Shown here: piece after piece, positions 1 through 64,000 of the stretch
Layout of the letters: the number at the start of each line of letters is the position of its first letter
Position numbering within the stretch: the first letter of the stretch is position 1
Source: a virus
Taxonomy: Duplodnaviria > Caudoviricetes
Virus record (IMG/VR): IMGVR_UViG_3300014968_000012
Span: 1-64,000 of that record
Reading direction: 5' to 3' (one strand)
Length of the DNA stretch: 64,000 nucleotides
Program-made: the position numbers and the translations under genes
Notes under the pieces: model-generated
Database searches by the model: none
Told to the model about the DNA's origin: nothing
The model's input: only the letters and a program-made list of their open reading frames with translations

Positions 1-163
1 CCGGGCCCGGTGCGGTCAGCGGCGCCGTGTGGCAGTACACCCGGACAAGCCCCGGATCCCTGGCCGACCTCGTCCGCAAGTCGGCCGTGTGTACCACGGT
101 GCCGATCGCCGCCAGGATGGCCCGGACCTCGTCCGGCTCACCGATGAGCCTCAGTTCCGCCAT
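1..163 (-). CDS. Partial small hypothetical protein (MAELRLIGEPDEVRAILAAIG...), runs off the window edge
   Basis: Hand-translated minus ORF. ATG at 161-163 with GGGAGGGG RBS. Below the ORF-track cutoff. Confidence 0.6.
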   Translation of the reverse strand, partial: MAELRLIGEPDEVRAILAAIGTVVHTADLRTRSARDPGLVRVYCHTAPLTAPGP

Positions 164-446
164 GGTGCTTCCCCTCCCGCCACTGGTCTGATACGGGACC
201 GGACTCCGGCGCGAGTTCGTCTCCGTGGCCCGGCTCCAGCGCGGCATTACCCGAATTACTCCCGACCCTGCACTCTTCGACGCCCAGCGTTCCCCCGGCT
301 TGTGCCCGGTCCCGTGCCCCGACGGTACCAATCTCGCAGGCCCCTCATACGCCCGGCGCGCGCCGTCGCTACGCTGAATCCCCGAACCAGCGACAGGGCC
401 CGGCGGTACGCCGTCCCCGAGTCGCGCCAGGAAGGGACGCAGAGCA

Positions 447-635
447 TTGAGTGACACCGTCTGGATCATCATCCTTGGCGTGATCTCCGCGTTCCTCGGG
501 ATCGGCTGGTGGCGTAGCGCCCGAGCCGGCCGGCTGATGTCCCAAATCAGCCTCGCTCAGATCAAGGGCATGGAGTACACCATCACCGGCCGCGACCCCG
601 ACGACCCCGACGGCGACGCGGAACGGTCGTGGTGA
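447..635 (+). CDS. Small single-pass membrane protein
   Basis: TTG start after AGGAAGGG RBS. N-terminal hydrophobic helix VWIIILGVISAFLGIGWW. Confidence 0.65.
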   Translation: MSDTVWIIILGVISAFLGIGWWRSARAGRLMSQISLAQIKGMEYTITGRDPDDPDGDAERSW

Positions 636-671
636 CCGGCACGCGCCGGCCGCCCGGGGCAGCATGGCCGC

Positions 672-857
672 ATGAGGATCACCGTTGACTACAGCGTGTC
701 CATTCGGTGCCGGCTCGGGCTCCACGACCGGGGCGACGCCGAGCACGGATGCCAGGGCGGCTTCACTCCGCTACTGGGGCGCACCCGCTTCTGTCGGTGC
801 CGCTGCCACAACGCACCCACCAGGGGGACCCACCGATGGAAGACGACAACGGCCTGA
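672..857 (+). CDS. Small Cys/His-rich hypothetical protein
   Basis: CRLGLH...C...CRCRCH pattern. Overlaps the next start. Confidence 0.45.
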   Translation: MRITVDYSVSIRCRLGLHDRGDAEHGCQGGFTPLLGRTRFCRCRCHNAPTRGTHRWKTTTA

Positions 858-1258
858 ACTTCTCCCACTGCGGGGGCCGCGACTGCCCGAGCCGACATTC
901 ACTACTTGATCCGGGCATGCGCTATGAGGAGATCCAGCGGCGCGGGTCCCACCGGGAACCGTGCCTCACGGTGAGCCCGATCCCGCCAGTGAAGTACCCC
1001 CGGCTCTCGCCGTTCCCCGGCGAGACCCTGGCGGCGTACTGCGCGCGTCAGCCCGAGACCACGCGCCTGTTCCGCGAGGCACAGGCCATCGCCAGCGGCC
1101 GGCCCCCGGCCGCGCGCCGGCCGTCCACCCGGGCCGGTGACCTGTGGAGCGACTACGACGACTTCGACGCCGGCGGCGACCCGATCGACTGGAACGGCTA
1201 CGACCCGGCGGACGGGGACTGGGACTACGAAGGATCGCCGGGCCCCGTCTTCGACTAG
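836..1258 (+). CDS. Hypothetical protein (MEDDNGLNF...), acidic C-terminus
   Basis: In-frame ATG at 836 after GGGGGA RBS, within track ORF 707..1258. Confidence 0.55.
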   Translation: MEDDNGLNFSHCGGRDCPSRHSLLDPGMRYEEIQRRGSHREPCLTVSPIPPVKYPRLSPFPGETLAAYCARQPETTRLFREAQAIASGRPPAARRPSTRAGDLWSDYDDFDAGGDPIDWNGYDPADGDWDYEGSPGPVFD

Positions 1259-1374
1259 ACGCTACGTCCCGCCCCGAAAGGCGTACCGACGAGGACTGAC
1301 CGAACACCCGGGCGGCCCGCGCACCACTTCCCGCGTCCATCGTCGCGGCGCGGGCCGCCCCTACACTTCCCGCC

Positions 1375-1788
1375 ATGAGCAACGCCACCACCGCGGCGAC
1401 GAGGCCCACCCCGCCGGACCGCCGCCCGTACTGCCCGATGTCCGAGGGTGTGGAAGCATTCTTCGTCCGCAGCGGCGAGGGAACACAGTTCCGCCTGACG
1501 CAAGTCGCATGGCAGGGAGCCACCGGCGCGCTGTACGCCCTGAACGAGAACCCCCGCGAGTACGAGCGCGGATCGTACCGGCCGCTGTACGCCACCGCCG
1601 ACGCCGACCCGATCGCCTGTCGCCCCCTGGACCACCGGTACCTACTCGGGGAAGCCGGCGTCCACGCCGAAGCGCTCGCCGGCTGGGCCAGTCTCCGGCC
1701 CCTGACCGCCGATGAGAACGAACTCTTGGGCGCGCTGACCACCGTCACGCGCCTGTTGGGCTCGTCCGTGGCGCTGCGCTGGCCCTAG
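1375..1788 (+). CDS. Hypothetical protein, paralog of 2461..2859
   Basis: TACACT -10 box 7 nt before ATG. Shares W.GA.GALY.L.E.P and L.ALTT..RLL.S motifs with 2461..2859. Confidence 0.7.
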   Translation: MSNATTAATRPTPPDRRPYCPMSEGVEAFFVRSGEGTQFRLTQVAWQGATGALYALNENPREYERGSYRPLYATADADPIACRPLDHRYLLGEAGVHAEALAGWASLRPLTADENELLGALTTVTRLLGSSVALRWP

Positions 1789-1827
1789 CGGCGTCGCCCA
1801 GCTCCCCGCCGCGTTCGGCACGCGACA

Positions 1828-1850
1828 GGCGACAGGACCGACCTGTCACC
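1828..1850. repeat. Palindrome GGYGACAGG-N5-CCTGTCACC, copy 1
   Basis: GGCGACAGG accga CCTGTCACC, intergenic. Confidence 0.75.
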
Positions 1851-1933
1851 CAACCGGCGCGCGCCGCCGCGGCGGTAGCCGGCCGCCTACACTGCGAAGA
1901 CGCCCCGGCTCACGCCCCTGAGGAGACCCACCC

Positions 1934-2464
1934 GTGAACAGCGTCGCCACCCCCGACCACGACCACGACCAGGACCAGGACCAGGACGTCAACGCCGGCG
2001 ACTGGGCCGGCTGGACCGGATGCATCGCGCGCCTGGACATGGACAGCGACGCCGGCCCCCGCATCGCCACCCCCGCCGACGGCGCCGAGCCTCGCACCCG
2101 GGAACTCCCGCTACCGCTGACCTACCTCACCGACCCGATGGCCAGCGGCCACGTTGGCGCCGAAGTCGCCGGCCTCGTCACCCGGGCATGGATCGTCGGC
2201 GACGAGCTCCACGCCGAAGGCTTCGCCAACCACCCCGACCTGTCCGCCCGGCTCGTCGCCGGCGAAACGGTCACCTGCGGCGTGGAACTGGACAGCGTCG
2301 CACTGGTCACCCGCCGCGGCGAAGACCCCGGATCGTTCGTGACGATCGCAGAGGACTGGCGCATCATCGGACTGTGCGCCCACCACCCCGAGGGCATCAC
2401 CGGCCCATCTTTCCCCGGCGTCGGCATCCGGTTCCGCCCGGTGAAGTTCGTCGCCCAGCCTTGA
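1934..2464 (+). CDS. Stand-alone paralog of the capsid maturation protease domain, probably inactive
   Basis: W.G..A.LD.DS..G..I..P..G..PRTR.LP.P..Y...H.GA...GL and A.DWR...P.FP align with the domain at about 25345-25775. Confidence 0.75.
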   Translation: MNSVATPDHDHDQDQDQDVNAGDWAGWTGCIARLDMDSDAGPRIATPADGAEPRTRELPLPLTYLTDPMASGHVGAEVAGLVTRAWIVGDELHAEGFANHPDLSARLVAGETVTCGVELDSVALVTRRGEDPGSFVTIAEDWRIIGLCAHHPEGITGPSFPGVGIRFRPVKFVAQP

Positions 2465-2859
2465 CCGGCGACCCGCCCCACCCCGACGCCCCGCCGGACA
2501 CCCGGCCCCATGTCCCCGAGCTCGGGGCGCCCCTGACCGTCCGCAGCAATCAGGGCATGGTCTACCGGATGCATCACGTCGGATGGCGCGGCGCCGGCGG
2601 CGCGCTGTACGGCCTGGACGAACACCCCGTCTTCCACGAGGCCGAATACGACCCCGTACACGTCATCATCGACGGCGGCCGCACCATCGAAGCGCCGCCG
2701 GACAACCTGTTTCTACGCCGCGAGGTGGGCGCACACGCCGGCGCGCTGCAAGAGTGCGCCGGCGCCCGGGGCCTGAGCGGCGAGGAACTGGAATTCCTCA
2801 GGGCCCTGACCACCATCGCCCGGCTTCTGGACTCCGGGCTGAGGGTGAAACGGCCCTAG
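2461..2859 (+). CDS. Hypothetical protein, paralog of 1375..1788
   Basis: TTGA overlap with the upstream stop. In frame with track ORF 2020..2859. Shared motifs with 1375..1788. Confidence 0.65.
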   Translation: MTGDPPHPDAPPDTRPHVPELGAPLTVRSNQGMVYRMHHVGWRGAGGALYGLDEHPVFHEAEYDPVHVIIDGGRTIEAPPDNLFLRREVGAHAGALQECAGARGLSGEELEFLRALTTIARLLDSGLRVKRP

Positions 2860-2910
2860 GCGCGCGCCGAGCTCCCCGCCGCAGCGCCGGCCCCTGCCTA
2901 CGCTGGCCCG

Positions 2911-3696
2911 ATGACCGAAGCCCCCGGATCCCGCACCCCGATGGCCACGCTCAAGATCGTGGACGACTACGCCGCCACCCACGAAGTCGAACTGGACCAC
3001 GGGACGGCGCTCACCGTCCTGGGCGTCCTGGCCGACCTCACCGGCCGCGCCGACTGGTCCGGCACGCTGAGCCTCAGACTGACCGTGGGACTCCCTCACG
3101 GCCTGGAGCTCGCCGCCGGTTCCATGTCGAAGATGCTCACGCTGCCCGGCCAGGCCCACCGCCACGGCGTCAGCGTCCCGGTCCCCGTCCACCCCTACCG
3201 GTGCAAGTTCTACCTGCGCACGCCGTACACCCCGCCGCCGACCGTGCCAGAAGTGATCACCGTCACCACCGAGGAACTGGACCGGATGCCGCCCCCCGAG
3301 CCCGCCCGCCAGATGTACGAGTACCGCCAGATCAGGATCGGTACGCCGGGCAACGGACACGCTCTCCGGACCGCCACGCCGCCGGCCGTCGGCGACCTCG
3401 TCCAACTCACCGACCGGCCGTACTACCGGGGGACTAGCGACGATGACGTGATCGAGGGAACGTTCCGCGTCGTACGTCGCGGCTTCGACCTCGTCGATCA
3501 CAGCCACATGGTGTGTCTCGCCGACGAGGGAGCCCACCAGCACGGCGGCAACTCGCTGACCATCATCGTGGAGGCCTGCGGCCCTGACGACGGGCGGTAT
3601 CCGTTCTACGCCGACGAGGCGCCCGGCTCGGAAGGCCTGACCGGCGCGCGCCGGCGCGCGGCCGCCGCGCGACTCGCTCAGGTGGTCCAGACCTGA
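2911..3696 (+). CDS. Hypothetical protein (261 aa)
   Basis: Long ORF with GC3-rich codons. TACGCT 6 nt before ATG. Confidence 0.7.
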   Translation: MTEAPGSRTPMATLKIVDDYAATHEVELDHGTALTVLGVLADLTGRADWSGTLSLRLTVGLPHGLELAAGSMSKMLTLPGQAHRHGVSVPVPVHPYRCKFYLRTPYTPPPTVPEVITVTTEELDRMPPPEPARQMYEYRQIRIGTPGNGHALRTATPPAVGDLVQLTDRPYYRGTSDDDVIEGTFRVVRRGFDLVDHSHMVCLADEGAHQHGGNSLTIIVEACGPDDGRYPFYADEAPGSEGLTGARRRAAAARLAQVVQT

Positions 3697-3789
3697 CCGG
3701 CGCCCCGAGGCGTCACACTTCGCCCCGCTCGGAATGATCCGGCCGGCGCGCGCCGATCCACGCGCGCCGGCCTCGTACACCGGCGATGG

Positions 3790-3936
3790 TCAGGACTTTT
3801 CCTCCTCTACCGGGGGCAACCCCGCGGCGGCGCGTGCCGCGTGGAACGCCGCCACCGCCGCCTCGTCCTCGTCGTGCTGTTGCACGGCCGCCGCGAGTGC
3901 GTCCGCCCGTTCCTGTTCTTCGGGTGTCAGAGCCAT
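3790..3936 (-). CDS. 48-aa helical protein (MALTPEEQERADALAAAVQQHDEDEAAVAAFHAARAAAGLPPVEEEKS)
   Basis: Hand-translated. TAGGGT -10 box 6 nt before ATG (leaderless). Confidence 0.6.
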   Translation of the reverse strand: MALTPEEQERADALAAAVQQHDEDEAAVAAFHAARAAAGLPPVEEEKS

Positions 3937-4313
3937 GCGAAAACCCTACTTGTCACCCGTTCGGCTCACATGGGCTTTCCGGTATGGATGCCCGCTATCG
4001 CCGATTCTCGTTCCGATGTATCCAAGCCCCCTGATACGCCTCAGGGGCCGGCGCCGCACGATGGCACCGGCCCCCGACGGGGCACACAACCCGGATCCCG
4101 GGTAGAACCGTTCGGCGGGTCCCATGGCACACAAGACCGGTTCTGGAACGGCGCTCTTCACAGAGCCACACCCGCACACCGGGTAAGAGACGTCTCCGAA
4201 CACGGCCGCAGCCAAGACGCCGGGTTTCACCCCCGCCGACGGGGATTCGACCTGATGACGACGGTACGCCGCTCCCGAGCCGTCCGCAGGAAAACCGGGG
4301 AATCCGGACCCTG

Positions 4314-4739
4314 CTACACAGCGGCCGCTTTCGCCATGTCCAAGTCCATCAGGGCGCCCCGCAGCATCAGCACGGCCCCGACGAGCGCCAACCCCGCCTC
4401 GCCGATCCCGGCCTGAATCGCCCCGCCGGGGGTGAGCGTGAACGCCCGGGACACCCACCGTGCGCCGTCGGCCAGCTTGTCCAGCGCGACTTCCGCCCCG
4501 CCGCCGGCGAGGTCCGTCCGGGACGCCTCCAGTGCCGACACCGCCGCCGGAAGCTCGTCCGTTCCGTACGGTCCAAAGTCCGGAATCTCAGCCGCCATCG
4601 CGATGACGTGGCCGGCCGCTTCCTCCAACTGGTCCCACGCGTACACGATCCGCCGGAACACCGGATCACGCGCGATCGTGTTCCCGAGCGGCACGCGGCC
4701 GCCCGGTGTGCTCTTCCGCTTGCGGCTTGCCCTACCCAC
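4314..4739 (-). CDS. Hypothetical helical protein with C-terminal hydrophobic segment
   Basis: GTG at 4739 overlaps the upstream stop. Protein-like composition in track ORF 4314..4820. Confidence 0.55.
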   Translation of the reverse strand: MGRASRKRKSTPGGRVPLGNTIARDPVFRRIVYAWDQLEEAAGHVIAMAAEIPDFGPYGTDELPAAVSALEASRTDLAGGGAEVALDKLADGARWVSRAFTLTPGGAIQAGIGEAGLALVGAVLMLRGALMDLDMAKAAAV

Positions 4740-5121
4740 GAGGCGCGTCCCCGGCCTCACCGGTGCCGGCGAGCGCCGCCGAGACCCTGAACCGGCGCTC
4801 GCGGCCGCGCACGCTCGCATCGTGTCGCGCGCACCCGCAGCGGCCTTCGTGCGGGTGGACGTAGTCCTGGCCGGCTTTCGCCGCGGCGATCGACTCGTCT
4901 TTCGTCGCGCCGCCCCAGTGGCAGCGCCCTTCCCCGCAGTCCCCGCACGTGGAGTCCATCTCCATCAGTTGCCACGCCTCGTGCAACGGCGGCCGCCGGT
5001 GCTCGCTCAGCACGGGGCTTGCCAGCACGGCGGCCAGCGCCTCAGCCGCCTGTTCCGTCAGCGCGTCCAGTTCGTTGAACGCCGCCAGGCGCTCGTCAAG
5101 GCCCATCGTCGTGGTGTCCAT
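4732..5121 (-). CDS. Hypothetical protein with CxxC...CH and CxC motifs
   Basis: TACGCT-N7-ATG leaderless start. CGDCGEGRCH and RCGCARH motifs. Confidence 0.65.
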   Translation of the reverse strand: MDTTTMGLDERLAAFNELDALTEQAAEALAAVLASPVLSEHRRPPLHEAWQLMEMDSTCGDCGEGRCHWGGATKDESIAAAKAGQDYVHPHEGRCGCARHDASVRGRERRFRVSAALAGTGEAGDAPRG

Positions 5122-5199
5122 GTCGGTGAGCGTAGCCGCGCCGCGGCGGCCCCGGCTCGGCGCCCGGGCGTTCCGTGCGCTGTCCGGGAACATGGTCGG

Positions 5200-5631
5200 A
5201 TGCGTCAGCGACGAGAGCGGCCCCAGCCCACGAAGCCCCCCAAGACCCTGGCCGTGGACTTCGACGGGGTCCTACACGACTACAAACGCGGGTGGGCCGA
5301 CGGCACGATCTACGGCGATTGGAACCCCGGCGCCCTGGCGGCGCTGTACGGCCTCATGCGCCATCACGCGGTGTTCGTCCACACCACCCGCAACCCGCGC
5401 CAGGTGGCCCGCTGGATTGAGCGCCGCAGCGGCCACGGAATCGAGTGCGTGACCTGGCATCCGCGCTGGCGGAAGTTCTGGAACAAGCAAGGGGTCTTGC
5501 TGGTCACCAGCCGGAAACTCCCGGCGGTGGCCTATGTCGATGACCGGGCGATCCGGTTCACCGACTGGCCCCAGACGCTCGGGGAGCTCGGGATCCAGGG
5601 GTACAAGCTCGGCGGCTACGGCACCGGATGA
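5200..5631 (+). CDS. HAD-superfamily phosphatase (phage nucleotidase-like)
   Basis: LAVDFDGV (motif I), HTTR (motif II), RK and AYVDDRA (motif IV). Confidence 0.8.
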   Translation: MRQRRERPQPTKPPKTLAVDFDGVLHDYKRGWADGTIYGDWNPGALAALYGLMRHHAVFVHTTRNPRQVARWIERRSGHGIECVTWHPRWRKFWNKQGVLLVTSRKLPAVAYVDDRAIRFTDWPQTLGELGIQGYKLGGYGTG

Positions 5632-5939
5632 CGGCCGACGCGCCGGCGCGTCCCGACCCGTCGTACGTCGCCGGCCACCCCGAGCTCTTCGAAGCGCTGA
5701 GTCTGTCGCTGCCCGCCGCGCGCGTGGCCGCCGCCGATGCCCTGTTCGACCGGCGCGGCCTACGCCGGCTGACCGCCGACGACGACCACCTGAACCGCGG
5801 CGGCGCGACACGTCGGCACCAGGTGGCGGCCGCCGACGCCCACGAGGCGGTCCGGGCGTTCCTGCGGGAGCTCGCGACGTCGCCGGCCGGGCGCCTGACC
5901 GTCGTGACGCTGTGGGAAGCCCACGAGCACGGCGCCTGA
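5628..5939 (+). CDS. Hypothetical protein
   Basis: ATGA overlap with the HAD gene stop. Confidence 0.55.
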   Translation: MTADAPARPDPSYVAGHPELFEALSLSLPAARVAAADALFDRRGLRRLTADDDHLNRGGATRRHQVAAADAHEAVRAFLRELATSPAGRLTVVTLWEAHEHGA

Positions 5940-6065
5940 CACACACGGATGATCTTGGCCCGGTCTTCGGTGCTGGGGTTGTCCGATCACTGGCAATCGT
6001 GACACTCCGTGGTGTGTGGAATGCGGAGGATCAGATTATTCCCATTTCGCGCTAGGCTCCCCCAC

Positions 6066-7142
6066 ATGAACCGTGAGGAGCGGGATGCGACGGTCACGAA
6101 TCTGCCGAGCGCTCGCCTGCGAAGAACTCCCGACGCCGGCGCCGCGCGAGACGGGGCGCGAGCGGGGCGGATCAAGATCTTGGGAGCCGAACTCAACGAA
6201 CTGGCGGAACTGAGCGACGACCGGGAACCTGGCAGCAACCACTTTCTACCGGTGGCGAACCTGGCGGCCGCATGGCTCGCCGGGGGGCGCTCGGACCGAA
6301 CCCGAACGGCCTACCGGGCGGACTTGGCGCGGTACTTCCGCTGGTGCCACGAACACGCGATCAACCCCGCCACGGCCAAATCGTCGCAGGTCAGAGCCTA
6401 TGACCTGTATCTACGGGGCGTCACGCCGCACCCACGGTCGCCCGGGAAGGGGTCGGCCGGCTACGCCAAGTCCAGCCGCGCCCGGTTCCTGTCGGCCGTG
6501 TCCTCGTTCTACGTGTTCGCCCACCAGCGGGCCGAGATCGCCGAGAACCCCGCCGCGGCGCTGGTCCGGCCCGAGAAAGACACCGTGAGCCGGCGGACCC
6601 TGCGGCCGGACGAGGAACGGGCGCTGTGGGCGTTGATAAGCGGTGACGAGCCGCCGGCGCTCAAGGCGATGCGGTTCAAGGACGTGGTGACCGTGGCCAC
6701 CGTCCTGGCGCTCGGGCTGGACCACGCGTGGCGGCCGTGCCAGGTCTACGCCGCCCGCGTCCTGGACCTCACCCACACCGCGACCGGAATCCCCGCGATC
6801 TCCACCCGCGCCTCAGCCGACAGTCCGCCGGCCGTGCAAGCACTGTCCCCGCGCGCCGTCGGCTGTATCAACCAGATGTTGATCAACGGGCGCGGGTTCG
6901 CGTCCTACATCTGGGCCGACCAGGCGAAAGCCGCATGGGGGGCCGTGAACTGGGGCCCGCTGTTGTCGGTGACCGGCCGGCGCCCGATGGGGCGTCAGTG
7001 GCTCTCGTACACGCTGGAAGAGGTCGCGATCCTGGCCGGCATCGACCCCGGCCGCGACGCGAAACACCAGACGGACCGGCTCACCCCCCTGACGCTGCGA
7101 CGTACCGCGCTGACCCGAACACAGGAGACCCCCACGGCATGA
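6066..7142 (+). CDS. Tyrosine recombinase-like protein lacking most catalytic residues, including the Tyr nucleophile
   Basis: Integrase core-binding region (TRTAY..DL..YFRWC, S.AR.LSAVSSFY, ENPAA). Box I reads AWRPCQ. Box II reads LTPLTLRRT instead of TPH.LRH. The ORF ends about 10 aa later. Confidence 0.75.
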   Translation: MNREERDATVTNLPSARLRRTPDAGAARDGARAGRIKILGAELNELAELSDDREPGSNHFLPVANLAAAWLAGGRSDRTRTAYRADLARYFRWCHEHAINPATAKSSQVRAYDLYLRGVTPHPRSPGKGSAGYAKSSRARFLSAVSSFYVFAHQRAEIAENPAAALVRPEKDTVSRRTLRPDEERALWALISGDEPPALKAMRFKDVVTVATVLALGLDHAWRPCQVYAARVLDLTHTATGIPAISTRASADSPPAVQALSPRAVGCINQMLINGRGFASYIWADQAKAAWGAVNWGPLLSVTGRRPMGRQWLSYTLEEVAILAGIDPGRDAKHQTDRLTPLTLRRTALTRTQETPTA

Positions 7143-7888
7143 ACGAGCTCGTCACCGGACTGCGTCCCTACATCCACGGCCACGACCCGGATCCGTGGCG
7201 GATGGAAGGCGCCGTCTTCACCGACTACCTGGCCGAATTCGTCCCCGAGCTTGACCGGCCAGCGACCGGGCTCCACGTCTTCCCGCACCCCGACGGCAAA
7301 CGGACCACCGCAATCGGTCAGAACGTGGGGATCACCGTCTGGATCCTGTCCGACCGTGGAGCCATGGGCAACGGCCACGCCGCGGCGCTGACGGTCGCCG
7401 CCGCGGTGGCGTACGAGCACGACGACACCGCGCTGTTCGACGTCCATTGGACCGGCGGCATGCAGGCGATCACGGCCCCGGAACTGGGCCGGATGCTCCG
7501 GGCCGTCGAATCCTTCTATGCCACCCTCCCCGAGGGTGAGGCGCCTCTGATCGCCGGCCGGATGCCCTACGGCGACCCCGGCCGCGTCGCCGACCTCACA
7601 CGCCAAGCCGTCCCCATCCCCGACCCGGACACCCTGAGCGGCCTCCAGCGCCGCCGGGGCGGCTATCAGGGCATGTCGCACGAGGAAGCCGTGGAGATCG
7701 CCGTCAAGGAAGCCGCGCGGCGCGGCCACACGGCGGTTCGCCGGAACCCGGAAGGGCAACAGGTCTGGCGCGGATGGTGTGTGGCGTGCCACATGGACCT
7801 CATGGTCTTCCCGGCCACCATGGGTGGGGACTGTCTGCTCAAAGACTGCCCCATGGTGGAGAAAACGACAGAAATCACCGGAGAGTGA
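7139..7888 (+). CDS. Hypothetical protein with C-terminal CxxC...C...C motif
   Basis: ATGA overlap and AGGAG RBS inside the end of the recombinase gene. Confidence 0.7.
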   Translation: MNELVTGLRPYIHGHDPDPWRMEGAVFTDYLAEFVPELDRPATGLHVFPHPDGKRTTAIGQNVGITVWILSDRGAMGNGHAAALTVAAAVAYEHDDTALFDVHWTGGMQAITAPELGRMLRAVESFYATLPEGEAPLIAGRMPYGDPGRVADLTRQAVPIPDPDTLSGLQRRRGGYQGMSHEEAVEIAVKEAARRGHTAVRRNPEGQQVWRGWCVACHMDLMVFPATMGGDCLLKDCPMVEKTTEITGE

Positions 7889-8069
7889 CAACATACTGAT
7901 GTGGAGCTACAGACACGGACCCCGACCCGGCCACACGCCGCCGGGCCTCATAACCCGGCGCGCGCCGGCCCGCCGGTCGCGCGCCCGGACGCCATCGTTT
8001 CCCCGGGGCTCCCTGGAGACGCGATCTTCAAGGTACTGCCCAGACCCCGCAGAACCGGAATGAGGAACC

Positions 8070-8288
8070 ATGACCACCACCGACCGTTGGACCGCCGCCG
8101 CGTTAGCCGCCGTCATCATCCTGTTTCTGGTGTGGAACGGCTTGTGTGCGCGCCGATCAGCCGCCGCGCTGGAACGCATCGCTGACGGTGTGCGCCGGGC
8201 CACGCGCCCGAACCTCGGGAGCGCCCAGCCGGACCGCGCCGCGCTGTTCACCTCGCCACGCACCACCGACGCCCGGCCGCCACGGTGA
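8070..8288 (+). CDS. Small membrane protein
   Basis: GAGGA RBS. N-terminal TM segment AAALAAVIILFLVW. Confidence 0.6.
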   Translation: MTTTDRWTAAALAAVIILFLVWNGLCARRSAAALERIADGVRRATRPNLGSAQPDRAALFTSPRTTDARPPR

Positions 8289-8355
8289 CCGCCGCCGAGT
8301 CCCGCCAGGGCGCCGCCCCCGTCCTGGCCTGCGTCCAGGACGCCCGGCCCCACTG

Positions 8356-8586
8356 GTGACCATCGTCCTGGCGCTGTTGGTCGCCGCCGGACTCGGATGC
8401 ACCGCCGCGGCGCTGCGTGTCCTGGAGCGCCGCGTACAAGAACTGGAACGGCAATCCCGCGACGCCGCCACGAACCGCTCGCCGCCCGCCGACGAGCCCG
8501 ACCACAAGCCGCAAGCGCCACCCGCAAGCGCCAGCGGCGAACTTCCCCAGACGCTCGTACTACACCTCTTCGGAGACCACGAATGA
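8356..8586 (+). CDS. Small membrane-anchored coiled-coil protein
   Basis: VTIVLALLVAAGLG TM segment followed by heptads. GTGA coupling to a 24-aa ORF at 8285..8359. Confidence 0.55.
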   Translation: MTIVLALLVAAGLGCTAAALRVLERRVQELERQSRDAATNRSPPADEPDHKPQAPPASASGELPQTLVLHLFGDHE

Positions 8587-8632
8587 GCTATTCAGAGTTC
8601 GCCACCGCCGCGACCACGACGGGAGCCGCAGC

Positions 8633-8743
8633 ATGAACGCGCCATCCACCGGGGGCGTGTGGGGGTGGGCCGTAGGGACCGCAGCATTCGCCGTCGCCGC
8701 CTTCCTGTGCGGCACGTGGTGGTGCAAGCGGGGTCACAAGTGA
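8633..8743 (+). CDS. 36-aa membrane peptide
   Basis: ATGA/GTGA coupling at both ends. One TM helix followed by KRGHK. Confidence 0.5.
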   Translation: MNAPSTGGVWGWAVGTAAFAVAAFLCGTWWCKRGHK

Positions 8744-9258
8744 ACGGGTGCACCGCCGACCCCGAAGAGCTCGGCGAGTACTACGCCCGGATTCACCCGC
8801 TGGACCGCGACGGCATCCCGTGGGGAGCCCCCCTCGTCGGCCGTGGAGCGTTCTCGCTCCAGGTGGCCGCCGACGACCCCGGCGACGGCCTGGACCTGTC
8901 CTGGAGCGCCGGCGTCCGGCTCTCCCCGGTCCGGCTCGGGTTCCGCACCATGGCCACGGCGCGCGCCGGCCGGATGGGGCCCGGGGACTACGCGGTGGAG
9001 CTCTTCGCCCCGGCCAATGACCTGGTCTGGCGCTATCTGATGTTCCCCCGCGTGCGGGGCGCCGTCCTGGAGGTCCCGGACTGGCAGGGACACAACCGGC
9101 TGTTGTACTCGATCACCGGCCTGGCCGTGGTTCCGCGCTACCTGCCCGACCTCGGAATCCCCGACTTCCGCCCCGGTGAAGACAAGGGCACGATGTATAA
9201 GAGCACCACCAGCCGATTCGACCCGGTGAGGATGTGGAGGGGGGTCCCGGCCACATGA
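8740..9258 (+). CDS. Internally deleted paralog of the major tail (tube) protein
   Basis: R...LD..G.P...P, AF, GFR, AVEL and W.YL..P...G motifs in the same order as in 31807..33411. Confidence 0.65.
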   Translation: MNGCTADPEELGEYYARIHPLDRDGIPWGAPLVGRGAFSLQVAADDPGDGLDLSWSAGVRLSPVRLGFRTMATARAGRMGPGDYAVELFAPANDLVWRYLMFPRVRGAVLEVPDWQGHNRLLYSITGLAVVPRYLPDLGIPDFRPGEDKGTMYKSTTSRFDPVRMWRGVPAT

Positions 9259-9752
9259 TCGGCTTCCACGGCGACGCGGTGGAGAAAGCCGGCGAGGTGC
9301 GACGCCTGCGCGTGATCCTGGCCACGCGCCTACTGCTCCGGATGACCGCCGTCCAGTATCACCACCTGTCGGCGGCGTTGCCGAGCGTGCCCCCGTGCGA
9401 CTCGATCGAGTACAGCGGCACGGTGGGGGCCATGGGCGTGGACTATGAGATCAACGGCCACGGCTACGGATACCACCGCATCCGCTATGACGCCGGGCTC
9501 GGCTGGGCGTGCTGCCACCAGCGCGGCCCGGGCCGTACCCACCCCTTCCAGGCGTTCCCCGACTGCCAGGACAACGACGAGGCGCTGAACGCGATCGTGG
9601 CGCACATCATCCAAGACGCGATCGAGAACCGGTACCGCATGCCGCTGGACCGGAACCTCTTCCACGCCGACGACGAGCCGGCGCCGGGCCTGACGTGGGA
9701 CCCGTTCGCCGGCAAGTGGACCGGCGGCCACGCGACGGGACCGGCATCGTGA
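9255..9752 (+). CDS. Hypothetical protein sharing a domain with 10237..10722
   Basis: ATGA coupling. GYHRIRYD...W..C motif. Confidence 0.65.
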   Translation: MIGFHGDAVEKAGEVRRLRVILATRLLLRMTAVQYHHLSAALPSVPPCDSIEYSGTVGAMGVDYEINGHGYGYHRIRYDAGLGWACCHQRGPGRTHPFQAFPDCQDNDEALNAIVAHIIQDAIENRYRMPLDRNLFHADDEPAPGLTWDPFAGKWTGGHATGPAS

Positions 9753-10240
9753 GAACGCCGAAGTTTGCCCAGCCGTCGTCACAACCCGGACTGGCCCCGG
9801 AGTTCGTTGCCGCGGCGGCCGCGTGGCCGTCGGGCCGGCTGTTGCTGTCCGCCCGCATGAGGCTGATCAAGCACTACGGCCGGGACCCCGCAGACATCAG
9901 GATGGCGACGCACGTCCACCTGACCGACCCCGAGGAACGGGCGGCGTGGATCTCCCTCGCCGCCCGCCACCCCGACGGCCCGGTACACCTGGTCCACGTC
10001 TTCGCTTTCGACCCGCGCGCGGGCGGCTGGCAGCACGACACCGCCCCGGAGGAATACACCGACGACGGACCGCCCGGCCGCCGCGTCGCGTTCGTCAGCG
10101 CCAGCGACCCGTTCGACGTGATCAAGGTGACCGACACGAACCGGTACGGCCGCCAGGTGGCGACCTACCTCAACCGAGCCGCCGCGACCCGGGCCATCCC
10201 CGGCGCGCGCCGTAGCGAACAGGAGACACCGCACCGATGA
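9749..10240 (+). CDS. Hypothetical protein
   Basis: GTGA coupling, in frame with track ORF 9509..10240. Confidence 0.6.
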   Translation: MRTPKFAQPSSQPGLAPEFVAAAAAWPSGRLLLSARMRLIKHYGRDPADIRMATHVHLTDPEERAAWISLAARHPDGPVHLVHVFAFDPRAGGWQHDTAPEEYTDDGPPGRRVAFVSASDPFDVIKVTDTNRYGRQVATYLNRAAATRAIPGARRSEQETPHR

Positions 10241-10722
10241 GCCACGCCGCCGACCCGATCGAGATCCCCGGACAACTGGTGCCCGCCCCCGCCGGCGCCC
10301 CCCTGGGCCACCACGCCGCCATGATCGGTGACGAACTGAGCCGCCGACTGGCGCCGTACGCCGACGTCAGCACGTTTGAAGTGACCGTGACGCCGTCCGC
10401 CGACCCGGACATCCGTGTCCCGGCCGGCCTGGAGATCGTGATCCCGGCGGAATCCCCGCTCGGCTATCACAAGATCACCTATGACGAGACGCGCCAGTGG
10501 GGCTACTGCTCAGCGCAGAACGCCGACCCCGCCTCGTGCTGGATCCCGCTCCCCGACGCCCCGACGCCCGAGGTGCTGGACGCCGCCGTGGAATGGGTCG
10601 TCTACACCCACCGCCGACGCGACCGGCACGACCCGTCGGCGCCGCTCCCGGCATCGGCGGGTGCTGATGGGGCGATAGCGGTTCGACACGTGTCAGACCC
10701 GGGCGCGACAATGCCCGCATGA
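10237..10722 (+). CDS. Hypothetical protein sharing a domain with 9255..9752
   Basis: AGGAG RBS and ATGA coupling. GYHKITYD...W..C motif. Confidence 0.65.
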   Translation: MSHAADPIEIPGQLVPAPAGAPLGHHAAMIGDELSRRLAPYADVSTFEVTVTPSADPDIRVPAGLEIVIPAESPLGYHKITYDETRQWGYCSAQNADPASCWIPLPDAPTPEVLDAAVEWVVYTHRRRDRHDPSAPLPASAGADGAIAVRHVSDPGATMPA

Positions 10723-11192
10723 CCCCCGAGAGCCGCAACCCTCACAACCGGGACCACCACGGCGCCGCGACCGTCGCGCCGGCGACGGCCACGTACACCG
10801 TGACCGACGAGGACCGCGAGGCGGCGCCGGCGATGGTGGTCGTCGTCGGCGGCCGCGAGTACACGGCCACGTGCCCGCCGTCCGAGGTGTGGGCCTACCT
10901 CGCGCCGTACCTGCGCGTAGACGGCACGATGCCCGGCCAGGTCTGGCGACACCTCGCGTTCCAAGACGAGGCCACCGCCGGCCTGGAGGGCTTCGACGCC
11001 TTCCGTGGGACCTGCGACATGGTCCGGGCCGGGTCCCGGTTCCTGGCCGGGTCCCTGACTCACGAGGGAATCCACGAAATCCGGATGCAGCTGGCGGCCG
11101 GCACGTGGACCGGCCATGACGTCATGCTGAACGTCCGCGCCGCGGTGGGCCTGTGGTGGGACCACGTGACGGTGAGCCCCGACCTTGACTAG
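10719..11192 (+). CDS. Paralog of the tail assembly chaperone
   Basis: GG..Y.A..P...VW...A, A...FL...LT......IR and G........A....W motifs match 39156..39587. Confidence 0.6.
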   Translation: MTPESRNPHNRDHHGAATVAPATATYTVTDEDREAAPAMVVVVGGREYTATCPPSEVWAYLAPYLRVDGTMPGQVWRHLAFQDEATAGLEGFDAFRGTCDMVRAGSRFLAGSLTHEGIHEIRMQLAAGTWTGHDVMLNVRAAVGLWWDHVTVSPDLD

Positions 11193-11532
11193 CCGACCGG
11201 ACTCCGACGACATCGCCGGTGCCCCGATCACGCAGGCGGAAGCCACCCGCCTGCGTGAAGACATCGCCCGGGTTGAAGCCACCATGAAAGACGTCGTTAG
11301 CGCGATGCACGCCGGCGGCTACCGGCCCCAGCGTGCGGCGCGGCCCAAGGACCAGCGTGGAGCGCTGCCCTGGAAGCACATGGGGCCGTCCCCGTTCTGG
11401 GCGGTCCACGGCTACACGGACCGCGCCGCCTCCAGGCTCGGCGACGTGATGGGCCTGATTCAGGAAGCTCGCGAAGATCTTCAGGCCGCCAAGTCCCAAC
11501 TGAACGCGGCCGGTCACTCCCCCCGTGGCTGA
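11185..11532 (+). CDS. Coiled-coil hypothetical protein
   Basis: Overlaps both neighbours. Heptad pattern. Confidence 0.6.
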   Translation: MTSRPDSDDIAGAPITQAEATRLREDIARVEATMKDVVSAMHAGGYRPQRAARPKDQRGALPWKHMGPSPFWAVHGYTDRAASRLGDVMGLIQEAREDLQAAKSQLNAAGHSPRG

Positions 11533-11878
11533 GTCCTGCGTCCCGCCGGCGCGCGCCGGCGACGGCCCCGACCTCGGGTGCTGGGACCCGGCGGCGCTCG
11601 CGGCCGTCCGTCGGGACATCGCCGCCCTGCGGGACGCCATGACCGACGACATTCGCCGCCAGCGCGTCTATCTCGGGGACCTGACCGCAGTCCTGTACCA
11701 GCGGAACGCCGTGCGCGGCGAGCTCACGGACGCCCTGTTGCGGCTGGACGCGGCCCGCACGCAACTGGCCACCGCCAGCGCCGTGGGCCGCGACGTCGGG
11801 ACCGTGCTGCGACGGCTGGACGCGGCCGCCCGCCGGATGGACCTGTTCGCAGAATTGATCATCACTCCGGTGGAGTAG
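11525..11878 (+). CDS. Coiled-coil hypothetical protein
   Basis: Overlapping GTG start. Ala/Leu/Arg helical composition. Confidence 0.55.
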   Translation: MAESCVPPARAGDGPDLGCWDPAALAAVRRDIAALRDAMTDDIRRQRVYLGDLTAVLYQRNAVRGELTDALLRLDAARTQLATASAVGRDVGTVLRRLDAAARRMDLFAELIITPVE

Positions 11879-11918
11879 CGTTCCCCGATCCGACCGACAC
11901 CCCGTGCATGATCGAACC

Positions 11919-12818
11919 ATGAGCGTTTCGACGTCCGGGCGGCTTCAGTGGCTTGCCGACGTCGCCCGGGCCGCCGGTCTTGACGTTGTCGAGACCGACG
12001 GGTGGCGCCAGCGCGGACACGGGGACTTCCGTGAAGTCCGCGGCGTGATGATGCACCACACCGGCGACGGCGGCCATGGGAACATGCCGGCCCTTCCAGC
12101 CCTGATCAACGGCCGCCCGGACCTCACCGGGCCGCTGTGTAACTACGCGCTGGGCCGGGACGGCACCGTGTACGTGGTGTCCGCCGGCGTGGCCTGGCAC
12201 GCCGGGACCGGCGTGTGGTCGTGGCTCCCGCGCGACCTCGGGAACTGGTACAGCGTCGGCATCGAAGCCGAATCCGTCGGCACGCTCGATGACTGGACGC
12301 CGGCCCAGCGCGCGACGTACCCGCGACTGTGCGCGGCTATCTGCCGTGCGCTGGGCGTGGACGGGAGTCGCGTCGTCGGTCACAAGGAGTACAACCCGCC
12401 GCCGGGCAAGTTCGACCCGGCGTTCTGGGACATGAACGCCGTCCGTGCGCAGGTCAACGCGCTTCTGAAAGGTGACGACATGGACACCGCCACGCCCGTG
12501 GGCTTCCCCGCCGACGCCCCCGGATACTTCGAGAGCCTGTTCCCGGGACTCGGCGCCGTGATCAAAGCGAACTTCACCCCGGGCGGCTCGGCATCGTTCG
12601 GGATGACGACGGCGTACACCGACATGCGCGCGTGCGCCGCGCTGTACCTCGGGATCCAGAACGCCAAGGCCCTGGCGACGGTGAACGAGACGCTGGGCCA
12701 GGTGATCGCGGCCCTGTCCCGGGCCGTCCCCGGCTTCGCCATGGCGGCCGCTGAGGAGTCGGCCCCACCGTCGGCCGGCGCGGGTGTGGCGGCTGGACCG
12801 CCGACGACGAGCGCCTGA
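11919..12818 (+). CDS. Endolysin, N-acetylmuramoyl-L-alanine amidase (Amidase_2 type)
   Basis: WLADV.R.AGL.V.E..GW..RGHG, MHHTG, GRPDL.GPL, AWHAG, GIE, GHKE and K.DP motifs typical of actinophage lysin amidases. Confidence 0.9.
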   Translation: MSVSTSGRLQWLADVARAAGLDVVETDGWRQRGHGDFREVRGVMMHHTGDGGHGNMPALPALINGRPDLTGPLCNYALGRDGTVYVVSAGVAWHAGTGVWSWLPRDLGNWYSVGIEAESVGTLDDWTPAQRATYPRLCAAICRALGVDGSRVVGHKEYNPPPGKFDPAFWDMNAVRAQVNALLKGDDMDTATPVGFPADAPGYFESLFPGLGAVIKANFTPGGSASFGMTTAYTDMRACAALYLGIQNAKALATVNETLGQVIAALSRAVPGFAMAAAEESAPPSAGAGVAAGPPTTSA

Positions 12819-12940
12819 CGTCGGCCCGCCGGCCGGTCGCCCCATCCGCAGACCGGGGCGGCCGGCCGGACCTTTCGGGCACGGGTCGTCTGATATGTCG
12901 CTGGCGGATCATCGGCTGGCGCGCACCGTACGATCAGGTT

Positions 12941-13942
12941 ATGACAGACCATTTCGATACAAACTCTCCGGAATCCGACGCCGGTAGCACGTTGACCATG
13001 CCGGCCGGGGACGATCGGGTCCGAGCCGAAGACCTGGCCGTGGTCATGGTCCCGATCGACTCAGTCCAGCCCCACCCCATGAACAACAACGTCGGCGACG
13101 TGGACACGATCGCCGAGAGCATGGACGAGCTCGGGTTCTTCGACCCGATCACCGTCCAGAAGTCCAGCGGCAACATCATCACGGGCAACCACACGTGGAA
13201 GGTGCGTAAGGCCAAGGGCCTGACGGACATCGCCGCCATCGTCGTGGACGTGTCCGACTTCAACGCCCTGCGCATGATGGCCGTGCACAACCGGTCCAAC
13301 CGGAAGGGCCACGAGGACGGTCAGGCAACCTTTGATCTCCTCCAGACCCTTCAAGACCTGGGCCACGAGGACTACGGGCTCAGCGGCACCGGCTATGACC
13401 TGGACGACGTGGAAGCGCTGTTGGCCGAGTACGGCCAGGCCGAAGTCCCGACCTTCCCCGACGACGAGCCGCCGGCGCTGATCCCGCGCCAGGCCATCGC
13501 CGACGACGGCGAGGAAGAGGACGAGCCGGAATCCACCCGGACCAAGAGCGCACCACGCCTCACCGGGATGAAAGAAACGGTCATCGTCCTGCCCGCCGCT
13601 GAGGCGTCCGACCTGGCCCGGGCGCTCGCCTCATGCCGAAAGCGCATGCCCGGCGGCTACCCGACCGGCCGCATCGCCTACGCCGCCGTGCGGTACCTGG
13701 AGCTCGCGTTGGACAGCGGCGCCCCGCACCCCGAGCCGTGCCCGTGCGACAACTGCGCGGACCACGGCGAGGCCTGCGCGTGCCTGGAGTGCACGGCGGC
13801 GCGCGCCGCCGCGGTGGACGACGACCAGGACCAGGACGACGGCGCCGAGCCCGACGACGACGGGGACGACGAGGACCAGCACGACGAGGCCGACGGCGAC
13901 GGCGCCGAGCTCCCCGCCGCCGCGTCGGCGGCCGCCCCATGA
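12941..13942 (+). CDS. ParB/Srx-like N-terminal domain protein with Cys-rich and acidic C-terminus
   Basis: PIDSV.PHP.N...GDV..IAES..E.GF..PI.V...II.GNH motif. CPCDNC...CACLEC tail. Confidence 0.8.
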   Translation: MTDHFDTNSPESDAGSTLTMPAGDDRVRAEDLAVVMVPIDSVQPHPMNNNVGDVDTIAESMDELGFFDPITVQKSSGNIITGNHTWKVRKAKGLTDIAAIVVDVSDFNALRMMAVHNRSNRKGHEDGQATFDLLQTLQDLGHEDYGLSGTGYDLDDVEALLAEYGQAEVPTFPDDEPPALIPRQAIADDGEEEDEPESTRTKSAPRLTGMKETVIVLPAAEASDLARALASCRKRMPGGYPTGRIAYAAVRYLELALDSGAPHPEPCPCDNCADHGEACACLECTAARAAAVDDDQDQDDGAEPDDDGDDEDQHDEADGDGAELPAAASAAAP

Positions 13943-14757
13943 ACGCCGGCGCGGTGACGATCCCGGCCCAGCGGCCGGCGCCGTCCGCCTCGTCTGAGGC
14001 GCGGTTCCGGGTGTACTGCCTGTCGGCGGGGCGCCCGGAACGCGTCGGGGCGATCATGGACGTGTTCGGGTGGGACACCGTGTTCGTCACGCCTCCCGAG
14101 CAAACCGGCGCATACCTGGGCGCCGGGGCGTACCGCGTGCTCGGCGCCCCGGACACCAGCACGTACCCGCTGGCGGCCGCGCGGAACTACGCCATGGACG
14201 ACGCGTTCACCACCGGGTGCGTGTGCGTCCAGACGGACGATGATCTGGACGGCCTGTACGCCGTCCCCGAGGGACGCCGCAAGCCGACGCCGGCGACGTT
14301 CGCCGACTACACCGCGGCGTGGCGCCACGCCCACGAGGCCACCGGCGCGTTCCTGGTCGGGTGCATGCCCGCCGGGTCGAAGAGCGGACGCCACGAAGTC
14401 GAGAGCGCGTACATCCCCTCGCGGCTGTTCGCCATGTGGCCGAACACCGCCGGGTGGGCCGGCCGGGGCCTGCGGTTCGATGAGTCGCTACCGCTGTACG
14501 AGGACTGGGACCTGACCGCCGCCCACATCTCCCGCCGCGGCCGCGTGGCCCGCTGCGGGTGGCTCATGCCCCGCTACGTCGCCGGCCCCCACCCCGGCGG
14601 CCGCCAGGACCGCTTCCGCGGCGCGACCCTGGAGCGCGAGACGCGGGACAAGCTGATCCGGCGCTGGCCCGACCACCTCAGCACGGCCGCCGGCGGCGAC
14701 GGGCTGAAGCTCATCGCACCGCCCCCCGCCCCGACGTCCAAGGACACCGTGCCGTGA
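13939..14757 (+). CDS. GT-A glycosyltransferase, TET-associated (TAGT/GREB1-like) type
   Basis: S.GRP start, ARNYA, QTDDD metal motif, FDE.L..YED.DLT..H, GG motif. Sits between ParB and kinase. Confidence 0.65.
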   Translation: MNAGAVTIPAQRPAPSASSEARFRVYCLSAGRPERVGAIMDVFGWDTVFVTPPEQTGAYLGAGAYRVLGAPDTSTYPLAAARNYAMDDAFTTGCVCVQTDDDLDGLYAVPEGRRKPTPATFADYTAAWRHAHEATGAFLVGCMPAGSKSGRHEVESAYIPSRLFAMWPNTAGWAGRGLRFDESLPLYEDWDLTAAHISRRGRVARCGWLMPRYVAGPHPGGRQDRFRGATLERETRDKLIRRWPDHLSTAAGGDGLKLIAPPPAPTSKDTVP

Positions 14758-15311
14758 CGCCGGCGCTGGTGTACCTCGTCGGGATCCCCGGCGCCGGTAA
14801 GAGCACGCTCATGGCCGAGCTCACCGGCTCGTGCGAGCGCGAGCGCGTGGAGTCCTCCCGGCTCCCCCACGACGTGCTCTCGGTCGGCGGCCGCATCGTC
14901 GGCGCCGAGCTCGGCGCGGCCGGCGTCGGAACCGACGTGCTGGCCGACCGGCGCGCGGTGATCGAGCGGGCAGCGGAGTGGATCGCCTCGTGTCCGTATC
15001 CGCTGATCCTGGGCGAGGGTGACCGCCTGGCCTCACGGTCGTGGTTCACCGCCGCCGACGCGGCCGGGTACCGGGTGCGCGTGTTCTACCTGGAGTGCTC
15101 ACCCGCCGTCGCGGCCGCGCGCCTGGCCGGCCGCGCACCGGATCCCGACGGCGGCCGGTGGCTTGCCGGGAGCTCGGCGCGCGCCGCCACGGTCGCCGGC
15201 CACGCCGCGGCGACCGGGTGGCTTGCCGCGATCCTGGACGGCCACAAACCCCCGATGGCGCTCGCCCACACGGTGCGCCGGATCGTGCCCGAACTCGGGC
15301 AACTCTCCTGA
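14754..15311 (+). CDS. P-loop nucleotide kinase of the phage base-modification type
   Basis: G.PGAGKST Walker A, plus GTD and ILGEGDRL motifs. Confidence 0.75.
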   Translation: MTPALVYLVGIPGAGKSTLMAELTGSCERERVESSRLPHDVLSVGGRIVGAELGAAGVGTDVLADRRAVIERAAEWIASCPYPLILGEGDRLASRSWFTAADAAGYRVRVFYLECSPAVAAARLAGRAPDPDGGRWLAGSSARAATVAGHAAATGWLAAILDGHKPPMALAHTVRRIVPELGQLS

Positions 15312-15344
15312 CTGACCCTCGGAAACGGACGGACGCGCTGACCG

Positions 15345-16049
15345 ATGAGCATGATCAAGGCGACATATCCCGGTGCTGGGACGTATCTCGGGACCGGAAA
15401 CGACCCCACGGACGATGACGAAGAGCTCGGACCTGACCTTTTCGACCGGTTCCCGGGCGAACCGGTCAAGGCATATGCCTACTTCAAGCAGTTCTGCGAG
15501 ATGGGCCCGGGCCGAAAGGTCAAGAAACTGTCAGAAAAGGTCAACAAGTCAACCGCGTATTTCTATAAGTTAGCAAGTGGGTGGCAATGGAAAGCCCGGG
15601 CAGCGGCATACGACGCCGCAGAGGACCAGGCGGTCCAAATCGAGATCAGGGCCCAGCGTGTCCGCCTGTCCCGCCAACAACTCGCGGTGGCAACGGGGTA
15701 CTTCCACTGGACGGCCCGCTACCTGTCTCGTATGACAGACGACAAACTGGACGAGATGACCCCCGGCGAGGTGGCCAAGTGGACCACCGCCGCGTCCACG
15801 CTGTTCCGCGTCGCGCTCGGGGAGCCTGACCAGCGCATCGCGCTCGGGACCGGCGACGCCATGGGCGGGTTCCGGCCGCTGGCCCAGATGAGCGAGGGAG
15901 AGCGCCGCGCCGAGCTCGGTACGCTCTTGGCGGACATCGGGCGCCGGTTCGCCAACGGGGAACAGTTCGCCGGCACCGACGAGGAAGCGCTACTGGCGCT
16001 TCTGTCGGCCCCCGAAGACCTGAACCGCGCGACCGGTCCGGCCGGGTGA
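15345..16049 (+). CDS. Terminase small subunit (HTH type)
   Basis: AY.YF..F..MGP.R...KL......W.W..RAAAYD motif. Directly upstream of and overlapping TerL. Confidence 0.7.
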   Translation: MSMIKATYPGAGTYLGTGNDPTDDDEELGPDLFDRFPGEPVKAYAYFKQFCEMGPGRKVKKLSEKVNKSTAYFYKLASGWQWKARAAAYDAAEDQAVQIEIRAQRVRLSRQQLAVATGYFHWTARYLSRMTDDKLDEMTPGEVAKWTTAASTLFRVALGEPDQRIALGTGDAMGGFRPLAQMSEGERRAELGTLLADIGRRFANGEQFAGTDEEALLALLSAPEDLNRATGPAG

Positions 16050-17638
16050 GCCGGCGCGCTGATCCCAAGCTGGAGCGTGCTCGGGACCTGATCGCCATGC
16101 GTAGCCCGGTGGCCCTGGCCACACGGTTTGACCGGACCTACGGCCGCCGGGCTCACGCCGACCTCATCTCGGGCGCGGTCATGAAGTGCGCGTCCGGCGA
16201 GGAAAACAGGATCCTGATTACGCTCCCGCCGCAGTCCGGGAAGAGCACGACGGCCGCCGTCTGGGGCTCGTTCTGGTGGCTGATCCACAACCCCACACAC
16301 CGGATCATGGTGGCCTCGTACGCCGCGTCCCTGGCGATCGACCGGGGGAAGGCCGTGCGGGAGCTCGTGCGCGAGCACGGCCACCGGTTCGGGCTCAAGC
16401 TACGCGCGGGCTCGGCGGCCGCAGAGAACTGGTACCTGACCACCGGCGGCGGCATGCGCTGTTTCGGCGTGGACGGCGGCGCTACCGGCTTCGGCGCGAA
16501 CGTCGTCATCGGGGACGACTTGATCAAGGGCCGCAAGGATGCCGAGTCCGTTCGCGTCCGTGAGGACGTGGACAAGTTCTGGTCCTCTTCCCTGGTCACG
16601 CGCCTTGCGCCGCGCGCCCCCATGATCCTGATCATGACCCTGTGGCACCCGGACGATATCGGCGGCCGCGTGGTCAAGCGGGAAGGCGACCGGGCGACCG
16701 GCGGCCGGTGGCACGTGCTGAAGATGCCGGCGTTTGCCACCAGCGAACAAGACCCGCTGGGCCGCGCCGTCGGGGAGCCGCTGCCCCATCCCCTGATTCC
16801 CGACGGCGACACCGAAGCCCTGGCCGAGCACTGGAACGGGGCGCGCTCCACCGTGTCCGCACAGGACTGGGGCGCCATGTACCAGTGCGACCCCAAGCCG
16901 CGGGAAGGCGCGCTGATCACCGCCGAAGTCCTGGCCGAGCGGCGCGTCCTGACGAACCGGCCGCGACCGGTCGCCGTCGCCGTGGCGGTGGACCCGTCCG
17001 GCGGCGGCAAGGACACCGCCGGCATCATCGGCGGCTACCTGGCAGAGGACGGCCGCGTGGTCATCACCGACGACGAGACGGCCGTGATGAGCGTGGAGAA
17101 GTGGCCGCGCGTCGCCTGCGAGCTCGCCGCCCGCACGAACGCCCACCGGTTCGTCGTGGAAACCGACTTCGGCGCACGTATGGGTCTGGCCCTGATCCGG
17201 ACCGCGTGGGACTCCCTGGCCCGAGAGTGGGAGGAAGAGCACCAAGTGGAGGGGCGCCCGGTCGGCAAGGTCGGGTCCTGGACGCCGGGCAACCCCTACT
17301 CGCGGCCGTGCCCGCGCCTGGCGAAGAGACGCGCCCGTGAGATGGGGCCCAAGCTCGTGCGCGCCGAGCCGGTGGCCCAACAGATCATTGAGGGGCGCGT
17401 GGTCCTGGGCTCGTACATGCCGGAGTTCGAAGACGAGTGGGCCAGCGTCCAGGCCGGCCGGGAGTCGCCCGGGCGCGTGGACGCGTCCGTGTGGCTCGTG
17501 TACGACCTGATGTTGCCCCCGGCGACCGGGCCCGGCGCCACGCCGCCGCCGGCGAACGTGGACCGCCGCGAGGTTCAGCGGAACCCGACGGACACCACGT
17601 CCATCCACGGGCGCCGGATCATCCGGCCCGGGCAGTAG
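16046..17638 (+). CDS. terL: Terminase large subunit
   Basis: PPQSGKS Walker A, IGDDLIKG Walker B, TLWH.DD coupling motif, YQ..P, AVDPS nuclease motif, RVDA. Confidence 0.93.
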   Translation: MSRRADPKLERARDLIAMRSPVALATRFDRTYGRRAHADLISGAVMKCASGEENRILITLPPQSGKSTTAAVWGSFWWLIHNPTHRIMVASYAASLAIDRGKAVRELVREHGHRFGLKLRAGSAAAENWYLTTGGGMRCFGVDGGATGFGANVVIGDDLIKGRKDAESVRVREDVDKFWSSSLVTRLAPRAPMILIMTLWHPDDIGGRVVKREGDRATGGRWHVLKMPAFATSEQDPLGRAVGEPLPHPLIPDGDTEALAEHWNGARSTVSAQDWGAMYQCDPKPREGALITAEVLAERRVLTNRPRPVAVAVAVDPSGGGKDTAGIIGGYLAEDGRVVITDDETAVMSVEKWPRVACELAARTNAHRFVVETDFGARMGLALIRTAWDSLAREWEEEHQVEGRPVGKVGSWTPGNPYSRPCPRLAKRRAREMGPKLVRAEPVAQQIIEGRVVLGSYMPEFEDEWASVQAGRESPGRVDASVWLVYDLMLPPATGPGATPPPANVDRREVQRNPTDTTSIHGRRIIRPGQ

Positions 17639-17646
17639 CGGGAAAC

Positions 17647-17687
17647 CGAACGGCCGCCGGGGCGTCGTGCGCCCTGGCGGCCGTTCG
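17647..17687. terminator. Intrinsic terminator hairpin after terL
   Basis: CGAACGGCCGCCGGGGCG / CGCCCTGGCGGCCGTTCG inverted repeat between convergent genes. Confidence 0.7.
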
Positions 17688-17771
17688 TGTGCACATGCGT
17701 TTCCTGACAGCCCTCCCGCCCCGCTGAGAACAGGAGACCTCCAGGGTAGCCGACCGGTCACGCCCGGCCGC

Positions 17772-17855
17772 TCAGGACCACGACGGGCCGACCGGCGCGA
17801 CGAGCCCGAACGCCACCGCCGCGGCGGCGAACAGGAACCGGATCAGGCGCCTCAT
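17772..17855 (-). CDS. 27-aa hydrophobic peptide (MRRLIRFLFAAAAVAFGLVAPVGPSWS)
   Basis: ATGA overlap with the stop of 17852..18058. Signal-peptide or TM-like sequence. Confidence 0.4.
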   Translation of the reverse strand: MRRLIRFLFAAAAVAFGLVAPVGPSWS

Positions 17856-18058
17856 CGCCCGGCCACCCGTTGCATGATCATGTCTCCGATGTCCCACAAC
17901 CCCATGCCCGGCTTACGGTCGCCCGGGGCCACGCGCGCGCGCCGGGCCGCGCGTGATCTGTTGACCATCAGGGCTGAGGTGTGCGGCGGGCCGGCCGTCG
18001 TCTCCTGAGTCCGTTCCGGCCGCGGCGTGGTCTTGCGCTTCCTGGTCGCTCGTCCCAT
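17852..18058 (-). CDS. Small basic protein (MGRATRKRK...)
   Basis: TACCGT-N7-ATG leaderless start. Confidence 0.45.
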   Translation of the reverse strand: MGRATRKRKTTPRPERTQETTAGPPHTSALMVNRSRAARRARVAPGDRKPGMGLWDIGDMIMQRVAGR

Positions 18059-18228
18059 GGCCATCACGGTACGGCGCGCCTCACCGGATCCGGTGAAGCG
18101 GCGCGCGCCGCCCCGCGTCGCCCGACGCCGGCGTGTGACCGTCGCCGATAGCATCCGTGGTGAAGACCCACCCTGGATTGCCCCGGCCGGCGCTCATCTC
18201 GGCGCCGGCCTTTCCACGTCTGCGGGGT

Positions 18229-18615
18229 CTACATCTCTTCCATGAGGAACAGCGGCCGCTCAGGTCCCGGCTCGGCTTCGGGCCCGGGCTCGTCCGCCGG
18301 CTCGTCCTGGCCGTCCGGCTCCACGGGGGCGCCCGGGCGCCCCAGCCGCCACCAGCGCGGCCGCGCGGCGCGGAAGTCCTGCGCGGGCATCACCGCCAGC
18401 ATGTCCCCGACGTCGCTCAGGACGGCGGCCGCGGCGCCGGCGTTCTCAGCGCACCGCTTCAGCGCGGCGGCCGTCGCCTCGTCGGCGCCGCACCGGTCGC
18501 CCAGCCGCTCGGCGACGTCGCGCACGGTCACGAGGTCGTAGGCGGTGACCAGGACGGCGGCCCGTACCTGGTCCTTGGCGGGGTCGGACAGCGCCACCAC
18601 TCTGATCCGCCTCAC
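18229..18615 (-). CDS. Hypothetical protein
   Basis: Follows 18633..18893. Hairpin downstream at about 18183-18209. Confidence 0.5.
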   Translation of the reverse strand: MRRIRVVALSDPAKDQVRAAVLVTAYDLVTVRDVAERLGDRCGADEATAAALKRCAENAGAAAAVLSDVGDMLAVMPAQDFRAARPRWWRLGRPGAPVEPDGQDEPADEPGPEAEPGPERPLFLMEEM

Positions 18616-18632
18616 GGCGTGGTCCGGGCCGG

Positions 18633-18893
18633 TCAGCCGACGACGGGACGCAGGGCGCTGAACTCGCCCGGGCTCATGGCCTGGACGCCGGCCAGCGCCT
18701 CTTGCGCTTCGCCGGCGGCCATGGTGACCAGTTCGGCGGCCTGCTTCAGGTGCTTGGCGAGCTCGCTGTCACCGTCGAACTTCAGCCGGCTGATGTTGCC
18801 GGCGGCTTGGGACAGGGACGCTTTGAGCTGGAACAGCACGCCCTGAGCGGCGTCGTGTACGGCGCTGTCCATGTTCTCGTTCGCTCGGCTCAT
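18633..18893 (-). CDS. Helical hypothetical protein
   Basis: GAGGAAG RBS. Amphipathic helices. Confidence 0.6.
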   Translation of the reverse strand: MSRANENMDSAVHDAAQGVLFQLKASLSQAAGNISRLKFDGDSELAKHLKQAAELVTMAAGEAQEALAGVQAMSPGEFSALRPVVG

Positions 18894-19016
18894 CGTCGGC
18901 ACTTCCTCACAGTTTGTCGTTGTTCTGACTACGCGCTGTGAGGATACGTTGCGTCAAGGCCTGCGGCGCGGACCTCGGGCCGCAGGTCAGGGCTCTGCCG
19001 GTCGTACGCTGGGGCG

Positions 19017-19400
19017 ATGATGGACCCCGACGCGCTCCCGCTCTTCCTGCGTGGCCTGACCTACCCGGACGAACCGTGGCGGCTGGAACCGCCCGCGCCG
19101 CCGCCGCGTGAGTCGTTCGTCCTGGAGATCCCCGCCGGCATCCACCGGTCGTATGCCCGCGCGCTGGAGGCGGTCAGTCCCAACCGGGTGACGCTGCACT
19201 TCAACGACGGCGACGACGTCCGCTGCCTGGAGTGCGACGAGCCGGTTACCGCCGTGACGGTCACGACCCGCGTCCTGGAGCTCACCGGACACGGCGCGTG
19301 GTGGCACACGCCGGCCATGCTGCGACTCGCCGGCCGCGTGACGGACCCCTACCGGTTCGACCCCTGCGGCCACGAGGTGCGCCGCTTCACCACGAAGTAG
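19017..19400 (+). CDS. Hypothetical protein with CxxC...PCGH zinc-like motif
   Basis: TACGCT-N6-ATG. CLEC and PCGH motifs. Confidence 0.6.
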   Translation: MMDPDALPLFLRGLTYPDEPWRLEPPAPPPRESFVLEIPAGIHRSYARALEAVSPNRVTLHFNDGDDVRCLECDEPVTAVTVTTRVLELTGHGAWWHTPAMLRLAGRVTDPYRFDPCGHEVRRFTTK

Positions 19401-19439
19401 GGCCCGTCCAGGCCTGCGGCGGCCAGCGCGCGCCGCAGG

Positions 19440-19868
19440 TCAGGACCCGTACACCCGGGCCTGAACGTCGCACTTCGGCGACGACGAGGCGGTGGAGGTC
19501 TGGGCCCAGCCCTTGAACGTCGCGCCCGGGTCCAGGTGGATCCCCTGCGTGCCGAAGTCCGGCTGAGACGGGTCCGCCTTGTGGAGCTGGAGCACCGGCG
19601 CCCCGTTGATGGTCGGGAACACGGTCGCGTCGGCGGCCGCACTGCCCGTGTTCGTGACGGTGAAGTCCACCCGGTCCCCGTCGGCGGCGGACGCGCACGC
19701 GGTGACGGCGGCCGTGAGCGGACCGGCCGCACCGGTCGTGGCGGCCGGCGCCGAGCTCGGCGCGCCGGACGACGAGCGCGCCGCCGACGACGAGGTGGAC
19801 GACGAGCACGCGGCGGCCGCGGCGGCGACCAGAAGCGCGACGGCGACGGTAGAGCCCTGACGAGTCAT
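19440..19868 (-). CDS. Putative lipoprotein
   Basis: Signal peptide with lipobox AAAC, Ser/Ala/Pro linker, beta-rich domain with a Cys pair. TACGAT-N7-ATG. Confidence 0.75.
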   Translation of the reverse strand: MTRQGSTVAVALLVAAAAAACSSSTSSSAARSSSGAPSSAPAATTGAAGPLTAAVTACASAADGDRVDFTVTNTGSAAADATVFPTINGAPVLQLHKADPSQPDFGTQGIHLDPGATFKGWAQTSTASSSPKCDVQARVYGS

Positions 19869-19909
19869 AAGGCGGATCGTATGCCCGGCTCGGGGCGGCG
19901 CGTCGGTCA

Positions 19910-19932
19910 CCTGACAGGTTTGTCCTGTCACC
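19910..19932. repeat. Palindrome copy 2 (degenerate left arm)
   Basis: CCTGACAGG tttgt CCTGTCACC between divergent genes. Confidence 0.65.
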
Positions 19933-20042
19933 GGTGGTTCGCCGAACTGCCCGCCACGGCCAGTGCGCGATAACTGTACTTTCCTGTAGATCGCCCCGAT
20001 TCAAACGTCATACGTCGAACGTCACACCTTTACCGTGGCCGT

Positions 20043-20423
20043 GTGACTTGGTTGGGCCTGGCCCTGGTGATGGGCGCCACCGCACGGCTTACCCGCCTGG
20101 TGGCCAAGGACAAGATCGCGATCGGGATCCGGATCGCCGCGGCGAACCGGGACGCGCGCCAGCGTGCCGCCGCCCTCGTCGTGCGCCGCCGGCTCCCGGC
20201 GGTCCCGGGCGTGGACACGTCCGGCCCGTCGTCGCCGACGAGCCCCACGTACGAGTTCGTGACGTGCCCGTGGTGCGTGTCCGTCTGGATCGGCGCGGCG
20301 GTGTCCGCCCTGTACCTCATCGCCCCCCACGGCGCCGCCCAGACGTGGGTCCAGTGGCTCTATGCCGCGCTCACCGCGTCCCACGGGTCGGCCTACCTCG
20401 TCACCCGGGAGCCGACGTCATGA
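20043..20423 (+). CDS. DUF1360-like membrane protein (holin candidate)
   Basis: GATARLTRLV..D.I and VTCPWCVSVW motifs. Several TM segments. Confidence 0.75.
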   Translation: MTWLGLALVMGATARLTRLVAKDKIAIGIRIAAANRDARQRAAALVVRRRLPAVPGVDTSGPSSPTSPTYEFVTCPWCVSVWIGAAVSALYLIAPHGAAQTWVQWLYAALTASHGSAYLVTREPTS

Positions 20424-20568
20424 GGTGCGTCCTGCGCGTCGGCCGGCGCCCCCACCACGAGACGCCGGGCGCGGCGCCGCGGCGCGCACTCTGGCCCCTG
20501 GGCCGTTACCACGTGCGGCGCTGTGCCCGGTCCCTGACCGCCCACACCACCACTCGGGAGACAACGCC

Positions 20569-21438
20569 GTGAGGTCCCTGCTGTCCATCCACGAGTCCCT
20601 GATCCCGAGCTCGTCCCGCTACGTGATCGCGCTCGCGTCCGCCGCGGACCTCCAGGCCGTCGCGTGCCACGTGGTCAACTGGGCCGGCCCACACGCCGAC
20701 GAGGTGGAGACGGTCACCGGCCCCACGACCGTGAGCCTGGTCGTCAACTCCTCGTGGTGCTCGGGACAGGGGTCGCTGAAGTTCCAGGCTTCGGGCTCTG
20801 ACCTGTGCCCGATGACCGCGCCGGGGACGTTCACCGTCGCCGCCGGCGCCGTGGACGCCTGTACGGCCACCTCGCCGACGGTCGCCGTGACCGTGTCCGG
20901 GACGTCGGACCAGTTCTGGGCGCGCGGCCAGGCCACCGTCAGCCCGACGCCGGTCGCGTCGCAGAACCCGTCGGCCGGCTACCCGGTGACGTGGTCCGTG
21001 GAACCGCCGTTGCCCGAGGGACTGGTGATCGACCCGTCCACCGGCGTGATCTCCGGGACCCCGATGTACGGCCCGAGCCCGTCCACGCCCTACGTGCTGC
21101 GGGCCACGACCCGGTCCGGGAGCGGCTACGCCACCTTCAACGCCGGCGTCCAGGCCGCCCCGAACACGGTCACCGTCGCGACGGTCCCGGCGCAGGCCTG
21201 GACCCATGCCGTCGCGATCACGAACGTGACGCCGCACGCGACCGACAGCGACGGGACGTTGACCTCGTTCACCTGGTCCATCAGCCCGGCGCTTCCGTCG
21301 GGCGTGTCCCTGAACACGTCCACCGGCGTGATCTCCGGGACGCCAGCCGCCGCCGCGGCTCAGGCCCCCTACACCCTGACCGCCACCGACCGGACCGGCG
21401 CGCAGGGTTCGACCACCTTCAACGTCACCGTGAGCTGA
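20569..21438 (+). CDS. Putative virion protein with two He_PIG-type Ig domains
   Basis: W...P.LP.G...D/N.STGVISGTP occurs twice. GGGAG RBS. Confidence 0.75.
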   Translation: MRSLLSIHESLIPSSSRYVIALASAADLQAVACHVVNWAGPHADEVETVTGPTTVSLVVNSSWCSGQGSLKFQASGSDLCPMTAPGTFTVAAGAVDACTATSPTVAVTVSGTSDQFWARGQATVSPTPVASQNPSAGYPVTWSVEPPLPEGLVIDPSTGVISGTPMYGPSPSTPYVLRATTRSGSGYATFNAGVQAAPNTVTVATVPAQAWTHAVAITNVTPHATDSDGTLTSFTWSISPALPSGVSLNTSTGVISGTPAAAAAQAPYTLTATDRTGAQGSTTFNVTVS

Positions 21439-21452
21439 GAGGCGCCAGGCCC

Positions 21453-22526
21453 ATGATCCAGCCCGAGAATGAGGCCCGCCTCATCCTGGCCGACACCACC
21501 GACCTGAACAACGCCGCGTGCGTGCTCACGTGCTGGGCCGGCCCGGAGAACGCCGGCGCGATCCGTATCGAGAACGCCGGCGCGTCGATCGCGTTCGTGG
21601 TGGACCGCCGGTGGTGCACCGACGCCGGCCCGCTGAAGTTCACCGACGACGGCCCCGACCTGTGCCCGCTGTCCGGCGCTCAGGAGATCCCGGCCGGCGT
21701 CACGGTGTGCTCGGCGGCCACGTGCACCCACGGCCCGGCGTTCACCGTGGACGCCTCCACGAACCCGGTCAGCCTGACCGTCACCGGCCCGGCCGGCGGC
21801 GGCCCGTTCACCGTCTATTGGGGCACCGGGACCCTGACGCACCAGGACGTCACGCTCGGGGAGACGGTCAAGGCGCTCTATCTGGAGGCCGGCGTCTATC
21901 AGGTCCGCGTCCAGGACCAGCGGACCGGCGTGTACGGCAAGACGGCCACCGTCGTGATCGAGCGCGACCCGGAGACCACGACCTTGTCCTGTCCGCCGGA
22001 CCAGCACAGCACGGCCGGTCAGTCGGTGTCGGTGACCCTGTCGGCCCGCTCGCAGGACCCGAACGTCACGACGTACACGTGGACCGCCGACGGCCTCCCG
22101 GGCGGCGTGGACCTCCACACCGACGGCGGCAAGGTGGCGACCCTGTCCGGCGTGGTCGGTGTCGCGCAGGACGCCGCGCCGGTCAGCGTGACCGTCACCG
22201 ACCGGTTCGGCAACGCCACCTCGTGCGGGTTCATGTGGGCGGTGGACAGCGGCGTCACCGTCGCGCCGATCTCGGACCAGTCCTGGTCCTCCGGGGCGGC
22301 CATCACCGCCGTGACGCCGTCGGTGACCGACGCCAACCCGGACGACGGGACGGGCTACGCCTGGTCCGTCTCCCCCTCGCTCCCGTCGGGCGTGTCCCTG
22401 AACGCGGACACCGGCGTGATCTCCGGGACGCCGGAAGCGCCGATGACGACGACCACGTACACCCTGACCGCGATGGACGCCACCGGCCAGGCCGGGTCCA
22501 CCTCGTTCCGCGTCACGGTCGGCTGA
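21453..22526 (+). CDS. Putative virion protein with PKD/He_PIG Ig domains, paralog of 20569..21438
   Basis: Shared N-domain (C...WAGP, WC...G.LKF...G.DLCP) and near-identical last Ig repeat. Confidence 0.75.
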   Translation: MIQPENEARLILADTTDLNNAACVLTCWAGPENAGAIRIENAGASIAFVVDRRWCTDAGPLKFTDDGPDLCPLSGAQEIPAGVTVCSAATCTHGPAFTVDASTNPVSLTVTGPAGGGPFTVYWGTGTLTHQDVTLGETVKALYLEAGVYQVRVQDQRTGVYGKTATVVIERDPETTTLSCPPDQHSTAGQSVSVTLSARSQDPNVTTYTWTADGLPGGVDLHTDGGKVATLSGVVGVAQDAAPVSVTVTDRFGNATSCGFMWAVDSGVTVAPISDQSWSSGAAITAVTPSVTDANPDDGTGYAWSVSPSLPSGVSLNADTGVISGTPEAPMTTTTYTLTAMDATGQAGSTSFRVTVG

Positions 22527-22629
22527 GGGGCCGACGTCGTGACGCGGGCCATGCGCACCCCGACCCACCGGCCGCCGCTGCGGGCGGCCGGTGCTCGGCG
22601 TGTCCTGGCCCGGGTGGCGGTGGTCTGAC

Positions 22630-24276
22630 ATGGCCTGGTTCAGCCGCCGCCGGCCGAAGACGGCCGCCCCGTCCACGGCGACGATGACGGCACGGAAGGC
22701 CCCCGAGCCCGCGCGCATCCGCCGGAACGCCGGCGCGGACGGGCACTTCCGCGCGGCGAACCGGAAGTTCGCCCGGGACACGAACGGCCAGGCGCTCACC
22801 GCCGCCGCGCAAGTCGTCACCGGCAAGCAACTGCGGACGATCGTCGGGAAATGGTCATGGCAGAAATCGGCTTATGACTATTACGATTCCTGCGGGGAAC
22901 TGCATTTCGCGATCAACTATCTGGCGCTGGCCGGGTCGCGCGCGAAACTCTACGTCGGGGAGCCCGACGAGAACGGCGCCGCCGAGCCGACCCCGTCCGA
23001 CGATGAGGACGCTAAGTCTCTCCTGAGGGAGCTCGGGGACGACTTCACCGCGCATGCCGAGCTCATCCGGAAGATGTTCATTCACCTTCTGGTCGGCGGC
23101 GAGACTTTCGTGATCGGCTATGACGACCCCGCCAGGAACGGCGAGCGCCGTTGGACCGCCGTCTCACAGGACCAGTTGAAGATCAGCGGTGAAAAGATCT
23201 TCCTGCGTACGTCGCCGACGACTCAGATTGAGTTGCGCGACGACGATTCTCTGATCGTCCGTGTGCACTTCCAGGACGCGCGCTATGACTGGGCGCCGGA
23301 ATCGCACATCCGCGCGCTGTTGGGGGACCTGGCCAGGCTCCAAGCCCTGTCCTCCCACACTCTCGCCACCACGGACTCGCGTCTGGCCGGCGCCGGAATC
23401 CTGCTCATCGGCGATTCGGTGTCGCCGCCGCCGGGGAATCCCGGTGACGAGGTCCAGCATTCCGACCCGTTCGTGGACAACCTGATTAACTCCATGGTGG
23501 TCCCGATCAATGATCGGAATTCTGCGAGTGCAGTTGTGCCATTTGTCGTCCGCGTGCCGGACGAAGCCCTGGACAAGATCAAGCACATTACTTTTTCCAC
23601 GCCGTTTGATGAGCAGGTTCCCAAGCTCACTGATATGACGTTGAAAAAGATCGCCATCGGCTTGTCAATGCCGCCGGAAATTCTGCTGGGAATTGGTGAT
23701 ACAAATCATTGGTCCGCCTGGGCCATTGACGAGAATGTCGTGAAGCTCAGCATTGCGCCAGTGCTGGGCGTGATCTGCCAGGCGCTCACGTGCAACTACA
23801 TGCGGCCGGCGTACGAGGCGGACCAGAAAAAGCCGTGCAATGCGGTGATCTGGTTCGACACGACCGAGCTCACGCAGCGCCCGGACAAGAGCGAAGACGC
23901 GCTGACCCTGAACGCGCGCGGCCTCATCTCCGACGCGACCACGCGCCGCGCGTGCGGGTTCAGTGAGGACGACGCCCCGACCGACGCCGAGCGGCTGAAG
24001 AGCATCCTGTGGGACCTGGCCACGAACCCGGCCACCGCGGCGCTGATCCTGCCCACACTCGGCGTGAACCTGCCCGAGCTCGCAAGCGGCCGGCTCACCC
24101 GCACGCCGGCCGTCATCTCCGAGCCCGACGGCACGGCCGACGACAGCGGCGCCGAAGACGCCGAGCTCGCCGACCCGCCGCCCGTGGACAAGACGCGGTC
24201 CATCCCGGACCGGCCGTCCCGCAACACGCCGCCGGCCACGCCGGCACTCCCGGCCGGACGCGGGGGTGGCTCGTGA
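22630..24276 (+). CDS. Portal protein
   Basis: WQ..A..YYD..GEL.FA.....LAGSR.KLY, GILL, LA.GL.MPPE.LLG.G..NHWSAW motifs. Position between terminase and head genes. Confidence 0.85.
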   Translation: MAWFSRRRPKTAAPSTATMTARKAPEPARIRRNAGADGHFRAANRKFARDTNGQALTAAAQVVTGKQLRTIVGKWSWQKSAYDYYDSCGELHFAINYLALAGSRAKLYVGEPDENGAAEPTPSDDEDAKSLLRELGDDFTAHAELIRKMFIHLLVGGETFVIGYDDPARNGERRWTAVSQDQLKISGEKIFLRTSPTTQIELRDDDSLIVRVHFQDARYDWAPESHIRALLGDLARLQALSSHTLATTDSRLAGAGILLIGDSVSPPPGNPGDEVQHSDPFVDNLINSMVVPINDRNSASAVVPFVVRVPDEALDKIKHITFSTPFDEQVPKLTDMTLKKIAIGLSMPPEILLGIGDTNHWSAWAIDENVVKLSIAPVLGVICQALTCNYMRPAYEADQKKPCNAVIWFDTTELTQRPDKSEDALTLNARGLISDATTRRACGFSEDDAPTDAERLKSILWDLATNPATAALILPTLGVNLPELASGRLTRTPAVISEPDGTADDSGAEDAELADPPPVDKTRSIPDRPSRNTPPATPALPAGRGGGS

Positions 24277-27200
24277 TCCCCGCCCCGTTCACCGTCGGCG
24301 ACCCGTTCGCCGCGGCCCGCCTGCGCGCGACGGCCCACATCATCCGGTCCGAACGCGACCTCACCCGCAAGATCACGGCCGCGATGGACCGGTGGCTGGA
24401 AGGCGCCGTCAAGGCGATCTATGGCCGGCCCAACGCGCTGTCCCTGATCGCCGACGCCGGCGACGTGACCACCGGCACCGGCGCGGCCGGGGAGTCCCTG
24501 CCCAACCTGAATCTGTGGCCTGACCTGGGCTCGTGGCAAGTGATGATTGACACGGTCGTCCTGCCCGAGATCACGAAACTGTTCGGGGACGCGTTCATCA
24601 AGGCGACCCGCGAGGCGGACATTCAGGACGCCCCATACAGTCAGGCCTACATCGCGATTGTCCACGACCGGCTGAGCCGGAACCTGTGGCCGAACGACGT
24701 ATTCGACGACGTCCGCGAGGTGATCGGCGACGGCATCGCCGAAGGCCTGTCCATCGACAACATCACCAAGAATCTTCGGTCGGTCCTCCAGGTAGATCAC
24801 TACGCATGGGAGGCCCGCCGGATCGCGCGGACCGAGACCATGGGCGCCGTCAACGGCGGCCAGTGGAACGGCGCCAGCGCGTACGCCGAGCTCACCGGCG
24901 AGACGATGTTCAAACAGTGGTTTGCCACGATGGACACCCGCGTCCGGCTGGACCACTCCAGGGCCCACCAGCAAGTCGTCCCGATCCAGACGGACTTCGT
25001 CGTGGGCGGCTACATGATGGCCTATCCCGCCGCGCCCGACGGACCCGCCTCAGAGGTCTGCAACTGCCGCTGTGCCCTGTTGATCTTGGACGAGCAAGAG
25101 GCGTCCGCCTATATCGACGTCGGCGACTGGTCCGGCGACGACGGCGAACAGGGCCCGGACGAAAACCTCCAGGACATCCTCACCGAAGCCGGGGTGTCCG
25201 ACGCCGCTACCACCATCAGCCCGGATGATCTGGGGGTCTCCGTGACCGGCTCTACAGCCACGTTCGCAGGCAGCGCACCGACCATCGCGCCCGGCGCCCC
25301 GCCGGTCGTCCAGGCCCCCGGGGACACCGCCCCGGACGGCACGGACGGCCGCTACTGGTGGGGCATCCTGGCGCCGCTGGACACCGATTCCGCCGACGGC
25401 CGCGTGATCAGCGCCCCCGACGGCGGCGACCCGCGCACACGGCCGCTCCCCGTCCCGATCCTGTATCAGGACACGTTGGCCCCGGCCCACGACGGCGCGT
25501 TTCAGGTGGGCCTGATCCGGGCCGTGGGCGTCAAAAACGGCAACCTGTACGGCGCCGGCACGTTCGACATGGAGGACCCCCGCGCCGCCGGCATCGCGCG
25601 CAAGGTGAAGAGCGGCAACGCCGGCTGGATCTCCGTGGACCTGGACGACACCACCATGGAGTTCGAAGCCGCCGCCGACGGCGACGAGGAACGCGGCCGG
25701 GTCGTCGCATCGGACTGGCGCCTGATGTCCGCCACGCTCGTGAACCAGCCCGCCTTCCCCGAAGCGAAGATCCAGACAGGACGGCCCGGCGACTACTTCC
25801 CCGAGCTGGACAAGGCGCTGGACGATTCGGACATCGGGGCTCACTCGGCGTACGACCCCGAGACGTACCAGATGTGTACCGACCGGCGCTGCGAGCGGTG
25901 CACCACGTTCCTGTCCACGGTGTTCGGGCTCTGCGTGGACCAGGACTGTACGACGTGCAAGACCGGCGGGTGGCACGCCCCGCCCGCCACCGTCGCCGCG
26001 GCGACGCCCTGGCCGTTCACGTGCTGCGACAACTGCGTGGTCTGTGCCACCGGCCACGAGCATGTGTACGGCGGCCGGTTCGCGTGCTGCCAGGACGCCG
26101 ACTGTGAGATGTGCCCGGAGTACGGCGCCCCGTGCGACGACCCCGAGTGCGAATACTGCGGCAACCACACCGGCGCGGCCGCCGACGGCGACCAGGCGGC
26201 CGGCGCCGGCGCACACGCGAACCAGGACGGCCAGTGTGAACCGGACTGCGCGGACTGCGCGCTGGACGCGTACGCCTGCGACGACCCCGAGTGCGGCGAG
26301 TGCCGCGCCGTCGCCGCCGCGGTGGCGCTCGGGAAGACGGTCCCGCACAAGGGGTCCACCGGGCCGGCCAAGCCGTCCGGGAAGCGGCACGCCCACACCA
26401 GCAAGCACGGCAAGAACAAGGGGCGCCGCACGCTGTCCGTTCCGGCCACGTCCGTGCGCCGACCGACGAAGCCGGCCACGAAGCCCACGGCGCCAGCGAC
26501 GCGCACGGCCGCCCCCACCGCCGGCATGAGCATTCGAGAGGGGGGCGCGATGCGCTTCACCGTCCTTCACCCGGACACCGGTCTTCCGGTGGCGGACCGC
26601 AACGCCGCATGGGACTCGGGCGCGGCCGCCAAGCGCGTGGCCGACTACGCGCGCACGAACGGCGCCCTGGACCCGGCCAAGTACGGAAAGGCGTTCCTGT
26701 ACCGCGACGCCGGCGCCGACGCGGCCACCGCCGCGGCGTACAAGCTCGGATACGCGGACATCGTGAACGGCCGGCTGACCATCATCCCCAAGGGCGTGTT
26801 CGCCGTCGCCGGCGCACTCCAGGGCGCCAGGACGCCGCTTCAGGTCCCGTCCGCCGAGCGGGCCGGCCTGCGCTCGGCGGTGGAACGGCTGTACGGCCGC
26901 CTCGCCTCAGCGCTCAAGGACGACACGATCAAGGCGCCGTGGAAGGACGATGAGAAGACGGCGGCCCACGGCGCGGTCACGTTCGCCGCGCTGACCGCCG
27001 CCGGCGTGTTCGCCCCGCCCGTCGCCTGGTTCGATGACCCGCGCCTGGACGGCCCCACGGGGACGATCGTCACCGACGAGGGACGCACGTACGGCCACAT
27101 CGCCGCATGGGGCACGTGCCACACCGGCATCCCGGGCAAGTGCGTGAAGCCGCCGAAGTCCAAGAGCGGTTACGCGTACTTCCACCTCGGGCTCGTCCGC

Positions 27201-27857
27201 ACCGCTGAGGGTGAGGACGTCCCGGTGGGGACGCTCCACTTCGGCACCGACCACGCCGACACCCGCGCGTCGGTGAAACTCCACGACGCCCAGCGCCACT
27301 ACGCCGACACCGGGTGCGCCGCCGCCGTGGTCCGCGTCGGTGAGGACAAGCACGGGATTTGGTTCGCCGGCGCCGTGCTGCCCGGCCTGGACGATGCCGG
27401 CCTGGCCACGCTGCGGCACGCCCCGCTGTCCGGGGACTGGCGCCAGGTGGCCGGCGCGCTGGAGCTCGTCGGCGCGCTGTGCGTGAACCAGCCCGGCTTC
27501 CCGATCCCGCGCACCAAGTGGAGCACCGACGAGGGCCAACAGGTCTTCGCGCTGTGCGCCGCCGGCGCGATCCAGCCGGCCCCGGTCGGCGGTCAGTGCT
27601 CGTGCGACGTCTGCCCGGCCCCTGTGGACGACGAGGTCCCGGGCCCGGACGAGGCCCGCGCCGAGTTCGCCCGGCTCATGGCGCCCCTGGTCGCCGATGA
27701 GCTTCGGGGCGACGCCGCACGCGTCCGGGACGCCCGGGCAACGGCGGCGATGAACTCCCTCAGCGGCGGCCGCTCGGGGGCGGCCGCGCCCAGCGATTCC
27801 GGTACTCGGCGCGACCGTCTGGCGCGCGCCGCGGCAACCCTTCGAAAGGGGGTCTGA
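24273..27857 (+). CDS. MuF-like head morphogenesis and capsid maturation protease fusion
   Basis: ARRIARTET, KQW.AT.D.RVR..H and CNCRC (MuF). Then a protease-like domain, Cys-rich insert, AWDSGAA domain, and GHIAAWGTCH...SGDWR...VN.PGFP domain. Confidence 0.85.
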   Translation: MIPAPFTVGDPFAAARLRATAHIIRSERDLTRKITAAMDRWLEGAVKAIYGRPNALSLIADAGDVTTGTGAAGESLPNLNLWPDLGSWQVMIDTVVLPEITKLFGDAFIKATREADIQDAPYSQAYIAIVHDRLSRNLWPNDVFDDVREVIGDGIAEGLSIDNITKNLRSVLQVDHYAWEARRIARTETMGAVNGGQWNGASAYAELTGETMFKQWFATMDTRVRLDHSRAHQQVVPIQTDFVVGGYMMAYPAAPDGPASEVCNCRCALLILDEQEASAYIDVGDWSGDDGEQGPDENLQDILTEAGVSDAATTISPDDLGVSVTGSTATFAGSAPTIAPGAPPVVQAPGDTAPDGTDGRYWWGILAPLDTDSADGRVISAPDGGDPRTRPLPVPILYQDTLAPAHDGAFQVGLIRAVGVKNGNLYGAGTFDMEDPRAAGIARKVKSGNAGWISVDLDDTTMEFEAAADGDEERGRVVASDWRLMSATLVNQPAFPEAKIQTGRPGDYFPELDKALDDSDIGAHSAYDPETYQMCTDRRCERCTTFLSTVFGLCVDQDCTTCKTGGWHAPPATVAAATPWPFTCCDNCVVCATGHEHVYGGRFACCQDADCEMCPEYGAPCDDPECEYCGNHTGAAADGDQAAGAGAHANQDGQCEPDCADCALDAYACDDPECGECRAVAAAVALGKTVPHKGSTGPAKPSGKRHAHTSKHGKNKGRRTLSVPATSVRRPTKPATKPTAPATRTAAPTAGMSIREGGAMRFTVLHPDTGLPVADRNAAWDSGAAAKRVADYARTNGALDPAKYGKAFLYRDAGADAATAAAYKLGYADIVNGRLTIIPKGVFAVAGALQGARTPLQVPSAERAGLRSAVERLYGRLASALKDDTIKAPWKDDEKTAAHGAVTFAALTAAGVFAPPVAWFDDPRLDGPTGTIVTDEGRTYGHIAAWGTCHTGIPGKCVKPPKSKSGYAYFHLGLVRTAEGEDVPVGTLHFGTDHADTRASVKLHDAQRHYADTGCAAAVVRVGEDKHGIWFAGAVLPGLDDAGLATLRHAPLSGDWRQVAGALELVGALCVNQPGFPIPRTKWSTDEGQQVFALCAAGAIQPAPVGGQCSCDVCPAPVDDEVPGPDEARAEFARLMAPLVADELRGDAARVRDARATAAMNSLSGGRSGAAAPSDSGTRRDRLARAAATLRKGV

Positions 27858-27858
27858 C

Positions 27859-28089
27859 ATGGGGTGCTGTGGCTCGTCCAGCACGTCCCCGGGTCCGTCT
27901 CACGCCTCGTGGGCCACCTCGTCGTCCACCAGCGGCACGGTGGCCCTGAAATGGCGCGTGACCAAGCGGGACGGCTCAGTGTCCTGGTTCGCGGACCAAA
28001 TCCTTGCGTACGCCGAAGCCGGCGTCAGCGGGGGCGCCGTGGACTACGTGCCCGAGGGACAACCGACCGACACGGGGGTGAGCCCATAG
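27859..28089 (+). CDS. Small head-region protein (MGCCG...W.V...DG...F)
   Basis: GAAAGGGG RBS. Position between protease and capsid. Confidence 0.65.
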   Translation: MGCCGSSSTSPGPSHASWATSSSTSGTVALKWRVTKRDGSVSWFADQILAYAEAGVSGGAVDYVPEGQPTDTGVSP

Positions 28090-28177
28090 GCGCCGCGTGT
28101 GAGGCAGCAAACGGGGGGGCGGAAATCGAGAACCACGGACCCGGCGACCCGGGTCCCCGCCCGAAGGATCACACGGA

Positions 28178-29944
28178 ATGAACCTGCTTGAGGAACTGAT
28201 CCAGGCCCGCAACGGGGCTGAGTCGGAAGAGGCCCGGTTCTCGGCGATGGCCGACGTCCTGGCCGCTCATCCGGACGCGGACCTGGCGACCCTGATCAAC
28301 GAGGCGTCGGCGAACGGTGACGCGCTGTTCGCGCTCGGGGACGACATGTCCGACGACGACGTGGAGACGATCGAGGCCCTGGCCGACGTCCGCCAGGCCG
28401 CCGAGCGCCGCACGGACGAGCTCGCGACGCTGCGGGCGGCCCGTACGAAGCGCGCGGCTGAGGCTCTGGAGCGGGCCAAGGCCAAGCGCGCGGCGGCCGC
28501 TGAGGGTGGCGACGGCGGCGACGGCGGCGAGGGTGAGGAAGGCGACGGCGGCGAGGAAGGCGGCGAGGGTGACGGCCGCCGGCGTCGCAGTTCCAACGCC
28601 GTGGTGCGCGACCGGCGCGCCCAGCTCGGGCAGATCCGGTCGTACAACCCGGGCAACCGGAACGAGGCCCAGCGCGCCCGGCCGAATGAGGGGTTCTGGA
28701 CGATCGAGTCCAGCACCGGCGTGGACCTCGGGGACCTGTCCGGCCTGGCCGCGGCGGTCCAGCGGCGCATCGGCGGCCTGGAGCGCGCCGGCGTCGGCCG
28801 GACCGTGGAGGCGTCTATCGCGATGATCCGGCGCACGCTGCCGGAAGAGTACTTCGCGCAGGACGGCGGCAAGGAAGAGACCGTCACGCTGGCACAGCTT
28901 GACTCGATCAGGGACGAGCGGGCGGCGGCGCTGGTCGCGGCCGGCGGATGGTGTGCGCCCTCAGAGATCATTTATACGCTGTGCCCGACGGCCAGCATGG
29001 AAGGTCTTCTGGACCACCCGACGGTCATCGTCCGGCGCGGTGGTCTGCGCTGGCCGCAGACGCCGGATTTCTCGACTGTGTACGGGAATGTCGGGTTCAA
29101 CCAGTCGGAATCGCAGGCCGCGGCCGGGACCACGAAGACGTGCTACGACATCACGTGCCCCGGGTTCTCTGAGCAGCGGATGAACGCCATCGGGCTGTGC
29201 TTGAGGAGTGGAATCCTCACGGCTCAGGCGTACCCCGAGCTCGTGGAGTACTACGTGGAACAGAGCCTCGTGGCTCATGCCCACCAGGTGAACGCCTTCA
29301 AGCTCGCGCAGATGCAGAGCCTCGCCACGACGGTGCACTTCCAGCCGGTGTCCGGCACCCCGAACACCATCGGGTACGGCCCCGGCGCGTTCGCGTCCAT
29401 CCTGGGCTCCCTGGAGATCCAGGTGGAAGACCTGCGCGCGAAGTACAGGTGGGGCCTGAACGAGGTCCTGGAGTGCGTCGCGCCGACCTGGGCCGAGCCG
29501 CTGATCCGGTCGGACCTGTCCAAGCGCACGGGCGTGGACCTGGCGAACGTCACTGACGAGATGATCGCCGAGTACTTCGCCAACCGGTCCATGAACCTGA
29601 CCCTGGTCCGGGATTGGCAGGACGCTGCGACAACCTCCGGTGGCGCCGGCTTCGGCGGCACCACGCCGATGCTGGCGTACCCGGCGACGGTGGGCTTCCT
29701 GCTCTACCACCCGGACACGTACATCATCGGCCAGGCCGACGTCATCGACCTGTCGGCGATCTACGACAGCACGAACGTCCAGACGAACACCTTCACGCGG
29801 CTGTTCTCGGAGGAAGGCGTCCTGGTGGGGCGCCGGTGCTTCGAGCCGCGGTTCGTCCAGGTGGACACGTGCCCGACGGGTCTCACCGGCGGGTGGATCG
29901 CGCCGGCCACGTCCCTGCCGGTCCTCACCTGCCCGGCGGCGTAG
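28178..29944 (+). CDS. Major capsid protein with N-terminal scaffold-like domain
   Basis: Coiled-coil N-terminus, LVAAGGWCAPSE.IY motif, V.RGG..WP, HK97-like size. Confidence 0.85.
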   Translation: MNLLEELIQARNGAESEEARFSAMADVLAAHPDADLATLINEASANGDALFALGDDMSDDDVETIEALADVRQAAERRTDELATLRAARTKRAAEALERAKAKRAAAAEGGDGGDGGEGEEGDGGEEGGEGDGRRRRSSNAVVRDRRAQLGQIRSYNPGNRNEAQRARPNEGFWTIESSTGVDLGDLSGLAAAVQRRIGGLERAGVGRTVEASIAMIRRTLPEEYFAQDGGKEETVTLAQLDSIRDERAAALVAAGGWCAPSEIIYTLCPTASMEGLLDHPTVIVRRGGLRWPQTPDFSTVYGNVGFNQSESQAAAGTTKTCYDITCPGFSEQRMNAIGLCLRSGILTAQAYPELVEYYVEQSLVAHAHQVNAFKLAQMQSLATTVHFQPVSGTPNTIGYGPGAFASILGSLEIQVEDLRAKYRWGLNEVLECVAPTWAEPLIRSDLSKRTGVDLANVTDEMIAEYFANRSMNLTLVRDWQDAATTSGGAGFGGTTPMLAYPATVGFLLYHPDTYIIGQADVIDLSAIYDSTNVQTNTFTRLFSEEGVLVGRRCFEPRFVQVDTCPTGLTGGWIAPATSLPVLTCPAA

Positions 29945-30036
29945 CCCTCTCTCCCGCGCGGCCGCGATTCTCTGTCGCGGCCGCGCGGCCCCTGTATCAA
30001 AACCCTGGCAAACACTGAACTTGAAAGGCGCCGGCC

Positions 30037-31188
30037 GTGGTCGAAGCACAGGACTGGGTCAGCCCACCGAACTATCAGTTCAAGGGCTACGGGCTTTTCG
30101 CCGCGGCGACCGTGATCGAGCAAGAGCGGCCGTTCCTCGGGCAAATCGTCTGGGAGCAAGACGCGTGCACGATGTCCGACAACTGGGCGATCTGTGTCAA
30201 CCCGGGGGCGCCGGCGGCGAACACCGGCGTCGGAACGCTGACGTCGTCGCTCGGTTCAAGCTCGCCGACGGCGACGGTGGTCACCTTCACGATCACCGGA
30301 ATGCACCCGTCCGCCACGGTCCAGATCAACCCCGGCGACGGCCGGCCGCTCCCGGCGACGGTCACCACCGACGGGTCCGGGAACGCGACGCAGACGTACA
30401 CGTACGTGAATCCGGGCGTCTACAACGCGTCCGCGTCCACCACGGACGGCCCGCCCCCGACCAACATCACGTGGACGCAGGTCAACATCAATGCGTCCCT
30501 GATGCCGAAGATCATCCCGGGGCCGCAGTACGGCAACGCCCGGGGCTTCGCCGTCTACAACGGGATTCAGTGCAACAAGCTCGGGCTGACTGAGGAAGTC
30601 AAGCGCGCGCAACGGCGCCTGATGTGGACCGAAGAGCGCCAGGTGGAGTACTGCCTCATGTCGGGCCAGGGCGGGAACTTCCCCTACCTGGGCGGCTGGA
30701 ACGTCGGCGTGGCCGGCGGCGTCCAGGTGCTCGACCCCGGCGGCGGTTCGGTCCTGGGGTTCGTGGACGCGCTGGGGTGGCTGGAAGGGGAGCTGGGCGA
30801 GCAACTGGGGCCGCAGGGCATCATTCACGCCTCGCGGTACCTGGCGCCGACGTTCGCAGCGAACTGGCAAACACAGCTCACGTCCACCTCGGGCGCCAGC
30901 GCGCAGTCCAGGACCACGACGGCCGGGACCAAGACGGTTTTCGGGTCGGGCTATCCGGCCATCGGGCCGGACGGCAAGCCGGCGGCCGCCGGCACGTCGT
31001 GGCTGTACGCCACGGGCCCGATCGTGATCTACCGCTCCCCGGTCCAGACATACGAGGTGTTCGCCGGCACGTCCGCGACGCCGCGGAACACGGCCATCGT
31101 GCTGGCCGAGCGTCAGTACATGATCCAAGTGGACTGTCCGATTCTCGCCGTTCAGTGCAGCGTGCCGGCCCCTCCCCACCTGCCCTAA
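30037..31188 (+). CDS. Second capsid (pentamer-type) protein with inserted PKD-like domain
   Basis: YGLFAAA, F.VY.G..C, L...EER.VE, ALG.LE, G.IH, VFG.GY, W.YATG, NT..VLAER motifs. Confidence 0.65.
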   Translation: MVEAQDWVSPPNYQFKGYGLFAAATVIEQERPFLGQIVWEQDACTMSDNWAICVNPGAPAANTGVGTLTSSLGSSSPTATVVTFTITGMHPSATVQINPGDGRPLPATVTTDGSGNATQTYTYVNPGVYNASASTTDGPPPTNITWTQVNINASLMPKIIPGPQYGNARGFAVYNGIQCNKLGLTEEVKRAQRRLMWTEERQVEYCLMSGQGGNFPYLGGWNVGVAGGVQVLDPGGGSVLGFVDALGWLEGELGEQLGPQGIIHASRYLAPTFAANWQTQLTSTSGASAQSRTTTAGTKTVFGSGYPAIGPDGKPAAAGTSWLYATGPIVIYRSPVQTYEVFAGTSATPRNTAIVLAERQYMIQVDCPILAVQCSVPAPPHLP

Positions 31189-31198
31189 GGACAATCCC

Positions 31199-31807
31199 TT
31201 GACAATCATCGTGCCCAAGGATGCCGACGACTTCGACGCGCTGTTGAACCTCGCGCTGAACGCCGACTATCCGGACAAGCGCATTGAGTTGCGCACGCAC
31301 ACGCCGTTCACGTCGCTGGACGTCCCCGAGGGACTGGCCCGCGCGATGGGCTTCGTCCCCGCCGACGAGGCCGCCGCCGCGGCGCCGCCGGCGTCGCCCG
31401 AAGCCGTCGTCTCCCCCGAGCTCGGCGCCGACGACGACGGCCAGGCCGCCGAGCCCACGGCGCCGGCGACCCCGGACGACGAGGCGCCGGCCCCGGACGC
31501 GACGGCCGCTCAGGTCGAAGCAACGGCCGACGTCCCCACCGACGACGCCCCGGCCCCGGCGCCGGCCGACGTGCCCGCCGACGCGCGGGCGACCGACGCC
31601 GCCGAGCCGACGGCCCCGGAGACCACCGACGCCGCCGAGCCGGCGCCGGCCACGGAAGCCCCCACCGCCGCCGAGCCCGCCACCGCTGAGGAGATCGCGC
31701 CCGACGCGGCCGCCGACGCGGACGACGAGCCGGCCGCCGCCAGTGAGCCGACCCCGAGCCGCAGGAGCGGCCGGGGCGGCAAGTCCAAGGAAGGACGGGA
31801 CGTCTGA
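31199..31807 (+). CDS. Ala/Pro/Asp/Glu-rich head-region protein
   Basis: TAAGGA RBS. Short globular N-terminus followed by a low-complexity tail. Confidence 0.65.
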   Translation: MTIIVPKDADDFDALLNLALNADYPDKRIELRTHTPFTSLDVPEGLARAMGFVPADEAAAAAPPASPEAVVSPELGADDDGQAAEPTAPATPDDEAPAPDATAAQVEATADVPTDDAPAPAPADVPADARATDAAEPTAPETTDAAEPAPATEAPTAAEPATAEEIAPDAAADADDEPAAASEPTPSRRSGRGGKSKEGRDV

Positions 31808-33411
31808 TGGCGCCTCCCCAGTATTGCCCGTCGTACGCGTTCGGGCGCCGCCTGCGCGTCACGCGCCTGGACGGGTGCGGTAACCCCGTCGTCGGGCCGA
31901 AGTCGCAGGTTGTCACCCGCGCGTTCACGGAAGTCGCAATCAGCCCGAACATCCTCACCGGCGACGAGATCACGGTGAAGAACGCGGGGGGTGAGCTGTG
32001 CATCTCGGATAAGGCCCTTGATTCGATCAAGTGGCTGAACATCAAGATCACGATGTGTTCGCAGGACCCCGACCTGATCAGCATCCTGAACCCGACCTAC
32101 GCTCAGGAGACGGACGAGGCCGGGTCGGCGATCGGGTTCCGCATGGACACCTCGCAGACGTACGACGCCGCGTTCGCCGTGGAGCTCTGGACCGACGTCA
32201 CCGGCGTGAACCTCTGCTCTCTGTCCGGCGAGGCGCCCCCCGGCGCGCAGGTCGGGCAGTGGGGCTATCTGTTGTTACCTTTCTGTCAAGGCGGATCGCC
32301 CGGAGACCTCTCCGTTTCCAACAAGGAACTTCTGACCGTGTGGAACGGCCGCACCCTGCCCAACGCCCAATGGGGCGTCGGGCCGTGGCCGGTCCGGTAC
32401 GACATGACTCAGAGTCCTTGGTCGCCGCGTCCGCTGAGGACGCCGGTCGCCGGCACTCAGCCGCTCGTGTTCTTCCTCACCACGCTGGCGCCGCCTCAGG
32501 ACCAGTGCGGCGCCCAGCCGGTCCCGGCCACGGTGCTGCCCGCCCCGGCCGGCCTGGAGTTCCTGAGCGCGACCGGGACGACCCTGTCCGCCTCGTGGAA
32601 CCAGGTCCCCAGCGCGCTGAACTACACGATGACCGTCGTCCAGCACGGCACGACGACGCCCGTCTTCACGGCGACCGTCCCGCCGACGGCGCTCCAGGGC
32701 ACCGTCAGCGGCCTGACCGCCGCGACGACGTACGACGTGACGGTGACCGCCGACGGCGACGGCTCCACGCGCATCACGTCCGTCCCGTCGGCCGTGGTCC
32801 AGATGAGCACCCTTCCCCAGCTCGCCACGCCGACGGTGTCCAGCACGACGCCGGCGCCGACTCAGACGAGCTTCAACGTCTCTTTCCCGCCGGTCACGAA
32901 CGCCGTGTCCTACGTCGCCACGGCGGTGAAGAACGGGACCACGTCGCCGGTCTACACCGGCACCATCACGCCGGGGTCGCCGAACGTGGCGCACTTCAGC
33001 GGCGGCGGGATCGCCGGCGGCAACACGTACACCGTGTCCGTGGTGGCCAAGGGCGACAACATCAGCTATGCGGACTCGGCGGCGGGTACGCAGGCGATGA
33101 CCACCGCGGCGCTGATCGCTCTATCGTCGCCGTCCGGCCTGACGGTGCCGAGCGGCACCATCACGGCGACCGGGGCTCAAGCCTCGTGGACGGCCGTCGC
33201 CAACGCGAGCTCGTACACCGCGGCGACCACCGTCACGTCCGGCGGCGCGGCGGCCGGCACCACGACCGTGGGCCCGCCGAACACCGCCACCGCGGCGACG
33301 GTCACCGGGCTGACGACGGCGACCGGCTACACCATCAGCGTCACGGCCGTGGGTGACGGGATCACCTACGCCAACAGCACGCCGGCCACGCAGACGTTCA
33401 CCACGCACTAG
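31807..33411 (+). CDS. Major tail (tube) protein with three C-terminal FN3 domains
   Basis: LRVTRLD.CG.P, FAVELW, WGY.LLP and WG.GP core. Three repeats of SW..V..A..Y...Y.V.V.A.GD. Confidence 0.85.
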   Translation: MAPPQYCPSYAFGRRLRVTRLDGCGNPVVGPKSQVVTRAFTEVAISPNILTGDEITVKNAGGELCISDKALDSIKWLNIKITMCSQDPDLISILNPTYAQETDEAGSAIGFRMDTSQTYDAAFAVELWTDVTGVNLCSLSGEAPPGAQVGQWGYLLLPFCQGGSPGDLSVSNKELLTVWNGRTLPNAQWGVGPWPVRYDMTQSPWSPRPLRTPVAGTQPLVFFLTTLAPPQDQCGAQPVPATVLPAPAGLEFLSATGTTLSASWNQVPSALNYTMTVVQHGTTTPVFTATVPPTALQGTVSGLTAATTYDVTVTADGDGSTRITSVPSAVVQMSTLPQLATPTVSSTTPAPTQTSFNVSFPPVTNAVSYVATAVKNGTTSPVYTGTITPGSPNVAHFSGGGIAGGNTYTVSVVAKGDNISYADSAAGTQAMTTAALIALSSPSGLTVPSGTITATGAQASWTAVANASSYTAATTVTSGGAAAGTTTVGPPNTATAATVTGLTTATGYTISVTAVGDGITYANSTPATQTFTTH

Positions 33412-33477
33412 CGGGCCGTGGGCGGCCCCGGCGAGCGCGCCGGGGCCGTCGGCGCCGCCGAGCGTGCTCGCCGGTGC

Positions 33478-33500
33478 GGTGACAGGCCGGGCCTGTCACC
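33478..33500. repeat. Palindrome copy 3
   Basis: GGTGACAGG ccggg CCTGTCACC. Confidence 0.85.
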
Positions 33501-33635
33501 GGTTCGGGGCCGGACCAGCGCGCGCGGCGCCCCTCTTCTGGATCTTGAAGTGATCGTCCCGAAAACGTTTCATTACAAGATTGCACTGCACTGCATTGCA
33601 AATCTGAAATGAAATCCTTAGTAAGGGTTGAACCC

Positions 33636-34448
33636 ATGACGAACCCCTGTACATGGCCCGTCGATACCTCGTGCGTCCCGGACTTCGCCGCCATCCCGTC
33701 CGACCTGTGGAGCACGTGCGTGGAGGCCGCCACCGGCATGCTGTGGCGCCTGACCGGCCGCAAGTTCGGCACGTGCCCGCGCATCGTGCGCCCGTGCCGC
33801 CGGCTCTGCGCGTCGCTGGGCTGGGGCATGGGGTGGGGGCCGTGGTGGAACGGCTTCGGCGGCGGCTACTTCAATCCCGCGATCATCAATGGCGCGTGGA
33901 TCAACTTGGTGTGCGGCTCGTGCACCGACGACTGTTCGTGCACGTACGTCCAGGCGCTTGAGCTCCCCGCCCCGATCGACAGCATCACCGCGATTTGGCA
34001 GAACGGCGCCACGCTGGACCCGTCGGCGTACCGGGTCGTCAACAAGTCCACGGTCTACCGGACCGACGGCCAGGGGTGGCCCTACTGCCAGCGCCTTGAC
34101 CTCCCGCTGACCTCACCCGACACGCTGGGCGTGAGCTATCAGTGGGGTGAGCCGGTCCCGGCCGGCGGCGCGATGATGACCGCCGTCCTGGCCCGGGAGC
34201 TCGTCAACGCGTGCACCGCCGGCAAGTGCCGGCTACCCGGCCGCGTCACGAACGTGTCCCGCGACGGCGTGACCATGACGCTGGACCCGGAACTGTTCTA
34301 CAAACTGCGCATGACCGGGCTCCCCGAGGTAGACCAGTGGATCGCGTCGGTGAACCCGTACGGCAACGTCCGGCCGCCTTACATCCGCTTCCCCGGCGAC
34401 CGGCGCCCCAGCGTCCAGACCTTCCCCACCCCCGAGATCACGCCGTGA
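33636..34448 (+). CDS. Head-to-tail adaptor
   Basis: PC.WPVD..C, A...LW.LTGR.FG.C...VRPC, C.LP.RVT.VSR.GV, TG..EVD.WI..VNP motifs. Confidence 0.8.
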   Translation: MTNPCTWPVDTSCVPDFAAIPSDLWSTCVEAATGMLWRLTGRKFGTCPRIVRPCRRLCASLGWGMGWGPWWNGFGGGYFNPAIINGAWINLVCGSCTDDCSCTYVQALELPAPIDSITAIWQNGATLDPSAYRVVNKSTVYRTDGQGWPYCQRLDLPLTSPDTLGVSYQWGEPVPAGGAMMTAVLARELVNACTAGKCRLPGRVTNVSRDGVTMTLDPELFYKLRMTGLPEVDQWIASVNPYGNVRPPYIRFPGDRRPSVQTFPTPEITP

Positions 34449-34909
34449 GCCAAGCGCCGGCGGCGCCGCTGGGGATCGTCCCGGTGTCGTTCGCCGACGC
34501 CTGCGACTTCGTCCGGGCCTGGCACCGGCACCACCGGCCGCCGATCGGCTACAAATTCTGCATCGGCCTGGCCGCCGGCGCCGAGCTCGCCGGCGTCGCC
34601 ATCGTCGGCCGGCCCGTCGCCCGACACCTCGCCGACGGCTACACGCTGGAGGTGACGCGCACGGCCGTGGCCGACGACGTCCCCAACGGAAACTCCATGC
34701 TCTACGGCGCGTGCTGGCGCGCGGCCCGGGCCCTGGGATACCGGCGCCTGATCACCTACACGCAGGACGGCGAGTCCGGCGCGTCGCTGCGGGGCGCCGG
34801 ATGGCGGGTGGTCGGCCAGCGCCGGCCGCGCCCCGGGTGGGACACCCCGGCCCGGCCGCGACGGCTGAGCGGGACCGAGAACGTACAACGCACTCTGTGG
34901 GAGGCATGA
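34445..34909 (+). CDS. XF1762-family, Mom-like DNA modification protein (GNAT fold)
   Basis: A..FV..WHRHH.P..G.KF..G, GVAIVGRPVAR, EV.R, N..SMLYGA.WRAA.ALGY...ITYT...ESGASL...GW. Confidence 0.8.
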   Translation: MSQAPAAPLGIVPVSFADACDFVRAWHRHHRPPIGYKFCIGLAAGAELAGVAIVGRPVARHLADGYTLEVTRTAVADDVPNGNSMLYGACWRAARALGYRRLITYTQDGESGASLRGAGWRVVGQRRPRPGWDTPARPRRLSGTENVQRTLWEA

Positions 34910-34912
34910 ACC

Positions 34913-35599
34913 ATGTCCGACGGCTACACCTGGGGCCAGGACAACGCCCCCACGTGCACACCCCGCGCCACGATGCGCACCGTCCTGGCCGAGCTCGCCC
35001 CGACCACCGACCCGGGCCCGATCCCCGAGACGATCCCCGCGCAGGACCCGCCGGGCATCTCCAGTTGTGAACTCTTGATCGCGACCGTTCTCAACTGCGT
35101 GTGCGTGGAACTCAACACCAAGGGCCGGCCGGTGTGCTCGTGCGCGATCCGGCACGCGATCCAGTGGCCGTCCATGGAAGGGTGCTGCGAGTGCGACTCC
35201 CCGGGCGGGGTGGGCGGCGTGCACGGCCAGGCTTGGGCCCGGTTCCAGCGCATCGACGCCGTCCCCTCGTCCACCGCGCTGGCCGACGACACCTCGTGCG
35301 ACCAGTCCGTACAGTTCGTCTTTGACGTCGGGGTCCACCGGTGCGTCCCGGCGTTCGGCGATGAGAACGGCGGCCCGGTCAGCCCGGCGACCTACACGGC
35401 GGACGCGCTCGCGCTGATCAACGACGAAGCCCACATCCGGCGCGGGATCCTGTGCTGTCCCGAGCCCGGATACGGCTCGGTCCTGACCGGGTGGCGCTGG
35501 AAGGTGACGCAGTCCCTACCGCTCGGGCCGCTCGGCGGGTGCGCCGGCGTGGTGGTCACGGTGACCGCCACCGGCGTACAGCGGATCGGGATCCAGTAG
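34913..35599 (+). CDS. Tail completion/terminator-like protein
   Basis: L.C.C..L......C.C, G.AW.R, .GV.RC, G.C.G....V pattern. Position in the tail operon. Confidence 0.6.
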   Translation: MSDGYTWGQDNAPTCTPRATMRTVLAELAPTTDPGPIPETIPAQDPPGISSCELLIATVLNCVCVELNTKGRPVCSCAIRHAIQWPSMEGCCECDSPGGVGGVHGQAWARFQRIDAVPSSTALADDTSCDQSVQFVFDVGVHRCVPAFGDENGGPVSPATYTADALALINDEAHIRRGILCCPEPGYGSVLTGWRWKVTQSLPLGPLGGCAGVVVTVTATGVQRIGIQ

Positions 35600-35640
35600 C
35601 CCGGGCCCGGGCCGCCCGGGCGCCGGTTCGGCGCCCGACC

Positions 35641-35663
35641 GGTGACAGGTCGGCCCTGTCACC
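35641..35663. repeat. Palindrome copy 4
   Basis: GGTGACAGG tcggc CCTGTCACC, followed by CAACCGGCGCGCGC as at copy 1. Confidence 0.85.
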
Positions 35664-35730
35664 CAACCGGCGCGCGCTGCGGGCCGCGGCCGGCGCGGCG
35701 CGGCCCCGAGCTCGGCGCGGTGGGGGCCCC

Positions 35731-36900
35731 TCAGAGCCCGGCCGTCTTCAGGCCCGCCGCGGTGGCGAGCAGCTGGACGCGGGGACGGTTGGCGGCCTGC
35801 GGGGCGACCAGGCACAGACTCCGTATCGCCGCGGCCGCCGACGGCTGGTCACCGGCGGCCAGGTGGGTGCGGGTCACGTCGTACCAGTAGCGTTCTCGCC
35901 GTTCGGTGCTGGCCAGCGCGCCGGGGTTGACCAGCCCGGCATAGCGCAGGGCGGCGCCGACGTCGGCAAGGTTGTTGTGCACGCTGATCCCGTAGTGGTC
36001 GGCTTGGGCGGGCCCGAAGAACCACAGGCCGTGTGCCTGTTCGCTGGGGAACCGGGAGGCGAGCTCGCGCCCCTCGCGGTAGTAGGCGGCGGCGTCGTGC
36101 GGCTTGCCGGCCATGCCGGCGGTGTAGGCGGCCGTGAGATAGAGGTGACCTCGGGTGGCCAGTGCCAGGGGGCTGTTCGGGGCGTCGGCGGCCACGCGCT
36201 CGGCGGCGGCTTCGGCCATCTCATACCCGGGCCGGGGCTTGCCGGCGTGCCGCAGCATCACGCACATCATCCATGCGGCGTTGGCGTGGCTGATCGGGTC
36301 GCCGGCGAGCTCGGCGGACCTCAGTGCCCGGTCGGCGGTGAGGTACGCGTACGAGTCGTCGCCGACTTTCAGGAAGTGCTCTGTCGCCAGGACGTTGACC
36401 TGGACTTTCAGCGCGTGGTCGTCGGAGTTGTGCGCGAGGTTCAACAGGGCCGGGACGAGGTCGGTGAGTTGGGCGTACTGAGCCTCGCGGTAGAGGCGCT
36501 GGGCCCGGGCCAGTTCGGTACGCAGGTCAGCGGGCGGGATCGTGGCGCCGTTCGGGCGAAACAGCGCGACTTCGGCCGTGACGGTGGCGGCCACGGCGAG
36601 GAATGCACGACGGGGGAGCAATGGATCATCCTTGTCTGTCTTGGCGGCGCGTCTGGGGTAGAACCCTAGTTCCGCGTCACCGCCCGGGGCGTCCAAGATC
36701 AACGCGTACGCCTCGCGCGTCGCCTTGTTGGGCCACGTGGTGAGCCCGCGTTCCACGCGCCCGATTGCCTGATAGTCCACCCGGGGGCGGGGGTGGCCGG
36801 CGGCCTCCACGGCATTGCAGATTGCTTCGGCCAGGCCCTCTTGCGTCAGGCCCTTGGCCTTCCGCCGTCTCCGAATCTCGTGGTTCGGCTTGATTGTCAC
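35731..36900 (-). CDS. XRE-family HTH regulator with long helical (TPR-like) C-terminus
   Basis: IRRRR.AKGLTQ..LA...I.R.ERG...WP motif. TAGCCT-N6-GTG start. Confidence 0.85.
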   Translation of the reverse strand: MTIKPNHEIRRRRKAKGLTQEGLAEAICNAVEAAGHPRPRVDYQAIGRVERGLTTWPNKATREAYALILDAPGGDAELGFYPRRAAKTDKDDPLLPRRAFLAVAATVTAEVALFRPNGATIPPADLRTELARAQRLYREAQYAQLTDLVPALLNLAHNSDDHALKVQVNVLATEHFLKVGDDSYAYLTADRALRSAELAGDPISHANAAWMMCVMLRHAGKPRPGYEMAEAAAERVAADAPNSPLALATRGHLYLTAAYTAGMAGKPHDAAAYYREGRELASRFPSEQAHGLWFFGPAQADHYGISVHNNLADVGAALRYAGLVNPGALASTERRERYWYDVTRTHLAAGDQPSAAAAIRSLCLVAPQAANRPRVQLLATAAGLKTAGL

Positions 36901-36982
36901 ACAATCAGGCTACTTACAGCGTGCGCTATCTGCCTGATTTTTTGCCCTTCCGCTGAAACGTCGCAGGTAGGACGCTTGAGAC

Positions 36983-37243
36983 ATGACTACGCCGCCATGC
37001 ACTGATATCGAACTCCCGCCCTTACACGCGGTGGTCCAGGACGACCGGAACGGGCTGATCGGGATCGTGGCCGAGCGCCGCCACAAGGACGGCTATGTGT
37101 TCATCGACATGGGCGCGCACGTGGAGTGGGGCGTCCCGCTGGTCCACGCCGTGACGCTCGGCGGCTGGACGGGGCGCCAGGTGATCCCGGGCCCGCGCTC
37201 GGCGCCGCCGATCGAGTCCTACACGGACGACGACGAGCCATGA
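36983..37243 (+). CDS. Small beta-rich hypothetical protein
   Basis: Divergent from the XRE gene. Coupled to the next ORF. Confidence 0.55.
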   Translation: MTTPPCTDIELPPLHAVVQDDRNGLIGIVAERRHKDGYVFIDMGAHVEWGVPLVHAVTLGGWTGRQVIPGPRSAPPIESYTDDDEP

Positions 37244-37596
37244 TCCCGTGCCGCTCGTGCTGGGGCTCGGGCATGCGCACCGTCTACGGGCGCGGGGGGG
37301 CGCCCGTCCTGGCCACGCCGTGTCCGTGTCCCGCCGGCCTGATGGCGGCGCGGCGCGCGGCGTTCGGGGCGTTGCGGGCGGCGCCGGCGGTATTCCAGAC
37401 GCAGACGCCGGCGCCGCCCGTGACACCCTCCATGCCCGACGCGGGGTTGCCCCTGTCCCCGCTGGCCGAACCGGCGCCGCTCCCGCCGATCCCGTCCCTG
37501 GTCTCCGGTCAGCTCTTCGCGACCCTGCGCGAGATGCACCGCCGTACGCCCCCGTACGGCGCGCCCCCGCTGGAGCTACGCACCGCCGCGGCGTAG
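37240..37596 (+). CDS. Small zinc-finger-like protein (C..C.G.G...CPC)
   Basis: ATGA overlap. CRSCWGSG and PCPCPAG motifs. Confidence 0.55.
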   Translation: MIPCRSCWGSGMRTVYGRGGAPVLATPCPCPAGLMAARRAAFGALRAAPAVFQTQTPAPPVTPSMPDAGLPLSPLAEPAPLPPIPSLVSGQLFATLREMHRRTPPYGAPPLELRTAAA

Positions 37597-37652
37597 ACGG
37601 TGAGCGCGGCCGCCTACGCTGATCAGCACCCGGACCGACATACCGTTGATAT

Positions 37653-38129
37653 GTGGCCGTCGCCCGGGTTGTGATCAACGACGCCGCGCTGTCCCGACTC
37701 CTCAGGGGTCAGGACGGCGCGGTGGTCAAGGCGATGGCCGACGTCGGCCGGAAGGTCAGCAACGAAGCCAAGAGGCGATGCCCCGTCGATGAGGGCCGCC
37801 TACGCGCGTCGATCACCTCCACGACTCAGGTTGAAGGGAACCTGGTCGTCACGCGGGTGGGGACGCCGGTGGAGTACGCGTTGTACGTCCACAACGGGAC
37901 CGGCATCTACGGTCCGTCCGGGATGCCCATCACCCCCAAGCGCGGTACCGGCCGGCTCGGTCACCGCGCGGCGCTGCGGTGGGTCCCGCGCGGCGGTGAG
38001 GCCGTGTACGCGTTCTGGGTCAGGGGCGTGAAGGGTCGGCCCTTCCTCACGGACGCCCTGCGCGAGGTGCTTAAGCCGCTGGGGTGGCCGATCACGTACC
38101 GTAAGCCGACCGGCGGACCAGGGGCCTGA
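37653..38129 (+). CDS. HK97 gp10-like tail/head completion protein
   Basis: AK.RCPVD.G.LRASI, VGT.V.YA.YVH.GTG, V.G.K.RPFL..AL motifs. Confidence 0.8.
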   Translation: MAVARVVINDAALSRLLRGQDGAVVKAMADVGRKVSNEAKRRCPVDEGRLRASITSTTQVEGNLVVTRVGTPVEYALYVHNGTGIYGPSGMPITPKRGTGRLGHRAALRWVPRGGEAVYAFWVRGVKGRPFLTDALREVLKPLGWPITYRKPTGGPGA

Positions 38130-38149
38130 AATCGGTATAACCTGCGCAC

Positions 38150-38680
38150 ATGACCGGATCTACTCACGAACTGGGACAGGTCGCGTACGAGGCGTACGCG
38201 GACGCCGTGGACTGGACCGCCTTCAACGGCGAGCGAATCCAGACCTGGGACAACCAGGACCCCGCACGCCGCGCCGCATGGGCCGCGTCCGCCGAACGCG
38301 TCGAAGCGCTCACCAAAGCGCGCATCGCCGCCGGCCTCGTCTCCTCCCTCCCGCACGGGTGCCGCAGCAAGGCCCTGGAGTGCATCACCGCGGCGTCGCT
38401 GGCCGGTGAGGACACCGGCGCGCCGGCCGCGCTCACCGGGTGCTCGTCGTCGCAGTCCGCTGACGCCACCGCCTCGTGCCCGGGCGGCACGTGCGACGGC
38501 ACCGGCACGCTGACGCTCTCCGAGCCGCCGGCCGACGCCGCCCCCGCCGACGAGCCGGCGACGCCCGAGCCTGCACAGTCCTCGGACGCCGACTACGCCA
38601 CCGGCGGCACCGTCCCGGCCCCGGCCCAGAGCCCGGACGCCGCGTGGCCGGCCTCGTCCGCGTCGGCGGCCGCCGAGTGA
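38150..38680 (+). CDS. Hypothetical protein (AYEAY...W....AW motif)
   Basis: TAACCT-N6-ATG. Confidence 0.6.
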   Translation: MTGSTHELGQVAYEAYADAVDWTAFNGERIQTWDNQDPARRAAWAASAERVEALTKARIAAGLVSSLPHGCRSKALECITAASLAGEDTGAPAALTGCSSSQSADATASCPGGTCDGTGTLTLSEPPADAAPADEPATPEPAQSSDADYATGGTVPAPAQSPDAAWPASSASAAAE

Positions 38681-39162
38681 TCGCCGCCCCGGACCGGCAC
38701 GCCGACGAGGCCGTGTCGTACGAGGCGCCGACCGGCGAGGGTGGCCCCTGCGTCGCCAAGCCGCGGCCCGAGGTGGACCACGAGGAAGCCGGCGTCCAGC
38801 GCACCGGCGTGTGCCGCGATCCGGACGCCCCCCGGTTCGGGGTCGGCGCCCACATCGCCTATGACGCGTGGCGCGAGCACTTGGGCGGGGTGCTGCCCAC
38901 CGGGCACGCGCTCCCCGACCTGGACGAACTCAACCCGTACGTCTCGGACGCGTGGGACCAGGCCGGCGCGGCGTTCCTCCACGCCGTGTCCCTCACGGTC
39001 ACCGACGCCGTCCAGGACGGCGCCGCCGACGCCGTGGGCGAGGCGTTCGCGCACGCGATCCACCACACCCGCCGGCCCGCCGACGCCGTGGGCGGCGTGG
39101 TCCTGGTGCCGCTGCGGGAGCTCGGCGCGGCCGCGGCGAGGAAGGGGCGCGCGCGATGGTGA
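38677..39162 (+). CDS. Hypothetical protein sharing a motif with 38150..38680
   Basis: GTGA coupling. AYDAW...G..LP.L..L....AW motif. Confidence 0.55.
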   Translation: MIAAPDRHADEAVSYEAPTGEGGPCVAKPRPEVDHEEAGVQRTGVCRDPDAPRFGVGAHIAYDAWREHLGGVLPTGHALPDLDELNPYVSDAWDQAGAAFLHAVSLTVTDAVQDGAADAVGEAFAHAIHHTRRPADAVGGVVLVPLRELGAAAARKGRARW

Positions 39163-39587
39163 CGCGCGGCAAGACGCCGCCGCCCCGCAGCGCAACCGGT
39201 AGCCGGTCCCGGGCCGGCGGCCGCGCGCCGGTCAAGGTGACCACGCCCAAGCCGAAGAACCTCGCGGACAAGTACCCGTTCGAACTGGGCGGCGTCACAT
39301 ACCACGCGAGGATGCCGAAGGACTTCGTGTGGATGCACATGGCGGCCGCCCGGAAGGCCGGCGCGAGCGGCGAGCAGAAAGCCGACGCCATGGTGTTGTT
39401 CCTGGACGCTTGTCTGACGCCGGCCGAGCGTGAGGACATCCGGAACCGGATGCTGACGCCGCCGGAGGAAGACCCGGTGTCCGGCGTGGAGCTCTTGAAG
39501 GCGATCGACGCCCTGGCAGAGGTCTGGCGGCCGCTGATTGAGGCTGAGTTCGATCGCGCGATGGCGCGCCTGGACGAAGCCGATTAG
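39156..39587 (+). CDS. Tail assembly chaperone
   Basis: F.LGG..Y.AR.PK, FL...L.......I..R...D....L motifs. Two genes upstream of the tape measure. Confidence 0.7.
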   Translation: MVTRGKTPPPRSATGSRSRAGGRAPVKVTTPKPKNLADKYPFELGGVTYHARMPKDFVWMHMAAARKAGASGEQKADAMVLFLDACLTPAEREDIRNRMLTPPEEDPVSGVELLKAIDALAEVWRPLIEAEFDRAMARLDEAD

Positions 39588-39592
39588 GGGTC

Positions 39593-40156
39593 GTGTTGGG
39601 GATCCCGGCGCGGTCGGCACAGGCCGACGTGGACGGCCACCTGGTCGAACTGTCGGACTTTGCCGACCCGCCGGGCATCATCGAATCTCTGGGGACCGGC
39701 GACTGGTGGCGCCTGTTCTGCATGATCGATCAGCCGGACCATGAGCTGTACCGGCGTATCTGCGACCGGCGCGACGGCTTCGACGCCGCGGCCGCGCTGT
39801 CCCTGACGCGCGTCCTGGTGGAGACGCTGACCGGCTACCCGTTCTTCACGGCGTGCTCTCTGGCCGCCACGGCGGTGTCCGACTGGGCCACCCTGGACGG
39901 GATGGCGGCCTATCAGGGCTTCGACCCCTGGACCGCTCCCGTGGCCCGGACGCTCGCGTTCGTCCACCACTGCCTGAAAACCTCCCGGGACACGCCCGGC
40001 GATCTCGCGCGTCTGGAGCACCAGTTGGCCGGCCCCGAGGCGGACGAGGACCGCCCGCGCGCCCCTGACTCGTCGCTGGCGCGCGCTGAGGCGTCGATGG
40101 TGAACGAGTGGCTGGGCTACTTCGGCGACGGCGGCGAATCCTTGTACGGAGGATGA
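39593..40156 (+). CDS. Second tail assembly chaperone (gpT-like)
   Basis: Directly upstream of the tape measure. TG.P...A..LA...W..LDG motif. Confidence 0.65.
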   Translation: MLGIPARSAQADVDGHLVELSDFADPPGIIESLGTGDWWRLFCMIDQPDHELYRRICDRRDGFDAAAALSLTRVLVETLTGYPFFTACSLAATAVSDWATLDGMAAYQGFDPWTAPVARTLAFVHHCLKTSRDTPGDLARLEHQLAGPEADEDRPRAPDSSLARAEASMVNEWLGYFGDGGESLYGG

Positions 40157-40214
40157 CAACGCCTATTCTTGTCACTGACCGGATATCGGACATCGGGGAC
40201 AAGGCGGCACAAGA

Positions 40215-43181
40215 GTGTCTGGAGGCTCGGACCCGCTCGCGCAATCGCTGATTGAGATCGTCGCCGACACGTCGAAGTTCCCGGACGAGCTCACGAAGAA
40301 CGTAGAGAAGGCGTCCAGCGACGCCGCCGAAGCGGCGTCGAAGATCTTCAACGAGCAGATGGGGGCCACCGCCGCGGCGGCCGCCGAAGAGTTCGGCACG
40401 ACCCTTGACGAAGGGCTGACCGTCGCGGCGACCGAGGGCGCCGAGACTTTCGGGACCGCCTTCGGACTCAAACTGGAAGCCTTCGGCGAGGAAGCCGCCG
40501 CCCAGCTCGTCGCCGCGTTCAAGGCGGCCATGAGGCCGGCCGTCGAAGAGGACGGCGAAGAGGAAGCGCAATCCTTCCTCGCCCGGTTCAAAGCGACGAT
40601 GGAAACCGGGATGGCCGCCGTCGCCGAGAAAATGGGGATTGAGCTGGAGGAATCCTCCGCTGGGATCTCTGAGGCCGGCGCCGCCATCGGGGACAAGTTC
40701 GTGGAGGGGGTCAAGCTCGGCGGCGTGGCCCTGGCCGGCGTCACCGCCGAGATGACCAAATTCGGTCTTGAGGGCGCGGCCTCCATTCAGAAGTCGCAGA
40801 TTGCCTTTGAGCACATGACCGGGTCGGCTCAGGCCGGCGTGGACGTGGTCAATCAACTGGAGCAACAGGCGGCCAAGACCCCGTTCCAGTTCCAAGATCT
40901 TCAGCCGGTCGCGCAACGGTTCCTGGCCATCGGGGACGCCGCCGGCATCACCAGTAAGAACGTGACTCAGTTCACGGGCGCGCTGGAGGACGCGACCACG
41001 TTTGCCGGCGGGACGCCGGAGACTATGAACCGCGTCGCGTACGCCCTGGACGAGGTCGCGAGTAAGGGCAAGCTCACCCAAGCGAGCGTTACTCAGCTGT
41101 CCCGGGACCTCCCGGGCCTGAACGTCCAACAGGTGCTCGCGGCCGGATCCGGTCAGACGTTGTCGCAGATCCAGGCCCAGATCCACGCCGGGACGCTGAC
41201 CGCGAGCGCTGGCATCCAGGACTACATCAAGGGCCTGGAGAAGATGCCCGGCGTCGCCGGGTCGGCGGCCGCGGCGAGTGCCACCCTGGGCGGTTCGTTC
41301 GCCACGCTCAAGGACAACATCCGTCTGAGCCTGACTCAGGGCTTTACGCCGGTGATTCCCGAGATCACCAAGGTGATGAACTCGATCGTCCCCGTACTGA
41401 ATCAGGGTTTTGAGAAACTGGGGCCGGTCATCGGTCAGGCGCTCGCCGCCATCCTCCCGCTGATCGCGCAACTGTTCACGGCGCTGGTTCCGATCATCGC
41501 GCCGCTGGTCCAGTTGCTCGCCGGGATCGCGCCGTCCTTGATTCAGAGCCTTTCGGTACTTTCGCCCGTTTTTGCCCAGATCGCGCAGAGCCTAGTACCC
41601 CTCGCGCCGGTCATCGGTCAACTCGTTGTCATGTTCACTCAGCTTGCGTTGCAGGCCATTAAGCCGTTCCTGCCCCTGCTCAGTGCTCTGCTTCCGATCC
41701 TCCAGGGCGCGACCACGGTTCTAAAGGTCTTGTCTCCCGTGCTGGTCCCGCTGATCCAGGCGTGGATCATCTGGGCGTCGGTGACCAAGGTTCTGTCCAT
41801 CGCCATGGGCGTGCTGAACCTGGTCCTGGACGCGAACCCGTTCGTCCTGATCGGGATCGCCGTCGTGGCGCTCATCGCCGGCCTCGTGGAGCTGTACCAG
41901 CACAGCAAGCTAGTGCGGGAGATCGTCGGCGACGTCGTCCACTTTTTCGCCACCGTGGCGATCGATGCGCTCCACTACTTCGAAGCCGGGTGGCGGGTCG
42001 TGATCGCCGCCGTGAAGGACGTCGTCGCGTTCTTCCAAAAAATGCCAGGCTATTTTCACGATGCGATGGGGGAAATTTCCAAGATCCTTGACGACGCCTG
42101 GCGCGGCATCGTCGCCGGGGCGAAAGCCGTCCTGGACTTTTTCACCGCTTTGCCCGGCGAAATTCTCAATGCCCTGATTGCCCTCCCGGGCGAATTGCTC
42201 CACCTGTTCCTAGACGGCCTGGCGTTGCTCCTTCACGGGATCGGCGACATTCTGGGCTTGATCATCGTCTCATTCGAACTTTTGTACAAGGGCATCGTCT
42301 ACGCCGTGACCGAGCTCCCCGGCGAGCTCTGGAACCTCTTCACCAGTGCCTTGTCAATGGCGAAAGATGCCGTGGTGGCCGGCGCCAAGGCCGTGATCGA
42401 CTTCGTGGTTTCCTGGAACCTCGCGATCCTCCACGAACTTGAGGCGCTTCCGGGCCAGTTGTGGACGCTGTTCACCACCGCCATGTCCCTGGTCGGAAAA
42501 GCCGTCGATACCGGAATTTCTGACACGATTTCCTTTTTCAGGGCGCTTCCGGGCGAAGTGGTCCACGCGCTCGCCACCATCGGATCCGACCTGGCCAACG
42601 TGTTTTCGTCCATGTGGGACAAGGCGAGTGCCGTAGTGACTAAGGGCATTGATACACTCGTGGGCTGGTTCAAGGCGATCCCGGGCAAGATCAGTGACCT
42701 TGGAAAGGATCTTGAGGCGTCCGGTGAGAAGTTGATCAAGTCCGTGTTCGATGGCTTCTCCAAGGTCCCCTCCATCGGAGAGAACATCGCCAAGTCCGTG
42801 GTGAACGCGGTCATTTCCGCGATCAACTGGGCCATCGATCAGGTGGACTCTGGCCTGGCGGATATCAACATTGCCGGCATCGGGTTCCCCAAGAAGACGA
42901 TCCCTGACATCCCGCCGTGGAAGGCGTCCGGCGGGATCTTCGACCGTCCGACCGTGATCGGTGTCGGTGAGGCCGGCAAGGAAGTGGTCTTGCCGCTGAC
43001 GAACCCCGCGCGCACGGCGGCGCTGGCCGCACAGTCCGGCCTGTTGGGCGTGCTCTCACAAGCCGGCATCGGCGGCGGCCGGCCGACACAGATCTTCCAG
43101 ACCACCGTCAACACCGTGGCGCAGGACCCCGTCATGGTGGCCACACAGACGGTCGGCAAGCTCGCGCGGAAGGTGGCCTGA
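40215..43181 (+). CDS. Tape measure protein (988 aa)
   Basis: IEI.ADT..F start, .AF..M.GS...A.KTPF tape-measure domain, amphipathic repeats, A.GGI..PT..GVGEAG.E.V.PL end. About 150 nm tail by the ~0.15 nm/aa rule. Confidence 0.92.
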   Translation: MSGGSDPLAQSLIEIVADTSKFPDELTKNVEKASSDAAEAASKIFNEQMGATAAAAAEEFGTTLDEGLTVAATEGAETFGTAFGLKLEAFGEEAAAQLVAAFKAAMRPAVEEDGEEEAQSFLARFKATMETGMAAVAEKMGIELEESSAGISEAGAAIGDKFVEGVKLGGVALAGVTAEMTKFGLEGAASIQKSQIAFEHMTGSAQAGVDVVNQLEQQAAKTPFQFQDLQPVAQRFLAIGDAAGITSKNVTQFTGALEDATTFAGGTPETMNRVAYALDEVASKGKLTQASVTQLSRDLPGLNVQQVLAAGSGQTLSQIQAQIHAGTLTASAGIQDYIKGLEKMPGVAGSAAAASATLGGSFATLKDNIRLSLTQGFTPVIPEITKVMNSIVPVLNQGFEKLGPVIGQALAAILPLIAQLFTALVPIIAPLVQLLAGIAPSLIQSLSVLSPVFAQIAQSLVPLAPVIGQLVVMFTQLALQAIKPFLPLLSALLPILQGATTVLKVLSPVLVPLIQAWIIWASVTKVLSIAMGVLNLVLDANPFVLIGIAVVALIAGLVELYQHSKLVREIVGDVVHFFATVAIDALHYFEAGWRVVIAAVKDVVAFFQKMPGYFHDAMGEISKILDDAWRGIVAGAKAVLDFFTALPGEILNALIALPGELLHLFLDGLALLLHGIGDILGLIIVSFELLYKGIVYAVTELPGELWNLFTSALSMAKDAVVAGAKAVIDFVVSWNLAILHELEALPGQLWTLFTTAMSLVGKAVDTGISDTISFFRALPGEVVHALATIGSDLANVFSSMWDKASAVVTKGIDTLVGWFKAIPGKISDLGKDLEASGEKLIKSVFDGFSKVPSIGENIAKSVVNAVISAINWAIDQVDSGLADINIAGIGFPKKTIPDIPPWKASGGIFDRPTVIGVGEAGKEVVLPLTNPARTAALAAQSGLLGVLSQAGIGGGRPTQIFQTTVNTVAQDPVMVATQTVGKLARKVA

Positions 43182-43183
43182 CC

Positions 43184-44617
43184 GTGGGATACGACGGGTG
43201 GATGCAGTACAACGGCGTTGAGATCGTCAACTCCCAGCGGACCGCGACCTACGTCAAGAACTACGGCGTGGCCGCCGTCGCGTGCTCGGGGTGCAACGGC
43301 GCGACGTCCGGCGTCCGCTACAGCGACCCCGTCACCGACAACGCCCCGTGGCTGGACCCCGCCGTCCCCTGGTCGAAAGACTTCCTGGGGTTCTTCGGGA
43401 TCACCGTCGGCGGCGTGACCGTCGGCACCGGGAGCCGCACGCCCCTGGCGAAAGTCGGCGACGGTGCGGTGATGGGGCAACTGAGGCACGCCCACCGCGA
43501 GATCAATGCGCATGCGATGGGGTTTGCCCTGTCCGAACAGGGCATGTCGTGGGGTCAGACGTGGCTCTCGGGCATCCTCCAGGCCGGTTCTTCCATCCCC
43601 GCGTGCAACACCGCCTCGTGCAACGGCGTACCGGTCAACCTGTTGGCCTGGTGCCCGAACTGCGCGGATGACCCCGTGGCCTGCGCGGCGGCGAACCGGA
43701 CGCTGTTTCAGGGCGCGCTGATGCAGGGTCCTGACTTCACGAACAAAGTCCGGATCGGGATGGACTGCGGCCGCGGCCGGCCGTGGATGTGGGATTCCGA
43801 TTTCCTCATCGGCACGGGGAGGCCGTACGCGTTCCAGGACCCCATCACCGTGGCCACGCAAGCGCCCCTCATCGTCCCGACGGTGTGGCCGTGCGGCGGC
43901 TGGCAACAGCACACACCCGGGTCCGGGACATGCACGCTGCCCGACTGTTCCACCACCCTGTTCGGTCAGTGCATGGTGTGGACTCCGGTCAGTAACGCGG
44001 CGTGCAACGACCCGTGCGACGTCCTGGGCGGCGACTGCCTGTTGAACGACCCGCTGTGCCCGTCGCCGGTCGCGCCGGTCGCGCCGGTGGAGCCCAACGA
44101 CCCGTGCGTGTGCCTGGTGTCCATGTCCCCGGTCACCACCATGACCACCATCACCGCCGGCACGCTGCCCCGGACGGCGGCGTTCGTGCCGCTTCTCCAG
44201 GTCAACGCCGGTACCGTCCCGGCGGCCGGCGCGCCGGCGGCGTGTGACCTGCGGCGCATCCTGTTGCGGTTCTATCGGGCCAGCGCCGGCGAGGTGTGCA
44301 CGTACGCGAACCTGTCCACCTGCGACGTCGCCGGGGAGATCGGGATCCCGTACCTGCCCAAGGGCTCGGTCCTGACCATCGACGGCCGGCAACAGACGGC
44401 CACGGTGGTGTGCGCCGACGGCCGGGTGGAGACGCCCGTCCTGTTCACCTCGGACGGCCCGATGGCCCAGTGGCCGGTCCTGGGGTGCTCGGACGCCTGG
44501 TGCGTGGCGGTGACCATCGACGGCGGCGGCCAGGGCGGCGGCGTGCCGGGCACGTGCGGCACGAACGCCGACTCGTGGGTGTCGGTGTCGGTGGCGATCC
44601 GGGACGACGTGTGGTGA
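43184..44617 (+). CDS. Minor tail protein (distal-tail-like), Cys-rich
   Basis: GW....G.EI.N..RT..Y, APW.DP..P.S..F.G, PY.P....L.IDG motifs. Follows the tape measure. Confidence 0.75.
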   Translation: MGYDGWMQYNGVEIVNSQRTATYVKNYGVAAVACSGCNGATSGVRYSDPVTDNAPWLDPAVPWSKDFLGFFGITVGGVTVGTGSRTPLAKVGDGAVMGQLRHAHREINAHAMGFALSEQGMSWGQTWLSGILQAGSSIPACNTASCNGVPVNLLAWCPNCADDPVACAAANRTLFQGALMQGPDFTNKVRIGMDCGRGRPWMWDSDFLIGTGRPYAFQDPITVATQAPLIVPTVWPCGGWQQHTPGSGTCTLPDCSTTLFGQCMVWTPVSNAACNDPCDVLGGDCLLNDPLCPSPVAPVAPVEPNDPCVCLVSMSPVTTMTTITAGTLPRTAAFVPLLQVNAGTVPAAGAPAACDLRRILLRFYRASAGEVCTYANLSTCDVAGEIGIPYLPKGSVLTIDGRQQTATVVCADGRVETPVLFTSDGPMAQWPVLGCSDAWCVAVTIDGGGQGGGVPGTCGTNADSWVSVSVAIRDDVW

Positions 44618-44627
44618 GGACGAGGCC

Positions 44628-45761
44628 ATGACCACTACCAATCCCGGGGTGCTGGGATGCCCGAGCACCTATACATGTTTCGTGTACTACCGCGGCGGCC
44701 GCGGCCGCCCGGTCGGGGTGCTGGACAACACGACGTTGATCACGTGGGACCGCAAGCTGAACAACACCGGCGAGGCGGCCGTGACGATCGCCGCCGGCCA
44801 GGCTTCCTACGGGTGCTGTTCCCTGATGAACACGCTCGCGCAGGACGAGGCGGTCCGGGCGTACGAGCTCCATATCTACCGCGACCGGTCCCGGGTGTGG
44901 TGCGGGCCGATCACGCAGGTATCCGAGACGCGCGGCCCGACGAACGCGGTGTTCAACGTGGCGGCGCGCGACGTCCTGGCGTACGTGGACGACTACGGCC
45001 ATTGGCTGTCCGTCGGGTACAACCTGTCCGGGGACCTCGTCACCATCGCGACGTCCATCCTGGGCGTGGATCTGCTCACCGACGACCCGAACATGTCGTC
45101 CCACATCGTCGCCACGCCGTCGGGGATCACGGCGACGCAGGCCGCCGCATCGGAGTCGGGCAGCGTGCTGGGCGAGATCAACAAACTGGTGTCGCTGGGC
45201 CTGCGGTACACCACGTCGAATCGGGCTATCTACCTGGGCGGGTTGCTCGGGAACGCGTTCGGCGCGCCCATCCGTCTGAGCGTGGATGACATCGCCGGCG
45301 ATGTCACGATCTTGCACGACGGGACGGTGTTCGCCAACACGATCTTTGGCGGCTCGGGGACGGCGTCGGCCCAGACGCCCAACGGGGCCGTGCCACCGCC
45401 GGACCCGCAGTTGATCACGCTGGGCGGCCCTGAGCCGGGTTGGCGCGGCCGCGTGGAACACGGCGTGTCGGCCACCGCCGGCACCGGCGGCACCACCGGC
45501 CAGTCCGCCGTCCTGGCGGCCGCGCAAGCGGCGTACTTCACCGGGCGGCGGCCGCGGCTGGTGCGCGTCGCGGACGGCTCTGTGGTGTCGCCGAACGCGT
45601 CCGTCACCGTGCCTCAGCTCATCCCGGGGACCCTGGTGAAGGTGGCCGGCGCCGACCGGTTCTGTACGTGGGTCGCGCAAGACCTCCAGCTTGTGAGGGT
45701 GACGGGATCTTTCGACAGCACCGGCGAGAAAATCGGCGTGAGTCTAGGACCGGTGGGCTGA
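44628..45761 (+). CDS. Minor tail (baseplate hub) protein
   Basis: .W.R.L......., EL.IYR....VW.GPI, LIPG..V motifs. Confidence 0.75.
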   Translation: MTTTNPGVLGCPSTYTCFVYYRGGRGRPVGVLDNTTLITWDRKLNNTGEAAVTIAAGQASYGCCSLMNTLAQDEAVRAYELHIYRDRSRVWCGPITQVSETRGPTNAVFNVAARDVLAYVDDYGHWLSVGYNLSGDLVTIATSILGVDLLTDDPNMSSHIVATPSGITATQAAASESGSVLGEINKLVSLGLRYTTSNRAIYLGGLLGNAFGAPIRLSVDDIAGDVTILHDGTVFANTIFGGSGTASAQTPNGAVPPPDPQLITLGGPEPGWRGRVEHGVSATAGTGGTTGQSAVLAAAQAAYFTGRRPRLVRVADGSVVSPNASVTVPQLIPGTLVKVAGADRFCTWVAQDLQLVRVTGSFDSTGEKIGVSLGPVG

Positions 45762-46012
45762 TGAGCGGCTACGCGAACGGCGGCTATCCGCTGGGGATGC
45801 CGGATTACCAGTTCGTAGACGACGAGACGGTGTTGGGCCAGCGGTTCAGCACCCTGGAGCGGGCCACGTTCGGATCGCCGCCGAAGCGGCCGGCCGTCGG
45901 GGACTGGGCGCTGGACATGGACGCGAACGGCGTCCTGGTGGCGGTCAACCTGCGTACGTCCATGTCGTACCCGATCACGCTCGGGACGGGGACCGCGATC
46001 CCGCCGTCATAG
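45761..46012 (+). CDS. Small minor tail protein
   Basis: Overlapping stop/start. R...LER..., .GDW.L..D..G.L.A motif. Confidence 0.6.
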   Translation: MSGYANGGYPLGMPDYQFVDDETVLGQRFSTLERATFGSPPKRPAVGDWALDMDANGVLVAVNLRTSMSYPITLGTGTAIPPS

Positions 46013-46059
46013 CACGTCCAATCGCATGAAATCTGAACATCCCGGGCTAGCCTGGTCGG

Positions 46060-46677
46060 GTGGCGAACGCTTGCGTCGGATACGGGTTCGTGATCAACGG
46101 GGACGGCTCCCTGGGGCTTGCCGGCCCGCGCTCGGGGTCCTGGCCGTACGGCTCCAGCGGCGCATGCGCCGTCGGGAGCGCGAACGGCCTGCGGGTGGAC
46201 ACCACGACCGGGAACCTGTGGGTGGAGCCGCCGGATATCCGGACCTCGTCCCAGCTTTCCTTCACCGGCTCGTCCGCGACGTCGTCAACGTCCTGGCAAG
46301 ACTTCGGGTTCGCCTCGCAGAACTTCACGAACGCCGACACGTGCCGGCCGGCGATCCTGTACGGCGAAGCGCTGATCACGTGGACCGTGAGCACCATCCC
46401 GGCCGGCTCGGGGATCTCGATCGCCGCCGACGTCTACACCACCACGCCCGGGTCTCCGGGCACGCAGACGCTTCGGTACTACCAACCGAACATGACCGGC
46501 GTCGGGACCGCTGATATCAACACGCTAACGATCCCGTTCCTGATCACCGTCGCCGCCGGTGCGACGCAAACCGTGTGGATGTCAGCGGCTCACAAGCTGG
46601 ACTCCGGGACGGCCGGCTTCAGTACGCCGTCCCTGCGCTGGACCGCTGAGGTTCTGACCTCCCGGGCATCCTGGTGA
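46060..46677 (+). CDS. Tail-tip protein, paralog 1 of 4
   Basis: C...F....G.L.L.G....WP.G....NGL..D...G.W..P N-terminal motif. Confidence 0.65.
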   Translation: MANACVGYGFVINGDGSLGLAGPRSGSWPYGSSGACAVGSANGLRVDTTTGNLWVEPPDIRTSSQLSFTGSSATSSTSWQDFGFASQNFTNADTCRPAILYGEALITWTVSTIPAGSGISIAADVYTTTPGSPGTQTLRYYQPNMTGVGTADINTLTIPFLITVAAGATQTVWMSAAHKLDSGTAGFSTPSLRWTAEVLTSRASW

Positions 46678-48020
46678 GCCCGGGCGCGGGGTGCTGGGCA
46701 CCCGGGATCGCGTGGGACTCCGAGAACGCCGCGGCGTTCGTCGGGCCCCGTCACGGCGCGTGGCCGTACGGCGCCTGTCCCATCGCGTCGAACAACGGCC
46801 TGGTCCTGGACACCGCGGCGAACCTGGTCATGACCGATCCCCCGATCGGTATGTATACCTATGAACAGCACTGGAACCAGGCTCAGTCCGGGTCGCTCCC
46901 GGCGAACAGCCTGGTTCAAAACCCGAACTTCGTCAGCCTGACCGTCAACAGCGGTCAACTCCCCACCCTGACCGTCCCCACCCCGACGTGCGGGACGCCG
47001 ATCGTCCGGGACCGGGCACTGATCACGTTGGACATGTGGGTGGGGTCCCGTTCCAACATCCAAATCCTGTTGCCGGCCGGCGTGGCGGGCGGGGCGAACT
47101 ATGAGGCTGAGGTGGAAAACGGGGTTCTCGCCCCGTCGCCGTCCATCGGCACGGTGGGCAACGTCGGGTCGCTCGGCGGCTCGGGGACCGTCCAAAACTG
47201 TTCCTGGTCCGACGAGCCGTACGGGGTGTCGTCACTGGACCAGACAGGCGCCCCCAACGGCCTGTTGGGCTCGGTCGCCATGTCCTACACGGCATCGCCG
47301 GTGGCGTCGGTGTACCACGTCGGCGGCCCGTCGATCGACTCCGGTCAGCCGTACACGATGGCCGTGTGGGTCAAGCCGATCTCCTATCCGGCGTCCGGCA
47401 ACTGGCACCAGTTCGTCTTCATGTCCGGGACGAACACCCCGCTGATCTACGGTCAGATTTCCTCGTCCGGGGGCCTGCGGTACCTGCGCGCGGCCGCCGA
47501 CTCCGGGGCGACGACGTACGACGGCTGGGACGACTCGGCGACGGCGAACCTCATCCCGCTGAACGTGTGGTCCCTGGTCCTGCTGTACTGCGACGGGACG
47601 AACGTCAGTTACCAGGTGTACCCGGCCGGCGGGACCATGTCGTCCCGGCCGAACAAGGCGATCACGATCGGGACGTACGCCGGAACCCATAACTGGGGCA
47701 TCGGTGGACTCGGTACCCAACCGTCCGTGAACGGCTACGTGTCGAACCCGATTCTGTTCACACGGGTGCTGACCGCCTCTGAGGTCACTCAGATCATGGC
47801 GACGCCGTACACGATCCCGGGCCTGTCCTCCATCCACTTCCGGTTGAACGACGCCGTCAAGCGCCGGCGGGCGGTCCGGACGTGGACGCGGCCGTACGCG
47901 AACTCAAGCCTGACGCGGCAACTCTTGGTGAAGCTCTTCAGCGGCGGCGCGAACGCGACCGTGATCAATTCGTGGTCCATCAATCTCCAGGGACTCGCGT
48001 TGTCCCCGAACGTCGGATAG
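46674..48020 (+). CDS. Tail-tip protein, paralog 2 of 4, with a LamG/concanavalin-like insert
   Basis: Same N-motif. YT..VWVK, N.WS.V...DG...Y, G....P.LF.R.LT..E (LamG). Confidence 0.7.
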   Translation: MSPGAGCWAPGIAWDSENAAAFVGPRHGAWPYGACPIASNNGLVLDTAANLVMTDPPIGMYTYEQHWNQAQSGSLPANSLVQNPNFVSLTVNSGQLPTLTVPTPTCGTPIVRDRALITLDMWVGSRSNIQILLPAGVAGGANYEAEVENGVLAPSPSIGTVGNVGSLGGSGTVQNCSWSDEPYGVSSLDQTGAPNGLLGSVAMSYTASPVASVYHVGGPSIDSGQPYTMAVWVKPISYPASGNWHQFVFMSGTNTPLIYGQISSSGGLRYLRAAADSGATTYDGWDDSATANLIPLNVWSLVLLYCDGTNVSYQVYPAGGTMSSRPNKAITIGTYAGTHNWGIGGLGTQPSVNGYVSNPILFTRVLTASEVTQIMATPYTIPGLSSIHFRLNDAVKRRRAVRTWTRPYANSSLTRQLLVKLFSGGANATVINSWSINLQGLALSPNVG

Positions 48021-48033
48021 GGGGCGGGGCGCG

Positions 48034-48669
48034 ATGCCGAACCTTGAGGTGTGCACCGATCCCGCGTTCACCAGCGGGAGTCTCGGGGAACTGAAGCTCG
48101 CTGGCGTCGGGTCGGACGCGTGGCCGCTGGGCGGTTCGATCAGCGCGGAAAACGGCCTGAACGTGGACGCGACCAAGGGCGTGTGGACCGCGCCGCACGG
48201 GTGCTATTCGCAGTATCAGAAATTCGTCGTGAGCGGCACGAACTCCCCGCTGGACAGCACGCACACGAGCATCGTGCTTCCGGTCGGGAACTTCACGTTC
48301 ACGAACCCCTCACCGGTCCAACAGGGCCGGCTGTTCGCGTTCACGCAACTGCGGATGGACTTCACCCTGGCCGCGGCGACGCTGATCCAGATGACCGGCA
48401 TGGGCAACATCCTGGGCCAGGCCACGCCGCTTCCCACGGCGCCGACGGTGCCCGTGGGGAACCCGACGGCGAGCACGCAGAGCGTGTCGGGGACGGTCCA
48501 GGGGAACAGCGAAATCCTGTTGGCCGGCGGGGCGACGGCGACGTATGGGCGGTTCGGCCAGGCGAGCTTCCTCGGGGGCGGCGCCGGAAGTCTCTTGGTC
48601 AACTGGTCGTTTGACATCCTCTTCGTGTTGATCTTGCTGGACCCGACGCAGGCGGGAGGCGTCTCCTGA
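48034..48669 (+). CDS. Tail-tip protein, paralog 3 of 4
   Basis: Same N-motif, beta-rich. Confidence 0.65.
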   Translation: MPNLEVCTDPAFTSGSLGELKLAGVGSDAWPLGGSISAENGLNVDATKGVWTAPHGCYSQYQKFVVSGTNSPLDSTHTSIVLPVGNFTFTNPSPVQQGRLFAFTQLRMDFTLAAATLIQMTGMGNILGQATPLPTAPTVPVGNPTASTQSVSGTVQGNSEILLAGGATATYGRFGQASFLGGGAGSLLVNWSFDILFVLILLDPTQAGGVS

Positions 48670-49322
48670 TGGTCAACATTCTGGTGTGCACGGGGTCGGC
48701 GTTCGGGGTCGGGCCGCTGGGCGAACTGGAGCCGGCGAACGTCCGCGCGCAGGCGTGGCCGTGGTCGTCGGCGCCGGCGACGGCCGCCACGCAGATGCAG
48801 ACGGCCAACGGCCTGCGGTACGACGAGAGCACCGCCACGCCCGGCGGCGGCCTGTGGGTCGCGCAGGTGTGCCCGTCGCAGGTGTCGAACTCCCAAACCG
48901 GCACGCCGGCGCTGAGCCTCCCGGCGAGCTCGGTCCAGGCCGAAGCGACCCTGGCGAACGTCGCGTTCACGAACCCCTCGTCCCTGCAAACGATGCTGGT
49001 TCAGGCGACGGCGACGTGGCGGGCGGTCCTGGCGGCCGGCCAACAGGCGACCGAGCTTTGGGCCGGGATGACGATCGGCGGGACGTCCTACTTCCCGTGG
49101 TCCATCGTCACGTCCGACGGGGGCGCCGTGTTGGCCGCGACGCCGAAGACGTACAACGCCTCGTTGCCGTTCGTCTTCACGGTGCCGCCCGGGTCCACGG
49201 TCCAGATGACGCCGCGACTGGGCGTGCACAACCTTTCGACCACGACGGCGATCACGTGGACCTCGTGGGCGTGGTCGGTCGCGGCGACGGCGATCCTTGC
49301 CGACCCCGTCACGGCCGGCTGA
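48669..49322 (+). CDS. Tail-tip protein, paralog 4 of 4
   Basis: Same N-motif, beta-rich. Confidence 0.65.
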   Translation: MVNILVCTGSAFGVGPLGELEPANVRAQAWPWSSAPATAATQMQTANGLRYDESTATPGGGLWVAQVCPSQVSNSQTGTPALSLPASSVQAEATLANVAFTNPSSLQTMLVQATATWRAVLAAGQQATELWAGMTIGGTSYFPWSIVTSDGGAVLAATPKTYNASLPFVFTVPPGSTVQMTPRLGVHNLSTTTAITWTSWAWSVAATAILADPVTAG

Positions 49323-49427
49323 GGACGCGGTCCGACCATCGGACGGCCGCCGTCCGCAGCGGGCCGCCAGTGGGCGTCCGTGGCGCCGTACGCCTCGTCG
49401 CACCGGGGCGCCCGGGGGCGCGGATTC

Positions 49428-49450
49428 GGTGACAGGCCCGACCTGTCACC
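49428..49450. repeat. Palindrome copy 5
   Basis: GGTGACAGG cccga CCTGTCACC. Confidence 0.85.
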
Positions 49451-49894
49451 GGTGCGGCGACGGTTAAGCGCAGGTCAGCGGGTGGTCCGCCCGGACGGCG
49501 ACGCGGTCCGTCCACGGACGGCGACCGGACGGCCGACGCCGGCGGGGTCCGGTCGGGCCGCCGCGGCGCCGGGTCCGGCGGGGACGGCACGCCCGACACG
49601 CGTAGCGGCCACTGCGTCGCAGACGTAGCGGACGCTACGGGCGTCCGTGGGCCGGTCCCGGGACCAGCAATGCCGGGCGCCCTACGAACCGCCGCCGGCG
49701 CCCCCTGGCCGACCGTCCGCGCCGAACGCTCGGCGCCCCGCCGCGGGCGGTCCGACGCCGGCGCCGCGCCGTCCACGGCCCGGGCCCGGCGCTCGCCGAC
49801 GGGCCACCCGGACGCCGTCGGCCACGGCCGCCGCTACGGCCCGCGCAGGGGCGCCCGTGGCCGCCGAGCCGCGGCCACCCCTGGTCATCGATCG

Positions 49895-49917
49895 GGTGAC
49901 AGGCGCGCCCTGTCACT
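49895..49917. repeat. Palindrome copy 6, abutting a -35 box
   Basis: GGTGACAGG cgcgc CCTGTCACT. Confidence 0.85.
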
Positions 49918-49946
49918 TGTTAAGTACACAACAAGTGCGCTACGGT
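49917..49946 (+). promoter_or_regulatory. Sigma70-type promoter for a leaderless gene
   Basis: TTGTTA-N18-TACGGT, with ATG 6 nt after the -10 box. Confidence 0.6.
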
Positions 49947-49952
49947 GGCCCC

Positions 49953-50297
49953 ATGAGCACCAGAGGAACCCTCTCCCTCGTCCACAACGCGGGCCACACC
50001 ACCCCGGCCCCGGCGGCGACGTCGGCCCCGGCCGCGACGGAACCCGACGAGACGGACGCGCCCGGACTCCAGACCACCGACGGCCCGACCCCGCTCAAGA
50101 CGCGGTCCATCACGGCGGACACGGTCACCTTCCGCGACGCCGAGAACACGGTGAAGCGGATCGCTTCCCGGGCCGGGCTGAAGCGCTGGACCGTCTGGGC
50201 GGCCATGCTCCGGTTCGCCATGAAGAACGAGGAAGGCGTCCTGGCCGAACTCGCCGAGATCATGACCGCGCCCAACGCGAACTCGCAATCCGCCTGA
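49953..50297 (+). CDS. Putative small DNA-binding protein (possible ribbon-helix-helix C-terminus)
   Basis: Disordered N-terminus, then RSITAD...F...VKRIA......VW.AMLRFA pattern. Confidence 0.5.
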   Translation: MSTRGTLSLVHNAGHTTPAPAATSAPAATEPDETDAPGLQTTDGPTPLKTRSITADTVTFRDAENTVKRIASRAGLKRWTVWAAMLRFAMKNEEGVLAELAEIMTAPNANSQSA

Positions 50298-50356
50298 CAC
50301 GCACCACCGCCCCATCCAAGCCGCCAAGATCAGCAAGTCTGAGGAGACCAGAAGAG

Positions 50357-50893
50357 ATGACCGTCCAGCCCCTCGCCGCCGCCGTCACGCCGGCCGCCCC
50401 CGGCGCCGACGCGTGGATCCCGGCCCCGGCCCCGGCCGCCGACAACACCGCCACGGCGGACAAGCCCAAGGGCAAGCGCCGGAAGAAGACCGGTGAGGAC
50501 GTCACGGCGGACATGCTGCCCCGCATGCTCCGTTCGCTGCGTCAGTCCTGGACCGACAACCCCGAGCTGATGGCCTACTACCCGGAGTTGCTGCGCATTC
50601 TCCAGGAGTCGCGTCAGGTGGCCGTGGCCAACACCCTGGAGGGTCGCCGCCAGGACGTGTCCGACGTCCACGCCTGGTCCGCCCGGGACCTGGGCGAGGC
50701 GCTGGGCATCACGCGTCAGTCCGCGCTTGAGCTCGCGACCAAGGGCCGCGCGGTCCTGGCCGAAGAGGCGGGGTACACGAACGTGTCCCGGTTCACCGCC
50801 GCCTACCGCGAGCGGATCAAGACGGCCGGCGTCCGGGCGAAGGTGGTGGAACTGCGCGAGCGGTTCGGCCAGCGCACCGGCACGGACGGCTGA
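50357..50893 (+). CDS. HTH DNA-binding protein
   Basis: WSARDLGEALGITRQSA helix-turn-helix. GAGGAG RBS. Confidence 0.75.
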   Translation: MTVQPLAAAVTPAAPGADAWIPAPAPAADNTATADKPKGKRRKKTGEDVTADMLPRMLRSLRQSWTDNPELMAYYPELLRILQESRQVAVANTLEGRRQDVSDVHAWSARDLGEALGITRQSALELATKGRAVLAEEAGYTNVSRFTAAYRERIKTAGVRAKVVELRERFGQRTGTDG

Positions 50894-50926
50894 GGCGTAG
50901 CGGCGACTACGCCGCCCCGAGCATGA

Positions 50927-50966
50927 CCAAGGGCCCGGAACCCCCCGCAGGGATCCGGGCCCTTGG
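50927..50966. terminator. Bidirectional terminator hairpin
   Basis: CCAAGGGCCCGGA / TCCGGGCCCTTGG between convergent genes. Confidence 0.7.
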
Positions 50967-51006
50967 TGTTGCACGGGAATCGGTCCCGAGCGGCGCACGC
51001 TCCAGA

Positions 51007-51591
51007 CTACGGCGCGCCGGCCTCGTCGCCGGCGTCCGTCGGCGCCGGGCACGCGGCGTGTCGGTAGAACGTCGGCGCGCCGGTGGTCACGTGCCGGGAG
51101 ACCACGAAGATGCGGCCCTGCGACACGGCCCGGGCCAGGAACACGTTCAGCACGCTGACGCTCGCGGCCGTCACGATCGGCCGTTCACACACGGTACAGA
51201 TCACCTTCACGCCGCCGCTGGCCGCCGCCGCCACCGTGTCCGGCTTCGGCGACACGGCATCGCGCAAGCGTTGCGCGTCCCGGGCCAGCGTAGAGGCGGC
51301 GCCCTTGACGTCCCGGCAAATCGCGCCCACGCGCTCGTCACAGTCGGGGCCGGCGGCGATGGCGTCGGCCACGTTGGACAGCATGGAGCCCACCGCGGCG
51401 GCGGTCCACATGAGGTCCGCCACGAGCGCGGCGGGGAGCTGGGCGCCGGAAGCCTGGAGCATTGCCGGTTGGAGCCGGGCGCGGGCGGCCTCCACCGGCC
51501 CGATCATCTCGGTGACGAGTGCGGCCGTGGTCTCGGCAGTCTGGGCGGCGATGAATCCGAGCGGTGGCGGCGTGGCGTTTGGTTCGGTCAC
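51007..51591 (-). CDS. Helical protein with C-terminal CxxC...H..C motif
   Basis: GAGGGAA RBS. CTVC and HAAC motifs. Confidence 0.6.
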   Translation of the reverse strand: MTEPNATPPPLGFIAAQTAETTAALVTEMIGPVEAARARLQPAMLQASGAQLPAALVADLMWTAAAVGSMLSNVADAIAAGPDCDERVGAICRDVKGAASTLARDAQRLRDAVSPKPDTVAAAASGGVKVICTVCERPIVTAASVSVLNVFLARAVSQGRIFVVSRHVTTGAPTFYRHAACPAPTDAGDEAGAP

Positions 51592-51663
51592 AGCGAGGTT
51601 CCCTCCATCGGGGGCTGACGGGGGCGGCCCCCGCGCGGGGTGCGCGGGGGCCGGTGAAGCTTG

Positions 51664-53235
51664 TCAGAACGTGGCGCCGGCGGCGGCTTCGGCGGCAATC
51701 GCCGCCTGTCCGCAGCGCAGGCAGACGCGCTCATTGTCTATGAGGTACGTCACCTCGCGCGGGTTGATCTCGTCGCCGCAGGCCGGGCACGGCCCCGTGG
51801 GGTCCGGCTCGGGGCTCGGGCCGGGCCGCGTGTCGGCGTTGCCCTGGATGTGCCAGGGCTCTTCCATGGAGTCCGGCTCGGCGGCGTCGTCCGGCGGCTC
51901 TTCGGCCCACTCGTCGCCGCGGCGCTCGTTGTCGCCGAGATCGTCCGCCGCCGCGCCGGCGTCCCCGGCGGGGATGTCCAGCCGCATGGTGTCCGACACC
52001 AGCGGGACGTTCGCCGTCGGGTCGCTGGCGGCCGCCGAGTCCGGCGCCGCCGGCACGCTCGGCGCGGCCTGGTGGCCGGCGTCGGCCGGAGCGGCGTCGG
52101 CGCTCGGGGCGGCGGGAGCCGGGACAAGCGCTTGCAGCGCCTTGCCGAGCGTTGCGCGCGCGTCGGGGATGAATACGTGGATCAGGTTGCCGCGCTGGTG
52201 GTACCGGGCGCCCCGCCAGATGTGGCGAAGCGCTTCCGGGTCGTCGGCGACCAGGCGGGCCGCGTCGTACGCCTGGATCGCGGCGTCCGTCATGTCGAAG
52301 ACCTGGGCGGCGGCCTCGTCGGCGGCGGTGTGCGGGTCGGGGAGGATGACCCCGGACTGGATCAGTTCCTCCGCGATGTAGAGGCCTGCGAACTTGTCCG
52401 GGTAGGCCTTCCGCAGCGCGAGCGCTTCGGCGCACTTGGCGATCATGTGGTCAGGCATCGTCGCGGCCAGCGCTTTGGGGTTCGGGTAGAACGAGGCGAA
52501 CCGGGCCACGCCCCACACCGGCGCCCGGAAGCCCCGGTGAAGCACGCCGACGCGGGCGGCGTGCGGGTTGCCGTCGCCGAGCCACACGTCCATCCACTGA
52601 CCGTTGCGGCCGCACCACAGCGGTTCCGTCTGCCCCTCGTACGTGCCCTGACGTGAGGCCACGAGGCGGAACCCGTCGATATAGGTCGCCACTTTGTAGA
52701 CCGGGACCGAGCGCTGGACGTCGCGCATCACGTCGCCGATGAGTTCTTTCGTCGTCGTGTTCCGGTTGTCGGAGCGCAGATAGATCGCGTTGTCGAACGG
52801 GCTCAGGTCGGTACGCCGCCAGACGCGGAACAACAGCCGGCGGGCCGCCCGGTGCTCGGGGACGCCCATCGCGTCAAGTTCCTCGTGTTCCTCGTCGGTG
52901 AAGTCCGACCGGTTGGCCAGGCCGTCGAAGTCCGGCCGCAGGAACGCCGGCGCGGTCCGGCGCTCGCCGGCGTCCGGGGCCGGCGCCGCCGGCGCGGCGG
53001 GGGCCTCGTCGGCGGTGGACTCGGCGGCCGGCGTCGCCGGCGTGGCGTCCGGGGCCGGCTCGGCGGCGGCCGCGTTCTTCACGGCGCTGGCGCGGGGGCG
53101 GCGCGGCCTGGTCGGCTTGGGCGTCTCGCCGACGGCCTGACCGTCGGCGGTGGGGGCCGTCGGATTGGCGTCGTTACCTGCCGTTTTGGTCTTGGCCGTC
53201 TTGGCGGTGCTCTTGCTCTCGGGTACCGTGGTCAT
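51664..53235 (-). CDS. bet: Bet/RecT-family single-strand annealing protein with long low-complexity flanks
   Basis: RT.L.PF...IY, IDGFR..A.R.G.Y.G, P.AA.VGV...GF, MP..M.AKCAEA.ALRKA.P....GLY..EE motifs. Confidence 0.85.
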   Translation of the reverse strand: MTTVPESKSTAKTAKTKTAGNDANPTAPTADGQAVGETPKPTRPRRPRASAVKNAAAAEPAPDATPATPAAESTADEAPAAPAAPAPDAGERRTAPAFLRPDFDGLANRSDFTDEEHEELDAMGVPEHRAARRLLFRVWRRTDLSPFDNAIYLRSDNRNTTTKELIGDVMRDVQRSVPVYKVATYIDGFRLVASRQGTYEGQTEPLWCGRNGQWMDVWLGDGNPHAARVGVLHRGFRAPVWGVARFASFYPNPKALAATMPDHMIAKCAEALALRKAYPDKFAGLYIAEELIQSGVILPDPHTAADEAAAQVFDMTDAAIQAYDAARLVADDPEALRHIWRGARYHQRGNLIHVFIPDARATLGKALQALVPAPAAPSADAAPADAGHQAAPSVPAAPDSAAASDPTANVPLVSDTMRLDIPAGDAGAAADDLGDNERRGDEWAEEPPDDAAEPDSMEEPWHIQGNADTRPGPSPEPDPTGPCPACGDEINPREVTYLIDNERVCLRCGQAAIAAEAAAGATF

Positions 53236-53374
53236 ACGGCATCGCATCCTTTCGACATTGCTTGGCGGCGTGGCGATTTGGTTTTGGTGTCAGGTGGGAC
53301 GTAGGGGCGTCATATCCGCTGGGGCTCGTCCGGTGTCAGCCGGCTTGCCCGCCCGGTGTGGCGTCCCTCGTCGT

Positions 53375-53869
53375 CTATCCGGCGCGTTTCCGGCTGGGAA
53401 GCGTGCGGCGGGTGGGTTTCCCGTCGGGGTCCAGCACACCGATGCTCTTGCCCCAGTGGACCAGCGCGTCCGTCTCGCAGTACGCGCCGGCGTAGGACTT
53501 CCCGCCGCCGGGCTTCTCCTCCACGTTGTGCACGAGGCCGGCCGGGAACTTCCCGGTGGACAGCCACGTACGTAGGCTCACGGCCGTGATGCCCAAGAGC
53601 TCGGGCACGTCGGCGTAGGCAGTGGTGGAGCTCGGCGGCCGCACCGGCGCGGGGAACCGGCCGGCGGCGAGCATGGTCGTGGCCAAGGGGACCTGTTCCG
53701 ACGTGAGCGTGTAGCGCTCGCCGTTGTTCAGGTCCACCACCCATGAGGGCTTGGACTCCCGGGAGCCGGTCACGTACGTGAACCCCTGGATCAGGTGGTC
53801 GTCCATGGCGAATTGCAGCATGCTGCGTCGCTCTTCGATGAGCTCCCACGGGTTGTGCGGACGTGCCAT
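53375..53869 (-). CDS. HTH DNA-binding protein (MerR/excisionase-like C-terminus)
   Basis: YADVPELLGITAVSLRTWLSTGKFP. Confidence 0.7.
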   Translation of the reverse strand: MARPHNPWELIEERRSMLQFAMDDHLIQGFTYVTGSRESKPSWVVDLNNGERYTLTSEQVPLATTMLAAGRFPAPVRPPSSTTAYADVPELLGITAVSLRTWLSTGKFPAGLVHNVEEKPGGGKSYAGAYCETDALVHWGKSIGVLDPDGKPTRRTLPSRKRAG

Positions 53870-53903
53870 GCGGCCTCATTTCGGGGTCGGGGAAGACGAT
53901 TAA

Positions 53904-53932
53904 ATGTTACAGTCTGGCCCGCCACATAGCAA
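53904..53932 (-). promoter_or_regulatory. Promoter of the HTH gene
   Basis: TTGCTA-N17-TAACAT, with an ACAGT half-site next to the -10 box. Confidence 0.5.
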
Positions 53933-53957
53933 CGTGGCGGGAGGGCTTGCGCGCTGG

Positions 53958-54365
53958 TCAGCGGCCGGCGGTGTGCGCGATCCGGGCGAGCTCGGCGCGG
54001 GCCCCGAAGTACTCGGCGGCGCGGGCCTCCCGCTCCTTGCGCTTGCTGACGATCATCAGTTGGAGCGTGCTCAGGGCCTCGTCCTGGCGCGAGATCGGGT
54101 CGGAGTTGTTGCCGGCGTACTCCACGATCCAGCCCGAGAACGTGGACCCCTCGCGCTTGGTGAACTTGCGCACGGTGCCCGGGGCGTGCCATCCGCCGTC
54201 GCGGCCCGTGTAGTCCAGGTCAGCGTCCTGGATCCGGCCGTCCCGGTGGTCCAGCTCCACGAGCCACCACGCGCCGGCGGCCACCTTCACGAGGAACAAC
54301 AGCGGCTCGTCTTCGACGGGCGTCGCGATGCGGCCGCACTTGGTGGTGATCTTCTGAGTCTTCAC
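53958..54365 (-). CDS. Early cassette gene, hypothetical
   Basis: GAGGGGAA RBS after the conserved leader. Confidence 0.65.
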   Translation of the reverse strand: MKTQKITTKCGRIATPVEDEPLLFLVKVAAGAWWLVELDHRDGRIQDADLDYTGRDGGWHAPGTVRKFTKREGSTFSGWIVEYAGNNSDPISRQDEALSTLQLMIVSKRKEREARAAEYFGARAELARIAHTAGR

Positions 54366-54381
54366 GGTGGTTCCCCTCGTT

Positions 54382-54436
54382 CGCTTGGCGGCGTGTTCGT
54401 CCTCTGACGATACAGTGTCGAGTTCGGCACTGTCAA
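54382..54436 (-). promoter_or_regulatory. Cassette promoter, operator and leader, copy 1
   Basis: TTGACA-N18-TATCGT, ACAGTG-N10-CACTGT dyad, CACGCCGCCAAGCG leader. Confidence 0.85.
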
Positions 54437-54472
54437 CGCGAGTGATGGGGCGGCCGCCTGGAGGGGAGACGA

Positions 54473-54518
54473 GAAACGGGCCGTCCGGCGGCGGTGATCG
54501 CGGCGCCGGACGGCCCGT
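54473..54518 (-). terminator. Intrinsic terminator
   Basis: Perfect 15-bp stem ACGGGCCGTCCGGCG followed by TTT on the minus strand. Confidence 0.75.
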
Positions 54519-54634
54519 GCGCGGACGGCGCCGGCCGGGGGGGTGAGCCTGCGCGGTCCGAACTAGCAGGCGCGCCGCGCGACGGTGTTACGCGGTGTTG
54601 CGGGGAGAACACGCGGCGCGCCCTACTTACGAAG

Positions 54635-55288
54635 CTAGCGCGGCTCCCCGCCGACGGCCAGCACCCCGGCCGACCCGTCACTGAGCCGGGCCCGCTCGGC
54701 GTTGACGATCATCTCCAGGAACGAGCCCGGGCGCGCCCCGTCGGACACCAGCCACATGATGATCTGATCCCGCGCGACCTCGGGGCCCGGGAGCCCGCGC
54801 ACGGCGGCGAGCGCGCACATGTAGCCGTACACGCCGGCTTCGGCCAGGGCCGCGCGCAGGCCGGCCCGCTGGTGCGGCGCCAGCGATTCCAGCGCGTCCG
54901 ACTCGGCGCCGTCGGCGGCCTCGTCGGAGTGGGTCAGCAGACGTCGAAGCTCGGCGCGGGCCCGCGTCCACGCCTCGCCGTCCACCGGCCCGGGCTCGTC
55001 CAGCCACCGCGCGGCGGCCGCCGCGGCTTCGGCTTCCTCGGGCGTCGGGTGGGCGGCGACGTACGCCGCCACGGCGGCCCCGTGGGGCAGCGGCTCCCGG
55101 ACGCCGTCCGAGCACGAGCACAATCCGAAGCGCCGGCGCGGCCCGCACGAGCCGTCGCCGCGGCGGTGGTAGCACTCCGAGTCGTCGGCGTGCACCTTGA
55201 TGACGGTCCGCAGGTGGATGACGGGCAGGACCGGCGCGGCGCTCACCGCGTCGGCGTCGCCGCCGGGGGTCGTGATGCTCTCGGGCAT
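54635..55288 (-). CDS. Hypothetical protein with C/H cluster
   Basis: GAGAGGAA RBS. Confidence 0.6.
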   Translation of the reverse strand: MPESITTPGGDADAVSAAPVLPVIHLRTVIKVHADDSECYHRRGDGSCGPRRRFGLCSCSDGVREPLPHGAAVAAYVAAHPTPEEAEAAAAAARWLDEPGPVDGEAWTRARAELRRLLTHSDEAADGAESDALESLAPHQRAGLRAALAEAGVYGYMCALAAVRGLPGPEVARDQIIMWLVSDGARPGSFLEMIVNAERARLSDGSAGVLAVGGEPR

Positions 55289-55401
55289 CGTGGTTCCTCT
55301 CGATCGGTGGGGGCGTGGCGCCCCGGGGCTCAGGTAGAGAACGAGCGCGGCCGCCGACGCGTGGTGTGCGCCGGCGGCCGCGCTCGCGCAGGGGACGTGC
55401 G

Positions 55402-55731
55402 TCAGAACAGGTCGGCCAGCGGCGCCGGCCAGAGCCGGGCAAGCTGGACGGCCGCCCAGTCCCGGGCCCGCTCGTCGGGCGCCGGCGCCGGGTCCCCGGG
55501 CGTCGCCGGCGCCGGGCGCCGGGTGGCGGACATGCCCCGGTCGTACAGGACGGCCCGGACGTGTTCCTCCAGGGAACTGATCCGGGGCGTGGCCGGTCGG
55601 CCCCGCATCGGGTGGGCGGCCAACAGGACGCCGAGCTCGGGCCGGGTCAGGCGGAACGTCGTCGGGACGGATGCCCGCTCGGCGCCGTCGGTGTGCCCGA
55701 CGGTCGTCCGGAACGTCATCGGCGCCGGCAC
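55402..55731 (-). CDS. Hypothetical protein, paralog of the C-terminus of 55733..56383
   Basis: .P.T..LT..EL..L motif. Confidence 0.55.
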   Translation of the reverse strand: MPAPMTFRTTVGHTDGAERASVPTTFRLTRPELGVLLAAHPMRGRPATPRISSLEEHVRAVLYDRGMSATRRPAPATPGDPAPAPDERARDWAAVQLARLWPAPLADLF

Positions 55732-55732
55732 G

Positions 55733-56383
55733 TCAGCGGCCCGTCTCGCCGGCGCTCGGCGTGCCGAACGCGGCGTGCACGATCCGGCGCACGGCGGCCA
55801 GGCGCTCGTCCGCGCCGTCGGGGTACCGGTCGTGGTGGTCCTCGTGGTCTTGCCACCCGTACGCCGCCTGGACGCGGACCTCGTCCTGGGCCCGGTGCCG
55901 GATCACGTCCACGATGGCGTCCCGGTCCTTGGCGTTCCAGGGGAACACGGCGGCGGGGTTGTGGTCCGGGCTGAAGATGAGGCGGTACATCAGCCCCACG
56001 AGCTCGGATTCCGTGAGCTCCAGCGTCACCGGGATGCGCGGCGGGTTGGCGACGTAGTCCCGGGCCGGCCCGAGGTCCGGCGCCGGCACGATGCACGGGA
56101 ACAGCGCCGTCCGGGGCTCCCCGGTCTTGCGGCGGCGCAGGCCGACCAGGGCGGCGCGCCGGTGCTCGGTCGTCTCGCCGTTCACCCACCGGACGCGGAC
56201 GGTGTCGCCGTGGTCCTCCACGAGGCGGCCGGCCATGATCGGGTCCCGCCGGTCGGCGATGTCCTGGCGGTGGGCGACGATGGCGCCGGCCTGGAAGCGG
56301 AGCGCGTTCGTGAGCGCCAGGTACGCGGTGTACGAGTGGTCGCCGTCGGGGACCGGCGGCGTGGTCGGGTCTGTGCTGGTCAT
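55733..56383 (-). CDS. Hypothetical protein with SH3-like segment
   Basis: AGGAAGGA RBS. G.LVED.GDTVRVRW..G motif. Confidence 0.65.
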   Translation of the reverse strand: MTSTDPTTPPVPDGDHSYTAYLALTNALRFQAGAIVAHRQDIADRRDPIMAGRLVEDHGDTVRVRWVNGETTEHRRAALVGLRRRKTGEPRTALFPCIVPAPDLGPARDYVANPPRIPVTLELTESELVGLMYRLIFSPDHNPAAVFPWNAKDRDAIVDVIRHRAQDEVRVQAAYGWQDHEDHHDRYPDGADERLAAVRRIVHAAFGTPSAGETGR

Positions 56384-56408
56384 GGTGGGTCTTGTTCCTT
56401 CCTGGTGA

Positions 56409-56431
56409 GGTGACAGGGCGGTCCTGTCACC
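56409..56431. repeat. Palindrome copy 7
   Basis: GGTGACAGG gcggt CCTGTCACC just upstream of CCAGGAAGGAAC RBS. Confidence 0.85.
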
Positions 56432-56487
56432 GGTGGGACTGGCCGGCGGCGGCCGCGTTGTCAGCCGCGGCCGCCGCCGGCGGGCGG

Positions 56488-56928
56488 TCAGTGGTCGGTG
56501 TGGGCCGGCTCGGCGGCCGGCGGGGTGTCGGCGGCGGCCGCGCGGCGCTCGTCCCGCAGGGCGGCGCGGTAAGCCACCCATTCCTCGGGGCTCATGCCGG
56601 AGTTGCTGAACTCCCGGACGCTGTCCATCACGCGGCCCTTGAACCTGCGGACCGCCTCGCCGGCGTCGCGCGCCGGGACGTCGGCCGGGATCGGCTCGTA
56701 CGTCAACAGGACGTCGGCCATCAGGTCCACGGCCGCCTCGTACGCCGCGCTCGCCGCGCCGTACGCCGGGCTCTGGCGCGGGTGGCCGCCGCGGGCCGCG
56801 ATCTTGGCGCGCAGGTGCTCCATGTCGGCGAAGCGCGCGCCGCAGGCCTTGAACATCGCGGGCAACAGCGCGGCGGGCGGGAGCGCCGGCGGCGCCGGGT
56901 ATGTGACCGCCCGGGGCTGGTTCGTCAT
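56488..56928 (-). CDS. Hypothetical helical protein
   Basis: CCAGGAAGGAAC RBS. Confidence 0.65.
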   Translation of the reverse strand: MTNQPRAVTYPAPPALPPAALLPAMFKACGARFADMEHLRAKIAARGGHPRQSPAYGAASAAYEAAVDLMADVLLTYEPIPADVPARDAGEAVRRFKGRVMDSVREFSNSGMSPEEWVAYRAALRDERRAAAADTPPAAEPAHTDH

Positions 56929-56950
56929 GGTGCTGGTTCCTTCCTGGTTC

Positions 56951-56973
56951 GGTGACAGGGCCGGCCTGTCACC
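56951..56973. repeat. Palindrome copy 8
   Basis: GGTGACAGG gccgg CCTGTCACC just upstream of CCAGGAAGGAAC RBS. Confidence 0.85.
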
Positions 56974-57041
56974 CGTCGGGCTGGGCGGCGGCGCTCGGGC
57001 TCGGGGCCCGGGCGCCGCCGCCGGTGGGCGTAGCGGACCGG

Positions 57042-57734
57042 TTAGAACGGCGGCTCGTTGATCGCCTTGTGGCACCCGCAGTCGCAGGCGGGGTCGAAGA
57101 CCGGGAGGAACCAGCGGTCCCGGACCCGGTCGTCCCCGTAGCCGCCGGCCTCCCACGGCGGGGTGTCGGTGCGGAACTCCACGCCGTAGCCGGTGACCCG
57201 GTCGTGGTCGTGCATGCCGTACGTCGCCGGCTCCACCGCGTACCGGCCGTACTCGTCGTCGCGCTCGGGGGTGTACGGGAGCGTCCACAGCGGGGCGCCG
57301 GTGGCGTTCGCCGCCTCCACCGCGGCGTCCCACGTCGCGCGGGCCGCGACCTCGTACGCCTCGTACGTGCCGGGCAGCGACGCGAGCTCGTCCAGGGTGA
57401 ACGTGCCGGGGCGCATCCACGTGGGGCGGTTCGGGTCGGGGGTGTAGGGCAGGGGCGGGAGCGCGGGGCGGGTCGCGGTGGTCATGGTGTCCTCGTCGGT
57501 CGTGGTGGTCGGGGTGTCGTTGCACTTGGTCCGCAGGGCCTTGAACGCGCCGGCCAGGGCGGTGAGGGTGACGAGCGCCGGGTGGCCGGCGGGGAGCTGG
57601 GCGCGCAGGGCGTCCATCTCGCCGGCGACGCGGGCGGCCTGAAACGCGGCGTTGGCCAGGACGTCGTCCAGGGCGGCGGCGAACGGGGCCGGCGTGGTGG
57701 CCGGCGCCGGGGCGGTGGCGATCAGGGTTCGCAT
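57042..57734 (-). CDS. Early cassette gene, hypothetical (CDCGCH near the C-terminus)
   Basis: TAAGGAA RBS after the conserved leader. Confidence 0.65.
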   Translation of the reverse strand: MRTLIATAPAPATTPAPFAAALDDVLANAAFQAARVAGEMDALRAQLPAGHPALVTLTALAGAFKALRTKCNDTPTTTTDEDTMTTATRPALPPLPYTPDPNRPTWMRPGTFTLDELASLPGTYEAYEVAARATWDAAVEAANATGAPLWTLPYTPERDDEYGRYAVEPATYGMHDHDRVTGYGVEFRTDTPPWEAGGYGDDRVRDRWFLPVFDPACDCGCHKAINEPPF

Positions 57735-57749
57735 CGTTCGTTCCTTACT

Positions 57750-57831
57750 CGCTTGGCGGCGTGGTCTTCCTTGCACGAATTACGTTACAGTGCCGATTCC
57801 CACACTGTCAACATCCAGTGTGGGGATCGGC
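57750..57831 (-). promoter_or_regulatory. Cassette promoter copy 2, inside a hairpin
   Basis: TTGACA-N18-TAACGT, dyad, leader. 16-bp arms at 57792-57807 and 57816-57831. Confidence 0.85.
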
Positions 57832-57843
57832 GCCGGGGAGGGA

Positions 57844-58209
57844 TCAGAGCAGGCCCAGCGACCACAGCGCGCCGGAACGGATCCCGTACCGGTCGTCGTC
57901 GGTCAGGCCGGGCAGGGTGCTGAGGTGGAAGAGGATCACGAACTCCGCGGCCGCGCGGCGCTCGGCGCGGTCCGCGTCGGCGTAATCGGCGGCCAGGGAC
58001 TCGGTCAGCGTGGCCACGAGGAACATTTCCGGGGTGACGACGCCGGCGACGACGCGCGCGCAGGTCACGCAAAGCCGGTCCTTGGGCTCACTCGGCTGAC
58101 CGTTCACGCCGGGCCGGGCCTCGTACCCCATGCCGCACTCGGCGCACATCCCGCAGCGGACGTAGCCGCCGCGGGCCGGGGTCATGTTGGCGGCATTGAT
58201 GGAAGGCAT
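57844..58209 (-). CDS. Early cassette gene, zinc-finger-like (C..C..C...C..C)
   Basis: TAAGGA RBS after the leader. Confidence 0.65.
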   Translation of the reverse strand: MPSINAANMTPARGGYVRCGMCAECGMGYEARPGVNGQPSEPKDRLCVTCARVVAGVVTPEMFLVATLTESLAADYADADRAERRAAAEFVILFHLSTLPGLTDDDRYGIRSGALWSLGLL

Positions 58210-58223
58210 TTCGGGTCCTTACT

Positions 58224-58303
58224 CGCTTGGCGGCGTGGTCTTCCTTGCGAGAACTACGTTACAGTGTCGCGCCCCGCACTGTCAACACAGTGCGGGGCGC
58301 GAC
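58224..58303 (-). promoter_or_regulatory. Cassette promoter copy 3, inside a perfect 17-bp hairpin
   Basis: TTGACA-N18-TAACGT. Arms at 58266-58282 and 58287-58303. Confidence 0.85.
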
Positions 58304-58314
58304 GGGCGGGGCGG

Positions 58315-58647
58315 CTAGCGGACCAGGGCGGCCAGGCCGGCGGCGTCGGCCAGGCGCTCGGGCGTGCGCGCGGTCACCGTCTCGGGGACCAGGCGGATGT
58401 CCGCGTTCAGGCCGACGTTCAGCATCCGGAAGTCGGCCGGGTCGCCGGCGTACGCCGAGACGATCAGGGCGCACGCGGTGTCCGACGGGACGGCCGGCGC
58501 CTTGACGTTCTGGACCTCGTACCAGCCGCCGGAGGACAGGCGGACCAGGCGCCCGACGAGCTCCAGGCGCAGGGTCGCCAGGTCACGGCCGGCGCAGGTG
58601 TAAGCCTCGTACGCCTTGTCCAGGTTGGCGGCGGCGAACTTGTTCAT
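58315..58647 (-). CDS. Early cassette gene, hypothetical
   Basis: GAGAGGGA RBS after the leader. Confidence 0.65.
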   Translation of the reverse strand: MNKFAAANLDKAYEAYTCAGRDLATLRLELVGRLVRLSSGGWYEVQNVKAPAVPSDTACALIVSAYAGDPADFRMLNVGLNADIRLVPETVTARTPERLADAAGLAALVR

Positions 58648-58659
58648 CGTGGTCCCTCT

Positions 58660-58741
58660 CGCTTGGCGGCGTGTTTCCTTACGAGAGAAACGTTACAGTG
58701 CCGCACCCCACACTGTCAACGTGTGCGAGGTGCGGCACTGT
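58660..58741 (-). promoter_or_regulatory. Cassette promoter copy 4, inside a hairpin
   Basis: TTGACA-N18-TAACGT. Arms at 58695-58713 and 58721-58741. Confidence 0.85.
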
Positions 58742-58758
58742 TACCGCAGGTCAGGACC

Positions 58759-59418
58759 CTACGAGCGGTGACCGCCGCGGGGCGCGATGGCGTCGCGCCG
58801 CTTCTGTTCGGAGACGGTCAGGCCGCCCACCGTCGTGGCGTCCAGCTCGGCGGCGCGCGCCAGGTGAAGGGCGTCGTCCGCGTCGGCGAACACCGAATGC
58901 GCCAGGGCGGTGAGGTCGTCCACCTGCGTGCGGGCGGCGCGGGCGGCGGCGATGCGCTCGCGCGTCGCGGCGGCACGGGCGGCGAGCTCGGCGGCCGGCG
59001 CGGCGATAGCGTGGTCACGGGCCATCCGGTCCCGGGCGGCGCGGCCGTCGTCCTCCCGGCGCTTGAGCTCGGTCAGGCCGTCGTGGACGGCCCGGGCCCG
59101 GGCCAGCGTGACTTGCGCCGCGCGGTGGGCGCGGCCGCCGGCGCTGTCCTCGTCCGGGCACAACCCCTGACGTTCGATGCGCTCGCCGTCGGCGTGGACG
59201 TGGACGACCGGGCAGCGCTCGGACGCCAGGTCTTCGGCGTGCCAGGCCGCGCGGTACGTCTCCCAAGCGCCCCGGATCAGCACCTCCAGGCCCGGGCAGT
59301 AGTGCGGCCGGCCGGCGTCGTCGGCGACGTCGGCGCGCGCGGCCGCGTCCATCGCCGGCGCCTGGTCGGCCAGCGCGATGGCAGCGAACGGGTCGGCCGC
59401 CGGTTGAACGTGATTCAT
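58759..59418 (-). CDS. Helical hypothetical protein
   Basis: TAAGGA RBS. Confidence 0.6.
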   Translation of the reverse strand: MNHVQPAADPFAAIALADQAPAMDAAARADVADDAGRPHYCPGLEVLIRGAWETYRAAWHAEDLASERCPVVHVHADGERIERQGLCPDEDSAGGRAHRAAQVTLARARAVHDGLTELKRREDDGRAARDRMARDHAIAAPAAELAARAAATRERIAAARAARTQVDDLTALAHSVFADADDALHLARAAELDATTVGGLTVSEQKRRDAIAPRGGHRS

Positions 59419-59501
59419 GAATCGTGATCCTTAGGTCAGGTGGCTGAGGTGTCGGCCCCGGTGCCGGGCGCTGTCAGACGCCCGGCACCGGGGGTCGTGC
59501 T

Positions 59502-59801
59502 CTACAGCGCGGCGGCCAGGGCGTCGCGCTCGGCGTCGCCGGCGGCGCGCATGATCGTGGCCTCCAGCGACGCGATGGCGGCCAGGACGTCGCGGTGGAC
59601 GCCGCCGAACTCGGCGTCGGTGAGCGTGTCCCACGCGGCGCGGCGCTGGGCGATCACGGCGGCGTGCTCCACCGCGTCGGGCGAGGCGCCGGCGAGGCGG
59701 GCCCGGCCCTGGGCGGTGGTGTACGCGTTGCCGGCGGCGCGGGTCGCCTCTTCCATCACGGCCACGTAGGACTCGCGCTGGTGGCTGGGGTCGGTGCTCA
59801 T
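59502..59801 (-). CDS. Early cassette gene, helical hypothetical protein
   Basis: GAAAGGAA RBS after the leader. Confidence 0.65.
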   Translation of the reverse strand: MSTDPSHQRESYVAVMEEATRAAGNAYTTAQGRARLAGASPDAVEHAAVIAQRRAAWDTLTDAEFGGVHRDVLAAIASLEATIMRAAGDAERDALAAAL

Positions 59802-59818
59802 GGGGCGGTGGTTCCTTT

Positions 59819-59871
59819 CGCTTGGCGGCGTTGCGATGGCAACGTTACGGTGTCGGATGCGGAACTGTCAA
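59819..59871 (-). promoter_or_regulatory. Cassette promoter copy 5 (divergence point, leftward)
   Basis: TTGACA-N18-TAACGT, degenerate dyad, ACGCCGCCAAGCG leader. Confidence 0.8.
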
Positions 59872-59948
59872 CACCGAAGTGACCGGCCGCGACGCCTCAT
59901 CAAAGACGTGTAGTGCGGTGGCGTGCGCGGCCGCCACTCCCCATCATG

Positions 59949-59978
59949 TTGACAGTGTCGCGCTCGGCAACGTATCGT
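59949..59978 (+). promoter_or_regulatory. Cassette promoter copy 6 (divergence point, rightward)
   Basis: TTGACA-N18-TATCGT, left dyad half ACAGTG. Confidence 0.75.
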
Positions 59979-60020
59979 CTGGCGCGTCAGAGCTCCACCC
60001 GCCCGACGGAAGGAACCGCG

Positions 60021-60686
60021 GTGAACGCCACGCAGACCAAGCGGCGCCCCTGGCCGCGCGTGTGGGTCGTCCTGCCCGACGGCCACGTGGTCCAGCACGC
60101 GACGAACCGCGCGCCGGCCGTCGCCGTCGTGGTGCCGACCGGCCGGCCGGACCGCCCGTGGGCCGTCGTGTCGTACGTGAAGTCCGAGCGGACCGCCCGG
60201 TGGGTGGTCCGGACGCGCGGCCTGGTCGGCGACGTCCGGACGCTGCCCGTGTACGACAACGAGGCCGCCCGGGACGCCGCGCTGGAGGCCCTGCGCACGC
60301 AGGACGAGCGCGACCGGACGGCGCGCGCGGCGGCTCGGCGGGCCGGCAAGAACGCCACCGACTCGCACGCCCCCGGCGCCGGCCGCGACGCCACGGACGA
60401 GGAATGGGAAGCGCTCGCCGTCCCGGCGCCGGTCAAGCTGGACCGGGCCGTCATGGTGCTGACCCTGCTCAAGAACGGGCGCGGCGTGATCGAAGGACCC
60501 GGGTTCACCGCCACGTTCCACGGCCACCGGGGCATGTTCTACGCCACGCAGACCACCGCCGGCCCGAAGCCGGTTGTCGCCGCCGCGCGCAACCGGGACG
60601 AGGCGGTCCGGGACCTGGCGGTGGCGCTGGGCGTGGTCGCGGACCGGTACGTGGTTCAGGTGGAGATGACGCGCGACGGCCGCTGA
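60021..60686 (+). CDS. Early cassette gene, hypothetical
   Basis: GGAAGGAA RBS, GTG start. Confidence 0.6.
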   Translation: MNATQTKRRPWPRVWVVLPDGHVVQHATNRAPAVAVVVPTGRPDRPWAVVSYVKSERTARWVVRTRGLVGDVRTLPVYDNEAARDAALEALRTQDERDRTARAAARRAGKNATDSHAPGAGRDATDEEWEALAVPAPVKLDRAVMVLTLLKNGRGVIEGPGFTATFHGHRGMFYATQTTAGPKPVVAAARNRDEAVRDLAVALGVVADRYVVQVEMTRDGR

Positions 60687-60694
60687 CCTGCGGC

Positions 60695-60783
60695 GTTACA
60701 GTGCCGCGCTCCACAGTGTTGACAATGTGGGGAGCGACACTGTAACGTCTCTCTCGTAAGAACACGCCGCCAAGCGAGAGGGA
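60695..60783 (+). promoter_or_regulatory. Cassette promoter copy 7, inside a hairpin
   Basis: TTGACA (60719)-N18-TAACGT, leader. Arms at 60695-60715 and 60726-60746. Confidence 0.85.
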
Positions 60784-60788
60784 CCGAC

Positions 60789-61307
60789 ATGAACACCACG
60801 ACCACCGCCACCGCCCCCGCCTTCCGTCTCGACCGGAACTCGGAAACGGCCGTCATCCTCCAGAACGCCGGCTTTGAGGACGCGGCGGTCATCATGCGCG
60901 ACGGCATCAAGGACGGCGGCCAGCGCGTCGGCGTGGTCTACTTCGACGCCGAGCGGCTGGAGTACGTCGCGTACGTGGACGGCGAGCGCGACGCGTTCAC
61001 CTCGGGTGAGCGCTTCGACGCCGCCGCCAAGCTCGTGGAGTCCCTGCCCGCGCCCGTCGTGCCGGAGTGGACCACGATGCCGGCGCAGGACATGAAGCCG
61101 GGTTACCGCTACTGGAGCGTGCGCCCGGGCTATGAGTCCAATTGGACGATCAAGTCCGTAGAGATCAGCGAGGCGTCGTACCAGGTGGACCGCGGGAACG
61201 GCTGGTTCACCCCCGTGCTGGTCACCGTGACCCGCCGCGACGGCGTGGCCCAGACCCACGAGTACGGCGACGAGGTGGCGATACAGGGCCCTTGGAAGAC
61301 TGTCTGA
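60789..61307 (+). CDS. Early cassette gene, two small beta domains
   Basis: GAGAGGGA RBS after the leader. Confidence 0.7.
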   Translation: MNTTTTATAPAFRLDRNSETAVILQNAGFEDAAVIMRDGIKDGGQRVGVVYFDAERLEYVAYVDGERDAFTSGERFDAAAKLVESLPAPVVPEWTTMPAQDMKPGYRYWSVRPGYESNWTIKSVEISEASYQVDRGNGWFTPVLVTVTRRDGVAQTHEYGDEVAIQGPWKTV

Positions 61308-61325
61308 CCGCGCCCAGCCCGCGCC

Positions 61326-61400
61326 GTGTCGGCCCCCACACTTGACAGTGTGGGGGCCGACACTGTAACGTCTTCCATGTCAGCAAGCCACGCCGCCGCC
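61326..61400 (+). promoter_or_regulatory. Cassette promoter copy 8, -35 box in the loop of a perfect 16-bp hairpin
   Basis: GTGTCGGCCCCCACAC-TTGACA-GTGTGGGGGCCGACAC, then TAACGT. Confidence 0.85.
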
Positions 61401-61415
61401 AGTGAGGAACCCGAG

Positions 61416-62396
61416 ATGACCCGCCAGAAGACCCCGTCCGTGTCGGCGCTCGCCGTGCTCGCCGTCCTGTCGTACAACCCCGACGAGGCGGTGTTCGTCA
61501 GCACCATGACCCACGAGTGGCCGACGCGCCCGGCCAGCATCGCCCAAGCGCTGAACCGCCTCGTCCGACAGGGCCACGTCGTGCGCGCCGAGCGCCACGG
61601 GATCCCGTACTACCACCTCGCCGAGTCGGCCCGCGCGCTCACCGGCGCGCCGGCGCCCGTCGCCGCCGAGTCGGCCCCGGAGACCACCGCCATGGCGCCG
61701 GCTCCCCTCACCGCCGACGAGGTCCGCGCACTGAAGCTCACCGCGACCATGGAGCGGTCCTTGAGGAACCTCGTCGCCGGCCCGGTCGGATACTGGGGCA
61801 ACGCGCTGAGCTCCCGGAAGGTCCACGGAAAGGCGGCTGAGGGTCTGGTGGCGCGCGGCCTGGCCCTGTTCGACCGGGAAGAGCTGTGCACGCCTCAGGG
61901 GTGCGTGTGCAAGGGGCACAGCATGGACCAGACCCGGCGTAGCCCCCACTACCGGATTTCCGAGCTCGGGAAGCGTGTCGTCGCGGCCCTGGAGACGCCG
62001 GCCGAGTCCGCCGGCGAGCTCGCCGACGCGCCGGCGCCCGTGGCCGCCGAGCCGGCCGCCGGGACCACCGCCGCGGCGCCGGCGGTCACCGCCGACGAGG
62101 TGGCGGCGCTCAAGCTGAGCACGACCATGGCCCGGTCCCTGGTGAACCTCGTCCCCGGGCCGGTCGGTTACTGGGGATACGCCCTGAGCGCCCGGAAGGT
62201 CCACGGCGGCGCGGTGGAAGGGCTCGTCCGGCGCGGCCTGGCCGTCAACGAGGTGAGCCCGTGCACGGCCGACGGGTGGTGCGTGTGCGCCGGCGTCTAC
62301 GGCGACCGGTCCCGGCCGGCCTACCACTACCGGGCGACCGAGCTCGGGGAGCGCGTCGCCGTCGCGCTGGTGGCCGTGGCGGCGCTGGCGGCGTGA
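61416..62396 (+). CDS. Protein with an N-terminal winged HTH and two tandem wHTH-like repeats carrying Cys-rich wings
   Basis: AL.RLV..G.V N-domain. Two repeats of TADEV.ALKL..TM.RSL.NLV.GPVGYWG.ALS.RKVHG.A.EGLV.RGLA...C....CVC...Y...ELG.RV. Confidence 0.7.
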   Translation: MTRQKTPSVSALAVLAVLSYNPDEAVFVSTMTHEWPTRPASIAQALNRLVRQGHVVRAERHGIPYYHLAESARALTGAPAPVAAESAPETTAMAPAPLTADEVRALKLTATMERSLRNLVAGPVGYWGNALSSRKVHGKAAEGLVARGLALFDREELCTPQGCVCKGHSMDQTRRSPHYRISELGKRVVAALETPAESAGELADAPAPVAAEPAAGTTAAAPAVTADEVAALKLSTTMARSLVNLVPGPVGYWGYALSARKVHGGAVEGLVRRGLAVNEVSPCTADGWCVCAGVYGDRSRPAYHYRATELGERVAVALVAVAALAA

Positions 62397-62406
62397 GGCC
62401 GGCGGG

Positions 62407-62434
62407 GCGGCGCCGGCCGTGGAGCCGGCGCCGC
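62407..62434 (+). terminator. GC-rich terminator hairpin
   Basis: GCGGCGCCGGC / GCCGGCGCCGC right after the stop codon. Confidence 0.6.
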
Positions 62435-62445
62435 ACCCGCAAGTG

Positions 62446-62510
62446 TTGACAGTGTCGCTACCGACACTGTAACGTTTCTCTCGTAAGGACACGCCGCCAA
62501 GCGAGAGGGA
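62446..62510 (+). promoter_or_regulatory. Cassette promoter copy 9
   Basis: TTGACA-N18-TAACGT, dyad, CACGCCGCCAAGCGAGAGGGA. Confidence 0.85.
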
Positions 62511-62517
62511 CCCGACC

Positions 62518-62901
62518 ATGACCGCCACCACCACCACCGTCCGAATCAAGGGCCGCGCGCGCTGGGCCGCCAAGGGCACGACGACGGACATCACCACGTG
62601 CGAGTTCTGCGGTCGGGAGAAGCTTCGCAAGACCGTGATCCTGGTCCCGCTGGACGAGGACGGGAACCCCGACGGCGAGGTGACGCACGCCGGGACCTCG
62701 TGCGCGGCCGTCCACCTGGCCGTCTCCACGTCCGCCGTGACCACGGCCGCCCGGGTCGCCAACCACCGGCGCGCGCAGGCCGTGACCGAGTACGCCGAGC
62801 TCGGCAAGAGCATGGAGGCCGCCGCCGAGCGGAACGACATGCGGACGTGGCACGTCCTGGCCGTCGCCCGCGGCCAGGTCTGGGGCCTGGCGTACAACTA
62901 G
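62518..62901 (+). CDS. Early cassette gene, zinc-binding (CE.CGR..L.KTV...G..CA)
   Basis: CxxC plus distal Cys. Leader and RBS present. Confidence 0.7.
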   Translation: MTATTTTVRIKGRARWAAKGTTTDITTCEFCGREKLRKTVILVPLDEDGNPDGEVTHAGTSCAAVHLAVSTSAVTTAARVANHRRAQAVTEYAELGKSMEAAAERNDMRTWHVLAVARGQVWGLAYN

Positions 62902-62920
62902 GGGCCGGCGCGCGCGAGCA

Positions 62921-63066
62921 CCCGCCGGGAAGAGCCCGGCGCCGACGGAATGCGGCCGTCCGGCGCCGGGCTTTTCCACGTCCAGCATGTTGACAGTGCG
63001 GGATACGACACTGTAACGTAGTTCATGCAAGGGAACACGCCGCCAAGCGAGAGGGACCCGACCATG
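62921..63066 (+). repeat. About 145-bp direct repeat A: terminator, promoter copy 10, leader
   Basis: Terminator at 62933-62975 with TTTT. TTGACA (62990)-N18-TAACGT. Near-identical to 63392..63537. Confidence 0.85.
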
Positions 63067-63357
63067 ACCGCCAAGACCACCGCGCAGGCAATCAGCGCCG
63101 TCCGTTCCAACTACGCCGCCTTGCGGCGCCTGGCCACCTCCGGCGGCCGCACCGCCGCCACCACGAACGCGATAGGTCGCCGCCGGATGGCCATTGAGGC
63201 GGCCGTCAAGAGCCTTCCGCGCGACCTGGCCGGGGACCTGGCCTTCGAAAACACCCTTATCGAGAACATCGCCGCGTCGCGCCGCAACGGTGTTGAGCGA
63301 CCCGAACTCGCCGGCCGCCTGGCCGCTTGCCGGCGCCGGGTCCGCGCCAGCGCCTAA
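63064..63357 (+). CDS. Early cassette gene, basic helical protein
   Basis: Flanked by the direct repeats. Confidence 0.65.
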   Translation: MTAKTTAQAISAVRSNYAALRRLATSGGRTAATTNAIGRRRMAIEAAVKSLPRDLAGDLAFENTLIENIAASRRNGVERPELAGRLAACRRRVRASA

Positions 63358-63391
63358 AGCCCCCTCCCGGCGCCCCGCCAGCGCGCCGAGC

Positions 63392-63537
63392 CCCGCCGGG
63401 GAGAGCCCGGCGCCGACGGAATGCGGCCGTCCGGCGCCGGGCTTTCTCACGCCCCGTATGTTGACAGTGTGGGGAGCGACACTGTAACGTAGTCCGTGCA
63501 AGCAAGCCACGCCGCCAAGCGAGAGGGACCCCCGATG
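63392..63537 (+). repeat. About 145-bp direct repeat B: terminator, promoter copy 11, leader
   Basis: Terminator at 63404-63445. TTGACA (63461)-N18-TAACGT. Confidence 0.85.
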
Positions 63538-63975
63538 AAGGTCGAACACATCCGCCAGGACACGGCGCCCGTCGCTCTCGGGCTCCAGGTCATCCACGTG
63601 GACAACCTGGACGCCCCGTGCCTCGTGGACGCCGGCGTGGTCGTCGGCATCACCGGCGACCGGGCGGACGTCTACTGGGCCGACACGATGATCAGCAACC
63701 ACCCCGTCGCGCACCTCGCGACGATCCGGCGGGCCGACTCGACCGAGCGCCCGGCGGTCCGCGCCCTCGTCCCCCGCGTCGCCGACGCGTACGACGAGGT
63801 CACCGCCCGCAAGGTCACCGCGATGATCGCCGACAACTGCGCGGCGATGGCCAAGCGCCGGCCCGGCACCCGCCCGGAGCAGTGGCGCCGGCCGGTGACG
63901 CGGTTCGTGATGGACACCCTGCGCGCGCAGAACCCGCGCATGTACGCCGCCGCCGCCCGCGTCCTGGGCGCCTGA
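63535..63975 (+). CDS. Early cassette gene, hypothetical
   Basis: GAGAGGGA RBS after the leader. Confidence 0.65.
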   Translation: MKVEHIRQDTAPVALGLQVIHVDNLDAPCLVDAGVVVGITGDRADVYWADTMISNHPVAHLATIRRADSTERPAVRALVPRVADAYDEVTARKVTAMIADNCAAMAKRRPGTRPEQWRRPVTRFVMDTLRAQNPRMYAAAARVLGA

Positions 63976-64000
63976 CCCACCACACCGAAACCGGCGCGGC

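Follow-up and report, generated by a model that had tools for sequence, protein, structure and literature searches.

A free-standing protease-fold protein in the accessory arm of an actinophage genome: probably a non-cutting relative of a head protein and not part of a second assembly module

Introduction

Does the accessory arm of this actinophage contain disabled copies of the phage's own assembly genes, lined up in the order of the real ones? An earlier note on this DNA had proposed as much for positions 1934-12818, in which it recognized copies of a protease domain, a tail tube and a tail chaperone. The genome is a single contig of 87,249 bp with 71% GC, and the window, the whole stretch of DNA under analysis, is its first 64 kb. 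Genes for TerL, portal, MuF fusion, capsid, tail, chaperone and tape measure are located between 16 and 45 kb (Table 1).

Table 1. Coordinates and supporting matches of the features discussed in the text
Feature	Position	Strand	Evidence and remarks
gp1375, 137 aa	1375..1788	+	paralogue of gp2461; orthologue in L003
gp1934, 176 aa, free-standing prohead-protease-fold domain (domain A paralogue)	1934..2464	+	homology and AF2 fold
gp2461, 132 aa	2461..2859	+	paralogue of gp1375; 4-bp overlap with gp1934 stop; L003 orthologue 89% identity
gp6066, tyrosine-recombinase-like, core-binding (SAM-like) domain only	6066..7142	+	Phage_int_SAM_1 E 6.7e-8
Eight-gene run (36, 172, 165, 163, 161, 157, 115, 117 aa)	8633..11878	+	4- or 8-bp overlaps
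gp8740, 172 aa ORFan	8740..9258	+	claimed tail-tube copy
gp10719, 157 aa ORFan	10719..11192	+	claimed second tail chaperone
Endolysin (N-acetylmuramoyl-L-alanine amidase)	11919..12818	+	Amidase_2 E 9e-20; phrog_880 endolysin E 2.5e-50
Head fusion protein gene	24273-27857		24009-27857 if upstream start used
Domain A of MuF-protease head fusion protein	25356..25775	+	His406/Ser454-bearing counterpart of gp1934
Major tail protein with FN3 domains	31807..33411	+	phrog_792 major tail protein E 7e-57; fn3
gp39156, genuine tail assembly chaperone	39156..39587	+	Phage_TAC_16 E 4.9e-8, 33.3 bits (cutoff 27)
Tape measure gene	40215-43181		gp39156 directly upstream
Right-arm free copy of domain A	74044-74604		
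Right-arm free copy of domain A	75062-75511		

Results

The region is part of a conserved accessory arm

Positions 1934-12818 are part of an accessory, non-structural arm. The region holds about 22 small, conserved genes that occur only in this phage group and evolve under purifying selection, and it ends with the endolysin, as previously described. GC content and GC3 are the same here as elsewhere in the phage genome. With the exception of gp2911, every gene of the region has an intact, syntenic counterpart in a relative (56-97% amino-acid identity), and the earlier statement that the region is free of frameshifts holds, with all ORFs intact in two diverged genomes. Estimated by NG86 from a single genome pair, at a very high GC3 that depresses dS, dN/dS ranges from 0.16 to 0.9 across the region's genes with an orthologue; it is 0.54 for the endolysin, and at or below this value for the genes flagged in the earlier note.

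Two paralogues, gp1375 and gp2461 (40% identity, E 1e-22 to 1e-24), flank gp1934, and gp1375 has no match in Pfam or PHROG. Directly upstream of the endolysin is a run of eight lineage-restricted genes, all conserved in the relative L003 (8/8) and without a Pfam or PHROG assignment at E<=0.01. About 80% of the phage's genes are equally unannotatable in Pfam and PHROG searches, which makes ORFans next to the endolysin unremarkable. The wiring for expression, which had been described as special, is ordinary: genes overlap by 4 or 8 bp, as is usual for phage operons, and a promoter search returned one promoter-like site (10683-10712), equal to the chance expectation of 0.9.

gp1934 is related to a protease-fold domain of the head fusion protein

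gp1934 lies outside the head module, in a neighbourhood of ORFans 20 kb upstream of the portal gene. BLASTP aligns it with the head fusion protein (29% identity over 147 aa, E 4e-11), which has profile matches to Phage_Mu_F and phrog_859/18402, and its counterpart there is a stretch of ~140 aa (residues 362-501) that we call domain A. The Smith-Waterman z-score of gp1934 against domain A is 18-20, with the score reached by 0/1000 shuffles, and hhalign gives 97% probability with shallow profiles and 100% (E 1e-40) with deep ones. Neither gp1934 nor the fusion domain, nor any of 10 family members, matches a Pfam profile, Peptidase_S78/S77/S80 included, and the sole PHROG link is a weak one, from one relative to 'major head and protease' fusions (phrog_4523, E 6e-7).

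The AlphaFold (AF2) model of gp1934 has a pLDDT of 89.1 and a pTM of 0.80, and its top Foldseek matches are all assemblins or T4 gp21. VIA-align places it at Z 9.0 to T4 gp21 (5JBL_A, 121 residues aligned) and at Z 6-8.7 to herpesvirus assemblins, with 8.7 for the VZV protease 1VZV. The core fold of prohead proteases and assemblins (MEROPS clan SH: S21, S77, S78, S80) is thus present in the predicted structure. The clan's catalytic His and Ser are incomplete: gp1934 keeps His73, together with Asp141 of a 'DWR' motif, and carries Gly116 at the Ser position with Cys115 beside it, the putative nucleophile motif having changed from WISVD in domain A to TCGVE. Since the conserved Ser of the family is Gly116 here, gp1934 is probably not an active member of the prohead proteases but a structural relative of them. 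The earlier description of a protease-domain copy without its serine is therefore borne out at the levels of sequence, profile and fold. The protein is 71% identical to its orthologue in L003 (dN/dS 0.49) and 38% identical to that in L006.

gp1934 belongs to a diverged free-standing group

A profile HMMER search yielded a family of 630 matches, in which forms of 260 aa or less were counted as free. Among 127 long head proteins, 122 have the His and 123 the Ser, and H406 and S454 are invariant among 16 fusion orthologues. The 25 free forms keep His in nine cases and Ser in five, and 18 of them, including gp1934, have Gly at the Ser position. One free copy that keeps both residues (P0134) lies between the MuF and capsid genes, the usual protease slot, while the Ser-to-Gly copies P0019 and P0042 are surrounded by small unannotated genes. 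Another conserved, His/Ser-rich domain of the fusion protein (B) is labelled 'head maturation protease' by PHROGs, and either of the two domains may be the one that cuts in this family.

The genome holds two further free copies of domain A in its right arm, 72 kb from gp1934. All three free-copy lineages of the phage recur in distant relatives, with the gp75062-/gp74044-like pair retained in L007/L008 at 36% and 32% identity. In a tree of the family, a branch with SH-aLRT 96 divides 47 dyad-keeping from 24 degenerate domains. The fusion domain of the window groups with its own orthologues (65% identity to P0011), and gp1934 and relatives of the two right-arm copies fall on the degenerate side, a grouping that may be helped by long-branch attraction. 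Judged from these sequence comparisons, gp1934 is a member of an old, diverged free-standing group in which the His/Ser dyad has mostly been lost. We also considered a recent origin of gp1934, by duplication and inactivation of the gene in this same phage, and rejected it, given the placement in the tree within an old degenerate lineage.

The claimed tail tube and chaperone copies

The sequence likeness of gp8740 to a tail tube is at chance level, and this part of the earlier proposal is not confirmed. Against the major tail protein, BLASTP gives E 1.5, hhalign a probability of 0.4% and Smith-Waterman a z-score of -0.5, with 718/1000 shuffles scoring as high; other candidate tube genes fare no better. 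gp8740 has no Pfam or PHROG match at E<=10, and its AF2 model reaches a pLDDT of 33, with only 3 near-identical sequences as input, too low for a meaningful fold search, so that gp8740 may yet resemble a tail protein in structure. Its relatives form a single cluster at 92% identity, and a dN/dS of 0.16 indicates that it is strongly constrained.

For gp10719 (dN/dS 0.39), a marginal pairwise likeness to the genuine chaperone gp39156 is unconfirmed, and profile support for a chaperone copy is absent. The two share 17/63 identities at the N-terminus (BLASTP E 0.016), with a Smith-Waterman p of ~9e-4 that is the figure for this single pair; hhalign assigns them a probability of 1.1%, and neither gp10719 nor its orthologue P0007 matches a TAC family at E<=10. 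A chaperone is expected immediately before the tape measure gene and with a frameshifted extension, a position filled by gp39156 and gp39593; gp10719 is 29 kb away from the tape measure gene. gp10719 might nevertheless be a genuine, highly diverged second TAC-fold protein with no module involved. The pairwise likeness covers the start of the Phage_TAC_16 domain of gp39156 and includes a common GG.xY...P...VW block, and the top structural row for the Atlas model is a 'tail assembly chaperone' cluster (TM 0.32/0.36). However, that model has a pLDDT of 0.39, the aligned stretch contains ~20 informative residues, and together with the profile results this makes a TAC fold unlikely.

Because the tube and chaperone pairs do not hold, the claim that the copies follow the relative order of the real genes fails with them, and the protease copy is left as the only one demonstrably homologous to an assembly gene. 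gp1934 itself defines no module in its arm, since two further copies lie in the other one, and its membership in an old free-standing lineage, together with these sister copies, argues against any colinear module. The proposal that the region is an expressed module in which disabled versions of the protease, tube and chaperone, in real-gene order, would together poison the assembly of competitors or soak up host sensors can draw on a real protease copy that has lost its Ser, on the marginal chaperone likeness with its weak Atlas lead, and on genes that are all intact and constrained. Against it stand the tube pair at chance, a chaperone pair that fails every profile test, the lineage and sister copies of gp1934, a promoter signal not above chance and the ordinariness of ORFans by the endolysin. 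We regard such a module as very improbable, and it is already largely refuted for the tube; a decoy or assembly-poison function would be possible for the protease copies only.

gp6066 and the intactness of the region

gp6066 had been described as a crippled recombinase, and we can confirm this. It aligns to residues 10-134 only of XerD (E 2.6e-6), and there is no Phage_integrase match for a catalytic domain (R-K-H-R-H/W-Y). No Tyr follows the H334..R338 region, the protein ending 24 residues past H334, and the L003 orthologue has the same Tyr-less C-terminus. Its dN/dS is 0.45. gp6066 is probably a DNA-binding protein.

A gp1934 without its Ser and a gp6066 without its Tyr, both short relative to the full enzymes, are what might be expected if the region were a relic, left by the decay of a structural module from a second phage. 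Yet because orthologues are intact and dN/dS falls in the range given above, the region is not such a relic, and neutral decay is disfavoured. There are no frameshifts or stops, the copies persist in more remote relatives at 32-38% identity, base composition matches the rest of the genome, and the shortened end of gp6066 is itself conserved. A relic origin is thus barely credible.

Discussion

Taken together, we find it likely that the region is an accessory arm and no mirror of the morphogenesis genes, with gp1934 as its only genuine assembly-gene homologue and as a binder that does not cut. We infer that gp1934 may be a pseudo-enzyme that has kept the protease scaffold and uses it for binding instead of cutting. 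It would then bind whatever the active protease binds, and candidate partners are the substrates of the protease, the protease domain itself (among herpesvirus assemblins, only the dimer is active), or a host factor that the protease targets.

gp1934 could alternatively still be an active protease, an additional soluble enzyme that processes substrates of its own, in which His73 works with another nucleophile, Cys115. Such an enzyme would fit with purifying selection on the protein and with two features that gp1934 shares with its orthologues P0002 and P0019, the retained His and a Cys-Gly pair where the Ser would be. However, Cys occupies that position in only 6/25 free copies and His is absent from 16/25, so the free-copy class as a whole cannot share a Cys chemistry. 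Moreover, the Cys115 position is of a buried hydrophobic type in the long dyad-keeping proteins (Val/Ile in 117/127), and Cys115, as strand neighbour of the Ser position, is expected to face away from the active site. We therefore consider activity improbable and favour the non-cutting binder.

Comparison with known systems

Small, diverged prohead protease paralogues have already been published for phiKZ-like giant phages, namely SPN3US gp117, 201phi2-1 gp206 and PhiPA3 gp143 (Ali et al. 2017, PMC5694885). Like these, gp1934 is a short (136-176 aa) extra protease core far from the genuine protease gene, very diverged, with an incomplete catalytic set and its C-terminal part missing. The phiKZ-like paralogues belong to the S80/S77 (phiKZ gp175 / T4 gp21) family of jumbo myoviruses, and gp117 keeps Ser and Asp, whereas the parent of gp1934 is a MuF-fused protease domain of actinophages that is without a Pfam model, and its Ser has become Gly. 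The genome of gp1934 also differs in having three copies, and the free-standing class occurs on several metagenomic actinophage-like contigs.

Cultured actinophages have domain A once per genome, encoded by genes labelled 'capsid maturation protease' or, alternatively, 'capsid maturation protease and MuF-like fusion protein'. Those of Arthrobacter, Gordonia and Microbacterium phages, with which gp1934 has the domain in common, are located in the head module and keep both His and Ser, whereas gp1934 is free-standing, in an accessory arm and without Ser. The best structural matches of the gp1934 model, T4 gp21 (5JBL) and the herpesvirus assemblins (VZV 1VZV, HCMV 1NJU), are 10-18% identical to it in sequence; these known proteins work as Ser/His enzymes, with Gly in gp1934 at the family's conserved Ser position.

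Cellular and viral FLIPs are catalytically dead paralogues that regulate an active relative, caspase-8. They are unrelated to gp1934 in sequence and fold and serve as an analogy only, by which gp1934 may be a dead enzyme that retains the fold of a pairing-dependent protease along with its partner-binding surface.

Homology of three left-arm genes to structural genes

The earlier note had described gp1934, gp8740 and gp10719 in the left arm as disabled copies of the phage's protease, tail tube and tail chaperone genes, together forming a "shadow morphogenesis module" that, had it held up, would be a phage system of a new kind. ORFs were called by third-position GC, since spurious ORFs abound in DNA of 71% GC, and were cross-checked against the gene calls stored for the identical metagenomic contig L004. 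All predicted proteins of the genome were then compared all-vs-all, and the three claimed pairs were tested directly. gp1934 is indeed homologous to residues 362-501 of the long MuF-like head fusion protein, a protease-fold domain referred to here as domain A. BLASTP gives an E-value of 4e-11, Smith-Waterman a z of 18-20, a score that none of 1000 shuffles reaches, and hhalign 97% with shallow profiles and 100% with deep ones (E 1e-40, 144 columns).

The other two pairs fared differently. The likeness of gp8740 to the FN3-bearing major tail protein, the proposed tail tube pair, is at chance level (BLASTP E 1.5; hhalign 0.4%; Smith-Waterman z -0.5, under the shuffle mean, with 718 of 1000 shuffles scoring as high), and other candidate tail genes score no better. 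The AlphaFold2 model of gp8740 has a pLDDT of 33, and its Atlas feature rows (sub-threshold, 0.85; double-jelly-roll capsid fragments) were judged to be noise. gp10719 aligns with gp39156, the genuine tail assembly chaperone, at 17/63 identities (BLASTP E 0.016; Smith-Waterman p ~9e-4, a single-pair value), and a GG.xY...P...VW block is common to both proteins where the TAC domain begins. This marginal pairwise likeness stands, but profiles lend it no support: hhalign gives 1.1%, and gp10719 and its orthologue have zero TAC family matches even at E<=10. The ESM Atlas offers a poor model of gp10719 (pLDDT 0.39), for which a cluster labelled "tail assembly chaperone" ranks first by structure (TM 0.32). 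We regard this pair as an unconfirmed lead, and a chaperone relation as doubtful. With one pair of three holding, one at chance and one unconfirmed, the module is unsupported as a system; two of the three alignments made by eye in this 71% GC genome did not stand up.

gp1934 is predicted to be a head-protease look-alike without the catalytic serine

The AlphaFold2 model of gp1934, built from 24 sequences, is confident (pLDDT 89.1, pTM 0.80). Its top Foldseek matches in the PDB are all herpesvirus assemblins or the T4 gp21 prohead protease, and VIA-align places T4 gp21 (5JBL) best (Z 9.0, 121 residues aligned), with VZV protease at Z 8.7 and other assemblins at Z 6-8. Because of these matches, the modelled fold of gp1934 is that of a prohead protease. 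Searches of PDB sequences, by phmmer with gp1934, gp8740 and gp10719 and by profile with the domain family, gave nothing useful.

We searched the domain profile by HMMER against 1.84 billion representative proteins. Most of the 630 proteins that matched domain A, a domain that no Pfam model covers, are long head proteins in which it either follows a MuF domain or is N-terminal; in both arrangements a second conserved domain, domain B (phrog_18402 / phrog_29860), comes next. Cultured Arthrobacter, Gordonia and Microbacterium phages have one domain A gene per genome, and the stretch lies within genes named "capsid maturation protease" (or "...and MuF-like fusion protein"). The catalytic His and Ser were kept by 122 and 123, respectively, of 127 long head proteins, one of which has Gly at the Ser position. 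Among 25 free-standing copies of 260 aa or less, His is kept in 9 and Ser in 5, and 18 have Gly at the Ser position. gp1934 itself retains His73 and has Gly116 at the Ser position, adjacent to Cys115. The gp1934 lineage might conceivably retain residual activity through Cys115, but such chemistry cannot serve the whole free-standing class, because Cys is present in just 6/25 copies and His is missing in 16/25. P0134, a free copy with both His and Ser, lies between MuF and capsid genes, the normal protease slot, and the neighbours of the Ser-to-Gly copies P0019 and P0042 are small unannotated genes; gene location fits the split between copies with and without the dyad.

Domain B of the fusion protein (~residues 915-1076) has invariant H942, H950, H994, H1009 and S1053 and is labelled 'head maturation protease' by PHROGs. 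Its hhalign match to domain A is 11% and covers a C-terminal 22-column motif only (DWR...PAFP-like). Either domain A or domain B could be the working protease of the fusion protein.

Copy number and age of the free-standing copies

Two more free-standing copies, gp75062 and the weaker match gp74044, lie in the right arm beyond the window. In neither is the His/Ser pair kept: at those positions the cluster representatives, P0008 and P0009, read Leu/Ser and gap/Arg. A tree built from 71 domains has a branch (SH-aLRT 96) that parts 47 dyad-keeping domains, among which the window's fusion domain is nested with its orthologues, from 24 degenerate ones. gp1934 is among the 24, as are the representatives of the clusters to which both right-arm copies belong, a grouping that long-branch effects may favour. 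Because gp1934 is 29% identical to the fusion domain of its own phage, it is, on sequence divergence, clearly not a recent copy of it. A more distant relative, L006, encodes a gp1934 homologue at 38% identity, and in two others, L007 and L008, the two right-arm copies are conserved as a pair in the same neighbourhood at 32-36% identity. A word-indexed homologue search returned just one relative cluster each for gp1934, gp8740 and gp10719, and no free-standing degenerate copy was found among cultured phages in the 50,697-record collection at tblastn sensitivity. As judged from these comparisons, these small head-protease look-alikes are a recurrent family outside Pfam, nearly all of whose members lack the catalytic His/Ser pair. 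High-GC actinophage-like genomes carry them in their accessory regions; this phage has three, which have been retained over deep divergence.

Genome context and integrity of the left arm

The window is bases 1 to 64,000 of a single contig of 87,249 bp with 71% G+C. The closest cultured phage, Saccharomonospora phage PIS 136, has a terminase 44% identical and shares structural genes only; it has no left-arm homologues, and domain A is not detectable in it. The phage in the window is thus a novel actinophage, and about four-fifths of its genes have no family match. Searches of 50,697 phage records gave zero matches, both by megablast with 45 kb of the window and by tblastn with gp1934 and gp39156. 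A second prophage or tandem phage was ruled out, the contig being a single phage with one structural gene set (16-45 kb). Rfam and tRNA scans of the left arm gave no hits. Between the terminase and portal genes are two adjacent paralogues with Ig-like domains, an unusual placement for the decoration or adhesin-like proteins that both resemble, and a Mom-like gene lies between the head-tail adaptor and the next structural gene.

Positions of the genes and sites discussed
Feature	Position	Remark
gp1934, protease-like	1934-2464	
ORFan	2911-3696	261 aa
gp6066, recombinase-like	6066-7142	
gp8740	8740-9258	
gp9749	9749-10240	
gp10719	10719-11192	
Endolysin	11919-12818	
Large terminase	16046-17638	
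Ig-like paralogues	20569-21438, 21453-22526	He_PIG, E 1e-20
Portal	22591-24276	
Long MuF-like fusion protein	24273-27857	upstream start: 24009-27857
Domain B of fusion protein	26985-27590	
Major head protein	28178-29944	
FN3-bearing major tail protein	31807-33411	
Head-tail adaptor	33609-34448	
Mom-like gene	34445-34909	Pfam Mom E 1e-6; phrog_1384 E 2e-39
gp39156, tail assembly chaperone	39156-39587	Pfam Phage_TAC_16, E 5e-8
Tape measure	40215-43181	
gp74044, protease-like	74044-74604	L001:10044-10604
gp75062, protease-like	75062-75511	L001:11062-11511
gp9749 paralogue	75974-76342	
CGGCGCGCGCCG, window	354, 1855, 3642, 3744, 7956, 8957, 10201, 11547, 13797, 15175, 18099	
CGGCGCGCGCCG, rest of genome	71462, 72890, 74920, 77260, 80376, 82434, 82529	

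A 12-kb metagenomic contig, L003, holds a syntenic copy of the left arm with protein identities of 56-97%, in which all left-arm genes are present and intact except the ORFan. This sole absent gene looks, from the comparison of the two arms, like a recent gain or loss. Against L003, dN/dS (Nei-Gojobori) is 0.49 for gp1934, 0.45 for gp6066, 0.16 for gp8740 and 0.39 for gp10719, as compared with 0.54 for the endolysin, which is as the earlier note described it and certainly functional; a GC3 of ~0.9 depresses dS, so that all of these ratios are overestimates. That the left arm is a decayed relic, offered at first as the duller alternative, is disfavoured because the genes are intact in L003 and because of these values. 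The description of gp6066 as a crippled recombinase was right: it has an XerD-like core-binding domain only and ends 24 residues past H334..R338 without the catalytic Tyr. The L003 orthologue stops at the same place, and gp6066 is probably a DNA-binding protein and no recombinase.

Special wiring for expression, also proposed for these genes, was not borne out. The eight genes in 8633-11878 are linked through overlaps of 4 or 8 bp, an arrangement common to any phage operon. Scans for consensus promoters and terminators over 1-16.1 kb found site numbers no higher than in shuffles, the proposed gp10719 promoter at 10683-10712 being among these sites. The left arm has no copy of the phage's strong promoter cassette, TTGACA-N18-TAACGT, whose 11 copies all lie at 54-63.5 kb. 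These are exact matches to TTGACA-N18-TA(A/T)CGT with a conserved inner dyad, in 54407-63490, where shuffles expect 0; five point leftward and six rightward, with a divergence point near 59.9 kb.

The window has 11 copies of a 12-bp palindrome, CGGCGCGCGCCG, vs 0.44 expected, and no shuffle attains 11. The palindrome has 18 copies genome-wide and none from 18.1 to 71.4 kb; on a circular map, a single ~34-kb region takes all copies together with the three free protease-like genes. In L003, at least five of the copies have counterparts at orthologous places, including the one 79 nt upstream of gp1934. The palindrome could serve as an operator or as a 'stoperator'-like or parS-like site, and gp6066 and the ParB-like gp12941 are candidates for its binding protein. 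Beside the right-arm protease-like copies lies a paralogue of gp9749 (50% identity over 40 aa, E 1.6e-5; phmmer 2e-7). Together with the protease-like copies, at least two small gene families are therefore common to both arms.

A proposed role for the free-standing copies

Homology, fold, loss of the Ser, long retention and accessory location suggest that gp1934 would be a pseudo-enzyme that holds what the protease binds and does not cleave it. Its partners could be the protease's substrates or host proteins targeted by the protease. The active protease domain itself is a further candidate, because herpesvirus assemblins must dimerise and are active only on doing so.

Prohead proteases switch on CBASS via cleavage of the CD-NTase activation loop (Hobbs and Kranzusch 2026, PMC12991175), and the prohead protease is a site of CBASS escape mutations (Richmond-Buccola et al. 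2023, doi 10.1101/2023.05.21.541620). gp1934, gp74044 and gp75062 might act as substrate-trap decoys or dominant-negative partners, which would bind cleavage-activated host immune sensors, such as those of CBASS, or a co-infecting relative's protease and leave them uncut. We consider this a long shot; if true, the free-standing copies would make up a class of genes, found repeatedly in actinophages, that turn a dead head protease to counter-defence or exclusion. Because CBASS was recently shown to sense prohead-protease cleavage, the look-alike family comes with a concrete hypothesis that is cheap to test.

Comparison with known protease paralogues

Small, very diverged prohead protease paralogues have been described in phiKZ-like giant phages, namely SPN3US gp117, 201phi2-1 gp206 and PhiPA3 gp143, and it was then termed unprecedented for a phage to encode a paralogue of its protease (Ali et al. 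2017, PMC5694885). Those and the present genes are alike in being small diverged head-protease copies without an assigned function. The actinophage copies differ in that they come from a different protease lineage and are marked by the Ser-to-Gly change and by three copies per genome. That the same kind of copy also occurs in a protease lineage unrelated to theirs suggests that dead head proteases have been put to use by phages more than once.

Follow-up and report, generated by a model that had tools for sequence, protein, structure and literature searches.

A conserved tail-tube-domain paralogue, apparently without the ring-stacking element, encoded away from the tail module in phages from metagenomes

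Paralogues with the tube fold are textbook components of phage tail modules, where they serve as terminator, distal tail protein or hub. Tail terminators (lambda gpU, SPP1 gp17 class), small relatives of the tube proteins, attach to the tube end and halt its growth; their genes belong to the tail/neck module, and they are indispensable to the virion. The Hcp protein of type VI secretion belongs to the same fold class, and its rings do not stack on their own. In tube proteins, the helix that flanks the sandwich is located between beta3 and beta4. The canonical tube fold, as set out in PMC8718954, consists of beta1, beta2, a long beta2-beta3 loop, beta3, beta4, beta5.1/5.2 and beta6.1/6.2, together with the flanking helix, and the beta2-beta3 loop supplies most of the ring-to-ring contacts. 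The initial annotation of the locus described here had stated that this loop is needed for polymerisation, and that source bears this out, since deletion of the loop abolished tube formation by T5 pb6 and self-polymerisation of SPP1 gp17.1, in constructs that stayed folded (PMC8718954).

A tube protein can also be an immune trigger, with Avs16 targets as a further case, and phages counter such recognition, for example with DSAD1 against DSR2. DSR2 holds the tube protein of SPR by its long hairpin in the manner of a pushpin, replacing contacts of its helix, and Avs16 contacts the same conserved hairpin of the tube protein. We know of no tube-like fold in DSAD1. A conserved, selected tube-domain copy that lies outside the structural module and is without the ring-stacking element was not found described.

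The gene considered here lies in an IMG/VR virus record of 87,249 bp (linear, 99%-complete), the first 64 kb of which (GC content 71%) were analysed and are called the window below. DNA of the virus is present in rhizosphere and soil metagenome sequencing runs, and none of the runs listed with the virus is an RNA sequencing run. A run of plus-strand genes spans positions ~700 to ~48,700 of the window, and the features that frame the gene are the following.

6009-7142, plus strand: integrase-like gene, with a SAM-like N-domain only (PF02899)
8633-8743, plus strand: 36-aa ORF encoding a single-pass membrane peptide (sequence and frame plot), with a stop that overlaps the start of the paralogue
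8740-9258, plus strand: gene of the 172-aa tube-domain paralogue, GTG start, TGA stop at 9256-9258
10237-10722 and 10719-11192, plus strand: two genes travelling with the paralogue (blastp across loci)
11904-12818, plus strand: endolysin, Amidase_2 (PF01510, E 9e-20), the conserved downstream landmark of the block
From 12941, plus strand: ParB_N gene
From 16046, plus strand: large terminase
From 22591, plus strand: portal
24009-27857, plus strand: 1282-aa head fusion protein
From 28178, plus strand: major head protein
31807-33411, plus strand: major tail protein (MTP; phrog_792, E 7e-57; PF00041)
From 33609, plus strand: head-tail adaptor
From 40215, plus strand: tape measure

The frame 8740-9258 is a real gene, and the initial annotation had placed it correctly at both ends. 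The coding signal of the frame 8659-9258 (GC3 0.88, GC2 0.53) resembles that of other genes in the window, and the frame plot moves to the frame of the gene at ~8700. The GTG start codon at 8740 shares bases with the TGA that closes the preceding 36-aa ORF (GTGA), and the orthologue P0001 has the same length of 172 aa. Comparison with the 92%-identical orthologue of contig L014 gave 51 nucleotide and 14 amino-acid differences, corresponding to a dN of 0.049, a dS of 0.298 and a dN/dS of 0.16, which indicates that the gene is under purifying selection. In a scan of positions 5800-13000, no promoter-like or terminator-like site was found to flank the gene. At 8585-8743, the window and L014 differ by an indel or frameshift: L014 has a single 54-aa ORF with a C-terminal transmembrane stretch, and the window has a 17-aa ORF that runs to the TGA at 8634-8636, followed by the overlapping 36-aa transmembrane ORF (ATGA).

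The location of the paralogue, away from the tail module, is conserved. The gene was found in five independent metagenome contigs (L001, L002, L004, L005 and L014), with members 28-92% identical to the window protein. All five contigs present the same layout, in which an integrase-like gene is followed by small ORFs, by the paralogue and then by co-conserved genes of the 10237 and 10719 families, L004 carrying the 10719 family only. Amidase_2 lies downstream in L001, L002 and L005 and ParB_N in L002; the contigs L004 and L014 stop before this point. A 4-bp overlap with the upstream neighbour is present in 5/5 related contigs. This neighbour is a small ORF with a hydrophobic stretch in L001, L002, L005 and L014 and a 263-aa ORF in L004. 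The small upstream ORFs show no mutual homology by blastp across loci, and the arm is rich in such ORFs. In the window, the paralogue lies 23 kb from the MTP gene and 31 kb from the tape measure, and it sits between the integrase-like gene and the endolysin, not in the position of the MTP, which comes after the capsid and before the adaptor.

Several observations concern the neighbours themselves. The PF00589 catalytic domain is present in the integrase-like counterparts of L002, L004 and L005 and absent from those of L001 and L014. The products of 10237-10722 and 10719-11192 had no match of meaningful E-value in Pfam, PHROG, PADLOC or NCBIfam. ORFs 9234-9752 and 10237-10722 are weak paralogues of one another (E 0.001). 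The possibility that 10719-11192 is a copy of a tail chaperone gene was rejected, as it has no BLASTP similarity to 38476-39162 or 39593-40156 and no meaningful PHROG match.

On the basis of database searches, the product of 8740-9258 belongs to a new, very small family, classed here as a variant of the tube-fold paralogues. An exhaustive phmmer search of 1.84 billion representatives recovered five matching proteins, and a profile search added two members, P0018 and P0019. The family amounts to seven 90%-identity clusters, none of them from an isolated phage, and its alignment contains 8 sequences. The product had no match in Pfam, PHROGs (E <= 1), PADLOC or NCBIfam, nor by tblastn at E <= 1 in 50,697 isolated phage records, and megablast of the region gave no match. 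A scan of IMG/VR with a three-sequence alignment returned no relative, a feature search of the protein atlas gave best scores of 0.85, which is the noise level, and a search of the PDB with the family profile returned only a chance peptide-deformylase stretch. Assignment as a peptide deformylase was rejected, since the match is local (56-59 residues, E 0.03) and HExxH is absent from the aligned region.

The MTP of the phage is composed of an N-terminal tube domain (about residues 1-235; 31807-32511) and FN3 domains. Homologues of its N-domain occur in 877 phage records, with the annotation major tail protein on nearly all of those listed. Carriers of a phrog_792 MTP include cluster-B-type mycobacteriophages, phages of Gordonia, Microbacterium and Arthrobacter, and the cyanophage Pam4. 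The gene order capsid, two ORFs, MTP and adaptor is found, whole or in part, in Pam4, AluminumJesus, Argie, Ribeye, Rizwana and Gyarad. Sequence searches of the PDB with the N-domain, alone and as profiles, returned no solved relative, one MTP profile being swamped by FN3 matches. The MTP cysteines C24, C65, C84 and C137 are invariant in the closest relatives, C65 and C84 also across the broader phage set, and none of the four has a counterpart in the small paralogue. Immediately upstream, 31199-31807 encodes a 202-aa acidic, low-complexity protein rich in Ala, Pro, Glu and Asp, which had no PHROG match and whose stop overlaps the MTP start.

Among the sequence methods applied, only profile-profile comparison links the paralogue to the MTP. 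BLASTP of the two proteins was not significant (E 1.8), neither family profile, when run with hmmsearch on the complete set of 724 six-frame ORF fragments from the window, gave more than self matches, and 8740-9258 was absent from the best 8 matches of a 19-sequence MTP profile, all of which were noise (E 2 or worse). A first hhalign comparison of 6 small-family and 13 MTP sequences gave a P of 1.4e-5 over 41 columns. After addition of P0018, P0019 and six diverse phage MTPs (8 versus 19 sequences), residues 11-136 of the ORF aligned with MTP 11-190 at a probability of 92.9%, a P of 3.6e-7 and a score of 50.3. Null scores reached 14.5 +/- 3.1 (maximum 24.3) for column shuffles, 23.9 +/- 2.8 (maximum 29.7) for shuffles of the order of 12-column blocks and 14.5 for the reversed target. 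As the block-shuffle scores are far lower, the hhalign score must rest on several collinear blocks.

The residues that coincide are those that both families conserve. Among the 32 small-family columns conserved at >=85%, 17 align to the MTP majority residue and 5 to a similar one. Four MTP invariants (R17, G25, E126 and Y154) are identical in the paralogue, W128 is a conservative F/W match, and L21, D22, P27, P158, G162 and G181 coincide as well. The N-terminal motif even carries identical residue numbers in the two families, and further along the corresponding ORF/MTP pairs are E87/E126, Y99/Y154, P103/P158 and G107/G162. At the level of sequence profiles, these comparisons show the product of 8740-9258 to be a remote homologue of the MTP N-domain. 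The blocks that the initial annotation had aligned by eye are present in both proteins and collinear, all of them being recovered in the global hhalign alignment, and its central claim of a tail-tube paralogue is upheld by the profile-profile homology and by the tube-type fold predicted for the product.

This fold was predicted with AlphaFold2 from the eight-sequence alignment of the small family, which includes no MTP sequence (pLDDT 80.2, pTM 0.82). In this all-beta model, the strands span residues 15-21, 32-44, 58-60, 64-72, 81-93, 96-112, 121-129 and 152-157, and no helix occurs between residues 12 and 161. VIA-align against 48,161 PDB representatives placed the YSD1 major tail protein first (118 aa, 3.8 A) with a Z of 8.5, a value at the upper edge of the range that unrelated models reach in this library and hence borderline alone; a chain of the JBD30 baseplate entry came second (Z 8.0). 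The tubes or MTPs of SH-Ab15497, Mystique, P74-26, HFTV1, Milano, phiCD508, 80alpha, R4C, SPP1 and A-1(L) followed at Z 5-7, together with several Hcp and a few PilZ barrels, and about 25 further tube or Hcp entries reached Z >= 5. With Foldseek, the top matches in BFVD were, with few exceptions, major tail or tail tube proteins (probability 0.95-1.0, E from 1.4e-3). Foldseek against the PDB gave nothing below 1e-3, and its weak matches were enriched in Hcp and tube proteins and included the tail tube of SPR as well as Bxb1 and HFTV1. Since two structure libraries agree with the sequence evidence, the tube fold was accepted, and the model supports a tube-type two-sheet beta-sandwich, the fold on which the initial annotation had staked its reading. 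Assignment as a PilZ domain was rejected, as RxxxR and (D/N)xSxxG are not conserved in the small-family alignment and there is no Pfam match.

The alignment and the model together delimit what the paralogue keeps of the MTP N-domain and what it has lost.

8782-8889, plus strand: paralogue residues 15-50, with beta1, the R-x3-LD-x2-G-x-P turn and beta2, corresponding to MTP 15-53 (hhalign, model)
8872-8928, plus strand: paralogue residues 45-63, a variable acidic and proline-rich connection replacing MTP 54-93 (alignment, gap mapping)
8929-9147, plus strand: paralogue residues 64-136, with (L/M)GFRT, YAVE(L/V)F and W-x-Y-x2-FP-x3-G, corresponding to MTP 108-190 (hhalign, model)
31966-32085, plus strand: MTP residues 54-93 (40 aa), with a predicted hairpin, strand and helix and no counterpart in the paralogue (hhalign gap)
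32194-32238, plus strand: MTP residues 130-144 (15 aa), a loop between long strands with no counterpart in the paralogue (hhalign map)

The deletion junction falls between paralogue residues 50 and 51, within the connection 45-63 (pLDDT ~73), and the retained part 64-136 holds the long strands 64-72, 81-93, 96-112 and 121-129. The WGxGPY motif, the VKNAGGELC hairpin and the FN3 domains are missing from the paralogue. The absence of FN3 had already been claimed and is confirmed, these domains being found in the MTP only. The same annotation had estimated that about 63 aa were replaced by about 23 aa; counted from (R/G)AF to (I/L)GFR, the interval is 68 aa in the MTP and 27 aa in the ORF, which leaves the shortening in place with both figures slightly raised; the net gap that hhalign assigns here is 40 aa.

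The further proposal that the missing segment is the beta2-beta3 loop holds in part. The gap does start directly after beta2, but in the low-confidence MTP model it spans a hairpin, a strand and the one helix of any size. The segment MTP 54-93 is among the most conserved parts of its family (invariants N59, A60, C65, C84, D89 and L90). The MTP N-domain model is too poor for mapping at the level of residues, and VIA-align gave it low-scoring structural matches (Z <= 4.1), which are nevertheless tail proteins; it places beta1 at 15-21 and beta2 at 34-48, followed by a hairpin (55-58/64-68), a strand (76-83), a helix (88-94) and more strands beyond. Judged from the sequence pattern and from the weak secondary structure of this model (pLDDT 49.5), beta3 and the flanking helix seem to be lost together with the hairpin. 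The long strands 81-93 and 96-112 of the paralogue model, which are linked by a hairpin, fit beta5 and beta6, and the C-terminal strands may substitute for beta3. As the model still aligns with ~110 residues of minimal tube proteins of 130 aa, the paralogue may have a fuller core than the gap implies. In some minimal tube proteins, the beta2-beta3 loop has about the length of the 19-residue connection that remains.

Compared with described systems, the paralogue resembles the phrog_792 MTPs over ~120 homologous columns, with R17, the LD pair, G25, P27, E..W/F and W/G-Y..P...G in common and the same N-terminal spacing. It differs from them in having no PHROG or HMM match, in the absence of 54-93, 130-144, WGxGPY and FN3, in its place outside the structural module and in its length (172 aa against 231-534 aa). 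Like the loop-deleted constructs of SPP1 gp17.1 and T5 pb6, it is a tube domain without the inter-ring loop; unlike these laboratory constructs, it is a gene conserved in nature, and a core strand and the helix seem to be missing from its product as well. Tail terminators offer a natural precedent for a chain-terminating relative of the tube, although no sequence or family link to them was detected, the Mu entry that contains a terminator reaches only Z 4.6 and the location does not fit. Hcp has the same fold class (Z 5.4-6.1), but the paralogue has no type VI secretion context and no sequence relationship to Hcp was detected. With counter-defence of the DSAD1 type, the paralogue shares only the idea of a phage protein that handles tube-triggered immunity.

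The designation of 8740-9258 as a non-polymerising tube-domain paralogue is well supported, and the monomeric or chain-terminating mimic that the initial annotation proposed, like a decoy, is a candidate role. The soluble 172-aa product would share a common ancestor with the tube-forming N-domain of the phrog_792-type MTPs; it would have retained the beta-sandwich core and the residues invariant in both families, and lost the conserved module that follows beta2, the 15-residue loop, WGxGPY and the FN3 decoration. Without the stacking hairpin, it presumably cannot build a stacked tube, and since this hairpin is absent, a non-polymerising role in binding a partner is probable: the paralogue would act as a module that binds something that normally meets a tube subunit. 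The likeliest partner would be the growing end of a tube or a ring, the paralogue then serving as a terminator-like cap or poison for the tails of its own phage or of competing phages; a less likely partner would be a factor of the host that recognises tube proteins. Taken as a whole, this account of a descended, hairpin-less, partner-binding tube-domain module that does not polymerise is the best explanation and, in our judgement, a reasonably probable one. The family may hence be a natural version of the laboratory loop-deletion experiment, and its members are candidates for dominant-negative inhibition of tails or for immune evasion. Were the function to be a mundane one, the family would still offer a minimal tube core, predicted well, for a large family of actinophage MTPs (the 877 records above) that has no solved structure.

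Another gene of the accessory arm bears on how singular this case is. ORF 1934-2464 (176 aa, free-standing) is clearly paralogous to an internal domain (residues 450-589) of the head fusion protein 24009-27857, to which it is 29% identical over 147 aa (BLASTP E 3e-12), and it also matches phrog_859. By sequence similarity, two genes of the accessory arm are demonstrably copies of structural genes, and because 1934-2464 is paralogous to a structural protein as well, the presence of such a copy in this arm is no one-off.

Among the competing explanations, the one that survives best is that the beta-sandwich was exapted for a job outside the tail, such as lysis control or superinfection exclusion at the membrane, together with the translationally coupled membrane peptide and the co-conserved neighbours. 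The GTGA overlap with the 36-aa transmembrane ORF, the small hydrophobic ORF upstream in 4/5 relatives, the co-conservation of the 10237 and 10719 families, the endolysin just downstream and the disappearance of the MTP motifs WGxGPY and VKNAGGELC would all suit such a role. However, the small upstream ORFs are unrelated to each other in an arm that is full of them, and the residues held in common with the MTP are invariant core positions, though these may only preserve the fold. We hold exaptation to be doubtful.

A bolder form of the partner-binding reading is that the hairpin-less copy is a weapon or a shield, either a free-standing xeno-terminator that caps growing tubes and so poisons the tails of competitors whose tube proteins are related, or a look-alike that occupies tube-reading sensors or factors of the host without triggering them. 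If this were so, the accessory arm would, with 1934-2464, hold a set of disabled copies of morphogenesis proteins. The link to tube-sensing defence proposed in the initial annotation is weakened, because DSR2 and Avs16 both contact the very hairpin that is absent here, as is the helix whose contacts DSR2 replaces, and the paralogue would probably be a poor decoy for these known sensors. We rate the weapon or shield reading as unlikely.

We also hold it to be quite unlikely that the product is just a regular minor part of the tail or neck (terminator, tube initiator, distal tail protein or hub) that happens to be encoded elsewhere. The tube-type fold and the Mu terminator/trunk and neck entries at Z 4.6-5.6 agree with such a part, and the gene precedes the lysis, packaging and structural genes on the same strand, which would allow late expression. 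Against this, it lies tens of kilobases from the MTP and tape measure genes, among ORFs for small membrane proteins beside the integrase-like gene, and no paralogue is present in the 50,697 isolated phage records, including the 877 with the same MTP family. As the isolated carriers have none, phages with a phrog_792-type MTP evidently build their tails without it.

Very improbable, finally, is the absence of any common descent, with convergent or chance beta patterning in a common small sandwich or barrel: the insignificant BLASTP, the blank hmmsearch, the similarity of the 'VRI-x-LDR-x-G-x-P' stretch to peptide deformylase and the PilZ barrels at Z 5-6 would allow it, but four collinear blocks score 50.3 against at most 29.7 once their order is scrambled, the N-terminal numbering and the invariant residues coincide, tube proteins dominate two structure libraries and neither the PilZ nor the deformylase motifs are conserved in the small family.

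Two minor observations concern modification genes near the landmarks used above. In L002, the genes at 13364-14676, just past ParB, encode PTPS and radical-SAM proteins and were read as base modification of the queuosine/archaeosine type. In Mycobacterium phage Gyarad, a queuine tRNA-ribosyltransferase gene lies two genes downstream of the MTP gene, on the opposite strand.
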